NCBI GenBank assembly: GCA_014360055.1
Contig: JACIYH010000003.1
Span: 6,235-70,234 of the forward strand
Direction: 5' to 3'
Length of the DNA: 64,000 bases
DNA from: Bacillota bacterium
GTDB lineage: Bacteria > Bacillota > Sulfobacillia > JACIYH01
The position numbers and the translations under genes are program-made. Of this stretch, positions 1 through 64,000 are shown one piece after another; the stretch's first letter is position 1; each line of letters starts with the position of its first letter. The notes beneath the pieces were generated by a model, which saw nothing but the letters and a program-made list of their open reading frames with translations, did not search any database and was not told the origin of the DNA.

Positions 1-909
1 CGAACTGACCGTCGCCAGGGCCAGGCGGGCACCTTCCAGCAAGGCGTAAGGGAAGCTCTCGCTGAAGGATGCCAGCACGTTTATGTCAAAGGCGGCCACG
101 ATGCGCTCGGGATGGGGATGGTGGCCGAGGAAATGGACGCGGTCGGAGATGCCCAGTTCGCGGGCGAGGGCCTGCAACCTGGGTCTCTCATCGCCGTCCC
201 CCAGGATGAGGAAGTGCACGTCCGGGTGCTCCCGGGTCACCATGCTGGCAGCACGTAGCAGCACGGCGTGTCCCTTCACGGGGGCCAGCCGCCCCACGAT
301 CCCCACCAGGACGCCCGAGGGTGGGATGGGGAGGCCCAGTTCGCGCAAAACCTCCTGGCGGGGAGCTGGGGGCGGGGCGTCGGAGAAGTCGATGCCGTTA
401 TAAATCGTGAAGACGCGGTCGGGTGGGAACCCGCGGTCGAGCAGCATGCGCCGGAAGCTGTCGGAAACCGCCACGTAATAATCGAAGCACCGCAGGGCCA
501 GCCGGTTGAGGTTTCCGTACAGCAGGCTCTTGTAAGCGTTTCCGGCGAAATCCAGCAGGTAATCGCTGTGCACCGTGGTTACCAGCGGCCGTTTCCAGAG
601 GGGCTTGAGCAGGCTTACCAGGAAGTTGGCCCGCGGCCCGTGACTGTGCACGATTTGAAAACCCCCCGAGCGCACCAGCCCGAGCAGGTCCCTCAAGACC
701 AGGAGGTCGTAGCGAGTCCTCTGCTCGAGGAGGACCACGTCGAGCCCCGCTTCCCTGGCCTCCCGGAAAAAGGGACCTGCCGTCAAGCAGACGAGCTTGA
801 CCCCGATGCGCTGCCTCAGGCCCCCCAGCAGCAACAGGACGTGGGTCTTCGCTCCTCCCACATCGCCCCCGCTGATCACGTGGAGAACCCGCACGTCCAC
901 GGGATGCAT
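1..909 (-). CDS. Glycosyltransferase family 4 (GT4), N-terminal about 300 aa; the 3' end is truncated by the window edge
   Basis: Manual reverse-complement translation from the ATG at 909 has no stops through to position 1. It begins MHPVDVRVLHVISGGDVGGAKTHVLLLLGGL and continues FQIVHSHGPRANFL, GRLAPVKGHAVLLRAA and FPYALLEGARLA, all classic GT4 motifs. This gene is absent from the ORF track because it runs off the window. Confidence 0.85.
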   Translation of the reverse strand, partial: MHPVDVRVLHVISGGDVGGAKTHVLLLLGGLRQRIGVKLVCLTAGPFFREAREAGLDVVLLEQRTRYDLLVLRDLLGLVRSGGFQIVHSHGPRANFLVSLLKPLWKRPLVTTVHSDYLLDFAGNAYKSLLYGNLNRLALRCFDYYVAVSDSFRRMLLDRGFPPDRVFTIYNGIDFSDAPPPAPRQEVLRELGLPIPPSGVLVGIVGRLAPVKGHAVLLRAASMVTREHPDVHFLILGDGDERPRLQALARELGISDRVHFLGHHPHPERIVAAFDINVLASFSESFPYALLEGARLALATVSS

Positions 910-925
910 CACGAAACAGCGCCTC

Positions 926-1555
926 TCAGGAGCGCGGAAGCGTGACGCGGTAGCGGCACACGTCGGCACCCTCGGCCATGCAGGCGTCTCTGGTGATGGG
1001 CAGATCCAGCAGGCGGCGCAGCAGGGTGAGCTCGCCCTGGCAGATCTCGGGGAACTCGCGGGAGACGCGGGCTATGGGGCAGTTGTGTTCGACGATTACC
1101 ATCTCGTCCTCGCCTTCCTGGATCTCCACCATGTGCCCGGTCTGCTCCTGCAGGCCCGCCAGGGCCTTCACCCGCTCGCGCGGGGGCAACTGACGGAGGT
1201 CGGGGCCATGCAGGCGGTCGGTGTATTCCGTGCGCCAATCCCAGATTGCCTGCAGGCCGGTACGGCCGTAAAGGTCCTTCACCGCCTTGAGGACCAGGAT
1301 TAGAAAGGCGTCGTACAGCCGGGGGAAGGTCTCCTGACCCTTTTCGCTAAGGCGGTACACGCTGCTGGGCCGGCCCACGCCGCTGCGCCGCAGGCTGGAT
1401 TCAACCAGGCCTTCGGCTTCCAGGACCGCCAGGTGCTGGCGGGCAGCCATGGGAGAGATGCCGAGTTCACGCCCCAGGTCCGAGGCGGTCATGCCTCCGG
1501 AACGTTTGAGCAATCCCAGGATGCTGGCACGGGTGCCGGTCGCCTGTACTGCCAT
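926..1555 (-). CDS. SufR-like winged-helix transcriptional regulator with a C-terminal Cys cluster (putative Fe-S sensing)
   Basis: N-terminal HTH (ILGLLKRSGGMTASDLGRELGISPMAARQHLAVLEAEGLV). The C-terminal EHNCPIARVSREFPEICQGEL...CRYRV matches the cyanobacterial SufR pattern (TEHNCAI..FP..CGHEL...CGY). It lies 17 bp upstream of the GT4 gene on the same strand. Confidence 0.65.
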   Translation of the reverse strand: MAVQATGTRASILGLLKRSGGMTASDLGRELGISPMAARQHLAVLEAEGLVESSLRRSGVGRPSSVYRLSEKGQETFPRLYDAFLILVLKAVKDLYGRTGLQAIWDWRTEYTDRLHGPDLRQLPPRERVKALAGLQEQTGHMVEIQEGEDEMVIVEHNCPIARVSREFPEICQGELTLLRRLLDLPITRDACMAEGADVCRYRVTLPRS

Positions 1556-1582
1556 TGGGACCCCCTCCCGGGACTCATGGTA

Positions 1583-2131
1583 TCACATTTCGGAGGTTTG
1601 TCTAGCCGTATCGTTCATAACCGAGACGTCCACCGGGTCGGGCTCCCGCGCCACTGCACCGTCAGGCAACAGGTACCCCCTGGCCTCCGGTTCCGGCCCC
1701 GCCAGGGACACCACCAACTGGACCACGCCCGGCCAGAAGGCCTGTTCCAGATCCCGGGCGGAAAGGGCCGGGGGTCCCCCGGGGTGGGAGTGATAAATGG
1801 CCAGCATTTCTTCTCCCAGCTCTTCCAGGTCCCGCAGGGCGCGATACAGGTATTCGGGGTCGGCCAGGTAGGCGCGCTCCGGTGACGGGGAGACGTTGGG
1901 CAGTGGTATGGCGCGGGAAACCACACCGCCCCTGCCGGCGAGGAGGCCGCACGCCTCTCGAGGTTTCTCCTGACGGCAGTGTTCGTTCACCCGGTCCCAC
2001 ACGGACCGGGGTATCCGTAAGCATGCCCTTTGAGGCTCAGGATCACACAGCACGGGCAGGACAAACCGCCTTTGCCGGGGAATTGCTACGGGAAACCCCG
2101 CAGGATTACCTTCGGCGGATGCGGTGATCAT
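1583..2131 (-). CDS. JAMM/MPN (Mov34) family metalloprotease-like protein
   Basis: JAMM motif present: EACGLL ... HSHPGGPPALSARD, i.e. E..HxH..S..D. The start is uncertain; ATG at 2131 is chosen, and an internal GTG before WDRVNEH is also possible. Same strand and operon-like spacing with the regulator and GT4 gene. Confidence 0.55.
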   Translation of the reverse strand: MITASAEGNPAGFPVAIPRQRRFVLPVLCDPEPQRACLRIPRSVWDRVNEHCRQEKPREACGLLAGRGGVVSRAIPLPNVSPSPERAYLADPEYLYRALRDLEELGEEMLAIYHSHPGGPPALSARDLEQAFWPGVVQLVVSLAGPEPEARGYLLPDGAVAREPDPVDVSVMNDTARQTSEM

Positions 2132-2192
2132 ACCTGCCTGTTTTGCTTTCAGGGGTGCCGACTTATGCAATTGGATGGAGGGAGTTGATGTG

Positions 2193-3155
2193 ATGCTGCC
2201 CACGGGTGAGGATGTGAGGCGGGCCCGGGACAGGCTGGCGGGGAGGGTGCGCGAGACCCCCCTTGTACCTGCTCCAGAACTGGGGGAGCGGGCGGGAGGG
2301 GAGGTGTGGCTGAAGGCCGAGAACCTGCAGGCGGAGGGGTCCTTCAAGTTCCGGGGTGCCACCAATCACATGCTGGTACTGCAAGAGGAAGGCTGGCGGG
2401 GTGGTGTGGTCACGGCTTCCTCGGGGAACCACGGGCGGTCGGTGTCGCGGGCCGCCCGTGAGCTGGGATGGCCGGCGGTGGTGGTGATGCCGGAAGACGC
2501 GCCTGCAGTTAAGGTAGAAGCCTGCCGGCGGCTGGGGGCGCGGGTGATCCTGCACGGTACCACCTCGACGGCCCGGGCGGAACTGGCCGAGCGCCTGTCC
2601 CGGGAGCAGGGGCTCGCCTTCGTTCACTCCCACGATGACGCCCACGTGGTGGCCGGGCAGGGTACGGTGGCACTGGAAATAATGGAGCGGTTACCTTCCT
2701 GCCGGGTCATCCTGGCACCGGTGGGCGGGGGTGGCCTGGCAGCCGGGATCTCGCTGGCGGCGGGAGAACTGCACCCGGGCGTGGAGGTGTGGGGTGTGGA
2801 ACCGGAGGGGTCCGCCTGCATGTACCGTTCGCTGCAGGCGGGCGAACCGGTTACCCTGGACTCGGTGAGCACGGTGGCCGACGGCCTGCGGGCGCGCCGC
2901 CCGGGGAGTATCCCCTTCGCCCTTGCCCGCCGCTACCTGAAAGGGGTGTTGCTGGTTACCGAGGAGGAAATCCTGGCCACCATGAGGTACCTTGCCCGCG
3001 AGTGTCACCTGGTGGTGGAACCCTCGGGGGCGGTGGCGGCTGCCGCCCTTTGGGCGGGAAAGCTAGACCTGCGGGGGCGGGTGGCCGTGGCAGTGTTGAG
3101 CGGAGGCAACGTGGACCCCGCCCTGCTCTGCCGGGTTATAGGGGAAGGAGTCTAG
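2193..3155 (+). CDS. PLP-dependent fold-type II enzyme, threonine/serine dehydratase-like (IlvA/TdcB/serine racemase family)
   Basis: SFKFRGA PLP-lysine motif, a GNHG glycine loop and an SGGN motif. RBS GGAGGGAG lies 8 nt upstream of the ATG at 2193; the GTG at 2190 is an alternative start. Confidence 0.8.
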   Translation: MLPTGEDVRRARDRLAGRVRETPLVPAPELGERAGGEVWLKAENLQAEGSFKFRGATNHMLVLQEEGWRGGVVTASSGNHGRSVSRAARELGWPAVVVMPEDAPAVKVEACRRLGARVILHGTTSTARAELAERLSREQGLAFVHSHDDAHVVAGQGTVALEIMERLPSCRVILAPVGGGGLAAGISLAAGELHPGVEVWGVEPEGSACMYRSLQAGEPVTLDSVSTVADGLRARRPGSIPFALARRYLKGVLLVTEEEILATMRYLARECHLVVEPSGAVAAAALWAGKLDLRGRVAVAVLSGGNVDPALLCRVIGEGV

Positions 3156-3173
3156 AGTTGCGCAGCCTGAAGG

Positions 3174-3481
3174 ACATGCTGGCGCGCGTGTTTTTGGGGC
3201 GCGGCTGGTCGGGCTGGCCCGGACCGGAGGAGCGTACGGCAGGCGCCCCTTCCCCCCCGCCGCAGGCGGAGGGGAAGCGCGAGGAGGACGACGCCGACGA
3301 GCGATCCGGCGAAGCCGATCAGGGGCGGGCCGGCGAGGGGGGCCTGCCGCCCCTCAAACCCGACTGGCGCGACATCGTGGCCTTCACCATCGCCATGTAT
3401 CAGATCCTGGCCGTGCCCTTCCTCCTCTTTTGCGGGGTGGCGCTCTTCATATACTTCCTGCTCTGGCTCTGGGCGCGCTAG
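3174..3481 (+). CDS. Small hypothetical protein with an acidic N-region and one C-terminal TM helix
   Basis: In-frame ORF directly after the dehydratase stop. The C-terminal DIVAFTIAMYQILAVPFLLFCGVALFIYFLLWLW is a clear hydrophobic helix. No homology recognised. Confidence 0.35.
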
Positions 3482-3624
3482 TGCCGCGTGGCCCGGCGCC
3501 TCCTGCCGCAGGCAGGTAGGAATGGAGCGGTCCGGTGGTGAATCTAGTAAACCCGGGAGGTGGGACCTGCCCTTTGCCAGCAGCCGACAGCCCAGGAGTC
3601 CTAGCAAGCACGGAGGGATGAGCC

Positions 3625-4413
3625 TTGCGCATCGTGGTGTGTGCCAAGCAGGTGCCCGACACCGAGGCGAGGGTGACGGTGGGCAAAGACGGCAGGTCCA
3701 TAGACGAGACCGGGATTACGTTCATCATCAACCCTTACGACGAATTTGCCCTGGAAGAGGGGTTGCGCATCAAAGAAAGGCTGGGGGGGCAGGCCACCGT
3801 CACCATGGTGTGCGTGGGGCCGCCCCGGGCCGAGGAAGCCCTGCGCACCGGCCTGGCCATGGGTGCCGATGCGGCCGTCCACGTCTGGGACGACAGCCTG
3901 GCCGGGGCCGACGCCGCCGCCCTGGCCCTGGTGCTGCAGGCCGCCGTCACCCAACTCGGGTTCGACCTCATCCTGTGCGGGCGGGTGGCCATCGACGACG
4001 CCTCCGCCCAGGTGGGGCTGCGCCTGGCCGAGCGGCTGGGGCTGCCGCACGCCAACGCGGTGACCAAACTGGAGGTGCAGGGCTCCAAGCTGGTGGCCCA
4101 CCGGGAAGTGGAAGGCGGGGTGGAGGTGGTGGAGTTGCCTCTGCCCGCTGTGGTCACCGCCCAAAAGGGCCTCAACGAGCCCCGCTATCCCACCATCCCC
4201 GCCATCATGAAGGCGCGGCGCCGGGAGATCGGGCGCCCCGGCCTGGCCGGCCTGGGCCTGGACGCCGGGAAGGTCGCGGATGCCTGCCGGAGCGAGGTGC
4301 TCTCCCTGGCTCCGGCTCCGGCGCGTAAAGGTGGACGCCTGGTGGCGGGTGAGCCCCAGGAGGCTGCCCGTACCCTGGCCCACCTCCTGCGGGAAGAAGC
4401 CAAGGTGCTCTAG
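3625..4413 (+). CDS. etfB: Electron transfer flavoprotein beta subunit
   Basis: Starts MRIVVCAKQVPDTE with a TTG start after the GGAGGGA RBS. EtfB fold motifs are present throughout. Confidence 0.9.
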   Translation: MRIVVCAKQVPDTEARVTVGKDGRSIDETGITFIINPYDEFALEEGLRIKERLGGQATVTMVCVGPPRAEEALRTGLAMGADAAVHVWDDSLAGADAAALALVLQAAVTQLGFDLILCGRVAIDDASAQVGLRLAERLGLPHANAVTKLEVQGSKLVAHREVEGGVEVVELPLPAVVTAQKGLNEPRYPTIPAIMKARRREIGRPGLAGLGLDAGKVADACRSEVLSLAPAPARKGGRLVAGEPQEAARTLAHLLREEAKVL

Positions 4414-4416
4414 GGG

Positions 4417-5412
4417 GTGGGGAAGATGGCGGGCATATTCGTCTATGCCGAAACCAAGGAAGGCGAGTTCCGCAAGGCCACGGGGGAGATCCTCTCCAGG
4501 TGCCGCGGGGTGGCGGACGCCACCGGTGAGCCCCTGGTGGCCGTGGTGGTGGGGCCCGCTCCCGAGGATGCTCCTCGGCGCCTGGCCCCCTTTGGTGCCG
4601 ACCTCGTGCTCCATGTGGAAGGCCCCGGCCTGGAGGTTTACACCAGCCAGGGCTATGCCTGGGCGGTGACCTCCTGCCTGGCGGGGCGGCAGCCGGCGGC
4701 CCTCTTTTTCGGCAACACCCCGCTGGCCCGCGACCTGGCACCGCGGGTGGCGGAGCGCATGGACGCGGCCCTGCACGCCGACTGCACCGGGCTGGCCTGG
4801 GAGGACGGGCGCTTCGTCTTCACGCGGCCCCTTTACGGCGGGAAGCTCCTTGCCCGTGCGGTCTCCCGGCCGGGTCATCCCGTGCTGGCAACCTTCCGTC
4901 CCAACTCGCTGGGGGTGGCGGAGGTGGCAGCCACCTCGCCCGCCTACGAGCGCGTGCAGGTGGAAGTCCCCGCCGGTAGCGTCGCTTCCGTGGTGAAGGA
5001 GACCATACGGCAGGTGGCGGGCCGGGTGAGCCTGCAGGAGGCGGAGATCATCGTCTCCGGTGGGCGGGGCGTAGGAGGGCCCGAGGGCTTCCGGGTCATC
5101 GAGGAACTGGCGGACGTGCTGGGGGCGGCGGTGGGGGCGTCCCGGGCAGCCGTGGACGCCGGCTGGATCAGCTACGACCACCAGGTGGGCCAGACCGGGA
5201 AGGCGGTGTCCCCCAACCTCTACATCGCCTGCGGCATTTCCGGTGCCATCCAGCACCTGGCGGGGATGTCGTCGGCGCGCTGCATCGTGGCCATCAACAA
5301 GGACCCCGACGCCTACATCTTCAAGGTGGCCGACTACGGGATCGTGGGGGACCTCTTCCAGGTGGTGCCGGCCCTCACTGCGGAACTGCGCGAGATGCTG
5401 GTGCGCGCTTAG
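4417..5412 (+). CDS. etfA: Electron transfer flavoprotein alpha subunit
   Basis: [16 protein letters not shown]-terminus and the FAD-binding C-terminal domain (IVSGGRGVG...[17 protein letters not shown]). Sits 4-13 nt after etfB. Confidence 0.9.
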
Positions 5413-5424
5413 GAGCTGGTACCC

Positions 5425-7503
5425 ATGCCGACCCGGCCCATTTACTGGAACGTGCCCGGGTACCTGTGGCTGTACCTGTTCTTTGCCATCACGGTGGGCG
5501 TGCTGGCCTGGGGTCTGTGGGGGCATTACCGGGTGATCCGCCGGGGTCCGCGCCAGCCCCTCTGGGATCAGGCCGGGCGCCGCCTGTGGTCCCTGGTGGT
5601 GGACGGCCTGTTCCAGAGGCGCTTCTGGACCGACCCCTCCGCGGCGGTGATGCACCTCTTCATCATGTGGGGCATGCTGGTGCTCCTCTTCGGCACCGCC
5701 ATCGTGCTGCTGGAGGCCGACTTCCACCTCCCCGTCTTTCGGGGCACCTTCTACCTGTGGCTCTCCCTGGCCCTGGACGTTTTCGGGGTCCTGGCGGCCG
5801 TAGGGCTGGTGATGGCCCTGGCGCGCCGCTACCTGCTCCGGCCGGCCCGGCTCGACAACCGGGGCGAGGATGCCCTCATCCTGGGCGGGTTGCTGTTCGT
5901 GGTGCTCAACGGGTTTGCCCTTGAGGCGCTGCGGCTGGCCGCCTCGCCCGACCCCTGGGCGGCCTGGAGCCCCGTGGGTGCGCTGCTGGCCGCACCCCTG
6001 GCGGGGGCGGCCCCGACCACCCTGATGGCCTGGCACCGGGTGTTGTGGTGGTTGCACCTGCTCACGGCCATGGCCCTGGTGGCCTGGCTGCCCTTCTCCA
6101 AGTTGCTCCACATCCTTACCGGACCGGCCCACCAGCTCCTGCGGGACCTGGCCCCGCGGGGGGTACTGGCCCCGGTGGACTTCAGCGACGAGGCCCGCGA
6201 GGTGTACGGACTCGCCAACCTCGACGAAGTGGGCCCCCGCGGGAGGCTGGCGCTGGAGGCGTGTACCCGCTGCGGGCGCTGCCAGGAGGTGTGTCCGGCC
6301 TATCTCTCCGGGAAGCCCCTCACCCCCAAGCAGGTGGTGCTGGACCTGCGTGCTGAACTGGAGGTCGCCCTGCCCTGGCGGCAGCGCGCCGCCACCCCCG
6401 CCGCAGCGGGCCATGCAGCCGCGGGTGGCGGGGCGGGCGGAGCCAGCGCCGGCACGAGCAGCGGGCGGGCCGGCGGGGCTCCTGCCACCGGGCCGGCGGC
6501 CCGGACCATACCGGGGCAGGTGGTGGAGACGGAGGTAATCTGGTCGTGCACCACCTGCGGGGCCTGCCAGGAGCAGTGCCCCGTGTACATCGACCACCCA
6601 CCGCTCCTTGTGGAGATGCGGCGGTACCTGGTCATGGTGGAAGGAGAATTCCCGTCCGAGGCCCAGCTTGCGCTGCGCAACGTGGAGGTCAACTACAACC
6701 CCTGGGGGGTGGGCTGGGCGGACCGCGCGGCCTGGGCGGAAGGGCTCGGAGTGCCTGACTTCTCCGCCGTGGTGACCGAGCATCCCGATGCCTGGCTCTA
6801 CTGGGTGGGCTGTGCGGGGGCCTTTGACGCGCGCAACCGACAGGTGGCGGCCGCGGTGGCGGGCCTCCTGCAGAAGGCGGGAGTGCCCTTCGGCATCCTG
6901 GGCACCCGCGAGAGGTGCTGCGGTGACCCCGCCCGCCGGCTGGGGAACGAGTATCTCTTCCAGACCCTGGCCGAGCACAATGTGGCTGCCCTCACCGGTG
7001 CGGGTGTACGCCGCATCATCACCGCCTGCCCCCACTGCTACCATGTGCTGAGCCGGGAGTACCCCGCCCTGGGCGGGCAGTTCCAGGTGGTGCACCACAC
7101 CGCCTTCCTGGCCGACCTGCTGAGAGAGGGCAGGCTGAAGCCCGCCCGGCAGGCTGCCGGCGAGGGGGTCGTGTACCACGATTCGTGCTACCTGGGCCGC
7201 TACGCGGGAATCTACGACGCACCCCGGCACATCGTGGACGCCCTGGGCGCCAGGCGGGTGGAGTTACCGCGGGCGCGTGCCCGCAGCTTCTGCTGCGGGG
7301 GCGGGGGCGGCCGCACTTTCCTGGAGGAATCGCTGGGCAAACGCATCAACCTGATGCGCACCGACGAGATCGTGGGGCAAGGTGCGAAAACGGCGGTGAC
7401 CGCCTGTCCCTTCTGCCTCACCATGCTGGAAGACGGGGCCAAAGAGAGGGACCGGGCCTTCACCGTGCTCGACGTGGCTGAACTGCTGAGCCGTCACCTG
7501 TGA
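5425..7503 (+). CDS. Membrane-anchored FeS oxidoreductase: N-terminal polytopic membrane domain fused to 2x[4Fe-4S] and two CCG (HdrD/GlcF-like) domains. Putative Etf:menaquinone oxidoreductase
   Basis: About 5 TM helices in the first 230 aa. CTRCGRCQEVCP and CTTCGACQEQCP ferredoxin motifs, then CCG motifs (CAGAFD..CCG; CYHDSCY..CCGGGG). The two Fe-S motifs are separated by an Ala/Gly-rich low-complexity linker. Immediately follows etfBA, matching the Syntrophomonas-type EtfAB plus membrane FeS oxidoreductase arrangement (established knowledge). Confidence 0.8.
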   Translation: MPTRPIYWNVPGYLWLYLFFAITVGVLAWGLWGHYRVIRRGPRQPLWDQAGRRLWSLVVDGLFQRRFWTDPSAAVMHLFIMWGMLVLLFGTAIVLLEADFHLPVFRGTFYLWLSLALDVFGVLAAVGLVMALARRYLLRPARLDNRGEDALILGGLLFVVLNGFALEALRLAASPDPWAAWSPVGALLAAPLAGAAPTTLMAWHRVLWWLHLLTAMALVAWLPFSKLLHILTGPAHQLLRDLAPRGVLAPVDFSDEAREVYGLANLDEVGPRGRLALEACTRCGRCQEVCPAYLSGKPLTPKQVVLDLRAELEVALPWRQRAATPAAAGHAAAGGGAGGASAGTSSGRAGGAPATGPAARTIPGQVVETEVIWSCTTCGACQEQCPVYIDHPPLLVEMRRYLVMVEGEFPSEAQLALRNVEVNYNPWGVGWADRAAWAEGLGVPDFSAVVTEHPDAWLYWVGCAGAFDARNRQVAAAVAGLLQKAGVPFGILGTRERCCGDPARRLGNEYLFQTLAEHNVAALTGAGVRRIITACPHCYHVLSREYPALGGQFQVVHHTAFLADLLREGRLKPARQAAGEGVVYHDSCYLGRYAGIYDAPRHIVDALGARRVELPRARARSFCCGGGGGRTFLEESLGKRINLMRTDEIVGQGAKTAVTACPFCLTMLEDGAKERDRAFTVLDVAELLSRHL

Positions 7504-8197
7504 CCGGGCGCCGGGAAGTGCCCTGGCGCCGACGCGGGCGCCCCCGGTTCGGCCTCAAGCGGGCCGGGCGGGGGCGTCCGTTGTTGCCCTGGGGAAGGAG
7601 GTGCAGGCGGTAGAGGAGGTTGCCCGCCCAGGTGACGATTTCTTCCGAGCGCCGGATGGCCAGCCCCTTGCAGGCCGCCTTGCCCCCGATGGTGAGGGCG
7701 GCCACGCTGCTCACCACCAGGACCTGAGGCATGAGATGGCCGGCGTGTGGGAAAAGGGTGACCAGCCTCACCACCAGGGTGGAGGCGGCGGCGCCGCTTA
7801 GGGTTCCGCAAACGTCACCCACCACGTCGGCGCAGAAGTTGTTCACCTTTTCGGCGTTGCGCACCATCCAGAGGGCCTGGCGGGCGCCGGGCTTCTTCTT
7901 GGCGGCGCGGGCGTGGAAGGGTGCCTCCGAGGCGGCGGCGGTGGCCACGCCCACTATGTCAAACACCACCCCCACCGCCACCACCACCAGGATGGCGAAC
8001 ACGGCGGGGATGATACCGAGGCGAGAGGTAAGCGCCTGGGTGGGGACCGCCAGGCCGAGCGAAATACCGAAGGCCAGGGCGGCCATGATCAACCCGTAGC
8101 GCAACCCCTGGCGCGCCGCCGACCGGCCCTCATTCCGCCGGCGCAACCGGCCCGCGCCCGCGTGGTTGCGTCTGGGTCCTTTGTCGTCTTCGGCCAA
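7460..8197 (-). CDS. Hypothetical membrane protein (about 4 TM helices); possibly DUF21-like
   Basis: Only sizeable ORF in the 7.5-8.2 kb gap. Hydrophobic segments present ([23 protein letters not shown]; [14 protein letters not shown]). The start is uncertain; MAALAF at 8089 is possible. The 3' end overlaps the convergent upstream gene by 44 nt. Confidence 0.35.
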
Positions 8198-8338
8198 CCC
8201 GACCCCTCACCCCCAACACCTTCTATATTTTGCTTTACGCCCACCCATCTCCTCCCCGGCGCCTTGAGGTGCCTTGAGAAGGAGAATTGCGCCCGGGGGC
8301 GAAAAGTTAAGGGAACGAGGAACGGAGGAGGGCTGATT

Positions 8339-9331
8339 TTGGAGAAGCTCATCGAGGTCAAGGACCTGAAGACCTACTTCTTCACCTCCGACGGGGTCCT
8401 CCCCGCCGTGGACGGGGTGAGCTTCCACATCAACCGGGGCGAGACCCTGGGGGTGGTGGGCGAGTCCGGTTGCGGAAAAAGCGTGACGTCGCTCTCCATC
8501 ATGCGACTGGTACCCATCCCTCCCGGCCGGTATGTGGGCGGGGAGATCCTCTTCGAAGGCCAGGACCTGCTCAAGAAGTCGGAGCCAGAAATGCGCAAGA
8601 TCCGCGGCAACGATATCGCCATGATCTTCCAGGAGCCCATGACCTCGCTCAACCCGGTGTACACCATCGGGGACCAGATCGCGGAGGCCATCCAGCTCCA
8701 CCAGGGTCTGAAGCGCCGTGAGGCGCTCGCCAAGGCCGAGCACATGCTGCGGCTGGTGGGCGTGCCCGATCCTCACCGCCGCATCCGGGAGTATCCCCAC
8801 CAGCTGTCCGGGGGTATGCGGCAGCGGGCCATGATCGCCATGGCCCTCTCCTGCAATCCCAAGCTACTCATTGCGGACGAGCCCACCACGGCCCTGGATG
8901 TCACCATCCAGGCCCAGATCCTGGAGCTCATGAAGAGCCTGAAGCGGGAGCTGGGGATGGCCATCATGCTCATCACCCACGACCTGGGCGTGATCGCTGA
9001 GATGGCCGAGCGCGTGGTGGTGATGTACTCGGGGAAGGTAGTGGAGGAGGCGGCGGTTTACGACCTGTTCCGGCAGCCCCTGCACCCCTACACGGAGGGC
9101 CTGCTCACCTGCATCCCCCGCATCGACCGTCCCCGGGGGAGGTTGCACGTCATCGAGGGAGTGGTACCGAACCCCCTGGAGTTCCCGCCCGGGTGTCGTT
9201 TCCACCCGCGGTGCCCCTACGTCCAGGACATCTGCCGGAGCCAGGAGCCGCTCCTGGTGGACCAGGGTTCGCGCCGCATCGCCTGCCACTTCGCGCCGTC
9301 CGAGCGGCGCCCGGCCAGGGAGGTGGCCTGA
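8339..9331 (+). CDS. oppD: Oligopeptide/dipeptide-type ABC transporter ATP-binding protein
   Basis: Walker [17 protein letters not shown] signature and the OppD-type C-terminal Cys-rich extension. TTG start at 8339 follows RBS GGAGGAGGG. Confidence 0.85.
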
Positions 9332-10345
9332 GTGAGCGTGGTATTGAAGGAAGAGACGGGTCCCGCCCCGGCCGCGCAGGGCGACAACCTGCTGGAGGTG
9401 GTGGACCTCAAGAAGTACTTCCCCATCTACGGGGGCGTGTTCTCCCGGGTGGTGGGCTACAACTACGCCGTGGACGGCGTCTCCTTCGAGGTGAAGCGGG
9501 GGGAGACCTTCGGCCTGGTGGGCGAGTCCGGTTGCGGCAAGACCACGGCGGGCCGGGCCATCCTCCGGTTGACGCCCGCTACCTCGGGCAAGGTGTACTT
9601 CGACGGGCAGGACGTTTTCGCCCTGACGCCGGCCCAGATGCGCCGGCTGCGCCGGGAGATGCAGATCATCTTCCAGGACCCCTATGCCTCGCTTAACCCG
9701 CGCATGACGGTGGGGGAGATCATCGGCGAACCCCTGGAGATCCACGGGGTGGCACGGGGGGCCAGGAAGCAGGAACGGGTCAAGGAGTTGTTACGGGTCG
9801 TGGGCCTGCAGGCTTCCGACGCGCGTCGTTACCCGCACGAATTCTCGGGCGGTCAGCGCCAGCGCATCGGGATCGCCCGTGCCCTGGCCCTCAATCCCAA
9901 GCTGATTATCTGTGACGAACCCGTTTCCGCCCTGGACGTCTCCATCCAGTCTCAGATCCTCAACCTGCTGGATGAGTTGCAGGAGCAGTTCGGTCTCACG
10001 TATATATTCATTGCCCACGGGTTGCACGTGATCAAGCACGTGTCCGACCGGGTGGGCGTCATGTATCTGGGCAAGCTGGTGGAGGTGGCGGCCGCCGACG
10101 ATCTTTTTGCGGACCCGTACCATCCCTACACCGAAGCCCTGCTCTCCGCCATCCCCATCCCCAACCCGGAGGTCCGACGGGAGCGCATCGTGCTGGAAGG
10201 GGACGTACCCAGCCCCATCAATCCCCCGCCCGGTTGCCGGTTCCACACCAGGTGCCGCTACGTGCAGGACCGGTGTCGTGAGGAAGAACCAGCGCTGCGG
10301 AGACTCGAAGGCGGAAGGCAGGTGGCGTGCCACTTTCGCCCCTGA
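9332..10345 (+). CDS. oppF: Oligopeptide/dipeptide-type ABC transporter ATP-binding protein
   Basis: Walker [17 protein letters not shown] signature and a C-terminal [14 protein letters not shown] motif. GTG start immediately after the oppD stop. Confidence 0.85.
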
Positions 10346-10486
10346 GTCGGCCCGACATCGCCACCTGGCTTGCGTCACCACCCGCGCGTGACCGCCCGCG
10401 CGTGGCTGCCGAGCGTCGCCACCGGGCGTGGGCGCCCGCAGGGTGACCGCCCGCCGCGGCGCTCAATAGGAGAGGGGGAGCGGGGC

Positions 10487-11833
10487 ATGGAGGGGGGTTC
10501 GGAGGGAGGCCGCAAGCCGCTGGGTACGGCGCGCATGCTGGCCTACAGCCTGGGTTCCCTGGGCGCATCCGTCCCGGGCCAGGCTTTTTCTGCGTATGCG
10601 GTCTTCTTTTATGTGGACGTCCTCAAGCTGCCGGCGCTGTGGGTGGCCACCATAGGTATGACCCTGTACGGGATCTGGAATGCCTTCAACGACCCCATGC
10701 TGGGCTACCTGTCCGATCGCACCAGGACGCGCTGGGGCCGCCGCATTCCCTGGATTGCGGGTGGCCTGTTGCCCCTGGTGGTGTTCTTCATCCTGGTGTG
10801 GACGCCGCCCGCCCTGGCCCCGGGCGGCCTCTTCGCCTACTTCCTGGTGATCATTTTCCTGTACGATTTCTTCTTCACCCTGGTGGTGCTCAACTGGACC
10901 TCCCTGTTCCCGGAGATGTTCCCCAGCCTCAGGGAACGGGCCGTGGTGTCGGCCTGGCGGCAGATCTTCGGGAACCTGGGCCTCGTCGTGGGGGTGGCCC
11001 TGGCCCCCATGCTGTACAGCAGCATCGGCTGGGCGAAGACGGGCATCGTCCTGGGACTGCTCACCGGCGCGGCCCTGGGCATTTCCCTGCTCGGCAGCCG
11101 GGAGGATCCCTCCCTGCCCACCGAGCCCCTCTCCCTGGGGCCCGCCCTCCGTTACACCCTGGCCAACCGGTCTTTCCTGACCTTTGTGTTCACCAGCCTT
11201 ACGGTACAGTTTGCCTTCACCGTGCTGCTGGCCGCCCTGCGTTTCTACACCAAGTACGTGCTGCATCTCGGCGACGAGCAGCACACCATCATGCTGGTGG
11301 CCTGTTTCGTGATGGTGTTCATTCTGCTCCATCCCTGGGGCCGTATCACCGTACGGCTGGGCGCCCGCAAAACCATGATGCTGGGCATCGCCATCTTCGG
11401 AATTGCCCTCCTGCCGGCCTGGTTCGTGAGTGACTTCATGGGGGGTGTGGTGTTCGCCGCCCTGCTCGGTGTGGGGTTGCCCGCCCTGATGCTGCTCCTG
11501 GACGTGCTCATCTCCGACGTCATCGACGAGGACGAATTGCGCTCGGGCACCCGGCGGGAGGGCATGTACTTCGGCGTCCACGCCCTGGTCATCCGCCTGG
11601 GTATCTCCTTCAACGGCCTGGTGATGGGTACCGTCCTCACCGCGACGGGGTACGATCCCCACCTGGCGGTACAGCCCGCCTCTGCCATCTGGGGCCTGCG
11701 GTTCCTGATGGGCGGCGTTCCCCTGGTGGCCCTGGCCATCGCCTTCGCTTGCATGGTACTGTATCCCCTGTACGGGAAGCGGCTGGCGGAGGTCAAGGCG
11801 GAAATCGCCCGGCGCCGGGCTCTGGGTGCCTGA
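10487..11833 (+). CDS. MFS transporter, GPH (glycoside-pentoside-hexuronide:cation symporter, MelB-like) family
   Basis: 12-TM profile. The N-terminus MLAYSLGSLGASVPGQAFSAYAVFFYVDVLKL is typical of the GPH family. ATG at 10487 follows a GGAGAGGGGGAG RBS. Confidence 0.8.
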   Translation: MEGGSEGGRKPLGTARMLAYSLGSLGASVPGQAFSAYAVFFYVDVLKLPALWVATIGMTLYGIWNAFNDPMLGYLSDRTRTRWGRRIPWIAGGLLPLVVFFILVWTPPALAPGGLFAYFLVIIFLYDFFFTLVVLNWTSLFPEMFPSLRERAVVSAWRQIFGNLGLVVGVALAPMLYSSIGWAKTGIVLGLLTGAALGISLLGSREDPSLPTEPLSLGPALRYTLANRSFLTFVFTSLTVQFAFTVLLAALRFYTKYVLHLGDEQHTIMLVACFVMVFILLHPWGRITVRLGARKTMMLGIAIFGIALLPAWFVSDFMGGVVFAALLGVGLPALMLLLDVLISDVIDEDELRSGTRREGMYFGVHALVIRLGISFNGLVMGTVLTATGYDPHLAVQPASAIWGLRFLMGGVPLVALAIAFACMVLYPLYGKRLAEVKAEIARRRALGA

Positions 11834-13637
11834 CCGCGGGGGCGATTGCCGGTTGAGTGGGGTTGCAGGCGGGCTGAGCGGGAGTCCGAGCCGGTCCGGC
11901 GAAGCGGCGGGCGGGACCGGCGGGGGCACCGGATACAAGGCCTTCAACCCCCTGGAGATCCCCGCCTGCCGGGCCAGGGTGCTGGGGACGGGCTTTGTGG
12001 GCGGTAAGGCCAAGGGCCTGTTCCTGGCCGAGCAGGTGCTGGCACGTCACGGCCTCCTGGGCACGCGGGTTACAATCCCCCCCACCTGGGTGTTGCCCAC
12101 GGGCGTTTTTGAGCGGTTCCTGGACGACAACGGTCTGGGCCGCTTCAGCCCGGGTGCCCGGTCGGGGGAGGAGTACGAGGAGATCGTCTCCCATTTCCGC
12201 CGCGCCCCCCTCCCCGGGCAGGTGCGCGAGCGGCTGGCTTCCTGGCTGCGGGAAGTGGATTACCCGCTGGCGGTGCGTTCCTCGGCGTTTCTGGAGGACA
12301 GCCTGCGCTATTCCTTCGCGGGCAAGTACCACACCGTGTTCATCCCCAACCGGGGGCACCTGGTGGCTCGCCTGGAGGCGCTGGAGGCAGCCATCAAGGA
12401 AGTGTACGCCTCCGTGTACTGCCCCGACGCGGTGGCCTACCGGCAGCGCCGGGGGCTGGGGGACGACAGTATGGCGGTGATCCTGCAGAAGCTGGTGGGT
12501 GAGGAACACCGCGACCTGTTCTACCCCGAGATCTCCGGCGTGGGGTTTTCCCGCAACTACCGTTGCTGGAGCGAGCGGGTGCGCCCCGGGGACGGTGTGT
12601 TGCGCCTCGCCTTCGGGCTGGGCACACGCTGCACGGGTCGCGGCTACGCCCGCCTGGCTTCCCTCACCAATCCCGACCTCCGGCCGGAGGGCAACGACCC
12701 CCGCGATGTGGCGCGCTACTCCCAGGAGATTTTCGATGCCCTGCACCTTCCCTCGGGCCGGCTGCAGTCGTGGAACATCAACGCCCGGCCGGACGTGGTG
12801 GCCTGCCACCCCCACTTCTCCCGCTACGCCCAGCTCTACCTGCCGGGCAGCAACGAGCTGGTGCCTCCGCCTCCCGTGCTGCCGGGGGGCCCCCCCGGTA
12901 CCCGGTACGTCTTCAGCTTCCCCGACCTGGCCCGGCATTTCGGCCCCGTAATCGACACCGCACGCGAACTCTTCACGCTGCTGGAAAGCCCCGGGGCCAT
13001 GGACACCCCGGTGGACGTCGAGTTCACTTACGCCACCGCTTCCGGCGAATTTGCCCTCGTGCAGGCGCGTCCTCTCTCCAGTTACGAGGAGTTCCGCCCC
13101 GTCCGTGTACCTTCGCCGCTACCGGGGGAGGTCATCCTGCAAGGCGACCGCATGATGACCAACGGGCAACTCGAGGACGTGAACCACCTGGTTTACGTGG
13201 ACCCGGACCTCTACCGGGAGACGGCCGACAAGGCCCGCGTGGCGAGAGAGGTGGGGCGGATTAACGACCAACTGGCGGGGGATAGGTACATCCTGGTGGG
13301 GCCGGGACGCTGGGGATCGTCCCATCCCGCGCAGGGGGTACCCGTCCAGTATCGGGAGGTCGCCCACGCCGGCCTGCTGGTGGAGCTGGGTTCGCGGGAA
13401 GAGGCCTTCATCCCCGAGCTATCTTATGGCACGCACTTTTTCGCTGACCTGGAGAACGACCGTATCCTCTACCTGCCCGTGTTCACCCACCTGGGCACCA
13501 ACGTGTACAATCGGGAGTGGTTCGACCGTTATCCCGCCGAGGGTACCGGTCACCCGGCGGTGAGGATCTACCGCGGCAGGTTCTCCGCCTACCTGGACGG
13601 CCACCAGCCGCTGGGAGTGGTGGTGCGAAGGCCCTGA
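11826..13637 (+). CDS. PEP-utilising enzyme N-terminal (PPDK_N, ATP-grasp) domain protein; no phosphohistidine swivel domain recognised
   Basis: LGTGFVGGKAKGLFLAEQVL, YPLAVRSSAFLEDS and FAGKYHTVF match the nucleotide-binding domain of PEP synthase / pyruvate phosphate dikinase. The C-terminal about 190 aa are unassigned. The start is uncertain. Confidence 0.6.
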   Translation: MPDRGGDCRLSGVAGGLSGSPSRSGEAAGGTGGGTGYKAFNPLEIPACRARVLGTGFVGGKAKGLFLAEQVLARHGLLGTRVTIPPTWVLPTGVFERFLDDNGLGRFSPGARSGEEYEEIVSHFRRAPLPGQVRERLASWLREVDYPLAVRSSAFLEDSLRYSFAGKYHTVFIPNRGHLVARLEALEAAIKEVYASVYCPDAVAYRQRRGLGDDSMAVILQKLVGEEHRDLFYPEISGVGFSRNYRCWSERVRPGDGVLRLAFGLGTRCTGRGYARLASLTNPDLRPEGNDPRDVARYSQEIFDALHLPSGRLQSWNINARPDVVACHPHFSRYAQLYLPGSNELVPPPPVLPGGPPGTRYVFSFPDLARHFGPVIDTARELFTLLESPGAMDTPVDVEFTYATASGEFALVQARPLSSYEEFRPVRVPSPLPGEVILQGDRMMTNGQLEDVNHLVYVDPDLYRETADKARVAREVGRINDQLAGDRYILVGPGRWGSSHPAQGVPVQYREVAHAGLLVELGSREEAFIPELSYGTHFFADLENDRILYLPVFTHLGTNVYNREWFDRYPAEGTGHPAVRIYRGRFSAYLDGHQPLGVVVRRP

Positions 13638-13712
13638 GGGAGATCGCCCGCCCGGAAAAGCATTCTCTTGCGGGGGGGCCGAGCATCGTGTATGCTGGGG
13701 GCGCACGGGGGG

Positions 13713-14138
13713 ATGGGCATGAAGGCGGTCAAGGTGGAGCGGTTGGGCATGGACATGGTGTCCGACCAGGTGGTGGTGTTTCTCAAGGAGGTGGACGGCA
13801 GCCGGTCGCTGCCCATATGGATCGGTCACCTGGAGGCCGGGTCCATCGCCCTGGCGCTGGAGGGGGTGCAGCCCCCCCGTCCCATCACGCACGATCTTCT
13901 GAAGAGTGTGCTGGAGGCCCTGGGTGCCCGGGTCAGACGGGTCGCCATCAACGACCTTCGTAACGAGACTTTCTACGCCCTCATCGAAGTGGAAGTGGAC
14001 GGGCGCGTCTTCGAACTGGACTCCCGGCCCAGCGATGCCCTGGCCCTGGCCCTGCGCACGGAGGCGCCCATCTTCGTGGCCGAGCAGGTGTTGGATCAGG
14101 CCGGCGTGCGCCCTGGCGAGGGGGAAGAAAGTGGATAG
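13713..14138 (+). CDS. Bifunctional nuclease domain protein (DUF151/BFN)
   Basis: MKAVKVERLGMDMVSDQVVVFLKEVDGSRSLPIWIGHLEAGSIALALEG...RPITHDL matches the BFN-domain pattern. Confidence 0.6.
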   Translation: MGMKAVKVERLGMDMVSDQVVVFLKEVDGSRSLPIWIGHLEAGSIALALEGVQPPRPITHDLLKSVLEALGARVRRVAINDLRNETFYALIEVEVDGRVFELDSRPSDALALALRTEAPIFVAEQVLDQAGVRPGEGEESG

Positions 14139-15108
14139 CTTCGTCATACCGGTAGCCAACGGGGTGCTGCCCCGGCCGGAGGGCGGGGTGGTGACGGGGA
14201 TCTTCGTCAATCCCTACGCAGCCAGCGTGCTGCAGGAGGCAGGACCGGAGGCCGACATCCTGCTCTGCCCTTATTCGGTGGCCAGGGGAAAGCTGTACCC
14301 GGTGGGGGTGATGGTTTCCGTCCAGGAGGCCTGGATGCAGCCCGTCTACCTGGGCGGCCCGGCCGGTCCCTACCGCAAGGTCACGGCGCTGTTCGCACGG
14401 GTCAGCGGGCGGGGGCGCTACCGCGCCGGTTCCTTCTCCCGGCGCGGCCGCACCGTCCTGGCGTCGCGGCTGGATGCGGTCGACGTGGCCGCCCTGCGGG
14501 CACAGGGTTATCCCGTCCTGGACGGGGCCGGCTGGCAGGCACTGGGCGGCCACACCAGCTTCCAGGGGGCGGACGACGTGCTGGTGACCCTGGACGGCGT
14601 GGAATACGAGTCGGGGCGGCGGGTGCAGTTGACGGGGAACGTGGGCGGGATCATCCCGCCCGATCAGGCCCACACCGTTGAGCACGGTATTATCCGCGCG
14701 CTGGCCCAGTACGCCCTGTGCACGCCCCGCCTCCTGCGGGAGACCTTCGCCCAGGAGGGGCGTGAACTGGCGCAGTCCCTCGAGGTGGGTTTCCGCTTGC
14801 GCCTGCCGGAGGTGTTTGGGGTGACGCGCACGGGGGCGTGCGGCAACCCGCTCTCCGACCTGGCCCACTTTTACCTGGCCCGGGAACTGGTGGAGAGGCT
14901 GGCGGAAGGGGAACCCTATCCCCGCTCCCTGGAGGCGGCCCGCAACGTCACCCTGTCCCGGCTGGTGGAGGACCTCGACCTGACCGACCGGGCCCCTTTC
15001 CGGGTGCCACGTGCGCTGAAACACGGCATGTTCCACGACGACACCCTCCCGGACCTCACCACCCTGAAGCGGGTGCTGGCCCGTTTCCCCGCTTCGCCCT
15101 GGTCGTAG
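14131..15108 (+). CDS. Hypothetical protein, N-terminal Lon-N (PUA-like) substrate-binding-domain-like region
   Basis: GTG start overlaps the BFN stop and follows RBS GGGGGAAG. The N-terminal pattern is collinear with Lon N-terminal domains (weak). The C-terminal half is unassigned. Confidence 0.4.
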   Translation: MDSFVIPVANGVLPRPEGGVVTGIFVNPYAASVLQEAGPEADILLCPYSVARGKLYPVGVMVSVQEAWMQPVYLGGPAGPYRKVTALFARVSGRGRYRAGSFSRRGRTVLASRLDAVDVAALRAQGYPVLDGAGWQALGGHTSFQGADDVLVTLDGVEYESGRRVQLTGNVGGIIPPDQAHTVEHGIIRALAQYALCTPRLLRETFAQEGRELAQSLEVGFRLRLPEVFGVTRTGACGNPLSDLAHFYLARELVERLAEGEPYPRSLEAARNVTLSRLVEDLDLTDRAPFRVPRALKHGMFHDDTLPDLTTLKRVLARFPASPWS

Positions 15109-15188
15109 GCCGGCGCGCACCTCCGGGTCGGGGGTGCGGTGCCCCAAGGGCCGCCCAGAACGCCGGAGGGCCGGAAGGAGGTGGACCC

Positions 15189-15716
15189 GTGGACCTGGTG
15201 CGCATCGGCGAGAAGGTGCTCAGCCGCCAGAAGCTGGCCGAGGCCATCGACCGCATACTGGAGATGCGTGCGCGCGGGCTCTCTCAGCAGGAGGTGGCGG
15301 ATCGGGTGGGGGTGGACCGCACCTTCGTGTCCCGCCTGGAAACGCTGGGCGAGGTCCGCAAGGGACGCACCATTGCGGTGGTGGGGTTCCCGGTGGAAAA
15401 CCGGGCCGAACTGGAACAGGTGGCGCGGGAGGAGGGGGTGGACTACACCTTCCTGCTGACGGATCGGGAGCGCTGGGAGTTCCTGGAGGGAAAGAGCGGC
15501 ATTGAGCTTTTCAACCAGATAATGTCCATCATATACGCGGTGCGGGAACACGATGTGGTCATCCTGATGGGGTCCGACCGCCGGGTGAGCCTGATGAAGG
15601 GGCTGGTGGACAAGGAGGCTATCCTCGTCCCGCTGGGCACCTCGCCCATGACGCAGGGCGCGACGGTGGACCCGGAGAGGTTCCGCTCCCTCATACGCTC
15701 CGTCAAATCCCCCTAG
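15189..15716 (+). CDS. HTH-domain protein (short N-terminal helix-turn-helix plus a C-terminal domain of unknown function)
   Basis: RBS GGAAGGAGGTGG then GTG. HTH region LSQQEVADRVGVDRTFVSRLE. The C-terminal domain is not recognised. Confidence 0.5.
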   Translation: MDLVRIGEKVLSRQKLAEAIDRILEMRARGLSQQEVADRVGVDRTFVSRLETLGEVRKGRTIAVVGFPVENRAELEQVAREEGVDYTFLLTDRERWEFLEGKSGIELFNQIMSIIYAVREHDVVILMGSDRRVSLMKGLVDKEAILVPLGTSPMTQGATVDPERFRSLIRSVKSP

Positions 15717-15744
15717 GCCGAGCCGGCGATCCCACGGTCGGCAC

Positions 15745-17046
15745 GTGGCGGGAGCAGAATTGACGCGGAGAGGCCGTCATAAGATATCTCGTGCCCGGGT
15801 GGGGTTGTGCTTGCGGTCCGGTGCCGGGCGGGGTTGCGGTGGTGAGCCGGTGCCGGGTACGGGCCCGGGTCACTTCCAAGGGAAGGGACCGCTGCCAGTG
15901 ACTTTTGCCTGTGTGTTCGCTTCGCCCGCCGTCGGCTCTGCTGCGGAAGGGGACGCTTCGCGCGACCGCGGTGCGCACCGGCTGCTGCCCCGCGCGGCCA
16001 GGGCGGTAGCGGGGCTGGACCTTCCCTGGCGCCGGCGACTGGTGCGGGTGATCGACGCGGAGGGAGAGGGAGGGTGGGTGGCCATCCTCCCCGCGGACGC
16101 GCCGGCCCAGAGGGTGAACCGGACCTTGCGACAGCTTGCCCGCCGCGGCGCGGGGACGATCAGTGTCTCCCCCCGATTGGGGGTTTCCGGCCCCGGGCTG
16201 CACCTGTGGATGGCTGCCTGCCTGAGGGCTGCCCTCCTGCTGGCGAGGGCGGCTGCGGGAAGGCCGCGACACGCCCTGGTGGTGGGGGCCGATACTCCGG
16301 CGGGGCGCCTGGCCCTGGCCTGGCTGGCGGTACGGGTCAGGTACATCTCCGTGGGCGACACGCCCGGCACCGGGCGGGCTCTCCTGGCCGACCGGTTGCT
16401 CGCCGACCTGGGGGTGGCGGTGCAGTGGGAGCCCGTGGAGGTCCCGGGGCCGCCCTGGGAAGGGGACCTGGTGGTCTGGGCGGACGGTAAGCGATCCCCG
16501 GCGCGGGAGATACGTGCGCCCATTTGGCTGGGTTGTGGGCCCGGGCAGGCGCACCCGCAGCGCACCAACCGGTACCGCCCGCCCGCGGGGCAGGTGGCTC
16601 CCGACTGCGGGGCGGGGTGGGCAGAACGGCCGGCAGGGGCTGCACTGATCCTGGATGCCCTCATTGCGGGGGTGGGCCTCGAGGGATTACCCCCCTGGTG
16701 GTGGAGGGAGTGGGGCTGGCCACCGGGGTTCCTGCCCGCGGGCGGGTTGGAGGCGGCACTGTTGCGGCGCCCCCCGGCTTCGGCGGGACGGGCGCGCGAG
16801 GGCTGGCGGGGACCGGCCCGGGTACTGGACGAAGTGTGGCGGCTGGCCGTGGAGCGGGGATGGGCGCTGGCCGGCGCCGTGCTGGCCCCGGAGAGTGGGG
16901 CCGTGCCGGTCCCGGAGGGTGACGCTGTGCTGGCCCCGGAGGGTGACGCGGCGAGGCCGGGTCCCTTCCGGGCGTCACGGGCGTCACGGGTGGCGTGGTT
17001 GACAGGTATGGGGGGTCCGCATATAATCTGGAATGCCGTTGGATGA
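15745..17046 (+). CDS. Hypothetical protein (Ala/Arg/Gly-rich; possible Rossmann-like core); coding status uncertain
   Basis: Only long sense-strand ORF between the HTH gene and greA. Contains HALVVGADTPAGRLALAWLAVRVRYISVGD and a short C-terminal PEGDA repeat. No family recognised. Confidence 0.3.
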   Translation: MAGAELTRRGRHKISRARVGLCLRSGAGRGCGGEPVPGTGPGHFQGKGPLPVTFACVFASPAVGSAAEGDASRDRGAHRLLPRAARAVAGLDLPWRRRLVRVIDAEGEGGWVAILPADAPAQRVNRTLRQLARRGAGTISVSPRLGVSGPGLHLWMAACLRAALLLARAAAGRPRHALVVGADTPAGRLALAWLAVRVRYISVGDTPGTGRALLADRLLADLGVAVQWEPVEVPGPPWEGDLVVWADGKRSPAREIRAPIWLGCGPGQAHPQRTNRYRPPAGQVAPDCGAGWAERPAGAALILDALIAGVGLEGLPPWWWREWGWPPGFLPAGGLEAALLRRPPASAGRAREGWRGPARVLDEVWRLAVERGWALAGAVLAPESGAVPVPEGDAVLAPEGDAARPGPFRASRASRVAWLTGMGGPHIIWNAVG

Positions 17047-17134
17047 GCACCGGGCTTGCGTCCCGGGGCCTTCATATATTGCCGGTGGAATCCGATTACT
17101 ATAGGAGTCGAGACCCCGGAGAGGAGAAGGTGAG

Positions 17135-17611
17135 GTGGCCCAGAAAGAGATTGTCCTTTCGCCGGAGGGCCTGGAGAAGCTCGAGAAAGAGCTGGAGTAC
17201 CTCAAGTCGGTCCGCCGGCGGGAAGTGGCGGAGAGGATCAAGCAGGCCCGCCAGTTCGGCGACCTCGACGAGAACTCCGAGTACGAGGACGCCAAGAATG
17301 AGCAGGCCTTCGTGGAAGCGCGCATAGCCGAACTGGAAAACGTGCTGCGCTATGCGCGTGTCCTCAACCGCGAGGCCATCGACCCCGAGCGGGTCAGCCT
17401 GGGGTCAAAGGTAACCCTGCGCGACCTGGACACGGGGGACGAGTTCACCTACACCATCGTCTCCTCGGCGGAAGCCGATCCCGCGGCCGGCCGCATCTCC
17501 GATCAGTCGCCCGTGGGCCGTGCCGTCCTGGGGCAGAGGCCGGGGGCACAGGTGGAGGTGGCGGCGCCGCTGGGACGGTTCCGTTACGAGATCGTGGCCC
17601 TGGGGAGGTAA
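17135..17611 (+). CDS. greA: Transcription elongation factor GreA
   Basis: GTG start after GGAGAGGAGAAGG. Coiled-coil N-domain plus the FKBP-like C-domain (LGSKVTLRDLDTGDEFTYTIVSSAEADPAAGRIS). Confidence 0.9.
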   Translation: MAQKEIVLSPEGLEKLEKELEYLKSVRRREVAERIKQARQFGDLDENSEYEDAKNEQAFVEARIAELENVLRYARVLNREAIDPERVSLGSKVTLRDLDTGDEFTYTIVSSAEADPAAGRISDQSPVGRAVLGQRPGAQVEVAAPLGRFRYEIVALGR

Positions 17612-17620
17612 GACACCGGG

Positions 17621-19081
17621 TTGACCGACATCTTGGAAGCCCGCCGCGCGCGGCTCGACCAGTGGAGGGACAAAGGGGTCGACCCCTTCGGGGGAAGGTT
17701 CGACCGCACCCACCTCGCCCGGGAAATCAAGGAGGGGTTCGCCGAACTGGAGGGCGCCCGGGTAAGGGTGGCGGGCCGGGTGATGGGCTTCCGGGTTCAC
17801 GGCAGGGCCAGTTTCGTCGACCTGCAGGACGTCTCCGGCCGCGTCCAGATCTACGCCCGCGCGGACGTGCTGCCTGCGGGACAATACGAGGATTTCACCC
17901 TCCTCGATGTGGGGGACATCATAGGGGCATGGGGCAGTGTCATGCGCACCCGGCGGGGCGAGATTTCGGTACAGGCCGAGGGGTGGCAGCTTTTGGCCAA
18001 GTCCTTGCGGCCCCTGCCGGAGAAGTGGCACGGCCTGCGGGATGTGGAACTCCGTTACCGTTACCGCTACCTCGATCTCATGGTCAATCCCGGGGTGCGC
18101 GACGTGTTCCTTACCCGGGCCGCCATCCTGCGGGCCATCCGCAAGTTCCTGGATGAGCGTGGCTTCCACGAGGTGGAGACCCCGGTCATGAGCCCGGTGG
18201 CGGGGGGAGCCACCGCCCGTCCTTTCATCACCCATCACAATGCCCTGGACCTTGACCTCTACCTGCGCATCGCCCTGGAACTGCACCTGAAGCGTCTCAT
18301 AGTGGCGGGGCTGGAGAAGGTGTACGAGATCGGCCGGGTGTTTCGCAATGAAGGCATATCCACCCGCCACAACCCGGAGTTCACCATGCTCGAACTCTAC
18401 CAGGCCTACGCCGACTACGGGGATATGATGGAACTCACCGAGCAGATGGTGTCGCAGGTGGCGCAGGAGGTGCTGGGGAGCACCATCATAACCTATCAGG
18501 GCGAACGCATCGAGCTGGCCCCTCCCTGGCCGCGCATCAGGCTATGGGATGCCGTGGGCCGGTTCGCCGGGCTCGGGCCGGATGACATCCGGGATGACGA
18601 TGCGGCCGCCCGCGTGGCGGCGAAACGCGGGTTGCGCATGGACAAGCCCCCCACCAAGGCGGGTGTGATCGAGAAGATCCTGGAAGAAGAAGTCGAGCCT
18701 CACCTGGTGCAGCCCGCCTTCCTGGTGGACTATCCGGTGGAGATGTCCCCCCTGGCCAGGCGCCGGGCCGATGACCCCTCCCTGGTCTACCGGTTCGAGG
18801 CCTTTGTGGCAGGGCGGGAGATAGCCAATGCCTTCTCCGAGTTGAACGACCCCATCGACCAGAGGGAGCGCTTCATGCAGCAGGCGGCCATGCGGGCCCG
18901 GGGCGACGAGGAGGCGCACCCCTTCGACGAGGATTTCCTGCTCGCCCTGGAGTACGGCATGCCCCCCACCGGCGGGCTGGGGGTGGGCGTGGACCGCCTG
19001 GTGATGCTCCTCACCGATTCACCGTCCATACGGGACGTGATCCTCTTCCCGCTCCTGCGCCCGCGCCCGCCCGAAGACTAG
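17621..19081 (+). CDS. lysS: Lysine--tRNA ligase (class II)
   Basis: OB anticodon-binding domain and class II motifs (FRNEGISTRHNPEFTMLELY; GGLGVGVDRLVMLL). Confidence 0.95.
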   Translation: MTDILEARRARLDQWRDKGVDPFGGRFDRTHLAREIKEGFAELEGARVRVAGRVMGFRVHGRASFVDLQDVSGRVQIYARADVLPAGQYEDFTLLDVGDIIGAWGSVMRTRRGEISVQAEGWQLLAKSLRPLPEKWHGLRDVELRYRYRYLDLMVNPGVRDVFLTRAAILRAIRKFLDERGFHEVETPVMSPVAGGATARPFITHHNALDLDLYLRIALELHLKRLIVAGLEKVYEIGRVFRNEGISTRHNPEFTMLELYQAYADYGDMMELTEQMVSQVAQEVLGSTIITYQGERIELAPPWPRIRLWDAVGRFAGLGPDDIRDDDAAARVAAKRGLRMDKPPTKAGVIEKILEEEVEPHLVQPAFLVDYPVEMSPLARRRADDPSLVYRFEAFVAGREIANAFSELNDPIDQRERFMQQAAMRARGDEEAHPFDEDFLLALEYGMPPTGGLGVGVDRLVMLLTDSPSIRDVILFPLLRPRPPED

Positions 19082-19099
19082 GGTGGCGACCGCAGGCGA

Positions 19100-20482
19100 T
19101 CAGACGCGGATGGTCTGCCAGCGACGGCTCCGGAAGCGGAAGATGACCAGGATGGCGCGGGCCCACTGGTCACAGGCGATGGCGCCCCATACGCCATACA
19201 GGCCGAGGGAGAGGGCGAGGGCCCCCAGGTAACCCAGGCTGAGCCGCACCCCCCATATCCCCACCAGGGTGAGGTACAGGGGCCACCTGGTGTCGCCCGC
19301 CCCGCGCAGGGCCCCGGCCAGGACTGCGTACAGGGCCAGGCCGGGCTGGGAAATGGCGGCCATCCGCAGGGCGGTGCTGGCCAGGGCTGTCACCCGGGTG
19401 TCCGTAGTGTACATGCGGGCCAGGGGAAGCGACCAGAGGGCGAAAACCAGCGACATGGCGGTCACCAGGCCGAAGGCCAGCATGCGGGCCATGTAGGCGT
19501 AGCGTTCTGCCAGCCGGGGCTTGCGGGCCCCCAGCGACTGGCCGACCAGGGCGGTGGCGGAGATGGCGAAGCCCATGGTGATGGGAAAGGTGAGGTTGGT
19601 CAGGTTCACGGCGATCTGGTGGGCGGCGTAGGTGGTCATGCCGAGGGAGGTGACCACCCGCACGAACATGAGGATGCCGAAGGACATGGCCAGTTGCTCG
19701 GCCGCACTGGGGATGCCCACGTTGAGGATCCGCCGCAGGAGCCCCAGGTCGGGCCGGTAGCGGGACCAGGAACTCACGTTTAGGCCGCACCGGCCAGTGG
19801 CAGTGGCCACCAGGAAAGCCATGCACCCCCATAGCCCGCTGAGCAGGAAAGAGAGGCCTGCCCCGGGCAGGCCCAGGGCGGGCAGCCCCATCCTGCCCCC
19901 CACCAGCAGGTAGGCGACCAGCACGTTGAGCGCCGTGCCCACCGCATTGACCAGCATGGGGGTATGCGTGTCCCCGGCGCCTCGCAGGCTGGCTCCCAGG
20001 CACATGGCCGTGGCACTGAGGGGGATACCGGCAAAGAGGAAACGCAGGTAGGGGACGGCCATGTCCGCCGCCGCGCCCTCCAGGCCCATCACGCGCACCG
20101 CGGGCCGGGCCAGGGTGGCCCCCACCGCCGCGACCAGGGCGGCGAGCGCAGCCGTGGCCACGGCCGCCTGGCGCAGGGCGGCGCGGGCCGTGTCTGCGTC
20201 GCCAGCCCCCACCGAGCGGGCCACGATGGTGGTGGCTCCCGCCCCCAGGGCGAAAAAGCCGGATACGAAGAACCACTGCAACTGGTTGGACACACCCACG
20301 GCGGCGATGGCATCCGCCCCCAGGCCCCCCACGATGGTGAGGATGAAGACCTGGGCCAGGCCAAAGAAAAGCTGTTCCGCCACCGAGGGCCAGGCCAGCC
20401 TCAGCACGTGGCGGGCGAGCACGCCGCCGGGCGCGGTTTCCGATACGGTTACGAAGGAGGGGACCGCGTTACTTCGCGCCAC
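19100..20482 (-). CDS. MATE family efflux transporter
   Basis: 12-TM profile with the duplicated MATE signature (SVAEQLFFGLAQVFILTIVG; IPSAAEQLAMSFG). Confidence 0.85.
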   Translation of the reverse strand: MARSNAVPSFVTVSETAPGGVLARHVLRLAWPSVAEQLFFGLAQVFILTIVGGLGADAIAAVGVSNQLQWFFVSGFFALGAGATTIVARSVGAGDADTARAALRQAAVATAALAALVAAVGATLARPAVRVMGLEGAAADMAVPYLRFLFAGIPLSATAMCLGASLRGAGDTHTPMLVNAVGTALNVLVAYLLVGGRMGLPALGLPGAGLSFLLSGLWGCMAFLVATATGRCGLNVSSWSRYRPDLGLLRRILNVGIPSAAEQLAMSFGILMFVRVVTSLGMTTYAAHQIAVNLTNLTFPITMGFAISATALVGQSLGARKPRLAERYAYMARMLAFGLVTAMSLVFALWSLPLARMYTTDTRVTALASTALRMAAISQPGLALYAVLAGALRGAGDTRWPLYLTLVGIWGVRLSLGYLGALALSLGLYGVWGAIACDQWARAILVIFRFRSRRWQTIRV

Positions 20483-20645
20483 GGAATATCGTATTAGCCG
20501 CCCCGGCCCTTTTTCCTCCCCCGGCCCGTCGCCCGCTGCGTCGCGCTGCCCTGGGTCTCGCCGGGGCGTTTGGCCGGTGGGTCGCGGTGGTGCGTCTCCT
20601 TGCGTTGGCCCGGCGGGTTTCGCCCGGCTGGGGGCGCGGGTCAGG

Positions 20646-21764
20646 TCAGGCGAGGGCCTCGACCGGCCCGATATGGACCTTGATGCCGCGCGAGGCCAGT
20701 TCCTCCAGGAACAGATCTGGAGGTACCACGCCCTCGGCTTCGGGGGCGACCACGCCGGGGCGGTTGATCTGGCCCCGCCCGATGAGGAGGGCTCCGATGG
20801 CCAGGGGCACCCCGGTGAGGTTCATCATGCGGTCCACGGCCGCCAGCACCACCCGGGCCGGACGGCCGTCCTTCTCGCCCCGCACCTCCACGTGGATGCC
20901 CGAGAGGGGGCGGGCGGGCCTGCCCAACTTCTCCAGCACGGGGAGCAGGGGCTTGAGGAGGCGTCCCAGGCGATCCTTGCGGGCGGGCGTGGCGGTGAGG
21001 CCCAGCCTGGCCACCACGACCGCCAGCCAGTTGAGGAATCCCTCCGTGAGGCCGCCCCGCAGGCTGACCTCCTGCAGCCCGGGCATGAAGCGTGGGATGG
21101 TCACCGGCTCGGGGTGACCGACATGGTACACTGCCACCGGTCCGATGGGGTCGGGGAAGGTGACCACCTTGCGGCCCGTGCCGGCGGGGACGCGGACCAT
21201 GGTGCCTCCCGTGAAGGTGGGGACGCTGCCTGTAAAGATGTGCATGGTGTGCAGGACCACGGCGTACCCTTCCGAGTCGGCCGAGGCACCGCACCAGGCG
21301 ATGTGGACCTCGCGGGCGGAGTCCAGCATGTCCACGCCCTTGCGGGCCAGCACGTTGGACAGCCCGGGGGTCCAGCCCAGCCCGGTGAGGACGGTGACGC
21401 CCCGTTGGCGGGCTTCCGCATCGAGTTCCAGCACGGCCTCCATGGCATCGTGGTCGTCACATATGCTGACGTAGGGCCTGCCGGCATCGATGGCCGCTCG
21501 CGCCACCGGGACCTCGAAGAGGTAGAAGGGTCCGATGGCCCCGGCCGCCACGTCGTGCTCCGCCATGAGCTGCACCAGGGCGTCGTGGTCCCGGGCGTCC
21601 ACGGCACGGGCCTGCGCCCGGGGACCGATGGAGGCTGCCACCTGCTTTGCCTTCTCCAGGTTGCGGTCTGCAATGGTGAGGACTTCCACCTCAGACGCGC
21701 GCCCCAACTCCCTCGCCGCCCGGCTGCCCATGTCGCCTGCCCCGCCCAGCACCACGACCTTCAC
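20646..21764 (-). CDS. Saccharopine dehydrogenase NADP-binding domain protein
   Basis: MKVVVLGGAGDMGSRAAREL Rossmann N-terminus, then a saccharopine-dehydrogenase-like C-terminal domain. Confidence 0.75.
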   Translation of the reverse strand: MKVVVLGGAGDMGSRAARELGRASEVEVLTIADRNLEKAKQVAASIGPRAQARAVDARDHDALVQLMAEHDVAAGAIGPFYLFEVPVARAAIDAGRPYVSICDDHDAMEAVLELDAEARQRGVTVLTGLGWTPGLSNVLARKGVDMLDSAREVHIAWCGASADSEGYAVVLHTMHIFTGSVPTFTGGTMVRVPAGTGRKVVTFPDPIGPVAVYHVGHPEPVTIPRFMPGLQEVSLRGGLTEGFLNWLAVVVARLGLTATPARKDRLGRLLKPLLPVLEKLGRPARPLSGIHVEVRGEKDGRPARVVLAAVDRMMNLTGVPLAIGALLIGRGQINRPGVVAPEAEGVVPPDLFLEELASRGIKVHIGPVEALA

Positions 21765-21856
21765 CGCGGGAGCCCCCTTTCTGAGTATTCTTCTTCGGGG
21801 GAATTCGCTGACGGAGGGTAGTTTCCTGCCACCCCTGCGAGAGCGTCCCGGCGGCG

Positions 21857-22591
21857 TCAGAGGACCTTACTCAGGAAGGAGCGGGTGCGCTCATGCCGCG
21901 GCGAACCGAATACCTGTTCCGGTGGGCCCTCTTCCAGGATGACGCCGTGCTCCAGGAACATGATGCGGTCGGCCACCTCGCGGGCGAAGCCCATCTCGTG
22001 GCTCACCACCAGCATGGTCATGCCTTCCCGGGCCAGGTCTTTCATCACCGCCAGCACCTCGCCGATCATCTCTGGATCCAGGGCGGAGGTGGGCTCGTCG
22101 AAGAGCATGAGCTTGGGCCGCATGGCCAGGGCCCGGGCTATGGCCACCCGCTGCTGCTGGCCGCCGGAAAGCTGGGCGGGCAGGTTGTTCACCTTGGCCG
22201 CCAGCCCCACCTTGGCCAGCAGCTGGCGGCCCAACTCTTCTGCCTCGCCCCGCGGCATCCCCAGTACCTTCATGGGGGCCAGGGTGACGTTCTCCAGCGC
22301 GGTGAGATGGGGGAACAGGTTGAAGAGCTGGAACACCATGCCCACCTGGCGCCTGATCTGGCACACGGGGGCGTGACGCTCGGTGATGCACTGGCCGTCG
22401 ATGTACACCTGGCCGGAGGTGGGCTCCTCGAGGCGGTTGATGCAGCGCAAGAGGGTACTCTTTCCCCCTCCGCTTGGTCCGATGATTACCACCACTTCCT
22501 GCCGGGCGACTTCGAAGCTGACGCCTTTCAGCACCTCAAGGCGGCCGAAGTACTTGTGCAGGTCCTTGACCACCAGCATGGGTCCGTTCAC
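21857..22591 (-). CDS. glnQ: Polar amino acid ABC transporter ATP-binding protein
   Basis: Walker [25 protein letters not shown] signature and a Walker B/H-loop. GlnQ/ArtP-like. Confidence 0.9.
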
Positions 22592-22597
22592 GGCCGC

Positions 22598-23272
22598 TCA
22601 CCTACCTTCGGGACGGTGCTCACGCTTCAGTTTGATCTCCATCCAGGACACCAGCCGGGTGAAGGGCAGGGTCATGGCCAGGTAGAGGAGGGACACCGTA
22701 ATCCAGATGGGGAACGGGCGGAAGCTCCGGCCCGCGGAAATCATGCCCCGGAAGAGCAACTCTTCCATGGAGATGATAGAGACCATGGAAGAGTCCTTGA
22801 GCATGGCGATGAACTCGTTGCCCAGGGGGGGCAGGACCCGCCGGAAGGCCTGGGGGAGGATGACGTAACGCATGGCCTGCGCCGGCGTCATCCCCAGGGA
22901 GAGGGCGGCTTCCGTTTGGCCCCGCTCGATGGACTGGATGCCCGCCCGGAATATCTCGGTGACGTAGGCGCCGCAGTTGATGCTGAGGGCGGCGATGGCG
23001 TCCACCACCATGTTGGGTTTGTAACCGAAGAGCTGGGGAAGGCCGAAGTGGATGAGCATGATCTGGGCCAGCAACGGGGTGCCGCGGAAGAAGTCCACGT
23101 AGGCGGCTGCGGGCCAGGAAAAGATCTTGAACCGGGACAGACGGGCGATGGCCGCAAAGAGGCCGATGATGGTGCCCAGGGCGGTAGTGACCACGGTGAG
23201 GCGCAGGGTGAGCCAGGCCCCGCCTACGAGAAAAGGAAAGTAACGCTCGACCACCTGCCAGTCGAGGCTCAC
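22598..23272 (-). CDS. Polar amino acid ABC transporter permease (HisM/GlnP family)
   Basis: EAA-loop motif (EAALSLGMTPAQAMRYVILPQA); five TM helices. Confidence 0.9.
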   Translation of the reverse strand: MSLDWQVVERYFPFLVGGAWLTLRLTVVTTALGTIIGLFAAIARLSRFKIFSWPAAAYVDFFRGTPLLAQIMLIHFGLPQLFGYKPNMVVDAIAALSINCGAYVTEIFRAGIQSIERGQTEAALSLGMTPAQAMRYVILPQAFRRVLPPLGNEFIAMLKDSSMVSIISMEELLFRGMISAGRSFRPFPIWITVSLLYLAMTLPFTRLVSWMEIKLKREHRPEGR

Positions 23273-23346
23273 GGGGTTTCACCTCCAGTTAGAGAAAGGG
23301 GAGGGGTGTTGAGGTAACGCCCCTCCCCTTGCCCGCCGTTCGAACC

Positions 23347-24168
23347 TCACTTGCCGAAGTACTGGGCGTAGAGTTCGTCGTACTTGCCGCTGGCCTTCAG
23401 GGCGGCCAGGGCGCGGTTCACCTTAGCGTGCAGTTCGGTGTCCTCCTTGCGCATGGCCATGCCCAGGTACTCCACGTTGATGGGCTCACCGATGACGAAG
23501 GGGTCGCCCGGGTTGGCCTTCATGTGCTCCGCCGCCACGGGCAGGTCGATGACGCAGGCCACGGCACCGCCCACCTTCACCTCGTTGATGGCATCGGGGG
23601 TACTCTTGAACTTCTTAATGTTGACGAGTTTCTTGCCCTCACCCTTGAACTTCTCGTTCAGCTTTTCCATGGCATACTGGCCGGTGGTGTTGACCTGGAC
23701 GGAGACGTTCTTTCCGGCCAGATCATCCGGTCCCTTGATGCCCGCGTCCTTGTGGGACATGATCACCTGCCCGGACTTGAAGTACGGGTCGGAGAACGTA
23801 ACTGCCAGGGCGCGTTCATCGGTGATGGTCATGCCCGAGATGATGATGTCGATCTCCTTGGCCAGCAGGGCGGGGATGAGGCCGTCCCAGGCCATGTTGC
23901 GGATGTCGGCCTTGAAGCCGGCTTCCTCGGCGATGGCCCGTATCAGGTCCATGTCGAAGCCCTTCAGTTCGCCCGTCTTCTCGTCCACCCACTCAAAAGG
24001 CGGATAGGCGGCCTCCGTACCCACCTTGACGACCGGCCTCTCCGGTTCGGGCGGCGGTTGCTGGGCTGCCGGTGCGGGCGCGGGCGCGGGCTGTTCTGCC
24101 TTCTGTGCGCACCCCGCCAGGGCGAGTAGCAGACCCACGGCCAGCAACAGGGCTACTGCCTTCCTCAC
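23347..24168 (-). CDS. Amino acid ABC transporter substrate-binding lipoprotein
   Basis: GTG start after RBS GGAGGGGGGAG. Lipobox LALAGC, then a Pro/Ala linker and a type-II periplasmic binding fold (GFDMDLIRAIAEEAG). Confidence 0.85.
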   Translation of the reverse strand: MRKAVALLLAVGLLLALAGCAQKAEQPAPAPAPAAQQPPPEPERPVVKVGTEAAYPPFEWVDEKTGELKGFDMDLIRAIAEEAGFKADIRNMAWDGLIPALLAKEIDIIISGMTITDERALAVTFSDPYFKSGQVIMSHKDAGIKGPDDLAGKNVSVQVNTTGQYAMEKLNEKFKGEGKKLVNIKKFKSTPDAINEVKVGGAVACVIDLPVAAEHMKANPGDPFVIGEPINVEYLGMAMRKEDTELHAKVNRALAALKASGKYDELYAQYFGK

Positions 24169-24233
24169 GATACTCCCCCCTCCGGACGATTTGGTGCGCA
24201 ACTTGTTTTCGCCGCGGGGGGGACAATTCCTGC

Positions 24234-24623
24234 CTATGGGGGCATTTCTCCCCAAAAGTTGATGGGGAGGGGCTGGCGCGCCTTCCCCCGCAGGAGCGAG
24301 GCTTCGCGCAGCAGGACGGGCCCCTCGCCGGCATCCACGGCCAGGAAGGGGTGGGTGAGCACCTGGGCCACCATGGCGCCCGGGGGCGGGCCGAGCAGTT
24401 GTACCTCCAGCCTGCCCTGGGCGAACTGCTCGGCCGGTGACCCGGTCAGGCGTAGCTCGTACCCTGCCGTTCTCTGTTCGCCGGCGCTCACGAGGACGTA
24501 GATCCGGCGCCGGTGTGAGGTGACGTACACCCCCGGCGCCAGTCCCTCCGTCCTGCGCGCGAGTTCCGGCGGTACTTCCTCCCGTGCCAGTACGCGGGGT
24601 GCCTGCCCGGACACGGTGACCAC
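24234..24623 (-). CDS. PrcB_C-domain-like small protein
   Basis: YVLVSAGEQRTAGYELRL resembles the PrcB C-terminal domain signature (GExPTGGY). Upstream on the same strand as the binding-protein gene. Confidence 0.45.
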   Translation of the reverse strand: MVTVSGQAPRVLAREEVPPELARRTEGLAPGVYVTSHRRRIYVLVSAGEQRTAGYELRLTGSPAEQFAQGRLEVQLLGPPPGAMVAQVLTHPFLAVDAGEGPVLLREASLLRGKARQPLPINFWGEMPP

Positions 24624-24635
24624 CTCACCATCACG

Positions 24636-25394
24636 CTATGCGGGCGCCCGGCGTCCGTTCTCCGGAGGTGGTGGCGGGGGCTGGGCGGGAAGGCGGCGTT
24701 TGTGCTCGGAGGCCACGTGCATGCGCTCAATGCGCTCACCTACGGCCGGTGCGGCCTCGCCGGTGAGCAGGTAGCGGTCGAGGTCGGCGTAGGTCAGGCC
24801 CATTTCCCCTTCGTCGGTCTGGCCCGGCCACAGCCCTGCCGTGGGGGGCTTGGTGATGATGCGTTCGGGTATACCCAGGTGTCGCGCCAGTTCCCGTACC
24901 TGGCTCTTCACCAGGCCGGCCAGGGGGAGGAGATCCACTCCCCCGTCCCCGTACTTGGTGAAGTAACCCACGTGGAGTTCGCTGCGGTTGCCGGTGCCCA
25001 CCACCAGCAGGCCGTGGCTGTTGGCATAGTAATAGGCGGCTATCATGCGCAGGCGGGGCTTCAGGTTGGCCAGGGCCAGGCGCTGCCGCTCGGGAGGACC
25101 GCCGGCGGGCAGGGTGGCGAGGAGCGCCCGGTAGGGCCCGTCCAGGGGTATGGTGACGGGTTCCAGGCCCAGGGTAGCGGCCACCAGGCGGGCGTCCTCC
25201 AGGTCGGCGGGATCGCTTTCGCAGGGCATGATGAGGGTGTGGGCGTCGCCAGGGACGGCCCGCTGGCAGAGCGCTGCCACCGCGGCCGAGTCCACCCCGC
25301 CGCTCAGACCCACCACCGTGCCCCTGGCTCCCGCCCCTTCCACCTGCTCGCGTATCCACAGGACCAGGTGCTCGGCCAGTCTCGCGATATCCAT
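24636..25394 (-). CDS. nadE: NH3-dependent NAD+ synthetase
   Basis: SGGVDSA PP-loop. Start MDIARLAEHLVLWIREQV with AAGGAGG 7 nt upstream. The longer 5' ORF extension is non-coding leader. Confidence 0.85.
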   Translation of the reverse strand: MDIARLAEHLVLWIREQVEGAGARGTVVGLSGGVDSAAVAALCQRAVPGDAHTLIMPCESDPADLEDARLVAATLGLEPVTIPLDGPYRALLATLPAGGPPERQRLALANLKPRLRMIAAYYYANSHGLLVVGTGNRSELHVGYFTKYGDGGVDLLPLAGLVKSQVRELARHLGIPERIITKPPTAGLWPGQTDEGEMGLTYADLDRYLLTGEAAPAVGERIERMHVASEHKRRLPAQPPPPPPENGRRAPA

Positions 25395-25639
25395 GGCGCG
25401 TAGCCTCCTTACCTTTCCGGGATCGATCACTATTTTGCACATCGGTGCAGGGGCTCCTGCCCGGCATGTCAGCGTGGCTACCATCGTTGGGCAGCACGCG
25501 GTACAGGGCATCCCCGGCGGCCGTGATCTGCGCAACCCCTCCGTACCGGTTGCCGGGCACCCAATTGGGAATATGTCCCTCAACAATGGGTACAATAAGG
25601 AACGCGGCTACCATATTATAGGAAGGGTGTGAGAAGGTA

Positions 25640-26329
25640 ATGGAAGACCTGGAGAAGCTGTTCTACCAGGACATGCACGAGAAGCGGGTGTCTGCTTCCG
25701 GGGCCCGTCACAAGAAGGGTAAGCGGGGGAGGGTGGGCCGCGTGGTGACCCCCTCCGACCTGGCCGGGCCGGAGTATCGCCAGGGAGGCCAGACCCTCAG
25801 CTACAACATAACGGACCTGGTGGGAGTACTTAGCCAGAGCCCGGCCCTCAAGGACGCCTTGCTGGCCCGGCTGGACGAGGAGTACCGCACTTACCGGCTG
25901 GCCATCGAACGCACTGTGGAGGCGGTGAATCAGCTCCTGGGGGCGGCTCTGGCATCCACCGGGCACCGCCTCGACCAATTGGAAAGGCGGGTGGCCGCCC
26001 TGGAGGGGAGCCTGGGGGAGGGGAAGCCCGCCCGCGAACCGGCATTGGCTGCTTCTGGGCAGGCGTTGGGGGAGACCGCCGAGGCCGCCGGGCCGCGGCC
26101 GGCGCGCAAGCGCATCCGCTGGGGCAACACCCCGGAGGAGATCAAGAGCACCACATTCCGGGTGCTGGAGGGGTTGCAGCGGAGTGGCGAACGCATCACC
26201 GTCGGTTTGATCCGGTCGCGCACCCCCAGCATGATGCGGTGGCTGTATGGGGACAAGGCGGTGTTCGCCGGGCTTAAGGGCTTGCTCGAGGAGTACCAGC
26301 AGCACATGGCCCAGGCGGCCGGTTCGTAG
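25640..26329 (+). CDS. Hypothetical protein (basic N-region, central coiled coil, C-terminal winged-helix-like segment)
   Basis: Clean ORF with its own 245-bp upstream intergenic region. No family recognised. Confidence 0.45.
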   Translation: MEDLEKLFYQDMHEKRVSASGARHKKGKRGRVGRVVTPSDLAGPEYRQGGQTLSYNITDLVGVLSQSPALKDALLARLDEEYRTYRLAIERTVEAVNQLLGAALASTGHRLDQLERRVAALEGSLGEGKPAREPALAASGQALGETAEAAGPRPARKRIRWGNTPEEIKSTTFRVLEGLQRSGERITVGLIRSRTPSMMRWLYGDKAVFAGLKGLLEEYQQHMAQAAGS

Positions 26330-26499
26330 GGGAAGGACCCTCCAAGCCGCCGACCGACCCGGGGCGACGGCCGGTCGGCCGGGCGCCGCCCCGGGGGCCG
26401 GCTGTAGCACGGGCGGTGGCGGCCCCGGGAGGCTTACCGCCGGTCGAAGGCGAAACAGCACGGTAGGAGTCGCACAGGGGGGCGAAGGCGACGCGAGCC

Positions 26500-27309
26500 G
26501 TGCTGTTTGATTTCGGGGGTACCCTGGTCGAATGCCCGGCCTGGATGGATCTGGAGTTGCACGATCTGGTGCCGGTGGCACTGGCCGGCCTGTCCAGGCG
26601 GGGATGGGTGCTGCCCCCCCGGGTTGATCATGATCTTGGCCGGGACCTTCTACGCCAGTTGAGGGCGGTAGCCCGGGAAACCTGGCGGGAGTGCCCGGCG
26701 CGGCGCTGCCTGGAGGTGATCCTGCCCCGGCTCGGGGTGCAGTGCCCCCCGGGGCCGCTCCTGGACGAGGTCCTGCACGAGATATACGGAGGGCTCCTGC
26801 CCGGGGTAAGGTGGCTGGCCGGTAGCCGGGAACTCCTGCACAGCCTGAACCAGGAGGGTATCGCCCTGGCCCTGGTCTCCAACGCCGCTTACCCTGCCTT
26901 CGTGAGTGAGGCGCTGGCAGGTGCCGGGGTGCGCCACCTGTTCGCGAGCGTGGTGGTGTCGGCGGACACGGGGTGGCGTAAGCCCCACCCCGTTCCTTTC
27001 CTCCGGGCCCTGGCCGACCTGAGGGTAGCCCCCGGGGACGCCGTGCACGTGGGCGACCATTTTGGGCAGGATGTGGTGGGCGCCATGCGGGCGGGGATCC
27101 GGCCCCTCTGGATAGCTACAGACGCAGGTCCGGCCCGTGGAGGTCTGCACGCCGGCGCCCCCCCGGGCGGGGAGGGCGGGGGTGCGCCGGCCGGGTGGGT
27201 CCCGGCGCGGGTTACCCCGGTGGTGGTGCCGGACCTGGAAGGGGCGGCGGCTTACCTGCTGGCTCAGGTCGGCAGCCGAGGGGGAGAGCCTCCTCCCCCG
27301 GGACGATAG
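26500..27309 (+). CDS. HAD superfamily hydrolase
   Basis: Motif I FDFGGTL, motif II LVSNA and motif IV GDHFGQDVVGA. GTG start. Confidence 0.7.
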   Translation: MLFDFGGTLVECPAWMDLELHDLVPVALAGLSRRGWVLPPRVDHDLGRDLLRQLRAVARETWRECPARRCLEVILPRLGVQCPPGPLLDEVLHEIYGGLLPGVRWLAGSRELLHSLNQEGIALALVSNAAYPAFVSEALAGAGVRHLFASVVVSADTGWRKPHPVPFLRALADLRVAPGDAVHVGDHFGQDVVGAMRAGIRPLWIATDAGPARGGLHAGAPPGGEGGGAPAGWVPARVTPVVVPDLEGAAAYLLAQVGSRGGEPPPPGR

Positions 27310-29345
27310 TCGAGGAGGAGGGCGACCTCCCCCAGGTCGGTAGTGGTGCGCACCGGGGGTAGGGCTGCCATCAGGTAACGGCCGTAACGGCGGGTGGCAA
27401 GCCGGTGGTCCAGCACCACCACCGCCCCCCGGTCGGTGCGGGTGCGGATGAGGCGGCCGAACCCCTGCTTCAGCTTGATGGCCGTGCGCGGGAGAGTGTA
27501 CTCCCGGAAGGGGTCCTTTCCCAGCGAGCGCAGGTGTTCACACCGGGCTTCCACCAGGGGTTCGTCGGGCACCTCGAAGGGCAGCCGGGCGATGATCACG
27601 CAGGAGAGTGCCTCGCCCGGCACGTCCACGCCTTCCCAGAAGGAGTCCACCCCGAACAGCACCGATCCCGTATCGCGCCGGAATTGCTCCAGCAGGAGGT
27701 CGCGGGGACCATCACCCTGCTTCAGGGGGGTATACCCCATTTCCTCCAGGTGGGGTGCCACTTCTGCGTACACCCGGTTCATGGCCTGGTAGGAGGTGAA
27801 AAGTACGAAGGCCCTGCCCCGGGTGATGGTTACGGTTTCCCGGACCTTTTCGGCGACGTACGCCAGATAGTCGGGGCGGTTGGGGTCCGTGGCCGGGGCG
27901 TCTTCGGGGACGCATAGCAGGGCCTGCCGGCGGTAATCGAAGGGGGAGCCCAGCACCAGGCCCCGGTACTGGGGGAGGCCGAGGGACGAGGCGGTGTAGG
28001 TGAAATCGCCTCCCACGGCCAGGGTGGCCGAGGTCAGGACCACGCTGCGGGTGCGGGAGAACAGGAGGTCGGAAAGGGCTTCGGCCACGGATACGGGCGC
28101 CGAGCAGAGGGCCACCCCGCCGAAGCGGGTGCCGGGGGCGGGTTCGAGCCAGCAGGCGTGGAGGGGCCGGGCGAGGGTGGCTACCTGCTCCAGTTCCTCC
28201 CCGAGGGCCCGGCAGCGGGTGGCATGGTTGGCGGCCAGCTGCGCGTGCTCCTCCGAGATGCCCATGACCGCGATCTGCTCCAGCGCCTCGGCCAGGCGGG
28301 CGAGTTGCTCGAGCAGGTCCCCAAATCCGGTGAGGGAGGTGCGCAGGCGCAGGGGACGGGGGGGGCCCGAGGGGAAGGCAGAAGCCAGCTGGCGTCCCAG
28401 GTCTTCGAAGAACCCCGAGGAGGACTGCCGTAGACGTGCCAGCGCGTCCTCGTATCGCCTGCGGGTGCGTTCCGACAGTGACGACCGCACGCGTTCCTGC
28501 TTCACCAGGTCCTCCACTGCGTCCGCCAGCCAGGCGAAACGGTAGCCGGTGAGGCGGGTGCCCAGGTGATCGGCCGCCACCCGTTCCAGGTGGTGGGCCT
28601 CGTCACATATGACGGCCTCATGGGGGGCCAGCACCCCGAGCCCGCCCGTCTCACCGCGGATGCGCAGGTCCGCACAAAGGAGAGCGTGGTTCGTCACCAG
28701 CAGGTGGGCCTGTTCCTGGCGCCGCCGGGCGCGCCGGTAGAAGCAGTCCTCACGGAAGGGGCACTTTTCCCCTGCGCACTCGTCACTGTCGCTCTGTACT
28801 TTGCCCCACACCGGGGGCGGAACGGAGAAGGTGAGGTCGGCCCGGTCCCCCGTGGCGCCGGGCGTGCGGGCCCACTCCACCAGTCGCCGGATGCCCAGGT
28901 CGGCTTCGTCGGCAACGAGGCCCAGGCTGAGTTGCTGCTCGCGCATGCCCGCTTCCTGCTCGAGGCGGCGCCGACAGAGGTAGTTGTTCCGCCCCTTCAC
29001 CAGCACCGCCCGCAGGGGCCCAAGGTCCAGCTCCGCCAGGACGCGCTCCGCGGTGGGGATGTCCTTCTGCAGGAGTTGCTCCTGCAGGTTGATGGTGTGG
29101 GTGCTGATCACCACCCGCTCGCCCCGGGTCAGCGCCCAGAGGGCGGTGGGGATGAGGTAGGCCAGTGACTTCCCCACCCCGGTGCCCGCTTCCACCAGGC
29201 CGTGGCAACCTTCCTGGAGACAGGTCCACACCAGGCGGGCCATCTCCAGTTGCTGGGGCCGGTCTTCGTAAGCGGGCAGCACCCGGGCCAGCAGGCCCCC
29301 CGGGGTGAATATGGTTTCCAGGTGTCCCTCGACCTCGGGCGTCAC
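27264..29345 (-). CDS. dinG: ATP-dependent DNA helicase, DinG/Rad3 (XPD-like) family
   Basis: GTGVGKSLAYLIP Walker A, a DEAH box (CDEAHHL) and a four-Cys FeS insertion (CAGEKCPFREDCFY). The start is probably the GTG at 29345. Confidence 0.8.
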   Translation of the reverse strand: MTPEVEGHLETIFTPGGLLARVLPAYEDRPQQLEMARLVWTCLQEGCHGLVEAGTGVGKSLAYLIPTALWALTRGERVVISTHTINLQEQLLQKDIPTAERVLAELDLGPLRAVLVKGRNNYLCRRRLEQEAGMREQQLSLGLVADEADLGIRRLVEWARTPGATGDRADLTFSVPPPVWGKVQSDSDECAGEKCPFREDCFYRRARRRQEQAHLLVTNHALLCADLRIRGETGGLGVLAPHEAVICDEAHHLERVAADHLGTRLTGYRFAWLADAVEDLVKQERVRSSLSERTRRRYEDALARLRQSSSGFFEDLGRQLASAFPSGPPRPLRLRTSLTGFGDLLEQLARLAEALEQIAVMGISEEHAQLAANHATRCRALGEELEQVATLARPLHACWLEPAPGTRFGGVALCSAPVSVAEALSDLLFSRTRSVVLTSATLAVGGDFTYTASSLGLPQYRGLVLGSPFDYRRQALLCVPEDAPATDPNRPDYLAYVAEKVRETVTITRGRAFVLFTSYQAMNRVYAEVAPHLEEMGYTPLKQGDGPRDLLLEQFRRDTGSVLFGVDSFWEGVDVPGEALSCVIIARLPFEVPDEPLVEARCEHLRSLGKDPFREYTLPRTAIKLKQGFGRLIRTRTDRGAVVVLDHRLATRRYGRYLMAALPPVRTTTDLGEVALLLDYRPGGGGSPPRLPT

Positions 29346-29563
29346 CGGTTTTCCCCCATGCGGGGAGATTCTGCCACAATCGACCTCCGGGGCGCAACGG
29401 ATTGCCGCGCGCTGCCCACGCTGCTGCCTAACGCAGAAACGGCACACCGGACCGCGCGACCCGGTGCCGCGTTGCGGCTGCCTCGCCTTACGGCAGGTGG
29501 CGCCGGGGACCGCGCGGCGCTGATTAGAGAAAAGCAGTACGCAAACGTGCGTGCGCAAAACCC

Positions 29564-29592
29564 TTGACAGGGTGGCGAACACCTGTTATACT
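29564..29592 (+). promoter_or_regulatory. Sigma-A-type promoter (TTGACA-N17-TATACT) with an embedded Cheo/LexA-like half-palindrome CGAACACCTGTTAT
   Basis: Read directly from the sequence: the -35 is at 29564-29569, the -10 at 29587-29592, and the GAAC-N4-GTTA box at 29576-29589. It lies upstream of the ImuB-like gene and divergent from dinG. Confidence 0.45.
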
Positions 29593-29634
29593 GGCCCTGG
29601 CAAACCGAGGTTCGCTTTCACGGGGGGAGCGGGG

Positions 29635-31014
29635 ATGGATCGCGTAATCTACCTGTGGCTGGAAGGGGGCATAGCCCGGGCATATGCATCCCCCGGGGCC
29701 CGGGGGGCGCCAGAGGTTTCGGGGGTAGTGGGCCAGGAAGGAGCCGGGAAGCCTGTGCTCGTCTGTGACCGGGGCCGGTTGCTCGATGCCTCCTGCGCGG
29801 TGCCCGGCCTCCGGGTGGGGGAAAAGCGTTCCCGCCTGAGTCAGCTCTGTCCGGAGGCCACGGTAGTGTCGTACGACCCCGGGGTGTGCGGCGTGCAGGC
29901 CCGCCGGTTCTGGGATCTGGGCACCGGTGTTTCGCCGGCGGTCGACCCGGAAGCGGAAAACCGGGTCTACCTGGGTTGGAACAGTGCCTGGCCGGAGCGG
30001 GTCGAGCGGGTGGTGGGGGCCCTGGCGCAAAAGGCGGTACCCGCCCTGGGTCACCGGTTGCTGGCGGTGCTTGCCTCCAGCAAGGTGGTGGCCAGGGGCG
30101 CAGCGGAATGGCTGTACGACTCCCTTGCCAGCGGGCGCCGGCCCCGCCCTCCGGGAACGGTGACCGGGTGCCGGCTGGTGCCCCTGTCAGGAGGAGAGGG
30201 GGTGCGGGGCTGGTGGCTGGAACCGGGCCAGGGCGAAGGGGAGTTCTGGGCTTCCCTCCCGGTGCGTTACCTGTGGCCGTTACCCGGGGAAGTGGTAGAG
30301 CGTTTCCTGCGCCTGGGCCTGCACCGGATCGGGGACGTCGCCCGGTTGGGGGCGGAGGCCCTGGCCCTCAGATTCGGTCCCCTGGGGGATACCATTGCCC
30401 GCCTCGCCCGCGGGGAGGGACCGGACGAGGTGCGCCCCAGACATCCCCCCGAAAGGGTCGAGCGGCAACTCGACTTCGTCCACCCCGTGTACGACTACGG
30501 GGCGGTGGCCAGGGGGCTGCGGTGGCTGGCACGGGAGGCAGCGGCCGCCCTGCAACGGAAGGGGTACAGCGCGCGGGAGCTGGCGCTGGAGGTTGAGTGG
30601 GAAGGGGGCACCCGCACCCGGGTTGAGCGGCGTCTCCCCCGGGGGGAAGGGGATCCGGTGCGGCTGGCCGTGCTCACCGGCCTGCTCTGGGAAAGGCTCC
30701 TGCTCGGTGGACGGGATCGCTCCCGCGGGAACGGGGGAGGGGCGCGGGCAGGAGAGGTGCAGCCAGGAGAGGCGCGGGCAGGAGGGGTGCGGGCAGGGGG
30801 AGTACAGGCGGTGCGGCTGGTGGCGGGCGGGCTGGGGGAGGCCTGCTTCGGACAGTTGCAGTTGTTCCCGGGTGAGGAGCCCGTTCCCTCGGACCCCGCA
30901 GGGGAGAGGCTCCAGGCGGTGCTGCAGGGCTTGCGGGAGCGCTATGCCCGCGAGGTGGTGCGCGTGGGGATGGCGCCCACCCGCCGCCAGTTGATGCTCT
31001 CCTTCTACACCTGA
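29635..31014 (+). CDS. Y-family DNA polymerase-like protein (ImuB-like; catalytic acidic residues not evident)
   Basis: N-terminal MDRVIYLWLE in place of the canonical DMDxFFA motif. Overall palm/fingers/little-finger length. RBS GGGGGGAGCGGGG then ATG. Divergent from dinG. Confidence 0.55.
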   Translation: MDRVIYLWLEGGIARAYASPGARGAPEVSGVVGQEGAGKPVLVCDRGRLLDASCAVPGLRVGEKRSRLSQLCPEATVVSYDPGVCGVQARRFWDLGTGVSPAVDPEAENRVYLGWNSAWPERVERVVGALAQKAVPALGHRLLAVLASSKVVARGAAEWLYDSLASGRRPRPPGTVTGCRLVPLSGGEGVRGWWLEPGQGEGEFWASLPVRYLWPLPGEVVERFLRLGLHRIGDVARLGAEALALRFGPLGDTIARLARGEGPDEVRPRHPPERVERQLDFVHPVYDYGAVARGLRWLAREAAAALQRKGYSARELALEVEWEGGTRTRVERRLPRGEGDPVRLAVLTGLLWERLLLGGRDRSRGNGGGARAGEVQPGEARAGGVRAGGVQAVRLVAGGLGEACFGQLQLFPGEEPVPSDPAGERLQAVLQGLRERYAREVVRVGMAPTRRQLMLSFYT

Positions 31015-31096
31015 TGGCCCGCTCCGTCCATCATCGTCCGGCCTCCCGCCCGGTGGGCGGGTGTCCCGGAAACCGGTCAAGGGGAAGGTGAAGGGC

Positions 31097-31759
31097 ATGG
31101 TCGACGCCGTGCGATGGGAGTGGCAGGGTGGGTTGCCCGTTCCCGCGGCAGTCGTGCGCCACGGGCGACTCATGCCCATAGCAGAGATCCTCGACCGCTG
31201 GGTGGAGGCGGGTAAGTGGTGGGAGGGAGAAGAAGCAGAGACCATCTTCTTCCGCGTCCAGTTGGGCGATGGCAGTGTCCGGCAGCTCAGCCACCCGCTG
31301 GGCGGGCAAAGGAAGCCGGATGGGTGCGCGTTGGCCGAAGGAATCCGTCAACTGACGGTACCGGCTCCAGTAGCTCAAGGAATAGACGGTGTGGTTGACG
31401 ACAGACCGCTCGGCTCAGACGGCGCGGCCCTCCTCCCGAGCAGCAGGTGGGCTCGTGGGGCAACCCTGCTCGCGGGCCGGGGACGCGTGCGAGAGCCACT
31501 GCACGATGACCAGGGCAGCGACGAGCGAGCCGCCGCCTCCGGTGGCAAATGCCCAGCCCGCGCCCCAGCGGTCGGCCACGGCTCCCGCGAACAGGCTGCC
31601 CAGGGGGCCGGTACCCTGCATGAGCATGCTGTAGACGCTCATGGCCCTCCCGCGCATCTGGGGAGGGACGCTCACCTGGATGGTGCTGTTGGCGGAAGCG
31701 GTGAAGGTGATCATGGTCCAGCCCACCGCCAGGAGGAGCGGCATCAATACGGCGAATGA
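31097..31759 (+). CDS. Candidate small protein downstream of the ImuB-like gene; the 3' end is unreliable
   Basis: The first about 60 codons have high GC3 and read MVDAVRWEWQGGLPVPAAVVRHGRLMPIAEILDRWVEAGKWWEGEEAETIFFRVQLGDGSV. After that the coding signal decays, and the ORF runs 345 nt antisense into the convergent MFS gene. Confidence 0.2.
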   Translation: MVDAVRWEWQGGLPVPAAVVRHGRLMPIAEILDRWVEAGKWWEGEEAETIFFRVQLGDGSVRQLSHPLGGQRKPDGCALAEGIRQLTVPAPVAQGIDGVVDDRPLGSDGAALLPSSRWARGATLLAGRGRVREPLHDDQGSDERAAASGGKCPARAPAVGHGSREQAAQGAGTLHEHAVDAHGPPAHLGRDAHLDGAVGGSGEGDHGPAHRQEERHQYGE

Positions 31760-32701
31760 GCGCCCCCACGGGAGCGGGCCGGTGGTGAGGCCCAGGATAG
31801 TTTCCAGGCCGGTGAAGGCGAAGAGGGCTCCCCAGAGGAGGCGTGGCCGGGGCCCCCCAGTGCTCAGGGAAGCCAGGGCCAGCGCCCCCGCCAGGGCGCC
31901 GGCCCCCTGGGCGGAGAGGAGGAACCCGAACCCCTCCGAGCCTGTGTGCATCTCCTGCCGGGCCAGCACCGGCAGGAGGGTCTGAAAGTTCATGGCCAGC
32001 GTACTGGTGATGCCGGCGGCCAGGAACACCGCCAGGACGGCGGGCGTGCGGGAAATGAACGAGAGGCCTGCTCCGATGTCGCGGAGCAGCCCCATGCGGC
32101 CGGGGGTGGGGTGCTCGTCCAGATCCATGAGGGCCAGGCTTACCAGAACGGCGAGGAAGCTGAACCCGTTCGCCACGAAGGCCCACCCCGTGCCGGTGGC
32201 GGCGATGAGCAGGCCGGCCACGGACGGGCCGATGAGGCGGGCCACGTTGAAGCTGGTGGAGTTGAGGGCGATGGCGTTGAGAATGTCCTCCCGGCCCACC
32301 AGGTCCATGATCATGGACTGGCGGGCGGGGACATCGAAGGAGGTGACCACGCCCAGCAGGGTGGCCAGCACCATGATGTGAGTGACGGTCACGCGGCCGG
32401 TGAGGGTGAGCGTACCCAGGACGAAGGCCAGGGTCATGGCGGCCGCCTGGGTGGCCATGACCAGTTTGCGGCGGGGGAGGCGGTCGGCCACCGCGCCGGC
32501 CGGGAGGGCCAGGAAGAAGATGGGCGTGAACTGCAGTGCCCCCACCACCCCGAGCAGGAAGGGGGAATCGCTGAGTTCCAGGACCAGCCAGGACTGGGCC
32601 ACCCGCTGCATCCAGGTGCCGATCAGGGATATGCACTGACCGATCCAGTACAACCGGAAATTGCGGTGTCGAAGGGCGGCAAAGGGACTGCGCAGTGTCA
32701 A
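31415..32701 (-). CDS. MFS transporter (EntS/macrolide-efflux-like, DHA family)
   Basis: 12 TM helices. N-terminus FRLYWIGQCISLIGTWMQRVAQSWLVLEL. Confidence 0.85.
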   Translation of the reverse strand: MTLRSPFAALRHRNFRLYWIGQCISLIGTWMQRVAQSWLVLELSDSPFLLGVVGALQFTPIFFLALPAGAVADRLPRRKLVMATQAAAMTLAFVLGTLTLTGRVTVTHIMVLATLLGVVTSFDVPARQSMIMDLVGREDILNAIALNSTSFNVARLIGPSVAGLLIAATGTGWAFVANGFSFLAVLVSLALMDLDEHPTPGRMGLLRDIGAGLSFISRTPAVLAVFLAAGITSTLAMNFQTLLPVLARQEMHTGSEGFGFLLSAQGAGALAGALALASLSTGGPRPRLLWGALFAFTGLETILGLTTGPLPWGRSFAVLMPLLLAVGWTMITFTASANSTIQVSVPPQMRGRAMSVYSMLMQGTGPLGSLFAGAVADRWGAGWAFATGGGGSLVAALVIVQWLSHASPAREQGCPTSPPAAREEGRAV

Positions 32702-32860
32702 ACGGGGATCCCCCAGTTACTTCGGGAAACTCAATATCCGCTATTCCAGGGAAGGGGGGGTGATTCCTTCTCCACACCCCGGGGCTCGCCGGCCACCGCG
32801 GGGCACCCCGGCAGGAACTGCTGGCAAAATGGGGAAACCAGTAAATCCGGGGGTGATGGG

Positions 32861-34234
32861 TTGAAGGCGTTCCTGCAGGCGCTGGTCAAGGACAGGCCGG
32901 CTGACTACGTGGAGGCCCGTTACGAGGAGAGCACCACCGTCCGCATCGTCTACCGGGGGCCCAGGCTGGAAACCGTCTCGGAGTCGGTGCTCACCGGGGG
33001 CGCGCTGCGGGCCCTGGTGAACGGGGGTTGGGGCTTTGTGTCCTTCAACCGGCCGGAAGACGCGGAGGAACTGGTGAGTGCGGCCCTGGCCGCGGCCGAA
33101 CGGGTGGGTCGCGAACGGGGGGAGAAGGTGACCCTGGCTCCCGTGGATCCGGTGGAGGCGGAGGTGCGGCTCGATCCCGGCGAGGACCCCCGCCGGATCA
33201 GCCTGGCCCAGAAAGTGGATCTGATGGGCGAGTACAACCGCCGCATTATGGCCTGGGGCCCTCCCGTGACCACGTCCCAGGTTCTGTACCAGGAAAAGTT
33301 CACCCGGCTGTGGTTGTGTACCTCAGAGGGGACGGCCATCTACCAGGAAAAGCTGGACCTGGCCGGTCTGCTGGGGGCGGTGGCAACCCGTGGGGGACTC
33401 ACGCAGATAGCACGCCACGGTTTCGGATCTTCGCGGGACTTCGGGGTGGCGCGCGGCCTGGAGGGGCGGGTGGACGAGGTATGCCGCCTGGCGGCGGACC
33501 TCTTGGATGCCCCGGTGGTGCAGGCGGGGGAGTACCCGGTGGTGTGTGACCCCAGACTGGCCGGGGTCTTCGTGCATGAAGCCTTCGGGCACCTTAGCGA
33601 AGCCGACGATCTGGCCGAGAACCCCTCGCTGCAACAGGTCATGAAACTGGGGCGGCGCTTCGGGAGGGATATCCTCAACATATATGACAGCGGCCTGGAG
33701 CGGGGGGCTCGGGGCTACCTCCCCTTCGACGACGAAGGTACGCCCACGGAGAAGACCTACCTGATCAGGGAAGGGGTGCTGGTGGGCAGGCTGCACTCCC
33801 GGGAATCGGCCGGCCGGCTGGGGGAGCGCCCCACCGGCAACGCCCGTGCCCTCGACTTCCGCTTCCCGCCCATCTGCCGGATGCGCAACACGGGCATCGA
33901 GGCCGGGACTGCCTCCTTCGAGGATCTCCTCGAGGGAATAAACCTGGGCGTGTACGCGGTGGACTCTTACGGCGGTGAGACGAACGGGGAGATGTTCACG
34001 TTCACCGCGGGATACGGGCGCATGATCAGGAACGGCGAACTGGCGGAACTTGTGCGCGAGGTCAAGCTGACTGGCAACGTGTTCCATACCCTGGAGAACA
34101 TCGATGCCATCGGCCGGGATGTCTCGACCGGGGAGGGCCCCGGCGGTTGCGGCAAGGGGGCGCAGGCTCCCCTGCCGGTGAGCCACTGGAGCCCACCCAT
34201 CCGCATCCGCCGGGCCGTCATCGGGGGGAGGTGA
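32861..34234 (+). CDS. tldD: TldD family metalloprotease
   Basis: HEAFGHLSEAD metal-binding motif. TTG start at 32861; the longer upstream ORF is antisense to the MFS gene. Confidence 0.85.
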   Translation: MKAFLQALVKDRPADYVEARYEESTTVRIVYRGPRLETVSESVLTGGALRALVNGGWGFVSFNRPEDAEELVSAALAAAERVGRERGEKVTLAPVDPVEAEVRLDPGEDPRRISLAQKVDLMGEYNRRIMAWGPPVTTSQVLYQEKFTRLWLCTSEGTAIYQEKLDLAGLLGAVATRGGLTQIARHGFGSSRDFGVARGLEGRVDEVCRLAADLLDAPVVQAGEYPVVCDPRLAGVFVHEAFGHLSEADDLAENPSLQQVMKLGRRFGRDILNIYDSGLERGARGYLPFDDEGTPTEKTYLIREGVLVGRLHSRESAGRLGERPTGNARALDFRFPPICRMRNTGIEAGTASFEDLLEGINLGVYAVDSYGGETNGEMFTFTAGYGRMIRNGELAELVREVKLTGNVFHTLENIDAIGRDVSTGEGPGGCGKGAQAPLPVSHWSPPIRIRRAVIGGR

Positions 34235-34239
34235 CCGGG

Positions 34240-35598
34240 ATGAGCGAGGGGGATGTACGGGCGGAGTTCGCCACCCAGTTCGCCTTCATGGAAGAGGTGC
34301 TGGAACGGGCGCGGCGTGCGGGGGCCCAGGCGGAGGTTTACTGGTCTTGCAGCGAGCGGTTGCCCGTCAACTTCGAGGCCGGCCGTCTCAAGCGTATCGA
34401 GACCACCCGTCACCACGCTTTTGCCCTCCGGGTCATACATGAGGGCCGGGTGGGGCTGACCTCGTCTACGGTGGCAGGCGAGCCCGCGGAGATGGTGGAG
34501 CGGGCCATGGCAGCGGCCCGGTACGGACCGGAGGCCGGGTTTTCCTTCCCGTCCTCGGACCCCGGCGCGGACCCCGGGGACTGGTGGGATGATCGGGTGG
34601 CCGCGCTGGGCCAGGACGTGCTGGTGGATTGGGGATGGACCTTCGTCACCGGCGTGCACGGGCTGGACGGGGCGCTGGCCCACGCCAACCTCGGACGGCA
34701 GATCGGCGCCACCCGCATCATCAACACCGCCGGTCTGGATGCGGTCTACCGCAAGACCGCGGTTTCCGCCGTATTCGTCGCCGAGGTCACCGAGGAGGGG
34801 AACTTCCTGCACGTGTACGACTGGGATGCCTCCACCAGAGGTGACCTGGACATAACCGGTATGGCGGCGCGGGTGGTGGAAGACCTGCGGGCGGCCCGGC
34901 AAAACGTGGTGATGCCGCCCGGTGAGTATCCGGTAGTACTGGCCCCCCGGGCCGTGCGCGACCTGCTCGGGCCCATCCTGGCCTGTGCGGACGGACGTGC
35001 CGTGCAGCGCGGGGTCTCGCCGTGGCGGGATCGCCTGGGGGAGGAGATGTTCCACCGTTCCTTCACCCTGGTGGACGACGGCCGGCTGCCCGGTGCAGCG
35101 GCGAGCTGCCTCTGCGATGATGAGGGAGTACCCACGGGTCGCACACCCATCGTCCAGGACGGGGTACTGCGGAGCTTCCTCCTCGATCTGGAGTCGGCCT
35201 CCGCGCTGGGGTTGACCCCCACCGGAAACGGTGCGCGAGGCGAGATGGCCGACGGACCACCCGTGCCCCAGCCCACCAACCTGGTCATTCCGGCGGGTGA
35301 GCAGCCCCTGGCCGACTTGCTGACAGGTATGCGGGACGGGATCCTGGTGGAGAACTTCATGGGAGCCTGGTCCGGGAACCTCTACGCGGGGGTGGTGACG
35401 GGCAACGTGGCCCTCGGCTACCGCGTCCGGGGAGGGGAGAGGGTGGGCCGGGTGAAGGACTGTATGTTCTCCGTCAACGCCTTCACCGCCCTCAAAGAAG
35501 CCCTGGGGGGCATCAGCCGGGAAACCCGGCGGCTGGGATCGGTTTCCTTCCCCTACCTGCTGCTGGAGCGGGCCACCATCACCTCCCGCTCCGACTGA
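34240..35598 (+). CDS. pmbA: TldE/PmbA family metalloprotease partner
   Basis: PmbA/TldD fold. Immediately downstream of tldD. Confidence 0.85.
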   Translation: MSEGDVRAEFATQFAFMEEVLERARRAGAQAEVYWSCSERLPVNFEAGRLKRIETTRHHAFALRVIHEGRVGLTSSTVAGEPAEMVERAMAAARYGPEAGFSFPSSDPGADPGDWWDDRVAALGQDVLVDWGWTFVTGVHGLDGALAHANLGRQIGATRIINTAGLDAVYRKTAVSAVFVAEVTEEGNFLHVYDWDASTRGDLDITGMAARVVEDLRAARQNVVMPPGEYPVVLAPRAVRDLLGPILACADGRAVQRGVSPWRDRLGEEMFHRSFTLVDDGRLPGAAASCLCDDEGVPTGRTPIVQDGVLRSFLLDLESASALGLTPTGNGARGEMADGPPVPQPTNLVIPAGEQPLADLLTGMRDGILVENFMGAWSGNLYAGVVTGNVALGYRVRGGERVGRVKDCMFSVNAFTALKEALGGISRETRRLGSVSFPYLLLERATITSRSD

Positions 35599-35663
35599 CG
35601 CAGTCGGGGGCCGCTTTGCAGCGTGTCGGGAGTGGTCGATATAAGGGGAGAGGTGTCGATCGC

Positions 35664-36479
35664 GTGCCATGGGTGAATGTGGATGATTTCCAACTGTACT
35701 GGGCGGGCGATCTCAAGGAAGCGGGGGGTGTGGTTGCCTTCGTGCACGGGGCCGGGGGCAACCACACCCACTGGCTGCCCCAGATCGCGCATCTGCGGTC
35801 GCTACCAGGGTGGAGCGTGGTGGCCTTCGACCTGCCCGGTCACGGGCGTTCGGGGGGCGAAGCCCGCGCCAGCATCCCCGAGTATGCGGGAGTGATATTC
35901 CGCGCCCTGGGGGCCATGGTCGCCTCGGGCGGAGCGGCCCCGTGCGGTGGGGCCTCAGGGGGGCGGCCCGTGGTGGTGGCGGGCCACTCCATGGGTGGCG
36001 CCATTGCCCTCGAGATGGCCCTTACCTACCCTGGCTTCCTGGCCGGTCTCATCCTGGTGGGGACGGGGGCCCGCCTGCGCGTGCTCCCCGCCGCTCTGGA
36101 GAAGATGTCCCGGGGGGAGCGGGACGAGACCCTGCTCCGCCTTGCCTACGGCCCGGAGGCCCCTCCGGGGTTGCTGAAGCGGGGACGGGCGGAATACCAG
36201 GCCGTACCGGTGGAGGTCCTCTACCGGGACTACAGCGCCTGCGACCGCTTCGACCGCATGCAGGAGGTGGGGGAACTGCAGCTTCCCACCCTGGTGGTGG
36301 TGGGAGCCGAGGACGCCCTCACCCCGCCCAAGTACTCCCGCTACCTGGCGGAAAGGCTGCAGGGGAAGCTGTACGTTGTCCCCGGCTGCGGGCACATGGT
36401 GATGCTGGAGAAGCCAACCCCCGTCAACGAAGCCCTCACCGAGTTCCTGACCAACCTCGTTCACGCGAGGGAACACTGA
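35664..36479 (+). CDS. Alpha/beta hydrolase
   Basis: HGAGGNHTHW oxyanion region, GHSMGG nucleophile elbow and a C-terminal GCGHMVMLEKP. GTG start after AAGGGGAGAGG. Confidence 0.75.
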   Translation: MPWVNVDDFQLYWAGDLKEAGGVVAFVHGAGGNHTHWLPQIAHLRSLPGWSVVAFDLPGHGRSGGEARASIPEYAGVIFRALGAMVASGGAAPCGGASGGRPVVVAGHSMGGAIALEMALTYPGFLAGLILVGTGARLRVLPAALEKMSRGERDETLLRLAYGPEAPPGLLKRGRAEYQAVPVEVLYRDYSACDRFDRMQEVGELQLPTLVVVGAEDALTPPKYSRYLAERLQGKLYVVPGCGHMVMLEKPTPVNEALTEFLTNLVHAREH

Positions 36480-36491
36480 ACGGAGCCAGCC

Positions 36492-37607
36492 ATGCGGGTG
36501 GCCCCTCTGAACGACGACCTGGAAGGAGAAACCCTCGCCCGCGCCATCTGTACCGCCACGGGGCAGTTGCTGGTGGGGGAGGGGGTGGTGCTGACCAGGT
36601 CCCTCATAAGGCGCCTGAGGGAGCGGGGTTTCACGCGCGTGGCAGTACGGGACCCGCTGTTCGAGGGCGTGGCAGTGGACGACGCCGTGTGCGAGGAGAC
36701 GCGGACCATGGCGGCTCGCGCCGTCCACACCGTCCTCGAACGGGTGACCCGGGGGGAGGAGCCGGAGTGGGGCCGGGTGGCCGAGGTGGTGAGGGCGGTG
36801 ATGTGGGAGCTCAGGCAGAGCCCCCGGGTTGTGCTGAGCCTCTCCGCCCTGCGCAGTCACGATGAATACACCTGTGTCCATTCCGTGAACGTTTGCATCC
36901 TGGCCGGAGTATTGGGGATCGCCCTGGACCTGTCTGAAGACGAGTTGGCCGACGTGGGATTGGGGGCCATCCTCCACGACCTTGGCAAGATCTGCGTGTC
37001 CCCCGAGACCCTGGCCAAGCCCGGTCCCCTGGCGGAAGCGGAATGGGGGCAGGTACGCGCACACCCCATGGAAGGCTACCTGCTCATGGTCCGCAAGGTG
37101 GGGGCGAGCTACCTGGCCGCCCACGCCGCCCTTGACCACCACGAGCGCATGGACGGGTCCGGGTATCCCCGGGGTCTGGCAGGGCGGGAGATCACGCTGA
37201 TCGGGCGCATGGTGGCCATCGCCGACGTGTTCGACGCCATGGCCAGCGACCGCGTGTACCGAGAACGGGTCCCGCCCCACCTCTGCCTCGCCCATCTGAG
37301 GGACCAGGCCGGGAGGCTTTACGATGCGTCTCTGGTGAGGCGGTTTTGCGACCGCATCGCCCCTTACCCCGTGGGTAGCCTGGTCAGGCTGAGCACTGGC
37401 GAACTGGCGGCGGTGGTGGCCTGTCAGGCCGGGCAAGCTTCCGCCCCCCGGGTACGGGTGGTGTCCGACCCCGAACTGCGCCCCGTGGCACCGCGGGAAG
37501 TCGACCTGGCGTCCGCGCCGGGGATAACCGTAACCGAGGTCCTGGACGATTACCCGCCGCCCTTCAGGCGCCGCCTCCGGTCCCAGGCTTGCCCTGCCTC
37601 CCCGTGA
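36492..37607 (+). CDS. HD-GYP domain phosphodiesterase (c-di-GMP)
   Basis: HD motif ILHDLGK, HHERMDGSGYP (a GYP motif), and a C-terminal extension. Confidence 0.8.
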   Translation: MRVAPLNDDLEGETLARAICTATGQLLVGEGVVLTRSLIRRLRERGFTRVAVRDPLFEGVAVDDAVCEETRTMAARAVHTVLERVTRGEEPEWGRVAEVVRAVMWELRQSPRVVLSLSALRSHDEYTCVHSVNVCILAGVLGIALDLSEDELADVGLGAILHDLGKICVSPETLAKPGPLAEAEWGQVRAHPMEGYLLMVRKVGASYLAAHAALDHHERMDGSGYPRGLAGREITLIGRMVAIADVFDAMASDRVYRERVPPHLCLAHLRDQAGRLYDASLVRRFCDRIAPYPVGSLVRLSTGELAAVVACQAGQASAPRVRVVSDPELRPVAPREVDLASAPGITVTEVLDDYPPPFRRRLRSQACPASP

Positions 37608-37627
37608 TGTATACAATGATGTAGGAG

Positions 37628-37900
37628 GTGCCGGGTCTGATCCGAAAGCAACTGTACGTCTCCAAGAAACAGGACATGCTGCTCAAGCAGCGGGCTGCCC
37701 AGTGGGGGGTGAGCGAAGCCGAACTGGTTCGCCAGGCGATCGAGTTCTACCTTGTCCCCGGAATATACCCTCCTCGCGACCTCTCGGCCTGGGAGCGGGA
37801 GAAATCGTTCATCAGTGCGAGGGCCCAAGAACTGGGGGGAACGGACGAGCCCGCCGGCTGGAAGAGAGAGGAACTATACGATGGGCGGCGTACTGGTTGA
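37628..37900 (+). CDS. vapB: Ribbon-helix-helix (CopG/VapB-type) antitoxin
   Basis: RKQLYVSKKQDMLLKQRAAQWGVSEAELVRQAIEFYL fits a beta-strand plus two helices. It overlaps the downstream PIN gene by 20 nt. The start is uncertain because the SD is too close to the first GTG. Confidence 0.55.
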   Translation: MPGLIRKQLYVSKKQDMLLKQRAAQWGVSEAELVRQAIEFYLVPGIYPPRDLSAWEREKSFISARAQELGGTDEPAGWKREELYDGRRTG

Positions 37901-38342
37901 CACCAATGTGGTCGTGTACGCCTACGGTTCCGACGACGCCAAGCGGGCACGGGCCGTGGAGGTCATGGACCTCCTGGTGCGCGCGGGCGTGGGGTTCCTG
38001 AGCACGCAGGTGCTGGCCGAGTTCTGTGTGGCCGCGAGCCGGAAACTGAAGCCGCCCCTGACCTGGGCGCAGATTACCGAGCGGGTGCAGAACTACCTGG
38101 CGGCGTGGCGCGTGTTAGAGGTGACCGGGCCCATCGTCATGGAGGCGGTGCGGGGCGTGGCACAGCACGGATTCTCTTACTGGGACGCTCAGATATGGGC
38201 CACCGCCCGCTTGAATCAGATCCCGGTGGTACTGAGCGAGGACCTTGGCAGCCGGTCAGCCTCCGTAGAAGGGGTGTGGTTTGTGGACCCGTTTGCGCCC
38301 GAGTTCGATCCCACCGCTTTCATCACTTCGGTCTTGGTGTAG
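37881..38342 (+). CDS. vapC: PIN-domain toxin
   Basis: MGGVLVDTNVVVYAY (with the D of DTN), then conserved acidic residues later in the sequence (LSED). Confidence 0.8.
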   Translation: MGGVLVDTNVVVYAYGSDDAKRARAVEVMDLLVRAGVGFLSTQVLAEFCVAASRKLKPPLTWAQITERVQNYLAAWRVLEVTGPIVMEAVRGVAQHGFSYWDAQIWATARLNQIPVVLSEDLGSRSASVEGVWFVDPFAPEFDPTAFITSVLV

Positions 38343-38384
38343 CGGCGTTGGGTGCAACCTGAGGCAGCGGGCCTTTGCTTTTCC

Positions 38385-38413
38385 TTTACAGGGGGGCGGG
38401 GATTGAGTATAAT
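38385..38413 (+). promoter_or_regulatory. Near-consensus sigma-A promoter TTTACA-N17-TATAAT
   Basis: The -35 is at 38385-38390, followed by an exact 17-nt spacer and a perfect TATAAT at 38408-38413. It lies in a locally AT-richer pocket. Confidence 0.6.
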
Positions 38414-38419
38414 GTGATT

Positions 38420-38626
38420 GCAGTATGGGTTGCTGAAGGGCCGACGTCTTAGTTTTGACCACCCAGGCGGAGCGGCGTGTATTCCCGCAGGGGAAGGGGT
38501 CCGAGGCCTGATGGCTGTAGTGGCGGCCGCGCCCGTGTCGGATCGGCGATGCGGGAGGTGGCGCGACGGCGTTAGCAAGCAGATGAGGCAGGGTCGGGTG
38601 CACAATCCCGGCCCTGTTGCTTTTGT
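38420..38626 (+). ncRNA. Candidate structured small RNA, about 205 nt; class unresolved (6S-like rod, or a riboswitch/leader of the acs operon)
   Basis: Bounded by the promoter above and an intrinsic terminator. The 5' and 3' ends show collinear complementarity (TTGCT/AGCAA, CGACGTC/GACGGCG, CCACC/GGTGG). GC3 is not coding-like and only a junk 75-aa ORF is present. Confidence 0.35.
38589..38626 (+). terminator. Rho-independent terminator: a 10-bp stem (CAGGGTCGGG/CCCGGCCCTG with one G-U pair), loop TGCACAAT, then TTGCTTTTGT
   Basis: Read directly from the sequence. Confidence 0.6.
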
Positions 38627-38728
38627 ATACAGAAAGTTCACTTAGTTTTTGGACAGGGGGAGGATGATGGCTGCTCGCAACTGGAACTGAGCAAGGGATT
38701 GACTCGCCAGAGGGCAGGGGGTGTGCAA

Positions 38729-38944
38729 GTGGAGATCAAAGAGGAAAAGACCAGGTTCGACGGGGTGAAGGTGGAGGTCCTGGGGCCCACCTATGAGCCG
38801 GGGAAGCCGGCCGACAAGGAGGAGGGCAACTGGCGCCGCAAGCTGCGTAACCGGGAGGAGATGCTCAAGTACCTGAAGACGAGCGAGCGTTACTGGTACA
38901 GTGCCGACTGGTACGGGAGCGAGCGGCGCAAGAACCCGGCTTAG
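38729..38944 (+). CDS. Small Lys/Glu/aromatic-rich protein (about 71 aa) leading the acs operon; function unknown
   Basis: GC3 about 90% (strong coding signature in this genome). RBS AGGGCAGGGGG precedes the GTG at 38723 or 38729. Sequence VEIKEEKTRFDGVKVEVLGPTYEPGKPADKEEGNWRRKLRNREEMLKYLKTSERYWYSADWYGSERRKNPA. Confidence 0.5.
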   Translation: MEIKEEKTRFDGVKVEVLGPTYEPGKPADKEEGNWRRKLRNREEMLKYLKTSERYWYSADWYGSERRKNPA

Positions 38945-39015
38945 CGGCGAACAGCCCGGCTGAGCCAGGCGAACGGCCCGGCTTAGCGGGGTGAACAGCC
39001 CGGCCCGGCGGGTGA
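38932..39015 (+). repeat. 3.5 tandem direct repeats with a 22-bp period (consensus about GCGAACAGCCCGGCTTAGCGGG)
   Basis: Units at 38932-38948, 38949-38970, 38971-38992 and 38993-39015. The first unit overlaps the last codons of the small ORF. The array lies between that ORF and acsD. Confidence 0.7.
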
Positions 39016-39046
39016 TACACTGCGGGGCCGCGAGAAACAGAATGGG

Positions 39047-40000
39047 GTGAGTTGGTTGGCTTTTACCATTCCCACCATCACGTACACGGGTAAGGTAAAG
39101 GAAATTTCCCTGGGGCCTCCGGAGCGGGCGGTCAAGGTGGGGAACGCCGGTTGCTACCCCTTCCACCTGTTCGAGGGGGAGATGGGCAATCCGCCCCGCA
39201 TCGCCATGGAAGTGTACGACGTGACGCCCGAGGACTGGCCCCCCGCGGCCCGGGAACCCTTCGCCGATGTGCTCTCCGACCCGGTGGCGTGGGCGAAGAA
39301 GTGCGTGGACGTCTACGGGGCGGAGATGGTCTGCCTGCAACTCGTGAGCACCGATCCCAACGGTTTGAACCGCCCGGCCGGGGAGGCGGCGGCCACGGCC
39401 AGGCGGGTGGCCGATGCCCTCACCGTGCCCCTCCTGGTCTGGGGTTCGGGAGATGTGGAGAAGGACGCCGAGGTCTTGCGCCAGGTCTGTGAGGCCTGCG
39501 AGGGCAAGCACCTGGTGGTGGGCCCCGTCCAGGACAAGAACTACAAGAAGATCGGCGCGCCCGCCATCGGTTACCGCCACACGGTGATCGCCTCGACTCC
39601 CATCGACGTCAACCTGGCCAAACAGCTCAACATCCTCCTGGGCAACCTGGGGGTGCCGGACGAACTGCTGGTGATGGACCCCACCGTGGGGGGCCTGGGT
39701 TACGGGCTGGAATACACCTACTCGGTGATGGAGCGTATGCGCATGGCTGCCCTCACCCAGCAGGACGACCGCCTGCAGTTCCCGCTGGTGTGCAACCTGG
39801 CCAAGGAAGTGTGGAAGGTCAAGGAGGTCAGGCTGGATGACCCCAAGCTGGGCGATCCCGGCAAGCGGGGCATCCTCATGGAAGCCATCACCGCGGTTCT
39901 CCTGGCGCTGGCCGGCGCCGACGTCCTCATCATGAGGCATCCGGAAGCGGTCCGGCTGGTGAGGGGCTACCTGGCCGAGATGATGGGCGTGGCGGCCTGA
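39047..40000 (+). CDS. acsD: Corrinoid iron-sulfur protein small (delta) subunit
   Basis: TIM-barrel CFeSP small-subunit motifs (FHLFEGEMGNPPRIAMEVYD; LVVGPVQDKNYKKIG; PIDVNLAKQLNILLGNLGVPDELLVMDPTVGGLGYGLEYTYSVMERMRMAAL; LMRHPEAV). Confidence 0.9.
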   Translation: MSWLAFTIPTITYTGKVKEISLGPPERAVKVGNAGCYPFHLFEGEMGNPPRIAMEVYDVTPEDWPPAAREPFADVLSDPVAWAKKCVDVYGAEMVCLQLVSTDPNGLNRPAGEAAATARRVADALTVPLLVWGSGDVEKDAEVLRQVCEACEGKHLVVGPVQDKNYKKIGAPAIGYRHTVIASTPIDVNLAKQLNILLGNLGVPDELLVMDPTVGGLGYGLEYTYSVMERMRMAALTQQDDRLQFPLVCNLAKEVWKVKEVRLDDPKLGDPGKRGILMEAITAVLLALAGADVLIMRHPEAVRLVRGYLAEMMGVAA

Positions 40001-40095
40001 AGCGGAAGTGCCCGGGGCCGGGACCGGGTTCCGTGCGGGCGGGTGCCGCCGGAGCGGGTGCCGCGGCGGCCCCGGGCGGGAAGGAGAGGTAGCAG

Positions 40096-42054
40096 ATGGC
40101 TGAGAATACGGACCGGAGTGTCTGCCCGGCCACGGTACAGTTGCTCGGTAAGGCCCAGCAGGAGGGTGTGAGCACCGCCTTTTTCCGGGCGGATCAGGTG
40201 AAGCCCTGCCCCATCGGGGCGGACGGCAGTTGCTGCCGCAACTGTGCCATGGGTCCCTGCCGGGTACTGCTGCCCCGGGGCAAGTCCGACCTGGAAGTGG
40301 AAGTCACCGGGGTGTGCGGGGCCACGACCGACACCATATCGGCCCGCAACTTCCTGCGCATGATCGCCGCCGGCGCGGCCGCCCACTCCGACCACGGGCG
40401 GGCGGTGGCGGAGACCCTGATCGCCGCTGCGAAGGGGGAGGCGCCGGGGTACTCCATCAAGGACGAGTACAAGCTCATGAAGCTGGCCCTCGACTTCGGC
40501 ATCGAGGTGGGAGACCGGCCCATCGAGGACATCGCCGTGGACGTGGGCCGGGCCGCCCTGGCCCAGTTCTCCCAGCAGGAAGGGGAACTCGCCTTCATCA
40601 AGAAGGCCCCCCTCAAGCGGCAGGAGATCTGGCGTAACCTGGGCATCGTCCCCCGCGGCATCGACCGCGAAATCGTAGAGATAATGCACCGTACCCACAT
40701 GGGCGTGGATCAAGACCCCGAGAGTCTCCTCATGCACGGGATGCGGGCGGCCCTGGCCGACGGCTGGGGCGGCTCCATGATCGGCACCGAACTGCAGGAC
40801 GTGCTCTTCGGCACCCCGCAGCCCATCCTGGGCCAGGTCAACCTGGGGGTGCTCAAGCCCGACCACGTCAACGTCATCGTACACGGGCACGAGCCCCTGC
40901 TCTCGGAGATGATCGTGCTGGCGGCGGAAGACCCGGAGATGCTGGCCCTGGCCCGGGCCAAGGGGGCGCAGGGGATCAACGTCGCCGGCATCTGCTGCAC
41001 GGCCAACGAGATCCTCATGCGCCACGGCATCCCCATCGCCGGCAACTTCCTGCAGCAGGAACTGGCCATCGTCACCGGTGTGGTGGACGCCATGGTGGTG
41101 GACGTGCAGTGCATCATGCAGTCCCTGCCCAAGGTGGCCCAGTGCTACCACACCCGCATCATCACCACTTCCAACCGGGCCCGTATCCCGGGTGCCACCC
41201 ACATCGAGTTCCACGAGCACGACGCCGTCAACGCCGCCAAGGCCATCGTGCGGGCGGCCATCGAGGCGTTCCCGCACCGCACCGGCCGGGTGGAGGTGCC
41301 GCCGCACCAGGTGGACTTCGTGGCTGGCTTCAGCCACGAGACCATCGAGTACCTGCTGGGCGGCGTGTTCCGCTCCTCGTACCGGCCTCTCAACGACAAC
41401 ATCATCAACGGGCGCATCCGCGGCGTGGCCGGGGTGGTGGGTTGCAACAACCCCCGGGTGGAACACGATGCCGTGCACGTGGCCATGGTCAAGGAACTGA
41501 TCAAGAACGACGTGCTGGTGTTGCAGACCGGTTGCAGCGCCATCGCCTGTGCCAAGGCGGGACTGATGACCCCGGAGGCGGCGAGCCAGTACGCGGGTGG
41601 CGGGTTGGCCGAAGTGTGCGAGACGGTGGGGATCCCGCCCGTCATCCACATGGGGTCGTGCGTGGACAACAGCCGCATCCTGATGGCGGCCACGGCCATG
41701 GTGAAGGAGGGCGGCCTGGGCGATGACATCAGCGACCTGCCCGCGGCCGGTGCCGCCCCCGAGTGGATGAGCGAGAAGGCCATCTCCATTGGCCAGTACT
41801 TCGTGGCCTCGGGCGTCTTCACCGTATTCGGGGTCACCTGGCCCACCACGGGGAGCGAGAAGTTCAGCCGCCTCCTCTTCGAAGGGCTGGAGGAAAAGGT
41901 GAAGGCGCGCTGGGCTTACGAGCCCGACCCCATCAAGGCGGCGAAGCTCATGATCGAGCACATCGACGCCAAGCGGAAGGCCCTCGGCATCGACAAGGCG
42001 CGCGAGCGGGTGCTCTACGACATGGCCATGCGCCGCGAGCTGGAAGCGCTCTGA
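40096..42054 (+). CDS. acsA: Carbon monoxide dehydrogenase catalytic subunit (Ni,Fe-CODH) of the CODH/ACS complex
   Basis: N-terminal CPIGADGSCCRNCAMGPCR cluster motif, the HSDHGR motif, and C-cluster ligands (IVHGHEP; CCTANE; GSCVDNSR). Confidence 0.95.
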   Translation: MAENTDRSVCPATVQLLGKAQQEGVSTAFFRADQVKPCPIGADGSCCRNCAMGPCRVLLPRGKSDLEVEVTGVCGATTDTISARNFLRMIAAGAAAHSDHGRAVAETLIAAAKGEAPGYSIKDEYKLMKLALDFGIEVGDRPIEDIAVDVGRAALAQFSQQEGELAFIKKAPLKRQEIWRNLGIVPRGIDREIVEIMHRTHMGVDQDPESLLMHGMRAALADGWGGSMIGTELQDVLFGTPQPILGQVNLGVLKPDHVNVIVHGHEPLLSEMIVLAAEDPEMLALARAKGAQGINVAGICCTANEILMRHGIPIAGNFLQQELAIVTGVVDAMVVDVQCIMQSLPKVAQCYHTRIITTSNRARIPGATHIEFHEHDAVNAAKAIVRAAIEAFPHRTGRVEVPPHQVDFVAGFSHETIEYLLGGVFRSSYRPLNDNIINGRIRGVAGVVGCNNPRVEHDAVHVAMVKELIKNDVLVLQTGCSAIACAKAGLMTPEAASQYAGGGLAEVCETVGIPPVIHMGSCVDNSRILMAATAMVKEGGLGDDISDLPAAGAAPEWMSEKAISIGQYFVASGVFTVFGVTWPTTGSEKFSRLLFEGLEEKVKARWAYEPDPIKAAKLMIEHIDAKRKALGIDKARERVLYDMAMRRELEAL

Positions 42055-42071
42055 GGACGGGGGGAAGAGAG

Positions 42072-44276
42072 ATGTCCAAGATCATCGCTTCGGCAGCCAT
42101 CCGCGGGGCCCACAAGCTGGTCGCCAGGGCGGAGGAGAAGTGGCAGCAGGCCATGGACCGCTGGGGCGCCAAACAGGAAGTGGGCTTCCCCAACACCGGC
42201 TACTACCTGCCCGTCATCTACGGCATCCTGGGGGTGCCGGTGAAGACCCTGGGCGACATGGAGCCGGTGCTCAAGAGGGCGAAGTCGCTCCTTCCCCCGC
42301 CCGTGCGCGAGAAAGTCCACCTGCCCTACCTGGGTCCGGTGCTGGACGCCGGCATGGCCACCATGTTCGCGGAAGAAATCATCGAGGCCATTCGCTACCT
42401 GGAGGAGCCCGACTTTTACACCAAGCAGGAAGAACCCGTGGACGGCCGCATCTGGCTGGGGGCGGCGGACGACATCATCCTGCGCCGGCGCGGCATCGAG
42501 TTCGTGGACGGCACCGCTCCCGGGTTCGCCGCCGTGGTGGGGGCGGCTCCCTCCCCGGAGGTAGCGGCGAAGATAGCACAGGAACTTCAGGAGAAGATGC
42601 TCTACGTGTTCATGGCCGCCGAGCACAACGGGGTGCGCTTCGGCGAGCAACTGGTCGAGGCGGGGGTGCAGATCGGCTGGCCCACCCGGCTGGTCACCTT
42701 CGGTCCCGACATCACCTCGGCCGTGTTCGCCATCGGCTTTGCCACCCGGGCGGCCATGTCCTTCGGCGGTATCGAGCCGGGAGACTTCCGCAAGATCCTG
42801 ATCTACAACAAGGACCGCATCTTCGCTTTCGTGCTGGCCATGGGGACGGTGACCGACGAGTGGTACGCCACCGCCGCCGGTGCCATCAACTGGGGCTTCC
42901 CCACCATCGCCGATACCCCCATCCCCCAGATCCTGCCCACCGGCGTGTGCACCTACGAGCACGTGGTCTCCAACGTGCCCCACGACCACATGGTGGCCAA
43001 AGCCATCGAGGTGCGCGGGCTGAAGGTCACCGTGACCAAGGTACCCGTTCCGGTGGCCTACGGGCCCGCGTTCGAGGGTGAGCGCGTACGCAAGGACGAC
43101 GTGTACCTGGAGTGCGGCGGCGGCCACAGTCCCTGCGTCGAGTGGTGCACCATGAAGAACATGGACGAGGTGGAGGACGGCAAGATTGAAGTCATCGGTC
43201 CCGAGATCGACGACGTCCCCGCCGGTTCCCACCTTCCCCTGGCCGTGGTGGTGGAGGTGGCGGGCCGCAAGATGCAGGAGGACTTCGAGCCCATCCTGGA
43301 GCGGCAGATCCACCACCTGGTCAACTACGCCCAGGGCGTGATGCACATCGGCCAGCGCGACATCGCCTGGTTCCGCATCAGCAAGCAGGCGAAGGAGAAG
43401 GGCTTCAAACTGCGCCACATCGGCCATATCCTGCACGCCAAACTGCACCAGGACTTCGGCACCATCTTCGACAAGGTGCAGGTGAAGCTGTACACCAGGG
43501 AAGAAGACGTCCTCCCCATCCTGGAGAAGGCACGTCAGGTCTACCGGGCGCGGGACGAGCGCATCGAGGGCATGACCGACGAGACCACCGACGTCTACTA
43601 TTCCTGCACCCTGTGCCAGTCCTTCGCCCCCGGTCACGTGTGCATGATCAGCCCCGAGCGCACCGGCCTGTGCGGTGCCTACAACTGGATGGACTGCAAG
43701 GCCTCTTACGAGATCAACCCCACCGGCCCCAACCAGCCCGTGCCCAAAGGCGAGTGCCTGGATCCCAAGCTGGGCCGCTTTAAGGGCGTGGACGAGTTCG
43801 TGGCCAAGGCTTCCCGCGGTAAGATCCAGACCTACAACTTCTACAGCATCGTGCACAACCCCATGACCACCTGCGGGTGCTGCGAGTGCATTGCCGCCGT
43901 CCTGCCCATCTGCAACGGCGTCATGACCGTCAACCGCGAGTACACGGGCATGACCCCCTGCGGGATGAAGTTCACCACCCTGGCGGGCATGGTGGGCGGC
44001 GGAGTGAGCACGCCCGGTTTCGTGGGACACAGCAAGTACTACATCACCCAGCGTAAGTTCATCGCCGGTGACGGCGGACTCTTGCGCCTGGTGTGGATGC
44101 CCAAGATGCTGAAGGAAGAGATACGGGAGCGGTTCGAGAAGCGGGCGGCCGAACTGGGGGTCCCCGACCTGCTCGACCGCATCGCCGACGAGACCGTGGG
44201 GGTGACGGAAGAAGAGATCCTCCCCTTCCTGGAGGAGAAGCAGCACCCGGCCCTCACCATGGAGCCCATCCTGTAA
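42072..44276 (+). CDS. acsB: Acetyl-CoA synthase (CODH/ACS beta subunit, A-cluster)
   Basis: Starts MSKIIASAAIRGAHKLV. The A-cluster motif is CTLCQSFAPGHVCMISPERTGLCGA...CGCCE. 734 aa. ATG at 42072 after GGGGAAGAGAG. Confidence 0.95.
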   Translation: MSKIIASAAIRGAHKLVARAEEKWQQAMDRWGAKQEVGFPNTGYYLPVIYGILGVPVKTLGDMEPVLKRAKSLLPPPVREKVHLPYLGPVLDAGMATMFAEEIIEAIRYLEEPDFYTKQEEPVDGRIWLGAADDIILRRRGIEFVDGTAPGFAAVVGAAPSPEVAAKIAQELQEKMLYVFMAAEHNGVRFGEQLVEAGVQIGWPTRLVTFGPDITSAVFAIGFATRAAMSFGGIEPGDFRKILIYNKDRIFAFVLAMGTVTDEWYATAAGAINWGFPTIADTPIPQILPTGVCTYEHVVSNVPHDHMVAKAIEVRGLKVTVTKVPVPVAYGPAFEGERVRKDDVYLECGGGHSPCVEWCTMKNMDEVEDGKIEVIGPEIDDVPAGSHLPLAVVVEVAGRKMQEDFEPILERQIHHLVNYAQGVMHIGQRDIAWFRISKQAKEKGFKLRHIGHILHAKLHQDFGTIFDKVQVKLYTREEDVLPILEKARQVYRARDERIEGMTDETTDVYYSCTLCQSFAPGHVCMISPERTGLCGAYNWMDCKASYEINPTGPNQPVPKGECLDPKLGRFKGVDEFVAKASRGKIQTYNFYSIVHNPMTTCGCCECIAAVLPICNGVMTVNREYTGMTPCGMKFTTLAGMVGGGVSTPGFVGHSKYYITQRKFIAGDGGLLRLVWMPKMLKEEIRERFEKRAAELGVPDLLDRIADETVGVTEEEILPFLEEKQHPALTMEPIL

Positions 44277-44383
44277 GTTGGGTACCCGGCCTGCGGGTCC
44301 GGGCCCCAAGCCCGCGAGGGGTGCACCCTCTGAGCCGGAGCCCATCCCGTGAGGCGGGGAGCCCGCCACCAGAGAAAGGACGG

Positions 44384-45742
44384 ATGTCGATGCCACTCAC
44401 CGGGATCGAGATATTCAAGCTCCTGCCCCGCACCAACTGCGGCCAGTGCGGGGTGCCCACCTGCCTGGCCTTCGCCATGAACCTGGCCGCGGGCAAGGCC
44501 GAACTCTCCTCCTGTCCCCACGTCTCCGAAGAGGCCAAGGCCAAGCTGGAGGAGGCCTCGGCTCCGCCCATCCGCCCCGTGACCATCGGGGCCGGCGAGG
44601 GGCAGGTGAAGATCGGCGGCGAGACCGTCCTCTTCCGCCACGAGAAGCGGTTCGAGAACCCCACCGCCATTGCCATGCTGGTGCGCGACGACATGTCGGA
44701 CGACGAGATCGCCGCCCGCCTGGAGAAGTTCCGCACCCTGCGCTACGAGCGGGTGGGGCTCATGCTCAAGCCGGACATGGTGGCCCTGGAGGCTGCCTCG
44801 GGCGACCCGGAGCGCTTCGCCCGGGTGGCGGCCCGCGTGCACGCCGATACGGGCGGGGCGGCCATGGTACTCATGAGCGAGCAGCCCCCGCTGCTGGCCC
44901 GGGCCCTGGAAGCGGTGCCGGGCAGCCGTCCCCTCCTCTACGGGGTCACCACGGAGAACCTGGAGGCCATGCTGGAACTGGCGAAGGCCCACCAGGCCTC
45001 CCTGGGGGTGAAAGGGAACAGCATCGATGAGGCCATCGCCGCCAGCCAGAAGCTGCTGGACCTGGGGTGCAAGAACGTGGTGCTGGACGGGGGTGCCCGG
45101 AGCCTGAAGGCCGCCTTCGAGGAGCAGGTGGCCATCCGTCGGGCCGCGCTCCTGCAGAAGTTCCGCCCCCTGGGGTTCCCCACCATCGTGTTCCCGTGCC
45201 GCATGACCGATGATCCCATGAAGGAGGCGCTCATCGCCGCCACCTTCATCGCCAAATACGGTGGTATCGTGGTGCTTTCCGACCTGGAGGGTCACTCCCT
45301 GTTCCCGCTGCTGGTGGCGCGGCTGAACATCTTCACCGACCCGCAGCGGCCCATGGCCACCAGCGAGGGCATCTACCCCATCGGCAACCCGGACGACAAG
45401 TCGCCCGTGCTGGTGACCTCCAACTTCTCGCTGACCTACTTCATCGTCTCGGGCGAGATCGAGAACAGCCGGGTGCCGGCCTGGTTGCTGGTGCAGGATA
45501 CCGAGGGCCTCTCCGTGCTCACCGCCTGGGCGGCGGGCAAGTTCGTGGCCGACACCATCGCCGCCCTGGTGAAGAAGTCGGGTATCGCCGACCGGGTGTC
45601 CCACCGCAAGATCGTCATCCCCGGCCACCTGGCGGCGGAGAGCGGTGCCCTGGAAGACGAATTGAAGGGATGGCAGGTACTGGTGGGTCCGCGGGAGGGT
45701 GCCCATATCCCCGCGTACCTCAAGAACTGGCAGGCTGCTTGA
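44384..45742 (+). CDS. acsC: Corrinoid iron-sulfur protein large (gamma) subunit
   Basis: N-terminal [4Fe-4S] motif LPRTNCGQCGVPTCLAFAMNLAAGKAELSSCP, then a TIM-barrel and a B12-binding domain. Confidence 0.95.
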   Translation: MSMPLTGIEIFKLLPRTNCGQCGVPTCLAFAMNLAAGKAELSSCPHVSEEAKAKLEEASAPPIRPVTIGAGEGQVKIGGETVLFRHEKRFENPTAIAMLVRDDMSDDEIAARLEKFRTLRYERVGLMLKPDMVALEAASGDPERFARVAARVHADTGGAAMVLMSEQPPLLARALEAVPGSRPLLYGVTTENLEAMLELAKAHQASLGVKGNSIDEAIAASQKLLDLGCKNVVLDGGARSLKAAFEEQVAIRRAALLQKFRPLGFPTIVFPCRMTDDPMKEALIAATFIAKYGGIVVLSDLEGHSLFPLLVARLNIFTDPQRPMATSEGIYPIGNPDDKSPVLVTSNFSLTYFIVSGEIENSRVPAWLLVQDTEGLSVLTAWAAGKFVADTIAALVKKSGIADRVSHRKIVIPGHLAAESGALEDELKGWQVLVGPREGAHIPAYLKNWQAA

Positions 45743-45760
45743 GGAAGGGGGGCACAGGCG

Positions 45761-46639
45761 GTGATCCTCATCGGCGAGAACCTGAACATCATGTCCAAGA
45801 TCTACGGCCCCGCCATCAAGGGGCGGGACGCCGCCCCGATCCAGGAACTGGTCCGGCAGGAAGCGGCGGCGGGGATGGACTACATCGACGTCAACATCGG
45901 TCCCGCCCGCAAGGGTGGTGCCGAGACCATGACCTGGCTGGTGCAGACCGTCCAGGAAGCCGTGGACCTGCCCCTGTCCCTGGACACCACCAATCCGGAG
46001 GCGGTGGAGGCGGGGCTGAAGGTCCACCGGGGCAAGGCCCTCATCAACTCCATTTCCCTGCAGCCGGAGCGCCTGGAGAAGGAATTGCCCCTGGTGACGC
46101 AATACGGCTGCGCCATGGTGGGGCTGCTCTGGGGGACGGAGGGCATGCCCCGCGATGCCAACGAGCGGGCGGCCCTGTGTGTGGACCTGGTCTACCGGGC
46201 CACCGCGGCCGGCATCCCCGAGGAGGACATCTGGATCGACCCCATCGTCACCCCGGTTTCGGTGGACATCAACCAGGTGAAGTCCTGCCTGGAGTTCATG
46301 AGCATGCTGGGGGAGATTGCCCCCGGCTGCAAGTCCGTGGTGGGGCTCTCCAACGTGTCCAACGGCACGCCAGCCCGGCTTCGGCCCTACCTTAACCGGA
46401 CTTACCTCATGATGTTCATGAAGTACGGGTTGCACGCCGCCATCGTGGACGCCTTCGACGAGGACCTGGTGGCTATCGCCCGGGGGAAGCGGCCGGACCT
46501 GGTCTCCCTGGTCCACCGCATGATGGACGGCGAGAACCCGGACTTCGCGAAGCTGACGCCGGAGGAGGTCGCCTACGCCAAGACGGTGCGCGTCCTCACC
46601 GGTCAGATCGTGTACTCCCACTCCTGGCTGGAGGTGTGA
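45761..46639 (+). CDS. acsE: Methyltetrahydrofolate:corrinoid iron-sulfur protein methyltransferase
   Basis: Pterin-binding TIM barrel (ILIGENLNIMSK...YIDVNIGP...ALINSIS...). GTG start. Confidence 0.95.
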   Translation: MILIGENLNIMSKIYGPAIKGRDAAPIQELVRQEAAAGMDYIDVNIGPARKGGAETMTWLVQTVQEAVDLPLSLDTTNPEAVEAGLKVHRGKALINSISLQPERLEKELPLVTQYGCAMVGLLWGTEGMPRDANERAALCVDLVYRATAAGIPEEDIWIDPIVTPVSVDINQVKSCLEFMSMLGEIAPGCKSVVGLSNVSNGTPARLRPYLNRTYLMMFMKYGLHAAIVDAFDEDLVAIARGKRPDLVSLVHRMMDGENPDFAKLTPEEVAYAKTVRVLTGQIVYSHSWLEV

Positions 46640-46646
46640 GGCGGCA

Positions 46647-47399
46647 GTGATGGGCCTGGGGGAGAGCTACCGCCAGGCCCTGGCCCTGGCCCGGCAAGAG
46701 CTGGGCCGGGCGTCGGGGGAGGAACTGGGCCGCCGGGTGGCGGCCGCCGGGGCGGAATTGCTACCTCCGGGCTCCCCGGGAGCCGGCCCTGCCGGGGCCA
46801 TCCGGGTCTCCTTCCTGGGCCGTCCCCTCCTGGTCTCCCTCCCCGATGCCGTCGTGGTGCCTGCGGGTGGGGCGTCACTCGCGCAGGAGGAGCCGGCGGT
46901 TGCGGGTGGACCCGCACCCGGACAGCAGGGCCGGGCGGCGGGCGGCGAGGCGGCGGAAGTGCCGCAGTGGCTGGCCATCCTCACGCTCCACTACCTGAAC
47001 GGGGCCGGGGGGGAACCCCTCACCGGCGAACTCATCCCCTTCCGGGACCTGCCCGGGGGGCGGGTGTACGACTCCAACTTCGAGAAGCGCGTCAGGGCCC
47101 GGCTGGTGAGGGCGTTCTCCCACCAGCCGGCCCTGCTCCTGGAAGTGGCCGCACGCCTGGGAGGCGAAGCGGTGGATATGGGGGACGCGGGAGTGCGGCT
47201 GGTCACCTTCCCCCGCGTACCCCTGTGGCTGGTGCTCTGGGCCGCCGACGACGAATTCCCGGCGGGGGCCAATGTGCTCTTCGACTCCAGCGTGCGGTCG
47301 TACCTGTGCACGGAGGACGCCGTGGTGCTCTGCGAGCAGGTGACATCGGAACTTATCAAAATGGTGCGGGAAGGCGAGGTACGAAGGCAAGGTGCCTAA
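46647..47399 (+). CDS. DUF3786-like protein conserved in acs clusters
   Basis: Sits between acsE and cooC, as in other acetogen acs loci (established knowledge). The sequence has no recognisable catalytic motif. Confidence 0.6.
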   Translation: MMGLGESYRQALALARQELGRASGEELGRRVAAAGAELLPPGSPGAGPAGAIRVSFLGRPLLVSLPDAVVVPAGGASLAQEEPAVAGGPAPGQQGRAAGGEAAEVPQWLAILTLHYLNGAGGEPLTGELIPFRDLPGGRVYDSNFEKRVRARLVRAFSHQPALLLEVAARLGGEAVDMGDAGVRLVTFPRVPLWLVLWAADDEFPAGANVLFDSSVRSYLCTEDAVVLCEQVTSELIKMVREGEVRRQGA

Positions 47400-48144
47400 G
47401 CACGTGTCGGTGGCCGGCAAGGGCGGGACGGGAAAGACCACCCTGTCGGCTTTGCTGGTGAAGTGGTTGCTGGGAACGGGCAGGACCCCCGTACTGGTGG
47501 TGGACGCCGATCCCAACGCCAACCTGGGGGAGGCCCTGGGGGTGAAGTGGGAGGGGACCATCTCCGAGGTCCTCGAGAAGGCCAAGGCCAAGCAGGGGTC
47601 GGCGGCGGGGATGACCACCAGCACTTTCATCGAGTACGAACTCAACCGGGTGCTCACCGAGGCGCACGGGTTCGATCTGCTGGTGCTGGGTGGTCCGGAG
47701 GGCCCGGGGTGTTACTGCTTCCCCAACGAGATGCTGCGTCACTACATGGAAGAACTGAGCGGCAACTACCCCTATCTGGTGATGGACAACGAGGCGGGCC
47801 TGGAGCACCTCAGCCGCCGGGTGGCCCGGGACGTGGACGTGCTGCTGGTGACCAGCGATCCCACCGTGCGGGGGATCCGCTCGGCGGAGCGTATCGCCCG
47901 GCTGGCCCGGTCTCTGGGGGTGGTGTCGGGCCGGGTGGAGTTCGTGCTCTCCATGGCCCGCGACGGCGACGAAGGGGCCCTGCGCGGAGAGATGGAGGCC
48001 CTGGGGGTCACGCCGGCGGCAGTGATCCCCTACGACGATACGGTGGTGGAGTTCGACCTGAGGGGAAAGCCCCTGTTTGACCTGCCCGCCGATTCGCCCG
48101 CCTGGCGCGCGGTGGCGGATCTGGCGGAGAAGCTGGGATTGTGA
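47392..48144 (+). CDS. cooC: CODH/ACS nickel-insertion accessory ATPase (CooC/AcsF, MinD/ParA family)
   Basis: Deviant Walker A GKGGTGKTT, and a CxC metal motif (GPGCYCFPN). Confidence 0.9.
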   Translation: MPKHVSVAGKGGTGKTTLSALLVKWLLGTGRTPVLVVDADPNANLGEALGVKWEGTISEVLEKAKAKQGSAAGMTTSTFIEYELNRVLTEAHGFDLLVLGGPEGPGCYCFPNEMLRHYMEELSGNYPYLVMDNEAGLEHLSRRVARDVDVLLVTSDPTVRGIRSAERIARLARSLGVVSGRVEFVLSMARDGDEGALRGEMEALGVTPAAVIPYDDTVVEFDLRGKPLFDLPADSPAWRAVADLAEKLGL

Positions 48145-48156
48145 GGCGACGTCCCC

Positions 48157-50073
48157 GTGAGCAGGGTACAGGTGAAGTTCCTCCCCGACAACGTGACCGT
48201 GAGCGTCCCCGCGGGCACCGACCTCCTGCAGGCGGCCGCCCTGGCCGGCCTGGAGATCAAGTCGGGATGCGGCGGTGAGGGCGTGTGCGGCCGCTGCCTG
48301 GTCAGGATCCGCGAGGGCCGGGCCCGGGTGGGGGAGGGCAACATGGCCCCCAAGTACCGGCGGCTGGGCTACGTGCTGGCCTGCCGTACCCGGGTAGAGC
48401 AGGACCTGGTGGTGGAGATCCCGCCCGAGGCGCGCATGGAGACCACCCAGCAGGTGCTGGTGGATGAGCCCTCCCGGCTCCTGCAGGAGAAGGAAACCGA
48501 TGCCCTGGTGCGGTACGGGCTGCAGCCCCTGTGCCGCAAGTTCAGCGTGGCCCTCTCCGCCCCCACCCTGGTGGAGAACGCGCCCGACCTCGCCCGCCTG
48601 GTGGCCAAGCTGGGCCCGGCCAGCGGTTACTCCGAAGTGACCACCAACCTGAGCGTGCTGCGGGAGCTACCCGAGGTGCTGCGGCGGGATGACTTCCGGG
48701 TCACGTGCACCCTGGCCGACCTGGGCGACGGGCGGGCGGAGATCGTCCACCTGGAGCCGGGGGAGGCCGTGCATCCCGCTTACGGCCTGGCCGTGGACAT
48801 CGGTACCACCACCGTGGCCGCCCACTTGGTGGACCTGGCCTCGGGGGAGACCCTGGAGCGGGTGGGCACTTACAACCACCAGATCCGCTACGGTGACGAT
48901 GTCATCACCCGCATCATCCACTCGGTGCGGGAGGAGCGGGGACTGGAAGAACTGCAGCAGGCGGCCGTGGGCACCATCAACGAACTCATCGACCGGCTGC
49001 TGGCCCGACAGAACCTCTGGCCGAGCGACATCCAGGCGGTGGTGGTGGCCGGCAACACCACCATGACCCACCTCTTCCTGGGGGTGTCGCCCAAGTACCT
49101 CCGCCTGGAGCCCTACATCCCCGCCGCGGCCCGCTTCCCCAGCGTGAAGGCAGGGGAGCTGGGTCTCAAGGTGCACCCGGAAGCGCCCGTACGGTGTATG
49201 CCGGCAGTGGCGTCGTACCTGGGCGGCGACATCGTTTCGGGCCTGCTGGTTTCGGGCATGCATCAACTCCCCGGCATCGGCCTCTACATCGATATCGGGA
49301 CCAATGGCGAGATGGTGCTGGGCGGGCGCGACTTCCTGGTGGGGTGCGCCTGCTCGGCCGGTCCCGCCTTTGAGGGGTCGGGGATCACCTGCGGTATGCG
49401 GGCGACGGCGGGCGCCATCGACGGGGTGGACATCGACCCGGAGACACTGGAGGCGCGGGTGCACACGGTAGGGGGAGAGAAGCCCCTGGGGATCTGCGGC
49501 TCGGGCCTGGTGGACCTGCTGGCCAGGATGTGGCGGGCCGGCATCATCGACCGGGCGGGCAACTTCCAGCGGGTGTCCTCGCCCCGGGTGCGCTGGGGCG
49601 ACGAGGGACCCGAGTACGTGCTGGCCTGGCGCCGGGAGTCGGGCAGCGGCCGGGACGTGGTGATCACCGAGGCGGACGTGAAGAACCTTTTGCGCTCGAA
49701 AGGTGCGGTTTACGCCGGCATCCGCTCGCTCCTGCGCTCGGTGGACATGGAGCAGGATGCCGTGGAAAAGGTCTGGATCGCGGGCGGTTTTGGGAATTAC
49801 CTCAACATCAGGGCAGCCATCAGGATCGGCCTGCTTCCCGACCTGCCCCCGGAGAAGTTCGTGTTCCTGGGCAATGCCTCCGTGAAGGGGGCGCGCCTGG
49901 CCCTGCTCTCCGGAAGGGCCTGGCAGGAGGCGGAGAAGGTGGCGCAGGGCATCACCTACCTGGAACTCTCCGTGGGGAACACCTTCATGGACGAGTTCGT
50001 GTCCGCCCTGTTCCTCCCCCACACCGATTTGCGGCTGTTCCCCTCGCTGGAACGGGAGGAGGTGGAGTGGTGA
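48157..50073 (+). CDS. acsV: Reductive activator of corrinoid iron-sulfur protein (RACo/AcsV): 2Fe-2S ferredoxin domain plus an ASKHA ATPase domain
   Basis: N-terminal plant-type ferredoxin (CGGEGVCGRCLV...C), then a sugar-kinase/Hsp70/actin-fold region (DIGTTTVAAHLVD; DIGTNGEM). Confidence 0.85.
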   Translation: MSRVQVKFLPDNVTVSVPAGTDLLQAAALAGLEIKSGCGGEGVCGRCLVRIREGRARVGEGNMAPKYRRLGYVLACRTRVEQDLVVEIPPEARMETTQQVLVDEPSRLLQEKETDALVRYGLQPLCRKFSVALSAPTLVENAPDLARLVAKLGPASGYSEVTTNLSVLRELPEVLRRDDFRVTCTLADLGDGRAEIVHLEPGEAVHPAYGLAVDIGTTTVAAHLVDLASGETLERVGTYNHQIRYGDDVITRIIHSVREERGLEELQQAAVGTINELIDRLLARQNLWPSDIQAVVVAGNTTMTHLFLGVSPKYLRLEPYIPAAARFPSVKAGELGLKVHPEAPVRCMPAVASYLGGDIVSGLLVSGMHQLPGIGLYIDIGTNGEMVLGGRDFLVGCACSAGPAFEGSGITCGMRATAGAIDGVDIDPETLEARVHTVGGEKPLGICGSGLVDLLARMWRAGIIDRAGNFQRVSSPRVRWGDEGPEYVLAWRRESGSGRDVVITEADVKNLLRSKGAVYAGIRSLLRSVDMEQDAVEKVWIAGGFGNYLNIRAAIRIGLLPDLPPEKFVFLGNASVKGARLALLSGRAWQEAEKVAQGITYLELSVGNTFMDEFVSALFLPHTDLRLFPSLEREEVEW

Positions 50074-50618
50074 CCCTGGCCGAGGAGATCAGGGAACGGA
50101 GCGGTCAGGACATCAACTCCTGCTACCAATGCCACAAGTGCTCGGGGGGTTGCCCGGTGACCTTCGTGTGTGACCTCCCCCTGAGCGGGCTGGTGCGGGC
50201 CCTGCAGTTGGGACTGCGGGACGTGGCCCTGGCGTCCCGGCTGGTGTGGTTGTGTTCGGGTTGCCGGGCCTGCTTCGAGCGGTGTCCCAACGGCATCGAC
50301 GGCGCCCGGGTGCTGGACGCCCTCAAGGCCATGGCCAAAGAGGCCGACCGGGTGGAGGATCCCCAGGTGGCGGCCTTCCACGATGCCTTCCTGGGCATGG
50401 TGAGGCGCTTCGGGCGCGCCTATGAGTTGGGGATGATGGCCGAGTACAAACTGCGCACCGGCACCTTGACCCAGGACGTGCCTTTGGGCATGAAGATGAT
50501 GGCAAGGCGCAAGCTCCGCCTGCTGCCCTCCCTGGCGCCGCGGCGGGGCGACCTCGGGCGGCTGTTCCGGGAAGGGGTGCGCTACCGGAAGCGGCAGGCG
50601 GGGGGTGACCTGGCATGA
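50070..50618 (+). CDS. hdrC: Heterodisulfide reductase subunit C-like
   Basis: Two 4Fe-4S motifs (CYQCHKCSGGCP; CSGCRACFERCP). The GTG start overlaps the acsV stop, after GGGAGGAGGTG. Confidence 0.85.
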   Translation: MTLAEEIRERSGQDINSCYQCHKCSGGCPVTFVCDLPLSGLVRALQLGLRDVALASRLVWLCSGCRACFERCPNGIDGARVLDALKAMAKEADRVEDPQVAAFHDAFLGMVRRFGRAYELGMMAEYKLRTGTLTQDVPLGMKMMARRKLRLLPSLAPRRGDLGRLFREGVRYRKRQAGGDLA

Positions 50619-51550
50619 GCACCGCACCGGCGGGCGCGGCCGTTTGCGCTGACACGGCGCGGGCGACGGGGGGAGGTGGCGTGACCCTGCGACTGGCGTA
50701 CTACCCGGGGTGCTCGCTGCACTCGACGGGGTGGGAGTTTGACGCCTCCACCCGGGCGGTGTGCGCCGCGCTGGGCATCGAGTTGCGGGAGGTGCCGGGG
50801 TGGACGTGCTGCGGGTCCTCTTCCGCCCACACCCGTCCCGGTCCCCTGGCGCGCGCGCTCGGACTGCGCAACCTGGTGCTGGCGGAAGGGACGGGGCAGG
50901 AGGTCCTGGTCCCCTGCGCCGCGTGTTACAACGTGCTCAAGGGGGCGGATGCAGCCTGGCGGGCGGGCGAGGAGGAGGCTCAGGAGGCCGCTCGCCTGGT
51001 GGAAGAGGGGCTGGGGCGTCCCTACCGGGGAGAGGTGGCGGTACGCCACGTGCTGGAGGTGCTGGGCCAGCCCGGGGTACTCGAGGCCCTGCGGGCGCGG
51101 CTGAAGTCGCCCTGGCGGGTCCCCGTGGTCCCGTATTACGGGTGCCTGCTCTCCCGCCCCTCGTCCCAGCTGGGCTGTGACCGGCCCGAGCAGCCCGTGC
51201 TCATGGACCGCGTACTGGAGGCCATCGGGGCGGAGGTGCGGCCCTGGTCGTACAAGACCGACTGCTGCGGGGCTTCCCTCACCATTTCCCACGCGCCGGT
51301 GGTGGAGGTCCTGGTGAACGAACTTATCAAGCAGGCCCGGCGGGCGGGGGCGGTGGCCCTGGTGACCGCCTGCCCCATGTGTCACGCCAACCTGGACTCC
51401 CGCCAGAGCGTGACCCCGCCCATGCCCGTCCTCTACGTCACCGAGGCGGTGGGGATCGCCCTGGGCCTGCCCGAAGCGCGGCGCTGGCTGGGCGCCCACC
51501 TGGTGGATGCCCGGGGCCTGTTAGGCCCCCCCGGGGAGATGGTACCATGA
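50615..51550 (+). CDS. hdrB: Heterodisulfide reductase subunit B-like (two CCG domains)
   Basis: Cys-rich CCG motifs (CCGSSSAHT; CCGASLT). Confidence 0.9.
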   Translation: MSTAPAGAAVCADTARATGGGGVTLRLAYYPGCSLHSTGWEFDASTRAVCAALGIELREVPGWTCCGSSSAHTRPGPLARALGLRNLVLAEGTGQEVLVPCAACYNVLKGADAAWRAGEEEAQEAARLVEEGLGRPYRGEVAVRHVLEVLGQPGVLEALRARLKSPWRVPVVPYYGCLLSRPSSQLGCDRPEQPVLMDRVLEAIGAEVRPWSYKTDCCGASLTISHAPVVEVLVNELIKQARRAGAVALVTACPMCHANLDSRQSVTPPMPVLYVTEAVGIALGLPEARRWLGAHLVDARGLLGPPGEMVP

Positions 51551-54500
51551 GCGAAGTACGTGCCAACGTGACACCTCTGGCGGAGCCGCCGGCCGACGAC
51601 GGGTCGGGCGGCACCCCCCTGGGCTCGGTGCTGGTGGTGGGGGCGGGGATAGCCGGCATGCAGGCGGCCCTGGACCTGGCCTCCTCGGGCTTCCTGGTGC
51701 ACCTCTGCACCTCGGAGCCCTCCATCGGAGGCCGCATGGCCCAGCTGGACAAGACCTTCCCCACCAACGACTGCGCCATGTGCCTGCTGGGGCCCAAGAT
51801 GACCGACTGCCAGAACCACCCCAACATCGTGCTCCACACCATGAGCACCCTGGTGGGCCTGGAGGGCAAGGCGGGGGACTTCCGCGCCCTGGTGGAGGAG
51901 CGGGCCCGGTACGTGGACGTGCGCCAGTGCACGGGCTGCGGTGACTGCGCCGGGGTTTGCCCCGTGACGGTGAAGGACAGGTTCAACCTGGGCCTGTCCG
52001 AGCGCAAGGCCATCTACAAGCACTTCCCTCAGGCCGTCCCCAACGCTTACGCCATCGAGAAGAGGGGCACGCCTCCCTGCCGGGCCACCTGCCCGGCCGG
52101 GTGCAACGTGCAGGGGTACGTGGCCCTCATTTCCCAGGGCAAGTTCCGCGAAGCCCTGGAGGTGGTGCGGCGCCGGCAGCCCTTCGCCTCCATTTGCGGT
52201 CGCGCCTGTCACCACCCCTGCGAGTCCGAATGCAACCGGGGCCAGTACGACGAGCCCCTTTCCATAGCCGTGCTCAAGCGGGCGGCGGCCGACTACGGCT
52301 GGTCCGACGAGCCCCAGCTACCCGCCACCTGGCGGGAGGAGCGGGTGGCGGTGGTGGGGGCGGGCCCGGCCGGCCTGGCCGCTGCCCTCGACCTGGCCCG
52401 CGAGGGATACCGGGTGACGGTGTTCGACGCCGCGCCCGCGCCGGGCGGCATGCTGCGCTCGGCCATCCCCGAGTACCGGCTGCCCCTCGGCCTGGTGGAA
52501 AAGGAGACGGGCTGGATCCTCTCCCACGGCATGGAGTTCCGGGGCGGCATGAGGCTGGGGAGCGACTTCTCCCTGGATGACCTGGCTTCCCAGGGGTTCC
52601 GGGCCGTGATCCTGGCCCTGGGCACCCCGCGGGGCCGCGGGCTGGCCATACCCGGGGCCGAGGGCCCGGGCGTGGAACTGGCCCTGCCCTTCCTCAACCG
52701 GGCCAAGCTGGGCCCCCGTCCGCACCTGGAGGGGCGCGTGCTGGTGATCGGGGGCGGCAACGTGGCCATCGACGCCGCCCGCTGCGCCCTGCGCCTGGGC
52801 GCCACTTCGGTGGCCATGGCCTGCCTGGAATCCCGGCCCGAGATGCCCGCCCACCCGTGGGAGATCGAGGAGGCGGAGGAAGAGGGCATCCAGATCCACA
52901 CCTCCTGGGGTCCCGTGGAAGTGGTGCGGGAGGGTGGCCGCGTGCGCGGCGTGCGCCTGCGCCGCTGCACCCGGGTCTTCGACGATCAGGGCCGTTTCCG
53001 CCCCGAGTTTGACGATTCCATCACCACTTACCTGGAGGCCGACCAGGTCATCATCGCCATCGGCCAGGCCCCCGACGCCGGCTTCCTGCCCGCCCAGGGG
53101 GTGGAACTGGACGGGCGCGGCTTCATCGCCGCGGACCCCCTCACCCGGGCCACTTCCCGGCCGGGGGTGTTTGCCTGCGGCGACGGGGCGGGGGGAAAAC
53201 CCTCCATCGTGGACGCGGTGGCGGACGGCCACGAGGCGGCCGAGTCGGTACGGCGCTTCCTGCAGGGCCTGGACCTGGCCGAGGGCCGTCCTGCCAGGGT
53301 TACGGCCGCCGCTGCGGGCGGTGCCCCCGGGACGGCGGCCCAGAGGCTGGGCCCGCCCGAGGGTGTGTTGGTGGAGGTCAAGCCCCGGCTGCGCCAGCGG
53401 CTGGCCCCTGCGGCCGAAAGGGTGCGGGACTTCCGCGAGGTGTATCTGGGGTACACCCCCGAGGAGGCGCAGGAGGAAGCCTCCCGCTGCCTCAACTGCG
53501 GCATCTGCTCGGAGTGCCTGCAGTGCGTGGCCGCCTGCAAGAAGCAGGCCGTCAACCACAACGACCAGACGCGTACGGTGGAGATCCCGGTGGGGGCGGT
53601 GATCCTGGCCCCCGGCATGGGGCTCTTTGATGCAGCGGAGGCCCTGGAGTACGGCTGGTCGATATATCCCAACGTGCTCACCAGCATGGAGTTCGAACGC
53701 TACCTGTCGGCCACCGGGCCCACCGGGGGCAAGGTGGTGAGGCCGTCCGACGGCAGACGCCCCCGCCGCGTGGCCTTCATCCAGTGCGTGGGCTCGCGGG
53801 ACACCTCCTGTGCCGAGTACTGCTCGGCGGTGTGCTGCATGTACACGGCCAAGGAGGCCATCATCGCCCGCGAGCACGACCCCGACATCGAGCCCACCGT
53901 CTTCTACCTGGACCTGCGCGCCTACGGCAAGGGCTTCGACCGCTACATCGACCAGGCGAAGGCTCACGGCGTCAGGTACGTGCGCAGCATGATCTCGACG
54001 GTGAAGGAAGACCCCGTCACCCGCAACCTGATCATCCGCTACTGGTCGGGGGAGCGCCTCGAGCAGGAGGAGTTCGACCTGGTGGTGCTGGCCGTGGGGG
54101 CGCGGCCCCCGGCGGGTGCCGCCGAACTGGCGAAGGCCGCGGGCATCGAGCTGGACGAGTACGGCTTCGCCCGCACCGATCCCGTCTTCTCCGCCCTCTC
54201 CACCCGCCCGGGCGTGTTCCTGGCGGGGGCCTTCGCCGGGCCCCGGGACATCCCCGAGAGTCTGGTGGGGGCCTCGGCGGCGGCGGCTTGCGCTCACGCC
54301 CTGCTGGCGCCGGGGCGGGGCACCCAGGTTACGCCCAAGACCTACCCGCCCGAGCGGGACGTGCGCGGCGAGGAGCCCCGGGTGGGCGTGTTCGTGTGCC
54401 GCTGCGGCATCAACATCGGGGGCGTGGTGGACGTCCCCGCGGTGGTGGAGTTCGCCTCCACCCTGCCCGGGGTCGCCCACGCCCAGGAGTTCACCTACAC

Positions 54501-56040
54501 CTGCTCCCAGGACAGCCTGCAGCGCATCCGGGAGGCCATCGCCGAAAAGGGCCTCAACCGGGTGGTGGTGGCGTCCTGCTCCCTGCGCACCCACCAGTCC
54601 CTCTTCCGTGAGACCCTGCGGGAAGCCGGCCTGAACCAGTTCCTCTTCGAGATGGCGAACATCCGCGACCAGTGTTCCTGGGTCCACCGTGACGTCCCCG
54701 AGGCCGCCACCGAGAAGGCCAAAGACCTGGTGGCGATGGCGGTGGCCAAGGCCCGCACCCTGACCCCCCTGCCCATGCAGGCGGTGCCCGTGGTGCAGAA
54801 GGCCCTCATCGTGGGCGGCGGTCCCGCCGGCATGGCGGCCGCGCTGGCCCTCTCCGCCCAGGGGTTCCCCTGCTACCTGGTGGAGCGTTCGGACCGGCTG
54901 GGCGGCCAGATGCTGCGCCTGCGCCGCACCATCACCGGGGGGGACGTGCCCGCCCTGCTCGCCGACCTGGCGGGGCGGGTCATGGAGGACGCAAACGTCA
55001 CCGTGTTCACGGGGGCGGAGGTGGCCGAAGTATCCGGGCACCAGGGCCACTTCACCACCCGGCTGCGCCTGCCCGACGGCGAGGTGACGGTGGAGCACGG
55101 CGTGATCCTGGTGGCCACCGGGGTGGAGGAGTACCGGCCCACCCAGTACCTGTACGGGCAGGACGAGCGGGTGTGCACGGTCACCGAACTGGAGGGGCAG
55201 CTGGCAGCCCTGGAGCGGGAGGGCTCCCGACCACCCTGGAAACAGGTGGTGTTCATCCAGTGTGTGGGGTCCCGTGACGGCGAGCGCCCGTACTGCAGCC
55301 GGGTGTGCTGCGCCCAGAGCCTCAAGAACGCCCTCTGGCTCAAGCGGCTGGCCCCCGACTGCCACGTGGTGGTCCTGTACCGCGACATGCGGTCGTACGG
55401 CTTCCTGGAGAAGTACTACCGGGAGGCCCGTTCACTGGGCATCTCCTTCCTCCCCTATCCCGACCAGACCCCGCCCGTCCTCCGCCAGGCGGAGGGGCAA
55501 CTGTGGCTGGGCACCGTGGATGCCGCCTCGGGACGGGGCATCGAACTGCACCCCGACCTGGTGGCCCTGGCCACGGCGGTGGTGCCCGCCGCGGGGGCGA
55601 AGGAACTGGCTTCCCTGCTCAAGGTGCCCCTGGGGGAGGGCGGCTTCTTCCTGGAGACCCACATCAAGATGGGGCCGCTGGACTTCCCCTCCGCCGGCAT
55701 CTACCTGTGCGGCGGTGCCCACTGGCCCAAGTCGCTGGAGGAGGCCATCACCCAGGCCCAGGGGGCGGCCTCGCGGGCGGCCGTGGTGCTGTCGAAGGAG
55801 TCCCTGTGGGTGGGCGGCGTGGTTTCGGTGGTGGACGAGTCGAAGTGCGCGGGCTGCCTGACCTGCGTGCGCGTCTGCCCCTACCACGTGCCCTTCATCA
55901 ACGCGCGCGGGGTGGCCCAGATCGAGGCCGTGCAGTGCCAGGGATGCGGCATGTGCGCGGCCGAGTGCCCGGCGCGGGCCATCCAGCTGGGCAACTACCG
56001 CTTCGACCAGATGCAAGCCAAGCTGGCCGGCCTGCCCTAG
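51547..56040 (+). CDS. hdrA: HdrA-like flavoprotein, 1497 aa, with a GltD/NfnB-like NAD(P)H oxidoreductase module inserted and a second HdrA-like FAD/FeS unit
   Basis: HdrA N-terminal FAD fold (VLVVGAGIAGMQAALDL). GltD-type N-terminal cluster (RATCPAGCNV...ICGRACHHPCESEC) with FAD (VAVVGAGPAGLAAA) and NADPH (VLVIGGGNVAIDAAR) Rossmann motifs. A second dinucleotide fold (ALIVGGGPAGMAAALAL). A C-terminal 2x[4Fe-4S] (CAGCLTCVRVCP; CQGCGMCAAECP). The ATG at 51547 follows GGAGATGG. Confidence 0.9.
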   Translation: MSEVRANVTPLAEPPADDGSGGTPLGSVLVVGAGIAGMQAALDLASSGFLVHLCTSEPSIGGRMAQLDKTFPTNDCAMCLLGPKMTDCQNHPNIVLHTMSTLVGLEGKAGDFRALVEERARYVDVRQCTGCGDCAGVCPVTVKDRFNLGLSERKAIYKHFPQAVPNAYAIEKRGTPPCRATCPAGCNVQGYVALISQGKFREALEVVRRRQPFASICGRACHHPCESECNRGQYDEPLSIAVLKRAAADYGWSDEPQLPATWREERVAVVGAGPAGLAAALDLAREGYRVTVFDAAPAPGGMLRSAIPEYRLPLGLVEKETGWILSHGMEFRGGMRLGSDFSLDDLASQGFRAVILALGTPRGRGLAIPGAEGPGVELALPFLNRAKLGPRPHLEGRVLVIGGGNVAIDAARCALRLGATSVAMACLESRPEMPAHPWEIEEAEEEGIQIHTSWGPVEVVREGGRVRGVRLRRCTRVFDDQGRFRPEFDDSITTYLEADQVIIAIGQAPDAGFLPAQGVELDGRGFIAADPLTRATSRPGVFACGDGAGGKPSIVDAVADGHEAAESVRRFLQGLDLAEGRPARVTAAAAGGAPGTAAQRLGPPEGVLVEVKPRLRQRLAPAAERVRDFREVYLGYTPEEAQEEASRCLNCGICSECLQCVAACKKQAVNHNDQTRTVEIPVGAVILAPGMGLFDAAEALEYGWSIYPNVLTSMEFERYLSATGPTGGKVVRPSDGRRPRRVAFIQCVGSRDTSCAEYCSAVCCMYTAKEAIIAREHDPDIEPTVFYLDLRAYGKGFDRYIDQAKAHGVRYVRSMISTVKEDPVTRNLIIRYWSGERLEQEEFDLVVLAVGARPPAGAAELAKAAGIELDEYGFARTDPVFSALSTRPGVFLAGAFAGPRDIPESLVGASAAAACAHALLAPGRGTQVTPKTYPPERDVRGEEPRVGVFVCRCGINIGGVVDVPAVVEFASTLPGVAHAQEFTYTCSQDSLQRIREAIAEKGLNRVVVASCSLRTHQSLFRETLREAGLNQFLFEMANIRDQCSWVHRDVPEAATEKAKDLVAMAVAKARTLTPLPMQAVPVVQKALIVGGGPAGMAAALALSAQGFPCYLVERSDRLGGQMLRLRRTITGGDVPALLADLAGRVMEDANVTVFTGAEVAEVSGHQGHFTTRLRLPDGEVTVEHGVILVATGVEEYRPTQYLYGQDERVCTVTELEGQLAALEREGSRPPWKQVVFIQCVGSRDGERPYCSRVCCAQSLKNALWLKRLAPDCHVVVLYRDMRSYGFLEKYYREARSLGISFLPYPDQTPPVLRQAEGQLWLGTVDAASGRGIELHPDLVALATAVVPAAGAKELASLLKVPLGEGGFFLETHIKMGPLDFPSAGIYLCGGAHWPKSLEEAITQAQGAASRAAVVLSKESLWVGGVVSVVDESKCAGCLTCVRVCPYHVPFINARGVAQIEAVQCQGCGMCAAECPARAIQLGNYRFDQMQAKLAGLP

Positions 56041-56086
56041 CGACACCGGATGGTCCCCGGGGTAACGGGCCGCAGGAGGTGGAACT

Positions 56087-56587
56087 TTGGTGGACGACGG
56101 AACCGAAGCGATGACGGCGGAGCGCCCCGGCGGCGGCGGTCCTGCGGCCACGGCCGGCGGCGGGCCGTCCTTTGAGCCCCGGATCGTGGCCTTCTGCTGC
56201 TACTACTGCGCGTATTCGGCCGCCGACCTGGCCGGCTCCATGCGCCTGCAGTACCCGCCCAACGTGCGCCTCATCGAGGTACCCTGCAGCGGGCGGGTGG
56301 ATCCCGCCCTGCTCCTACGGGCGCTGGAGGAAGGGGCCGACGGCGTCTACGTGGCCGGGTGCATGGAGGGGGACTGCCACTTCCAGCAGGGCAACTTCCG
56401 GGCCAAGCGCCGGGTGGGCGCCATCAAGAAGCTTCTTTCCCAGATTGGCTGGGAACCGGAGAGGGTGGAGATGTACAACGTCCCCGCCTCCGACGGCGCC
56501 CGCTTCGCCCAGGTGGCCCGCGAGTTCACGGAACGCATCAGGCAAATGGGACCCAACCCCGCCCGGGGGAAGAAGGTGAGATCGTGA
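56087..56587 (+). CDS. mvhD: MvhD-like (methyl-viologen-reducing hydrogenase delta subunit) [2Fe-2S] protein
   Basis: IVAFCCYYCAYSAADLAG...VPCSGRVD...GCMEGDCHF is the MvhD/FlpD signature. Confidence 0.85.
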   Translation: MVDDGTEAMTAERPGGGGPAATAGGGPSFEPRIVAFCCYYCAYSAADLAGSMRLQYPPNVRLIEVPCSGRVDPALLLRALEEGADGVYVAGCMEGDCHFQQGNFRAKRRVGAIKKLLSQIGWEPERVEMYNVPASDGARFAQVAREFTERIRQMGPNPARGKKVRS

Positions 56588-57252
56588 TCATAGCGGAGCA
56601 GAAGCCCATCCCCGAGATAGCGGCCCAGGTGCGCCAGTGCCGGAAGGTGCTGGTGCTGGGGTGCGGCGGCTGCGTCACCGTGTGCCAGGCGGGTGGCGAG
56701 AAGGAGGCGGAGATCCTGGCCTCGGCCCTGCGCCTGATGGGGGTGCGGGAGGGCTGGGATACCGCCTTCGACAGCATGGCCATCACCCGCCAGTGCGACC
56801 CGGAGTACCTGGACGGTATCGCGAGGAAGGTGGCGGAGTACGACTGCGTCCTCTCCCTGGGGTGCGGGGTGGGGGTCAACTTCCTGGCCGAGCGCTTCCC
56901 GCGTACCTGGGTGGTACCGGGGCTGAACACCAAGGGGGCGGGCGCCACCCTGGAGGCGGGGGTGTGGGAGGAGAGGTGCCTGGCCTGCGGGGACTGCATC
57001 CTGCACCTCACGGGCGGTATCTGCCCCATCGTCCGCTGCTCCAAGAGCCTGCTCAACGGTCCCTGCGGCGGCTCCCAGGGGGGCAAGTGCGAGATCTCCC
57101 CGGACGTGGCCTGCGGGTGGCAGCTCATCTACGACCGCCTGAAGCAGCTCGACCGGCTCGACCTCCTGCTGGAGGTCAGGGAACCCAAGGACTGGTCGCG
57201 GACCCATGACGGCGGTCTGCGCCGGGTGGTGAAGGAGGAGGCCCGGCTATGA
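56584..57252 (+). CDS. metV: Methylene-THF reductase small subunit MetV (zinc-ribbon/FeS)
   Basis: GTG start overlaps the mvhD stop. Cys-rich throughout (CRKVLVLGCGGCVTVC; CLACGDCILHLTGGICPIVRCSKSLLNGPCGGS...C). Position and order match the Moorella hdrCBA-mvhD-metVF arrangement (established knowledge). Confidence 0.8.
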   Translation: MIIAEQKPIPEIAAQVRQCRKVLVLGCGGCVTVCQAGGEKEAEILASALRLMGVREGWDTAFDSMAITRQCDPEYLDGIARKVAEYDCVLSLGCGVGVNFLAERFPRTWVVPGLNTKGAGATLEAGVWEERCLACGDCILHLTGGICPIVRCSKSLLNGPCGGSQGGKCEISPDVACGWQLIYDRLKQLDRLDLLLEVREPKDWSRTHDGGLRRVVKEEARL

Positions 57253-58199
57253 GCCAGAACGGGTGCAAGACGGAAAGCCGGCTGGAGCGCGTACTGCGGG
57301 AGGGCCACTTCGCCGTCACCGCCGAAGTGGGTCCCCCCAAGAGCGCCTCTTCCAAGGGGATATCGCGCCACGCGGCGGCCATCAAGGAGGTGGCCGACGC
57401 CATCAACCTCACCGACAACCAGACTGCCATCGTGCGCCTGTGCAGCCTGGCCGCCGCCGTGCACGTCATGCAGGCCGGCGGGGAACCGGTGATGCAGATC
57501 ACCTGCCGCGACCGCAACCGCATCGCCATCCAGTCCGACCTGCTGGGCGCCTACAGCCTGGGCGTGCGCAACGTGCTCTGCCTGACGGGGGACCACATCA
57601 GCTTCGGCAACCACCCCCAGGCCCGCACCGTTTACGACCTGGATTCGGTGCAGCTGGTGAAGCTGGTGCGCGACATGCGGGAGAACCGCCGCTTCCAGAA
57701 CGGCGAGGAGATCAAGGTGGCCCCGCCACGCTTCTTCATCGGCGCCGCGGAGAATCCCTTCGCCGACCCGGTGGAGTTCCGCGCCCTGCGCCTGGGTAAG
57801 AAGGTCAAGGCGGGCGCCGACTTCATCCAGACCCAGGCCGTGTTCGACATCGACCGCTTCGCCCGCTTCATGCAGGTGGTGCGGGACATGGGCCTGGACG
57901 AGCAGGTATTCATCCTGGCCGGCATCGTCCCCACCCGGTCGGCCAGGGCCCTCGAGCGCACCGCCACCGTGCCCGGCATGGTGGTGCCCCAGGAACTGAT
58001 CGACCGCATGAAGGGAGCGGCCGACCAGGAGAAGGAAGGCGTGGCCATCGCCGTGGAGCTGATCTCGCGCCTGCGGGAGATCCCGGGGGTGCGCGGCGTG
58101 CACATCATGGCCATCGCCTGGGAGGAAATCGTCCCCGAAATCGTCAGGGAGGCCGGCCTGCTCCCCCGTCCCCGCCTGGAGGTCCCCACCCCCGCCTAA
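57249..58199 (+). CDS. metF: 5,10-methylenetetrahydrofolate reductase
   Basis: MTHFR TIM barrel (FAVTAEVGPPKS; ITCRDRN; FDIDRF). It overlaps metV by 4 nt. Confidence 0.9.
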   Translation: MSQNGCKTESRLERVLREGHFAVTAEVGPPKSASSKGISRHAAAIKEVADAINLTDNQTAIVRLCSLAAAVHVMQAGGEPVMQITCRDRNRIAIQSDLLGAYSLGVRNVLCLTGDHISFGNHPQARTVYDLDSVQLVKLVRDMRENRRFQNGEEIKVAPPRFFIGAAENPFADPVEFRALRLGKKVKAGADFIQTQAVFDIDRFARFMQVVRDMGLDEQVFILAGIVPTRSARALERTATVPGMVVPQELIDRMKGAADQEKEGVAIAVELISRLREIPGVRGVHIMAIAWEEIVPEIVREAGLLPRPRLEVPTPA

Positions 58200-58287
58200 C
58201 GCCGCCCCGTCCCGACCCCCGCTCCAGCCTCGCACGGACGCGGGAACCCCTCACCAACCCCCGGGAGCCTTCCGGTCGGGGTGCGGA

Positions 58288-58479
58288 TTATACCATGCGG
58301 ATGGCCTTGAGCGGGCAGGTGACGGCGCACTTGGCGCACCCCCGGCACATGGCCACCTGATAGGGTACTTCGTAAGGGCTGTCCTGCCTGAGGATGCGGT
58401 TGGGGCAGGCCTGCGCCGCCAGGCAGACGCCCCCCTGGCAGAAAGCTGCGTTGCACCTGGCCGGGTCAACTACCGCCAT
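58288..58479 (-). CDS. Small 2x[4Fe-4S] ferredoxin
   Basis: MAVVDPARCNAAFCQGGVCLAAQACP and CRGCAKCAVTCP. The start is at 58479; the longer 58491 start is less likely because an upstream ORF is coupled to it. Confidence 0.7.
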   Translation of the reverse strand: MAVVDPARCNAAFCQGGVCLAAQACPNRILRQDSPYEVPYQVAMCRGCAKCAVTCPLKAIRMV

Positions 58480-58640
58480 CGGCTTGGGCATTCCTATGCG
58501 CCTCCCGGGCTCTCGCCAGCTGTTCCTCCAGTTCTTCCAACTCGATCAACATGGCCGGCCGCACCGAGTGGCGCGGCAGACGGCGCTTCAATTCCTCGAT
58601 CGCCGCCTGCAGGCGGGCGATCTCATCCTCCCCGCTCATG
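58467..58640 (-). CDS. Small coiled-coil protein (57 aa), translationally coupled to the ferredoxin
   Basis: Manual translation gives MSGEDEIARLQAAIEELKRRLPRHSVRPAMLIELEELEEQLARAREAHRNAQADGGS. Its stop overlaps the ferredoxin start (ATGGCGGTAGTTGA). It is below the ORF-track size cutoff. Confidence 0.45.
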
Positions 58641-58791
58641 CTATACCCCCAGGGGTATTATACCTCCTGGTGGCCGCCCGGTAAACTGCTGAAACCAAAA
58701 CGCCGCCGGCGGTGGCCCGGCATCTTGCCAGGGGCAGATAAAACCAGCAAGATGTATGATGATAAGTAAATGGCTTGGAGGGATTGCGCTG

Positions 58792-59043
58792 ATGTCCGAC
58801 ATGGTAGTGGAAACGGTGCACCTGGGGTCTCGCTGCCAGATGGTACTTCCCGCTCGGATCAGGAAGGCCCTCGGCCTGCGGGAAGGGGACGAAGTTCTGG
58901 TCAGGAAGAGCGGCGACGTGGTCGTAATAGTGCCCAAGCCAGCAAGTTACGCTCGGCAGTTGCGCGGCCTGCACCGGGAGGTGTGGGTGGGTGTGGATCC
59001 CGACCAGTACGTTCGCGAGGAGCGGGCATCGTGGGAGGGCTAG
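58792..59043 (+). CDS. AbrB/MazE/SpoVT-family swapped-hairpin antitoxin
   Basis: VHLGSRCQMVLPARIRKALGLREGDEVLV matches the SpoVT_AbrB domain. RBS GGAGGG and a TATGAT -10 lie upstream. Confidence 0.65.
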   Translation: MSDMVVETVHLGSRCQMVLPARIRKALGLREGDEVLVRKSGDVVVIVPKPASYARQLRGLHREVWVGVDPDQYVREERASWEG

Positions 59044-59298
59044 CCGAAAGGTTGAGGGAGCACACCCTTGTGGCACTCGATACCAACTGCCTGGTGTACT
59101 ACCTAGAGGATCATCTGCGCGCCGTCGCCTGTTCACCTGGCTGTCGCCTGGTCTCTTGCAACTATTACCGGGAACCTGCTGAGATTGTTGACTATCTTGC
59201 TTGCTGCCACCAAGCCCAACCTCGAAGTCGCGGCCGTCACCCTTGAGATCGCCGTCCGCTGTGCTGAGATACGTGCCAGCCATCGGCGGGGGCGGTAG
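59040..59298 (+). pseudogene. PIN-domain (VapC-like) toxin remnant, frameshifted and truncated
   Basis: In frame A the N-terminus reads LVALDTNCLVYYLEDH (a PIN hallmark), but PIN-like continuation (AVTLEIAVRCAEIRAS) appears only in the +1 frame and ends at 59298. The total PIN-like length is under 90 aa, against about 130 expected. Confidence 0.5.
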
Positions 59299-59424
59299 GG
59301 CTGGCGGCAGGGTCGCGGCGGGGCAGGGCCGGGCTGGGGCGCGGATGGCAGGGCAGGGGGATGGTAGGGCAGGGGGTTGCGGGAAGAGAGCCGGTGTGGT
59401 AGTTTAGGGGAGACAACGGAATAT

Positions 59425-59584
59425 CTCCCGGGTGCCCCCTTCCAGGGGAGAATAGGGAAGTTCGGTGTGAATCCGACGCGGTCCCGCCACTGTGACCGGG
59501 GAGCCCTCCTCGAGAGCCACTGCCCGCAAGGGTGGGAAGGAGAGGAAGGGTGACGATCCGGAAGCCAGGAGACCTGCCCGGGAG
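59425..59584 (+). promoter_or_regulatory. Cobalamin (AdoCbl) riboswitch
   Basis: P1 helix CTCCCGGG (59425-32) pairs with CCCGGGAG (59577-84). Conserved cores are present: GGGAAG, GGTGTGAATCC, the B12 box CCCGCCACTGTGACC, GGGAAGGAG and GCCAGGAGACCTGCCC. Confidence 0.9.
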
Positions 59585-59639
59585 AATGTGCGTACCAGCC
59601 TTCGCGAGAAAGGCGGGTGCGTGTCGATGGGTTTCAGGA

Positions 59640-59668
59640 CCCCCGGCCCGCCCGCCGGGGGTTTTCTC
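59640..59668 (+). terminator. Intrinsic terminator of the riboswitch expression platform (CCCCCGGC/GCCGGGGG stem, loop CCGCCC, then TTTTCT)
   Basis: Read directly from the sequence. Confidence 0.7.
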
Positions 59669-59959
59669 GTGGGTGGAGGCGGAGGGTGGTTGAGCCGTCC
59701 TGCTCCAGGCAGGGAGCGCGGCCCCCGCCCCGTTCGCCAGCCCGCATCCCCCGGAAGGTGGGTACGCACGCAGGGCGCGGTACCACCTTCTTCCGGGGGA
59801 GGGAACGGCATGGAGAAGTGGAGAGGCGGAGGTAGCGGTACGGTCGGGGTGCGCCGGCTCACCGGCGCACACGCGGCACGCAGGGCGCGCGGCGTCACCG
59901 TTGCGTGCCGGGCTCGCGGGGTGCCTCGGCCCGGGGGCGCGAGCCGGGTGCCTGTGGGG

Positions 59960-60880
59960 ATGGTCGCTGTCCTGGCAGTCCTGGCGGTGGCGCTGGTGCT
60001 TGGTGGCTGCGCGTGGGTGGGCAGGTCCGCGGAGGACCGCGGCGCCGGGGCACCGCAGCCCTGGTTGAAGATGGAGGATTGGGCCGGGCGCGAGGTGGTG
60101 CTGGGCCACCGCCCCGAGCGCATCGTCTCGTTTGCCCCCTCGAACACGGAGATCCTGTTCGCCCTGGGTGCGGGGGACCGGGTGGTGGGGGTGACCGACT
60201 TCTGCAACTACCCGGAGGAAGCGAAGACCCGCACGCGCCTGGGTGGGGCCCTAAACCCCAACCTGGAGAAGCTGACGGCCCTGCAGCCGGACCTGGTGCT
60301 GTGCATCGGGGGGATGGACCAGTTCCTGGCCAAGTTGGGCGAGTTGGGCATCCCGGCGTTCGTGGTGCAGCCCACGGATTTGCAGGACGTGCTCCGTTCC
60401 GTTGAGGTCATCGGGCGCCTGGTGGGTGAGGAGCAGCGGGCCCGTGACCTGGTAGCAGACCTGCGCGGGCGGCTGGGCCGGCTGCAGGAGGCCCTGGCTG
60501 CTGTACCGGCCGATAAGCGGGTGCGCGTCTTCTACGAGGTGTGGCACGATCCCCTCATGACGGCGGGGCCCGGGAGCTTCATCCACGACGCCTTGGTGGC
60601 GGCGGGCGGGGTCAACGTGGCGGCGGATGCCCCCAAGCCGTTTTGCGAGTACAGCCTCGAGAGCCTGATCCAGAAGGATCCCCAGGCCATCGTTACCACG
60701 ATGCCCGAGAGCTACGAAGCGCTGAAGTCGAAAAAGCGGCCCGGCTGGGAGAAGGTGACGGCGGTCAGGGAAGGGCGCATTCTCCTCCTGGACCCCGACC
60801 TCATCACCAGGCCGGGGCCGCGGCTCGTGGAGGCGATCGAGCAGTTGGCGCGTTTTCTCTATCCGGATGTGGTGCGGTGA
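59960..60880 (+). CDS. btuF: Cobalamin/corrinoid ABC transporter substrate-binding lipoprotein (BtuF/TroA-like)
   Basis: Lipoprotein signal MVAVLAVLAVALVLGGC, then a class III SBP fold (RIVSFAPSNTEILFALG...VVGVTDFCNYPEE). The start is ambiguous (59951 GTG, 59960 ATG, or further upstream). The long upstream ORF is riboswitch leader. Confidence 0.8.
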   Translation: MVAVLAVLAVALVLGGCAWVGRSAEDRGAGAPQPWLKMEDWAGREVVLGHRPERIVSFAPSNTEILFALGAGDRVVGVTDFCNYPEEAKTRTRLGGALNPNLEKLTALQPDLVLCIGGMDQFLAKLGELGIPAFVVQPTDLQDVLRSVEVIGRLVGEEQRARDLVADLRGRLGRLQEALAAVPADKRVRVFYEVWHDPLMTAGPGSFIHDALVAAGGVNVAADAPKPFCEYSLESLIQKDPQAIVTTMPESYEALKSKKRPGWEKVTAVREGRILLLDPDLITRPGPRLVEAIEQLARFLYPDVVR

Positions 60881-60884
60881 GAGG

Positions 60885-61919
60885 ATGGGCCGCGTATTGA
60901 AAGCGGGGGGCGCCGGACGGTGGCTCATTCCCGCGCTCGGCATCCTCCTGGTGGGGTGCTGGGTGCTGGGGATGGGGTTGGGAAGCGTGGGGATACCCCC
61001 CGGGGAGGTGCTCCGCATCCTGGCCGCGGGTCCGGAAGCCACCGGCCCGAACGCGGACATCGTCTGGCGCCTGCGGGGTCCCCGCGTGCTCATGGGGACC
61101 GTGGTGGGGGCGGCCCTGGCCACCGGGGGCGCCACCCTGCAGGGGCTCTTCCGGAACCCCCTGGCCGATCCCTACCTCCTGGGGGTGTCGGCGGGGGCGG
61201 CGGTGGGGGCGGCTCTGGCCATGATCGGCGGGGCGGCGCGCTGGGCGGGGATGGCGGCTGTCCCCGCCTTCGCCTTCGCGGGAGGGCTGCTCACGGTGTG
61301 GGGGGTCTGGCAACTCTCCCGGGCGGGGGGCAGGGGTTCCACGGTGTCCCTCCTCCTGGCCGGGGTGGCGGTCTCCGCGGTGCTCTCGGCCCTGCTTTCG
61401 TTCCTTCTCCTCGTGAGCGGACACATGCTGGACCGCATCGTGGTGTGGCTGATGGGGAACCTGGGGGGGCGGTCCTGGTCCCAGGCGGGGTGGGTGGCGG
61501 CCTACGGCCTGGTGGGCGGGCTGGTCATGTGGCGGTACCGGCGGGAACTGGACGCCCTGGCGCTGGGTGAGGAGGCGGCCCTCAGCCTGGGGGTGGAGGT
61601 ACCGGTGGTGAAGAGGAACCTGCTCGTGGCTGCTTCTCTGGCGGCGGCTGCCGCGGTGGCCATGACGGGGGTGATCGGTTTCGTCGGTCTGATGGTGCCA
61701 CACCTGGTAAGGTTGGTGGCCGGACCCGGCCACGGGCGGCTGCTGCCGGCCTCCGCCCTCGGGGGCGCCTGCCTGCTGGTACTGTCCGACACGCTGGCCC
61801 GCTGCCTGCTGCCTCCCTGGGAGATTCCGGTGGGAGTGATCACCGCGCTCACGGGGGGGCCGTTCTTCCTGTATCTACTGTGGCGCCACCAGCGCGCGGG
61901 ATGGGAGGCAAAGCCATGA
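60885..61919 (+). CDS. btuC: FecCD-family ABC permease (BtuC-like)
   Basis: 10-TM FecCD profile (NPLADPYLLGVSAGAAVGAAL; GVITALTGGPFFLYLL). Confidence 0.85.
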   Translation: MGRVLKAGGAGRWLIPALGILLVGCWVLGMGLGSVGIPPGEVLRILAAGPEATGPNADIVWRLRGPRVLMGTVVGAALATGGATLQGLFRNPLADPYLLGVSAGAAVGAALAMIGGAARWAGMAAVPAFAFAGGLLTVWGVWQLSRAGGRGSTVSLLLAGVAVSAVLSALLSFLLLVSGHMLDRIVVWLMGNLGGRSWSQAGWVAAYGLVGGLVMWRYRRELDALALGEEAALSLGVEVPVVKRNLLVAASLAAAAAVAMTGVIGFVGLMVPHLVRLVAGPGHGRLLPASALGGACLLVLSDTLARCLLPPWEIPVGVITALTGGPFFLYLLWRHQRAGWEAKP

Positions 61920-62800
61920 TCTCACACCTCGGCCCCAGGGAAGCCGCCCCGCGGACCGTCCAACTGAGGGTGGATGGGCTGGCCTGCGGCTACGGCAACG
62001 GGCTGGTTCTGCGGGGGGTGAGCTTCACCCTAGAGCGGGGCTCGTTCACCGGGGTACTGGGACCCAATGGTTCGGGCAAGACCACCCTGCTGCGGGTCCT
62101 GTGCCGGGTGCTGGTACCGCGGAGGGGCTACGTGCTCCTGGACGGCCATGACCTGTCCCGGTTCCCCCGTCGGGAACTGGCCCGGCGCGTGGCCATGGTA
62201 GGCCCGGATTGGCGACCCCAGTTCGAGTTCACCGTGGCCGAGGTGGTGGCCCTGGGGCGTATTCCCCACCTGGGCCCCTGGTCCGGGGAGAGTCCCGCCG
62301 ACCGGCGGGCCGTGGAGCGGGCCCTCGAGCTTACGGGCACCGGAGCCCTGGCCGGACGGCTCCTGGGCAGCCTGAGTGAGGGGGAAAGGCAGCGGGTGAT
62401 GATCGCCCGCGCCCTGGCCCAGGAACCCTCTTTGCTCTTGCTCGATGAGCCCACCTCCCACCTGGACATCTCCCACCAGGTGCAGGTGCTGTCGCTCCTG
62501 CACGGGCTGACCCGGGGCGGCGTCGGCGGGGGGGGCCTGACCGTGCTGGCGGTGATGCACGACCTCAACCTGGCCGCCGCCTGGTGTGACCGTCTCCTGC
62601 TCCTGCATGAGGGCCGGGTGTTCGCGGCCGGGTCCCCTGAAGAAGTACTCACGCCGGAGGTGATCCGGCGCGTGTACGGAGGGGAGGTACTGGTGCTCAG
62701 AAACCCGGTGTGCGGCTCTCCCTACGTGGTACCCGCCCTGGCCGCCCGTAGCCGGGAGATCACCGCTGCGTCGGGGGCGAGGAGTTCCCGGGTCGGGTGA
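61916..62800 (+). CDS. btuD: ABC transporter ATP-binding protein (BtuD/FecE-like)
   Basis: Walker A GPNGSGKTT, LSEGERQRVMIARAL and LLLDEPTSHLD. The ATG overlaps the btuC stop (ATGA). Confidence 0.85.
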   Translation: MISHLGPREAAPRTVQLRVDGLACGYGNGLVLRGVSFTLERGSFTGVLGPNGSGKTTLLRVLCRVLVPRRGYVLLDGHDLSRFPRRELARRVAMVGPDWRPQFEFTVAEVVALGRIPHLGPWSGESPADRRAVERALELTGTGALAGRLLGSLSEGERQRVMIARALAQEPSLLLLDEPTSHLDISHQVQVLSLLHGLTRGGVGGGGLTVLAVMHDLNLAAAWCDRLLLLHEGRVFAAGSPEEVLTPEVIRRVYGGEVLVLRNPVCGSPYVVPALAARSREITAASGARSSRVG

Positions 62801-63987
62801 GCAAAGAGGTATCCCTGGGCCAGGTCCACGCCCGCGCCCAGCAGGGTGTCCAGTTCGGAAGGGTGTTCCACCCCCTCGGCCACCGTGGTGCATCCCAGGC
62901 GGCGGGCCAGTTGGGTCAGGGTCTCCACGATGACCCGGCGGGCCGGGTCCCGGTGGCAGTTGCCCACCAGGTGCCCGTCGATCTTCACATAGTCCGGTTG
63001 CAACTCTACCAGGGTACGCAGGCTGGAGTATCCCGATCCCACGTCGTCGAGGGCCACCCCCAGGCCGTGGGCACGTGCCACCTCCACGGCACGGCGCAGG
63101 CGTTCCAGGTCGGGTGCCGTAGACCGCTCGGTGAGCTCGAGGGTTAGCTGCTCGGGTTCCAGGCCGGCCCCTGCCAGCAGGTCCCCCAGCCTTTGCAGGT
63201 CATAGGCGGGATCGCCCAGCACGCGCGGGTCCACGTTCAGAAAGAGCCCCAGTTGACCCAGGCGCCCGCGCACCCCGGCTATGGCCTGCCGGTGGCACAA
63301 CTCCTCCAGGCGGACGAGCAGCCCGTACTTCTGGGCCAGGTGGAAGAGGGTGAGGGGTTCCCGCCAGCGGCTCCCTTCCGGCCCCCGGGACAGCGCCTCG
63401 TACCCCACCGTACGCCCGTCCGCCAGGGAGACGATGGGCTGGTACACGCTGTAGATCTGGCCCTGCTCCAGGATGGCCAGCATCTCCTGCCGGGAGAGGA
63501 AGTCCTCCAGGCCCATATCGGACTTGGCCATGAGGACGGCCTCTTTCATGGCCTCGTAGATGAGGCGTTCCATGCGGCCTTCAGACCCGGCCCGGATCTC
63601 GGCGTAACCCAGGTGAACGGTGAGCTTGCGGTCGAGGGGCAGGTCACACGCGGCCGCGTTCAGCCGCGCCTCCAGCAGTTCGTGCAGTTGCTCCAGGTGG
63701 GGGCCGAGCTGGCGCTTTTCGCCGGGATTGGGGAAAAAGAGCAGGAAATCGTCTCCACCGGTGGTACAGGGGACGATGCCCGTAGCCCTCCCCAGCCGGA
63801 GGCCGGTGTGGGTCAGCACCCGGCCCAGGGCGTCCAGCACGGAGTCAGCCGTCCTGGTTCCGTAACTTTCCTGCACGGACGAGAAATCGACCAGATCCAC
63901 GAACACCAGCCCCAGTGTCCGGTGGCGACGGGCGATCTTGGCGAGACGCGGGATGACTTCGGCCAGAGCAGGAACCCGCACACGCAA
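62722..63987 (-). CDS. GGDEF (degenerate GGDDF) plus EAL domain protein, likely a c-di-GMP phosphodiesterase
   Basis: LVFVDLVDFSSVQESYG and TGGDDF (GGDEF domain with D for E), and the EAL motif YEALSR with the downstream DDVGSGYSSL. The start is near the window edge (TTG at 63987 or GTG at 63981, after GGGGAGG). Confidence 0.8.
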   Translation of the reverse strand: MRVRVPALAEVIPRLAKIARRHRTLGLVFVDLVDFSSVQESYGTRTADSVLDALGRVLTHTGLRLGRATGIVPCTTGGDDFLLFFPNPGEKRQLGPHLEQLHELLEARLNAAACDLPLDRKLTVHLGYAEIRAGSEGRMERLIYEAMKEAVLMAKSDMGLEDFLSRQEMLAILEQGQIYSVYQPIVSLADGRTVGYEALSRGPEGSRWREPLTLFHLAQKYGLLVRLEELCHRQAIAGVRGRLGQLGLFLNVDPRVLGDPAYDLQRLGDLLAGAGLEPEQLTLELTERSTAPDLERLRRAVEVARAHGLGVALDDVGSGYSSLRTLVELQPDYVKIDGHLVGNCHRDPARRVIVETLTQLARRLGCTTVAEGVEHPSELDTLLGAGVDLAQGYLFAHPTRELLAPDAAVISRLRAARAGTT

Positions 63988-64000
63988 ACCTCCCCGCGGG

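Follow-up and report, generated by a model that had tools for sequence, protein, structure and literature searches.

The window analysed here is a 64-kb stretch of DNA from an uncultured, high-GC member of the Bacillota. It carries an operon for CODH/ACS, the central enzyme of the Wood-Ljungdahl pathway, whose gene control is little known outside a few model acetogens. Genes at the head of the operon were arranged in the order HD-domain gene, vapB/vapC, an intergenic element, a small ORF, acsD, CODH, ACS, acsC, acsE, a DUF3786 gene, a cooC-like gene and RACo; the features of the intergenic element and of the adjoining genes are given in Table 1. In seven of the seven lineages in which the element was found, genes for an alpha/beta hydrolase and an HD_5 (HD-GYP-like) protein preceded it (36492-37607 on the plus strand of the window). 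The sole NCBIfam similarity of the HD_5 protein was to the c-di-GMP phosphodiesterase family phosphodiesterase domain, at 100 bits against a cut-off of 400. The VapB (ribbon-helix-helix)/VapC (PIN) toxin-antitoxin pair lay between the HD-domain gene and the element (37628-38342, plus strand). This insertion was present only in the lineage of the window and its close relative L086 and in the L081-83 lineage, and was absent from the other five.

Table 1. Features at the head of the CODH/ACS operon. Positions are those of the window; held-out values are the percentage of cells paired in four lineages outside the set from which the helices were defined.
Feature	Position	Strand	Remarks
Terminator-like hairpin and T-run closing the upstream transcript (vapC in the window)	38361..38384	+	
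Sigma-A-type promoter, TTTACA-N17-TATAAT	38385..38413	+	-35 at 38385-38390, -10 at 38408-38413; 11/12 consensus positions
Near-invariant 5′ block, including putative start near G38420 and hairpin P0	38414..38445	+	
P0, small hairpin	38421-38425 with 38431-38435	+	90% held-out
D1, irregular hairpin (P2, P2a)	38459..38514	+	RNAalifold; 3′ strand GGGGTCCGAGGCCTGATG almost invariant
P2, CAGGC with GCCTG	38464-38468 with 38506-38510	+	95% held-out; compensatory changes
P2a, TTCCC with GGGAA	38482-38486 with 38491-38495	+	92% held-out; compensatory changes
D2, hairpin	38523..38564	+	base helices weaker, 68-75% held-out
P4, tip of D2	38532-38540 with 38547-38555	+	72% held-out
D3, terminator-like hairpin with U-rich tail TTGCTTTTGT	38585..38626	+	core stem CAGGGTCGGG (38589-38598) with CCCGGCCCTG (38607-38616), 8-nt loop
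Best-conserved block TGTATACAGAAAGTTCACTTAGTTTTTGGAC, core CAGAAAGTTC	38624..38654	+	87-94% identity
G-rich Shine-Dalgarno-like run AGGGGGAGGA, then ATGATG opening an 8-codon ORF (window)	38655..38690	+	
Variable spacer, then ribosome-binding site of the first gene GGGCAGGGGG	38691..38722	+	36-44% identity
Small ORF, 71-75 aa, first gene of the operon	38723/38729..38944	+	GTG start at 38723 or 38729
acsD (CdhD family)	39047..40000	+	Pfam; CODH, ACS, acsC, acsE and others downstream

The near-perfect sigma-A promoter that the sequence-only reading had proposed was borne out. Its hexamers and spacer lie within the sigma-70/sigma-A definition (hexamers near TTGACA/TATAAT separated by 16-18 nt), a site of this quality occurred once in the 64-kb window, and none of 100 shuffles gave another. 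Both hexamers were unchanged and stood in the same alignment column in all nine sequences from the seven lineages. The AT-rich pocket described around the promoter was also recovered, as a dip in GC to 0.55-0.56 compared with 0.63-0.70 in the flanks. The gene upstream had its own hairpin and T-run in three of the three lineages scanned (the window, L081 and L084), with the counterparts in L081 and L084 located just 5′ of the -35 hexamer. From the distance to the -10 hexamer, transcription would start near G38420, about 7 nt downstream.

Relatives were recovered by contig look-ups with the small ORF as anchor. The same intergenic element was found in L086, L081-83 and L084/85, and members of the 90% clusters added L099, L101, L102 and L103, for a total of nine sequences in seven lineages. 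Across these lineages the HD-domain proteins were 67-92% identical and the leaders 57-79% identical, and on these sequence identities the set can be read as a roughly genus-level group of uncultured Bacillota. The place and orientation of the element were constant in every lineage, with or without the vapBC insertion. Among distant acs loci from GTDB, anchored on AcsD and all at 69% identity or less, no copy was detected by nhmmer or by two covariance models. A search of 93 sources (about 700 kb, including about 85 of the more distant acs loci) with the two covariance models returned the known copies only, and no additional copy was present elsewhere in the window. A pattern composed of three conserved blocks gave at least seven matches in metagenomes, and all those listed were chance occurrences inside ABC-ATPase coding sequence. 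In other phyla the small ORF lay in mid-operon after cooC or folD, with no space for an RNA; two contigs with small-ORF homologues were too short to give context. The element is narrowly distributed, having been found in one genus-level group and in one gene context only.

Conservation of the element formed a mosaic in which the conserved blocks reached 84-100% identity, above the 33-57% of adjacent spacers and the 47-75% of four-fold sites in neighbouring genes; the spacer at 38691-38722 was taken as the local neutral baseline. Positions +1 to +26 were 84-94% identical across lineages, the 3′ strand of D1 (GGGGUCCGAGGCCUGAUG) was nearly invariant, and the D3 stem was about 86% identical between lineages. 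The 45 nt 3′ of D3 were 87-94% identical, the peak for the entire region. Indels across lineages were mostly of 1-2 nt, which shift the frame, and stop codons occurred in every plus-strand frame in L099, L101 and L103. The element is therefore non-coding, in agreement with the earlier remark that the GC-rich segment lacks a coding signature. The possibility of a relic of a lost cooC gene was discarded, as the best tblastn match reached only E = 0.55 against a three-sequence database. On one L051-type Logan contig, a gene caller had merged the leader with the small ORF into a 143-aa 'protein' (P0051). A leader RNA of this kind can be hidden by automatic annotation because high GC keeps spurious frames open.

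A transcript from about 38420 to the end of the D3 tail at 38626 would measure about 207 nt, close to the bounded unit of about 205 nt that had been proposed as a candidate small RNA. The promoter, hairpin and U-rich tail that delimit this unit are real, but a standalone small RNA is less favoured than a leader. Most likely, the element is a conserved non-coding leader of about 300 nt, from 38420 to about 38722, at the head of the CODH/ACS operon, where it would serve as a control region specific to this lineage. Its placement directly 5′ of the acs operon was correct in that it heads the operon, but about 100 nt of conserved leader and the small ORF intervene between the hairpin and acsD.

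Folding of the plus strand of the element gave -96.5 kcal mol-1 (z = -1.8), and the minus strand showed no fold signal (z = +0.3). The RNAalifold consensus of the nine sequences consisted of tandem local hairpins, P0, D1 (containing P2 and P2a), D2 (with tip P4) and D3, comprising 52 pairs with 94.8% of cells paired; slid controls paired in 39-47% of cells. Compensatory changes were found in 8 pairs, compared with 0-4 in slid controls and with 0 of 500 shuffles, in a pair-count test that is partly circular since the structure was derived from the same alignment. The covariation statistics are also weak because only seven closely related lineages contribute to them. Helices were also judged in an out-of-sample test, in which they were defined on the first five sequences and scored in four later lineages. 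P2, P2a, P4 and D3 held up in the four lineages outside their derivation set. Exchanges in P4 were UA/CG and UG/UA/CG, and L103 retained a hairpin of different sequence at the D2/P4 site. No compensatory change was found in P0 across the lineages. Two interior D1 helices of the first RNAalifold model, built on five sequences, paired in only 46-66% of held-out cells and were rejected. Examination of homologous loci for conserved structure and covariation, which the sequence-only reading had put forward as a check, yielded the retained local hairpins and the 8 pairs with compensatory changes.

The same examination did not sustain the long helix closing the 5′ and 3′ ends. Pairing of the ends (TTGCT/AGCAA, CCACC/GGTGG and others) was present in the window's own minimum-free-energy fold but was not conserved. 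Cognate 5′/3′ segments paired at -10.2 kcal mol-1, compared with -9.2 kcal mol-1 for non-cognate segments (permutation p = 0.11), and the complementarity was nearly absent from L101. The long-range helix CCACC/GGTGG was paired in 55% of cells in the four held-out lineages. A four-way junction read from the same fold of the window (P1, CCACC/GGUGG, P2, P3, P4) failed both in the held-out lineages and in the comparison of cognate with non-cognate segments. Full-length z-scores ranged from -2.1 to +0.2 across lineages and, with D3 removed, from -1.4 to +2.2, no better than shuffled sequence; the consensus structure lay 8-26 kcal mol-1 above the minimum free energy of each sequence. With no conserved closing helix and no thermodynamic signal outside D3, the suggested 6S-like rod or large P1-closed aptamer was not upheld.

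D3 was the one strong structure. Its 10-bp core stem (about -18 to -23 kcal mol-1) was present in seven of seven lineages and paired in 82-88% of held-out cells, and loss of the stem was predicted to cost 12-21 kcal mol-1. In the window the U-run begins 4 nt past the core stem. The U-tract was interrupted in L084, L099 and L101 and displaced in L103, and these four had only 4-5 U within the first 8 nt; a good U-tract was retained in the lineages of the window, L081, L102 and L103. A terminator scan recognised the hairpin in the window and in L081 but not in L084. Part of the tail pairs with upstream purines, and the tail of L084 carries a U-to-A change that is balanced by a G-to-U change upstream (G-U to U-A), so that the extended stem is kept. 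The description of D3 as a canonical intrinsic terminator holds for the stable GC-rich stem with a U-rich tail, but less well for the U-tract, which in most lineages is offset, interrupted or displaced. A stem present throughout, combined with a U-tract that is frequently shifted or broken, is more in keeping with a leaky stop than with the 3′ end of a small RNA.

No conserved antiterminator was found in the seven lineages, either by blocking D1 or by folding truncated transcripts. With the 5′ strand of D1 blocked, D3 kept 8-10 of its 10 pairs in seven of seven lineages. In transcripts truncated before the 3′ arm of D3, the partners of the 5′ arm varied by lineage. Two candidate antiterminators, one formed by the 3′ strand of D1 and the 5′ arm of D3 and the other by AAGGGCCG and the 3′ arm of D3, were plausible in composition but neither conserved nor competitive. 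Given the high stability of D3, which in none of the lineages gives way to another pairing, a switching mechanism is not visible.

Between D3 and the first gene, the core CAGAAAGTTC was invariant in nine of nine sequences, and the block TGTATACAGAAAGTTCACTTAGTTTTTGGAC was unique in the window. The G-run that follows was conserved in every lineage, and an AUG came after it in all lineages but L101; the ATGATG of the window was absent from L101 and reduced to a single ATG in L103. A conserved upstream ORF opening at ATGATG is unlikely because its start is lost or reduced in these two lineages and the peptide differs past 5 codons. No sigma-70-like site was shared in the interval from D3 to the first gene even at 7 of 12 consensus positions, and four lineages had zero sites. 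A promoter for another sigma factor, or an activator-dependent promoter, could sit in the AU-rich block, as the scan is blind to such types. Immediately 3′ of the hairpin, UGUAUAC (38624-38630) is complementary to GUGUGCA (38721-38727) in the start-codon region of the small ORF. Fold predictions contained this pair for four or five of the seven lineages, not for L101 or L103, and compensatory support for it was not found across the seven. On these fold predictions the pairing could mask the start codon, or it could be due to chance.

The small ORF had 47 homologues, in Bacillota, Dehalococcoidia, Desulfobacterota, Armatimonadota and Desantisbacteria, and adjoined acsD wherever context was recovered. 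The protein encoded in the window matched P0049 (MBC7338449.1, from a 'Firmicutes bacterium' MAG) exactly. The small protein carries the C-terminal motif ERYWYSxDWYGSERRKNPA, had no match in Pfam, NCBIfam or PDB sequences, and gave an AlphaFold model of low confidence (pLDDT 59). In all probability it is a subunit or accessory factor associated with CODH/ACS that has escaped annotation. The window is without 4 nt (GAGG) that the 99%-identical L086 has just past the GTG used by the relatives (window 38721-38731, L086 597-617). Because GAGG is missing, the N-terminus MCEE is lost in the window and translation must begin at one of the two GTG codons in Table 1. A 22-nt unit (consensus approximately CCCGGCTTAGCGGCGAACAG) is repeated in tandem 3.3-3.6 times at 38935-39012 of the window. 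The array covers the stop codon of the small ORF and extends over the gap that precedes acsD, which is shorter in L081 and L084.

The sequence-only reading had found no resemblance to cobalamin, TPP, SAM, T-box or ZTP elements and had called for an Rfam scan. The scan, which included the cobalamin, SAM, TPP, ZTP, THF, Moco, NiCo, T-box, c-di-GMP, 6S, epsC/EAR and raiA families, agreed in five lineages. At gathering score nothing was found at the element, and the only family in the window was a cobalamin riboswitch at 59413-59595. With the limit relaxed to E = 10, the five lineages gave scattered hits at 8-17 bits, and no family recurred except H19_2, a chance match on the minus strand. Likenesses noted by eye to ykkC (GGUCCGAG), the fluoride riboswitch (CUGAUGG), the hammerhead (CUGAUGA), the box C/D K-turn and RNase P (GGAAAGUCC) received no backing from the Rfam scans, and the register of the K-turn did not fit. 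The cobalamin riboswitch of the window was canonical (124.8 bits, plus strand). It is followed, within 59492-62800, by the genes of a BtuFCD-type corrinoid uptake system, which encode a periplasmic binding protein, a FecCD permease and an ABC ATPase.

Among known systems, the closest in layout are the terminator-containing leaders and riboswitch platforms of the Bacillota, such as that cobalamin riboswitch. They share with the element the succession of a sigma-A promoter, a long structured untranslated RNA, a GC-rich hairpin with a U-rich tail and an operon on the same strand. By this analogy the element may work most like a terminator-containing 5′ leader; unlike those leaders, it has no Rfam family, no conserved antiterminator and no P1-closed aptamer, and it belongs to one genus-level group. 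EAR/eps and LoaP-dependent leaders stand at the start of long operons and act by antitermination that is processive or depends on a protein. The element is likewise structured, heads a very long operon, presents a putative terminator to bypass and has conserved blocks without a ligand pocket, but it matched them neither in sequence nor in structure, and the epsC/EAR model in the Rfam scan was negative. SreA and SreB of Listeria are riboswitch-derived small RNAs freed by premature termination, and here too a short terminated RNA (about 205 nt) and the complete mRNA of the operon could arise from one promoter. The literature on acs genes yielded no described upstream RNA element. In Eubacterium limosum, Wood-Ljungdahl clusters have TTGACA/TATAAT-type promoters and 5′ UTRs of 41-64 nt, longer than the median, for which regulatory structure has been suggested (PMC5651825). 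The leader described here, in contrast, is about 300 nt long and contains a terminator-like hairpin.

The account that we favour, with moderate confidence, is that of a promoter with a structured CODH/ACS leader of about 300 nt in which D3 is a partial or factor-dependent premature terminator. In this model, whose start site, stop at D3, read-through and possible regulatory role are deduced from sequence, transcription would begin about 7 nt past the near-consensus sigma-A promoter, and the nascent RNA would fold into the local hairpins P0, D1 and D2 and then into the strong GC hairpin D3 with its imperfect U-tract. A fraction of polymerases would halt at D3, setting free a leader RNA about 205 nt long, while the remainder would continue into the small ORF, acsD, CODH and ACS. 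The partial stop would set the level of full-length operon mRNA, or would let a trans-acting factor set it. In the mRNA that extends past D3, the invariant AU-rich block and the G-run would probably affect stability, the loading of ribosomes or the binding of a factor. A small molecule is a less likely effector than a protein or the transcription machinery, because no antiterminator is conserved and invariance is seen in blocks of sequence, not in junctions that covary.

A constitutive leader is the first alternative, and we think it rather unlikely. Termination would then be unregulated, and the sole role of the hairpins and the Shine-Dalgarno-like run would be to stabilise an operon mRNA that is strongly expressed and long-lived. 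D3 would guard a 5′ or 3′ end created by cleavage within the AU-rich block, and a 30S subunit would be retained on the G-run, as in STAB-SD. STAB-SD, from work on cryIIIA of Bacillus thuringiensis, is reportedly an mRNA stabiliser consisting of a Shine-Dalgarno-like sequence in the 5′ UTR. Here the purine run similarly lies in a long 5′ UTR, about 60 nt 5′ of the true start codon, and is kept without an AUG, although in most lineages it precedes AUGAUG and could simply start a short upstream ORF. The presence of D3 in all predicted ensembles with no competitor, the poor U-tract of several lineages, the conservation of the G-run even where no AUG follows, and the invariant, single-stranded AU-rich block directly 3′ of the hairpin would all suit this explanation. 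The near-invariance of the D1 3′ strand and of the first 26 nt would be left unexplained by it, as would the good U-tract retained in the lineages of the window, L081, L102 and L103, and the comparison with STAB-SD is drawn only by analogy with the cryIIIA work.

Whether the element is a small RNA or a leader had been left undecided by the sequence-only reading, and the present data favour the leader. A standalone, trans-acting small RNA of about 205 nt, with the acs operon transcribed from an unrecognised promoter further 3′, is unlikely. Such an RNA would account for the strong promoter, the stable terminal hairpin with a U-rich tail and the typical size, and long invariant stretches such as GGGGUCCGAGGCCUGAUG could be seed regions. 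However, no conserved sigma-70-type promoter was present 3′ of the element, conservation continued through the supposed 3′ end, and the U-tract had decayed in three lineages while a compensatory change kept the extended stem. Moreover, the element accompanied the acs operon in every case, with its orientation unchanged. A cis-acting leader is preferred over a small RNA because of the terminator upstream of the promoter, the constant position, the conservation peak past D3 and the lack of a second sigma-70-type promoter.

A new riboswitch that senses a metabolite or a metal, with D1 and D2 as the aptamer and D3 as the terminator of the expression platform, is doubtful. It would explain the order of promoter, conserved structured RNA, hairpin with U-tail and operon, the clustering of invariant nucleotides in the internal loops of D1 and the covariation of some stems, and as no known family matches it would constitute a new class. 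Against it, blocking D1 spared D3 in seven of seven lineages with no conserved antiterminator to oppose it, the partners of the D3 5′ arm in truncated transcripts differed between lineages, and the putative aptamer had no thermodynamic signal and no conserved P1-closed multi-helix junction. The element, found in a single genus and a single gene context, showed neither the exclusivity of terminator and antiterminator nor the recurrence across taxa or gene contexts that generally characterise riboswitches.

It is quite improbable that the conserved blocks are DNA operators for factors binding 3′ of the promoter and that the RNA structure is incidental. The best-conserved parts (+1 to +26; CAGAAAGTTC...GGAC) are indeed invariant in sequence rather than covarying, and the block from +2 to +16 is an imperfect inverted repeat. 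In P2a, P4 and D3, however, the changes were compensatory or wobble-compatible, and G-U-compatible changes matter only in RNA; the AU-rich block was without clear dyad symmetry on inspection. A small protein gene (a 75-aa ORF with a TTG start, 38418-38645) or a 6S-like RNA can be practically dismissed: one plus-strand frame is open in the window, and the element resembles 6S RNA in length and in a predicted fold of the window that joins both ends, but the ORF has no Pfam match and is broken by frameshifting indels and by the stops in all plus-strand frames of L099, L101 and L103, and unlike 6S RNA the element matched no 6S model at E up to 10 in five lineages, has no conserved rod and is fixed in cis to one operon.

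D1 and D2 might form a sensor RNA of a kind not known before, be it a riboswitch or a leader that binds a specific protein, and so gate CODH/ACS transcription, a reading that we regard as a long shot. The signal would then be one linked to the Wood-Ljungdahl pathway, for example nickel, the redox state derived from CO, CoA/acetyl-CoA, or a methyl-folate or corrinoid species, and no earlier RNA-level switch would have been described that acts directly on the core genes for acetyl-CoA synthase. The reach of the finding is limited to one genus-level group. Within this group of uncultured, high-GC Bacillota, the element locates the promoter of the operon and a long conserved leader, and suggests that CODH/ACS expression is set after initiation, by premature termination or by effects at the level of the mRNA. 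It offers a concrete target for metatranscriptome mapping and may supply promoter and leader parts for the engineering of thermophilic acetogens.

What the first reader, a model, noticed from the sequence alone, without database searches (positions are those of the whole stretch)
51547..56040. Giant HdrA with an embedded GltD/NfnB-type NAD(P)H module inside the hdrCBA-mvhD-metVF methylene-THF reductase operon
The HdrA-like ORF is 1497 aa, about twice the size of methanogen HdrA. It contains a complete GltD-like unit (N-terminal Cys cluster plus FAD and NADPH Rossmann motifs VAVVGAGPAGLAAA and VLVIGGGNVAIDAAR) and a second HdrA-like dinucleotide-binding/FeS unit. The physiological electron donor of the acetogen HdrABC-MvhD-MetVF methylene-THF reductase has been described as unresolved. 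Fusing an NAD(P)H-binding module into HdrA would wire pyridine nucleotides directly into the putative bifurcating complex. That is a testable mechanistic prediction.
Basis: partly seen in the sequence, partly recalled or inferred. Interest (0 to 1): 0.7.

Follow-up and report, generated by a model that had tools for sequence, protein, structure and literature searches.

The report
Moorella-type giant HdrA, already described
The 1497-residue HdrA with a built-in NAD(P)H-binding module is real. It is the ordinary, already published form of this subunit in the Moorella-type methylene-tetrahydrofolate reductase operon, so it is not a new discovery.

Summary
Window 51547-56040 (+) is one ORF of 1497 aa with a complete GltD/NfnB-type module, inside an hdrC-hdrB-hdrA-mvhD-metV-metF array at the end of an acs (Wood-Ljungdahl) cluster.

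The architecture is not new. The protein is collinear end to end (59% identity over 1490 residues) with the 1487-aa HdrA of Moorella thermoacetica, which sits in the same six-gene operon. Kremp et al. [quoted passage not shown]

As reported by later papers (the 2014 paper itself could not be read here), HdrA is the site of NADH oxidation, yet the complex does not reduce methylene-THF with NADH alone. What remains open is the third electron carrier, and this window adds nothing to that question.

The same architecture occurs in at least 575 places in species-representative genomes. The exact protein is already in NCBI (MBC7338460.1, Firmicutes MAG).

One refinement: GltD is inserted into the ferredoxin domain of the first of two HdrA-like units. 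One small new point: the site carries C-L-E where NADPH enzymes carry Y-R-R. That fits NADH use, and part of the family keeps Y-R-R.

The parts
51547..56040 (+). hdrA, 1497 aa: Moorella-type giant HdrA (two HdrA-like units plus an inserted GltD module)
   Evidence: ORF, start and ATGA overlap with hdrB. 59% identity over 1490 aa to the M. thermoacetica 1487-aa HdrA. Identical to NCBI MBC7338460.1.
51619..52068 (+). Residues 25-174: N-terminal part of thioredoxin-reductase-like unit 1 (FAD motif GAGIAG 32-37; C76/C79) and the first [4Fe-4S] motif of its inserted ferredoxin domain (C128/131/134/138)
   Evidence: Aligns to 5ODC HdrA residues 147-292. These Cys are invariant in 120 sequences.
52069..53271 (+). 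Residues 175-575: GltD/NfnB-type module. It holds Cys ligands for two [4Fe-4S] clusters (C178, C182, C221, C225, C229), the FAD Rossmann motif at 267-280 and the NAD(P)H Rossmann motif at 398-412, followed by C-L-E-S at 426-429.
   Evidence: Pfam Fer4_20 and Pyr_redox_2. PDB alignments to NfnA of NfnABC (9bov_A), StnC, NfnB and GltD. Predicted fold matches NfnB/GltD at target TM 0.77-0.80 and rmsd 2.3-3.2 A. Motif conservation.
53272..53406 (+). Residues 576-620: Ala/Gly-rich, poorly conserved linker
   Evidence: 27% identity to Moorella against 54-77% in the folded domains (69% in the short 926-941 linker). pLDDT is below 50 for residues 586-596.
53407..53550 (+). Residues 621-668: the segment ERVRDFREV..EASRCLNC (C648/C651). 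It is homologous to the N-terminus of NfnB but lies after the GltD body, as in StnC and NfnA. It is followed by the second [4Fe-4S] motif of the split ferredoxin domain (C654/657/660/664).
   Evidence: Alignments to 4ylf_B residues 13-42 and to 9bov_A and 8oh5_C, and to 5ODC residues 293-303. All six Cys are invariant.
53551..54321 (+). Residues 669-925: C-terminal part of thioredoxin-reductase-like unit 1, with E717/K769 (equivalents of 5ODC E356/K409) and the cluster motif C747/C759/C763/C764
   Evidence: Alignment to 5ODC residues 293-511. E717 and K769 are present in 120 of 120 sequences. Foldseek alignment to HdrA chains spans 904-921 columns around the insertion, with target TM 0.89-0.94 to the 427-447-residue chains.
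54370..56037 (+). Residues 942-1497: second HdrA-like unit. It comprises an N-terminal Cys domain (942-1083; C951/953/986/1011), thioredoxin-reductase-like unit 2 (1084-1425; GGGPAG 1090-1095; E1216/K1260; C1239/1250/1254/1255) without an inserted ferredoxin domain, and a C-terminal 2x[4Fe-4S] domain (1426-1497).
   Evidence: Alignments to 5ODC residues 2-174 and 478-648. Pfam Fer4 domains at 1428-1480. Residue conservation. There is no four-Cys motif between residues 1115 and 1327.
50070..50618 (+). hdrC-like gene (about 182 aa, GTG start overlapping the RACo stop as GTGA)
   Evidence: Fer4_8 domain and the CoB_CoM_SS_C model. Start inferred from sequence and domain position.
50615..51550 (+). 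hdrB-like gene (311 aa, two CCG domains)
56087..56587 (+). mvhD (FlpD family). The start is either TTG 56087 or ATG 56111.
   Evidence: FlpD E 9.5e-54; translation.
56584..57252 (+). metV (222 aa, GTG start overlapping the mvhD stop)
   Evidence: DUF5981 / MTHFR C-terminal domain; start inferred.
57249..58199 (+). metF (316 aa, ATGA overlap with metV)
   Evidence: MTHFR Pfam E 9e-45; NCBIfam hits.

Best explanation
This gene is the ortholog, in an uncultured high-GC Bacillota MAG, of the HdrA subunit of the Moorella thermoacetica HdrCBA-MvhD-MetVF ('type IV' or Hdr-type) methylene-tetrahydrofolate reductase.

The polypeptide is a tandem of two HdrA-like FAD/FeS units. A complete GltD/NfnB-type module is inserted into the ferredoxin domain of the first unit.

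The most likely mechanism is as follows; it is inferred from homologous structures and from what later papers report of the Moorella biochemistry. NADH binds the second Rossmann fold of the inserted module and gives a hydride to the module's FAD. Electrons then leave one at a time through the module's two [4Fe-4S] clusters into the two clusters of the split ferredoxin domain. From there they reach the FAD of HdrA-like unit 1, which carries the E/K signature of bifurcating HdrA flavins. They pass on through unit 2 and HdrBC to MetV and MetF, where methylene-THF is reduced. A third, still unidentified redox partner is needed for turnover, probably contacted through MvhD or the membrane.

Shown here: the architecture, orthology, motif conservation, fold and synteny. 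Not shown here: any activity of this protein.
For: - Orthology. The protein is collinear with the M. thermoacetica 1487-aa HdrA at 59% identity. That gene lies between hdrC-hdrB and mvhD-metV-metF.
- Published architecture. PMC9430772 states the Moorella domain architecture and cofactor count.
- Published biochemistry. HdrA is the site of NADH oxidation, with 190 U/mg NADH:BV activity. The complex shows no NADH-to-methylene-THF activity and no ferredoxin reduction.
- Domain boundaries. They come from alignments to 5ODC HdrA and to NfnB, StnC and NfnA.
- Conservation. All cofactor motifs and FeS cysteines are conserved, and E717/K769 are invariant, across 120 sequences. None of the 119 long homologs lacks the GltD region.
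- Structure model. The AlphaFold2 model of residues 1-940 has pLDDT 88.6 and pTM 0.87. It matches GltD-type modules at target TM 0.77-0.80. It matches HdrA across the whole model around the insertion, at target TM up to 0.94.
- Operon structure. Four-base start/stop overlaps link RACo-hdrC, hdrC-hdrB, hdrB-hdrA, mvhD-metV and metV-metF.
- Synteny elsewhere. The same array with all five partners is found in 27 of 81 fetched loci from several phyla.
- NADH preference. C-L-E-S replaces the Y-R-R of the NADPH enzymes at the end of the second Rossmann beta-2 strand.
Against: - No experiment exists on this protein.
- The Moorella data could only be read through later papers, because Mock et al. 2014 is not in the held library.
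- The NAD(P)H motif reads GGGNVA (GxGxxA). PMC12054007 treats that form as NADP-leaning, so sequence-based specificity is ambiguous.
- The Moorella complex does not couple NADH to methylene-THF in vitro, so the complete electron path is unproven.
- Whether flavin 1, flavin 2, both or neither bifurcates is unknown.
- No solved structure of any giant HdrA was found in the PDB copy searched.
Confidence: 0.88

Rival explanations
1. The embedded module is NADPH-specific, like NfnB, StnC and GltD, and not NADH-specific. This organism's reductase would then draw on the NADPH pool.
For: The second Rossmann motif is GGGNVA (GxGxxA), as in the NADPH enzymes. All the closest solved relatives of the module are NADPH sites.
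Against: The two-arginine position (Y-R-R in NfnB, StnC and 9bov) is C-L-E-S here, with an acidic residue. PMC6405883 says two conserved arginines bind the extra phosphate of NADP; placing them at Y-R-R is my inference. The Moorella ortholog has the identical CLESR motif and is reported to oxidise NADH.
Confidence: 0.1
2. The GltD module is a vestigial or purely structural insert with no catalytic role.
For: The Moorella complex does not reduce methylene-THF with NADH in vitro. S. ovata HdrA lacks the module but belongs to an analogous operon.
Against: Every glycine of both dinucleotide motifs and every FeS cysteine is invariant in 120 homologs at 50-62% overall identity. The module folds confidently. 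Moorella HdrA has 190 U/mg NADH:BV activity against 0.5 U/mg for the GltD-less S. ovata HdrA.
Confidence: 0.03
3. The long ORF is an assembly or gene-calling artefact that joins a gltD-like gene to hdrA genes.
For: The source is a MAG, and in 69% GC DNA long spurious ORFs are common.
Against: The same collinear 1465-1580-aa protein occurs in more than 100 independent 90%-identity clusters, including complete genomes of isolates (Moorella, Thermanaeromonas, Metallumcola, Anaeroselena). It also occurs at 575 or more places in species-representative genomes. The GltD part interrupts an HdrA fold that re-forms around it.
Confidence: 0.01
4. The enzyme is the same, but it runs mainly in the oxidative direction (methyl-THF to methylene-THF) in an organism that uses the Wood-Ljungdahl pathway in reverse, for example a syntrophic acetate oxidiser, and not in acetogenesis.
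For: The architecture and operon are widespread outside classical acetogens: Dehalococcoidia, Planctomycetota, Fraserbacteria, Thermincola, Desulfosporosinus. The window also carries EtfAB plus a membrane FeS oxidoreductase of a type I recall from syntrophs; that resemblance was not tested here. T. phaeum uses a related reductase in both directions.
Against: Nothing in the window fixes the direction. The adjacent acs cluster (CODH/ACS, CFeSP, AcsE, RACo) serves both directions.
Confidence: 0.3

Closest known systems
HdrA (Moth_1194 type, 1487 aa, 162.8 kDa) of the Moorella thermoacetica HdrCBA-MvhD-MetVF type IV methylene-THF reductase (Mock et al. 2014; described in PMC9430772, PMC8760232)
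   Same: Same length class and the same domain order from end to end (59% identity over 1490 aa). Same GltD insertion, the same CLESR motif at the NAD(P)H site, the same E/K pairs in both flavin units, and the same six-gene operon next to acs genes.
   Different: Only lineage-level differences: a roughly 14-residue longer N-terminus, a diverged Ala/Gly-rich linker (residues 576-620, 27% identity), a 69% GC host, and acsE not placed directly upstream of hdrC.
HdrA of the Sporomusa ovata Hdr-type MTHFR (101 kDa; PMC9430772)
   Same: Sits in an hdrCBA-mvhD-metVF cluster, has two thioredoxin-reductase-like domains, and lacks the inserted ferredoxin domain in the C-terminal unit.
   Different: S. 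ovata HdrA has no GltD module, only five predicted clusters and two FAD sites, and only 0.5 U/mg NADH:BV activity.
Methanogen HdrA (PDB 5ODC, 8RVU, 7BKB)
   Same: Each unit keeps the thioredoxin-reductase fold, the Cx(10-11)CxxxCC cluster motif and the E356/K409 equivalents. The N-terminal domain and C-terminal ferredoxin domain are present in unit 2.
   Different: The methanogen protein has a single unit of about 650 aa with no NAD(P)H site. Its inserted ferredoxin domain is free to reduce ferredoxin. Its partners are MvhAG or Fdh and the CoM-S-S-CoB chemistry. The NCBIfam HdrA and HdrA2 models score below their cut-offs here.
GltD-type NADPH input modules of StnC (8OH5) and NfnA of NfnABC (9BOV, 9N5U), and NfnB/NfnL (4YLF, 5JCA)
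   Same: Same fold (target TM 0.77-0.80 to NfnB/GltD), 33-40% identity, the same two [4Fe-4S] plus FAD plus NAD(P)H layout, and the Arg of IPEYRLP. The 'ER..F.EV...EA.RCL.CG' segment follows the body, as in StnC and NfnA and unlike NfnB, where it is N-terminal.
   Different: Here the module is inserted into an HdrA ferredoxin domain instead of being fused to a NuoG-like domain or paired with NfnA/S. It has C-L-E in place of Y-R-R at the 2'-phosphate position.
[quoted passage not shown]
   Same: The same concept: an HdrA with an inserted GltD NADH site next to the inserted ferredoxin domain, followed by mvhD, and proposed to take NADH directly.
   Different: The genomic partners differ (dsr, fdh or mvhADG instead of metVF). 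The archaeal type III proteins are single-unit. The window protein combines the type II (tandem) and type III (GltD insertion) features. No sequence comparison with HdrL was run here.

Membership tests
Type IV (Hdr-type) methylene-THF reductase operon, HdrCBA-MvhD-MetVF | metF (MTHFR domain) directly preceded by metV (MTHFR C-terminal / DUF5981 domain) | tested here: met
   Pfam MTHFR E 9e-45 and DUF5981 E 1e-35, with an ATGA overlap.
Type IV (Hdr-type) methylene-THF reductase operon, HdrCBA-MvhD-MetVF | hdrC, hdrB (two CCG domains), hdrA and mvhD immediately upstream on the same strand | tested here: met
   Four-base overlaps or a 46-nt gap between genes. The same order occurs in Moorella and, with all five partners, in 27 of 81 loci.
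Type IV (Hdr-type) methylene-THF reductase operon, HdrCBA-MvhD-MetVF | HdrA orthologous to the M. thermoacetica 1487-aa HdrA, with the GltD NADH module | tested here: met
   59% identity, collinear over 1490 aa. Architecture as described in PMC9430772.
Type IV (Hdr-type) methylene-THF reductase operon, HdrCBA-MvhD-MetVF | Six subunits co-purify; NADH:benzyl viologen and reduced-viologen:methylene-THF activities | not testable with these tools
   Biochemistry is known only for Moorella, and only.
HdrA (methanogen-type bifurcating flavoprotein, PDB 5ODC) | Thioredoxin-reductase-like FAD domain with GxGxxG, the Cx(10-11)CxxxCC [4Fe-4S] motif and the E356/K409 pair | tested here: met
   Unit 1: G32-G37, C747/759/763/764, E717/K769. 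Unit 2: G1090-G1095, C1239/1250/1254/1255, E1216/K1260.
HdrA (methanogen-type bifurcating flavoprotein, PDB 5ODC) | Scores above the curated NCBIfam cut-off for CoB-CoM heterodisulfide reductase HdrA or HdrA2 | tested here: not met
   954 bits against a cut-off of 1100 (HdrA2). 683 against 1400 and 647 against 1300 (HdrA equivalogs). The protein is HdrA-like, not a heterodisulfide reductase subunit by these models.
HdrA (methanogen-type bifurcating flavoprotein, PDB 5ODC) | Contiguous inserted ferredoxin domain (2x[4Fe-4S]) exposed for ferredoxin binding | tested here: not met
   In unit 1 the two cluster motifs (C128-138 and C654-664) are separated by about 480 residues of GltD module and linker. 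Unit 2 has no such motif.
GltD / NfnB-type FAD-FeS NAD(P)H oxidoreductase module | Fer4_20-type Cys-rich domain, FAD Rossmann motif and NAD(P)H Rossmann motif in the canonical order and fold | tested here: met
   Pfam Fer4_20 61 bits (cut-off 25.8) and Pyr_redox_2 190 bits. Alignments. Fold match at target TM 0.77-0.80 and rmsd 2.3-3.2 A. Glycines and cysteines invariant.
GltD / NfnB-type FAD-FeS NAD(P)H oxidoreductase module | Two conserved arginines that bind the 2'-phosphate of NADP(H) (Y-R-R after beta-2 of the second Rossmann fold) | tested here: not met
   The window has C-L-E-S at residues 426-429. NfnB, NfnL, StnC and 9bov have Y-R-R. The family splits 100 to 16, or 50 to 29 among loci. 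The role of two arginines is from PMC6405883; their assignment to Y-R-R is my inference from the alignment.
HdrL (D. autotrophicum) and archaeal type III HdrA | GltD domain inserted at the inserted ferredoxin domain of an HdrA, with the gene followed by mvhD | tested here: met
   Insertion point; mvhD downstream. Family descriptions are from PMC2702500 and PMC12054007. No direct sequence comparison with those proteins was made.

The most novel reading that the evidence does not exclude
The only possibly new point is the signature at the end of beta-2 in the module's NAD(P)H fold, which splits metVF-linked giant HdrAs into two classes. The C-L-E class includes this MAG, Moorella and Dehalococcoidia (16 of the 27 fully syntenic loci). 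The Y-R-R class includes Thermincola, Phosphitispora, Heliobacteriaceae and Fraserbacteria (11 of 27). This would mean that type IV methylene-THF reductases come in NADH-fed and NADPH-fed versions, with different consequences for the redox balance of the Wood-Ljungdahl pathway in those lineages.
Probability: 0.4. Interest if true: 0.3.

Novelty: already known. Interest (0 to 1): 0.15.

Why it matters
Type IV methylene-THF reductase is a real open problem in acetogen bioenergetics: the third electron carrier and the site of bifurcation or confurcation are unknown. This window only shows another ortholog of the published Moorella enzyme. It does not make the question more testable than it already is.

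The finding has three practical uses:
- It shows that automatic annotation ("FAD-dependent oxidoreductase") hides a well-described subunit.
- It maps the domains precisely: a GltD module of the StnC/NfnA kind is inserted into the split ferredoxin domain of the first HdrA unit.
- It points to a CLE versus YRR signature that could guide the choice of NADH- versus NADPH-type enzymes for biochemistry or cryo-EM.

Tried and rejected
- Reading Mock et al. 2014 (PMC4135698) directly. It is not held, so its results are cited through PMC9430772, PMC8760232, PMC5861303, PMC8578096 and two 2026 Moorella papers.
- Looking for a solved structure of a giant HdrA or of the MetFV-Hdr complex. Sequence search of the PDB returned only methanogen HdrA and GltD-type modules, and Foldseek did the same.
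- Looking for a dedicated family model. No NCBIfam or Pfam model covers the full architecture. The best model (HdrA2) scores below its cut-off.
- Terminator and promoter scan around the 3' end of the operon. It gave nothing above the shuffle expectation that bears on the finding.
- Using the conserved N5-contacting Arg (IPEYRLP) to decide whether the GltD flavin bifurcates. Rejected, because the non-bifurcating StnC keeps it too.
- Using GxGxxG versus GxGxxA as the specificity criterion. Rejected as decisive, because the reportedly NADH-oxidising Moorella protein carries GxGxxA.
- Fusion or assembly artefact. Rejected.
- Species-level placement of the MAG. The species-genome scan gave no hit above 62% identity. 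Only "Firmicutes/Bacillota bacterium" is available from NCBI names.

Full report
**1. The observation**

The frame holding the finding is open from 51379 to 56040. The ATG at 51547 is preceded by GGGGAGA and overlaps the stop codon of the upstream gene as ATGA. This gives a product of 1497 aa, the same start NCBI uses for the identical deposited protein MBC7338460.1.

Pfam finds a Fer4_20 domain at residues 174-252 and a full-length Pyr_redox_2 match at 266-561 (E 1e-55). It also finds further Pyr_redox_2 stretches and a C-terminal 2x[4Fe-4S] domain at 1428-1480.

The flanking genes are all on the + strand:
- an HdrC-like Fer4 protein (about 50070-50618);
- HdrB with two CCG domains (50615-51550);
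- MvhD/FlpD (56087-56587);
- MetV (56584-57252);
- MetF (57249-58199).

Most of these genes overlap their neighbour by four bases. Directly upstream lie CODH (AcsA), ACS (AcsB), the CFeSP large subunit, AcsE, a DUF3786 protein, CooC and RACo.

**2. Anatomy**

Alignment to the solved methanogen HdrA (5ODC, 654 aa) breaks into four collinear pieces:

| Window residues | HdrA (5ODC) residues |
|---|---|
| 29-174 | 147-292 |
| 654-868 | 293-511 |
| 942-1114 | 2-174 |
| 1328-1495 | 478-648 |

The roughly 480 residues between the first two pieces align over 175-575 to GltD-type modules. The best match is NfnA of the C. saccharolyticus NfnABC complex (9bov_A, 335 bits). Next come StnC (8oh5_C), T. 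sibiricus NfnA (9n5u_A), T. maritima NfnB (4ylf_B), P. furiosus NfnL (5jca_L) and GltD.

The protein therefore holds two HdrA-like units, not a GltD unit followed by one HdrA unit:
- Unit 1 (residues 25-925) lacks the N-terminal HdrA domain. Its inserted ferredoxin domain is split between the first cluster motif (C128-C138) and the second (C654-C664) by the GltD module plus a poorly conserved linker.
- Unit 2 (residues 942-1497) has the N-terminal Cys domain and the C-terminal ferredoxin domain. It has no inserted ferredoxin domain.

The segment ERVRDFREV..EASRCLNC (621-651) is homologous to the N-terminus of NfnB. Here it lies after the GltD body, as in StnC and NfnA.

An AlphaFold2 model of residues 1-940, built on 61 homologs, is confident (mean pLDDT 88.6, pTM 0.87). 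Only the N-terminus, three short loops and the 586-596 linker fall below pLDDT 50. Foldseek matches the model to NfnB and GltD at target TM 0.77-0.80 and rmsd 2.3-3.2 A. It matches HdrA chains over 904-921 alignment columns, at target TM 0.89-0.94 for the 427-447-residue chains. The HdrA fold thus re-forms around the insertion.

**3. Conservation**

I aligned the window protein with the 119 long homologs among the best 120 hits (50-62% identity). The results:
- Every glycine of the three FAD motifs and of the NAD(P)H motif is invariant or nearly so.
- Every cysteine of every cluster motif is invariant.
- The equivalents of the 5ODC flavin-environment residues E356/K409 are E717/K769 (120 of 120) and E1216/K1260 (117 and 89 of 120).
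- No member lacks the GltD region.

**4. What it is**

The protein is collinear with a 1487-aa protein of Neomoorella (Moorella) thermoacetica: 885 of 1490 residues identical, with only short gaps. That gene lies in the order hdrC-hdrB-[1487 aa]-mvhD-metV-metF, downstream of RACo, cooC, acsD and acsE.

Kremp et al. 2022 (PMC9430772) describe exactly this protein. M. thermoacetica HdrA is 162.8 kDa and 1487 aa. [quoted passage not shown] The same paper and Oppinger et al. 2021 (PMC8760232) report from Mock et al. 2014 that heterologously produced HdrA is the site of NADH oxidation (190 U/mg with benzyl viologen). [quoted passage not shown] The complex does not couple NADH to methylene-THF and does not use ferredoxin (also 15).

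Two 2026 papers still call NADH an established carrier and the third carrier unknown. They propose NADH plus menaquinol confurcation. I could not read Mock et al. 2014 itself.

**5. Distribution**

- Of the 120 best clusters in the 5.8-billion-protein search, 119 are 1465-1579 aa long and cover 97-100% of the query. They come from Moorella, Thermanaeromonas, Calderihabitans, Metallumcola, Anaeroselena, Sporomusaceae, Desulfolucanica, Heliobacteriaceae, Chloroflexota and Gemmatimonadota.
- Among the 81 loci held, 27 carry all five partners in the same arrangement, 40 carry metV or metF, and 61 carry mvhD.
- The fully syntenic set spans Bacillota, Dehalococcoidia, Anaerolineae, Fraserbacteria and unclassified phyla. 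Planctomycetota and a Symbiobacterium MAG appear among the loci that carry metV or metF.
- Thermoplasmatota versions lack metVF.
- Deep-sea Chloroflexi with the Moorella-type cluster were already published in 2017.
- HdrA/GltD fusions have been named before: HdrL in 2009 and type III HdrA in 2025.

**6. Mechanism**

The following is inferred, not shown. The closest solved relatives of the insert are the non-bifurcating NADPH input modules of StnC and NfnA. In these, the FAD takes a hydride and feeds a chain of [4Fe-4S] clusters one electron at a time.

By analogy, and given the reported Moorella activity, NADH is oxidised at the inserted module. Electrons pass through its two clusters into the two clusters of the split ferredoxin domain, and then to the FAD of unit 1. 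The 2025 study of archaeal type III HdrA reached the same reading from structure predictions. It noted that the insert would block ferredoxin access to that domain, which fits the reported lack of ferredoxin reduction.

The path onward goes through unit 2, HdrBC, MetV and MetF. The identity of the third partner cannot be derived from this window.

**7. NADH or NADPH?**

NfnB, NfnL, StnC and 9bov_A all carry Y-R-R at the end of beta-2 of the second Rossmann fold. The window and Moorella carry C-L-E-S there. PMC6405883 states that two conserved arginines bind the extra phosphate of NADP in NfnB; equating them with Y-R-R is my inference from the alignment.

An acidic residue at this position fits NADH, in agreement with the reported Moorella biochemistry. 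The motif itself is GxGxxA, which PMC12054007 reads as NADP-leaning, so the sequence evidence is not unanimous.

The family is split. C-L-E occurs in 100 and Y-R-R in 16 of 120 proteins. Among loci the split is 50 to 29, and 11 of the 27 fully syntenic metVF-linked loci are Y-R-R: Thermincola, Phosphitispora, Heliobacteriaceae, Fraserbacteria and others. I did not find this stated in the papers I read. It is the only possibly new item, and it is a prediction only.

**8. Verdict**

The architecture, its occurrence in this operon and its role as the pyridine-nucleotide entry point are already published, and the proposed test was done in 2014. The window protein is one more ortholog, from an uncultured 69% GC Bacillota MAG, of a known enzyme. 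Novelty: already known. Interest: low.

Noticed in passing
window 52822-52833 (residues 426-429 of HdrA); loci L010-L012, L014-L017, L028, L042, L052, L070: The motif after beta-2 of the NAD(P)H fold is C-L-E-S in the window and in Moorella. It is Y-R-R (as in the NADPH enzymes NfnB and StnC) in 29 of 79 related loci, including 11 of the 27 loci with the full hdrCB-A-mvhD-metVF synteny. This suggests NADH-type and NADPH-type subfamilies.
   Followed up: partly
window 3522-7503 (+): A probable etfB (3522-4328, no Pfam hit at 1e-5) and etfA (4417-5412) are followed by a 692-aa membrane protein with a Nitrate_red_gam-type transmembrane domain, a Fer4 dicluster and two CCG domains (5425-7503). From memory, this resembles the EtfAB plus HdrD/DsrK-like quinone-linked oxidoreductase arrangement of syntrophs. 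It could bear on menaquinone-linked electron flow in this organism.
   Followed up: no
window 46647-47399 (+): A DUF3786 protein is encoded inside the acs cluster, between acsE and cooC. The corresponding stretch of the Moorella locus (L001) shows no such gene, and the gene order differs: here acsE does not sit directly upstream of hdrC.
   Followed up: no
window 59492-62800 (+): A Peripla_BP_2 / FecCD / ABC_tran transporter (of the iron-siderophore or cobalamin uptake type) lies about 1.3 kb downstream of metF. It may be relevant to corrinoid supply for the Wood-Ljungdahl pathway.
   Followed up: no
window 31946-35598 (+): Two tandem PmbA/TldD-family metallopeptidase genes. The first ORF (762 aa) has a roughly 320-residue N-terminal extension with no Pfam match; this may be an over-long ORF call in high-GC DNA.
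   Followed up: no
window 51547-56040; NCBI MBC7338460.1: The deposited protein is named only 'FAD-dependent oxidoreductase', and no NCBIfam model reaches its cut-off on it (the best, HdrA2, scores 954 against 1100). A well-characterised subunit family therefore lacks a dedicated annotation model.
   Followed up: yes
loci L026, L027, L040, L047-L049, L054, L073, L077, L081: In several Chloroflexia, Gemmatimonadota and Thermoplasmatota loci the match to the giant HdrA extends over 6.3-11.8 kb with mvhD but no metVF. This points to further HdrA-like genes in tandem and to other, unidentified partners.
   Followed up: no
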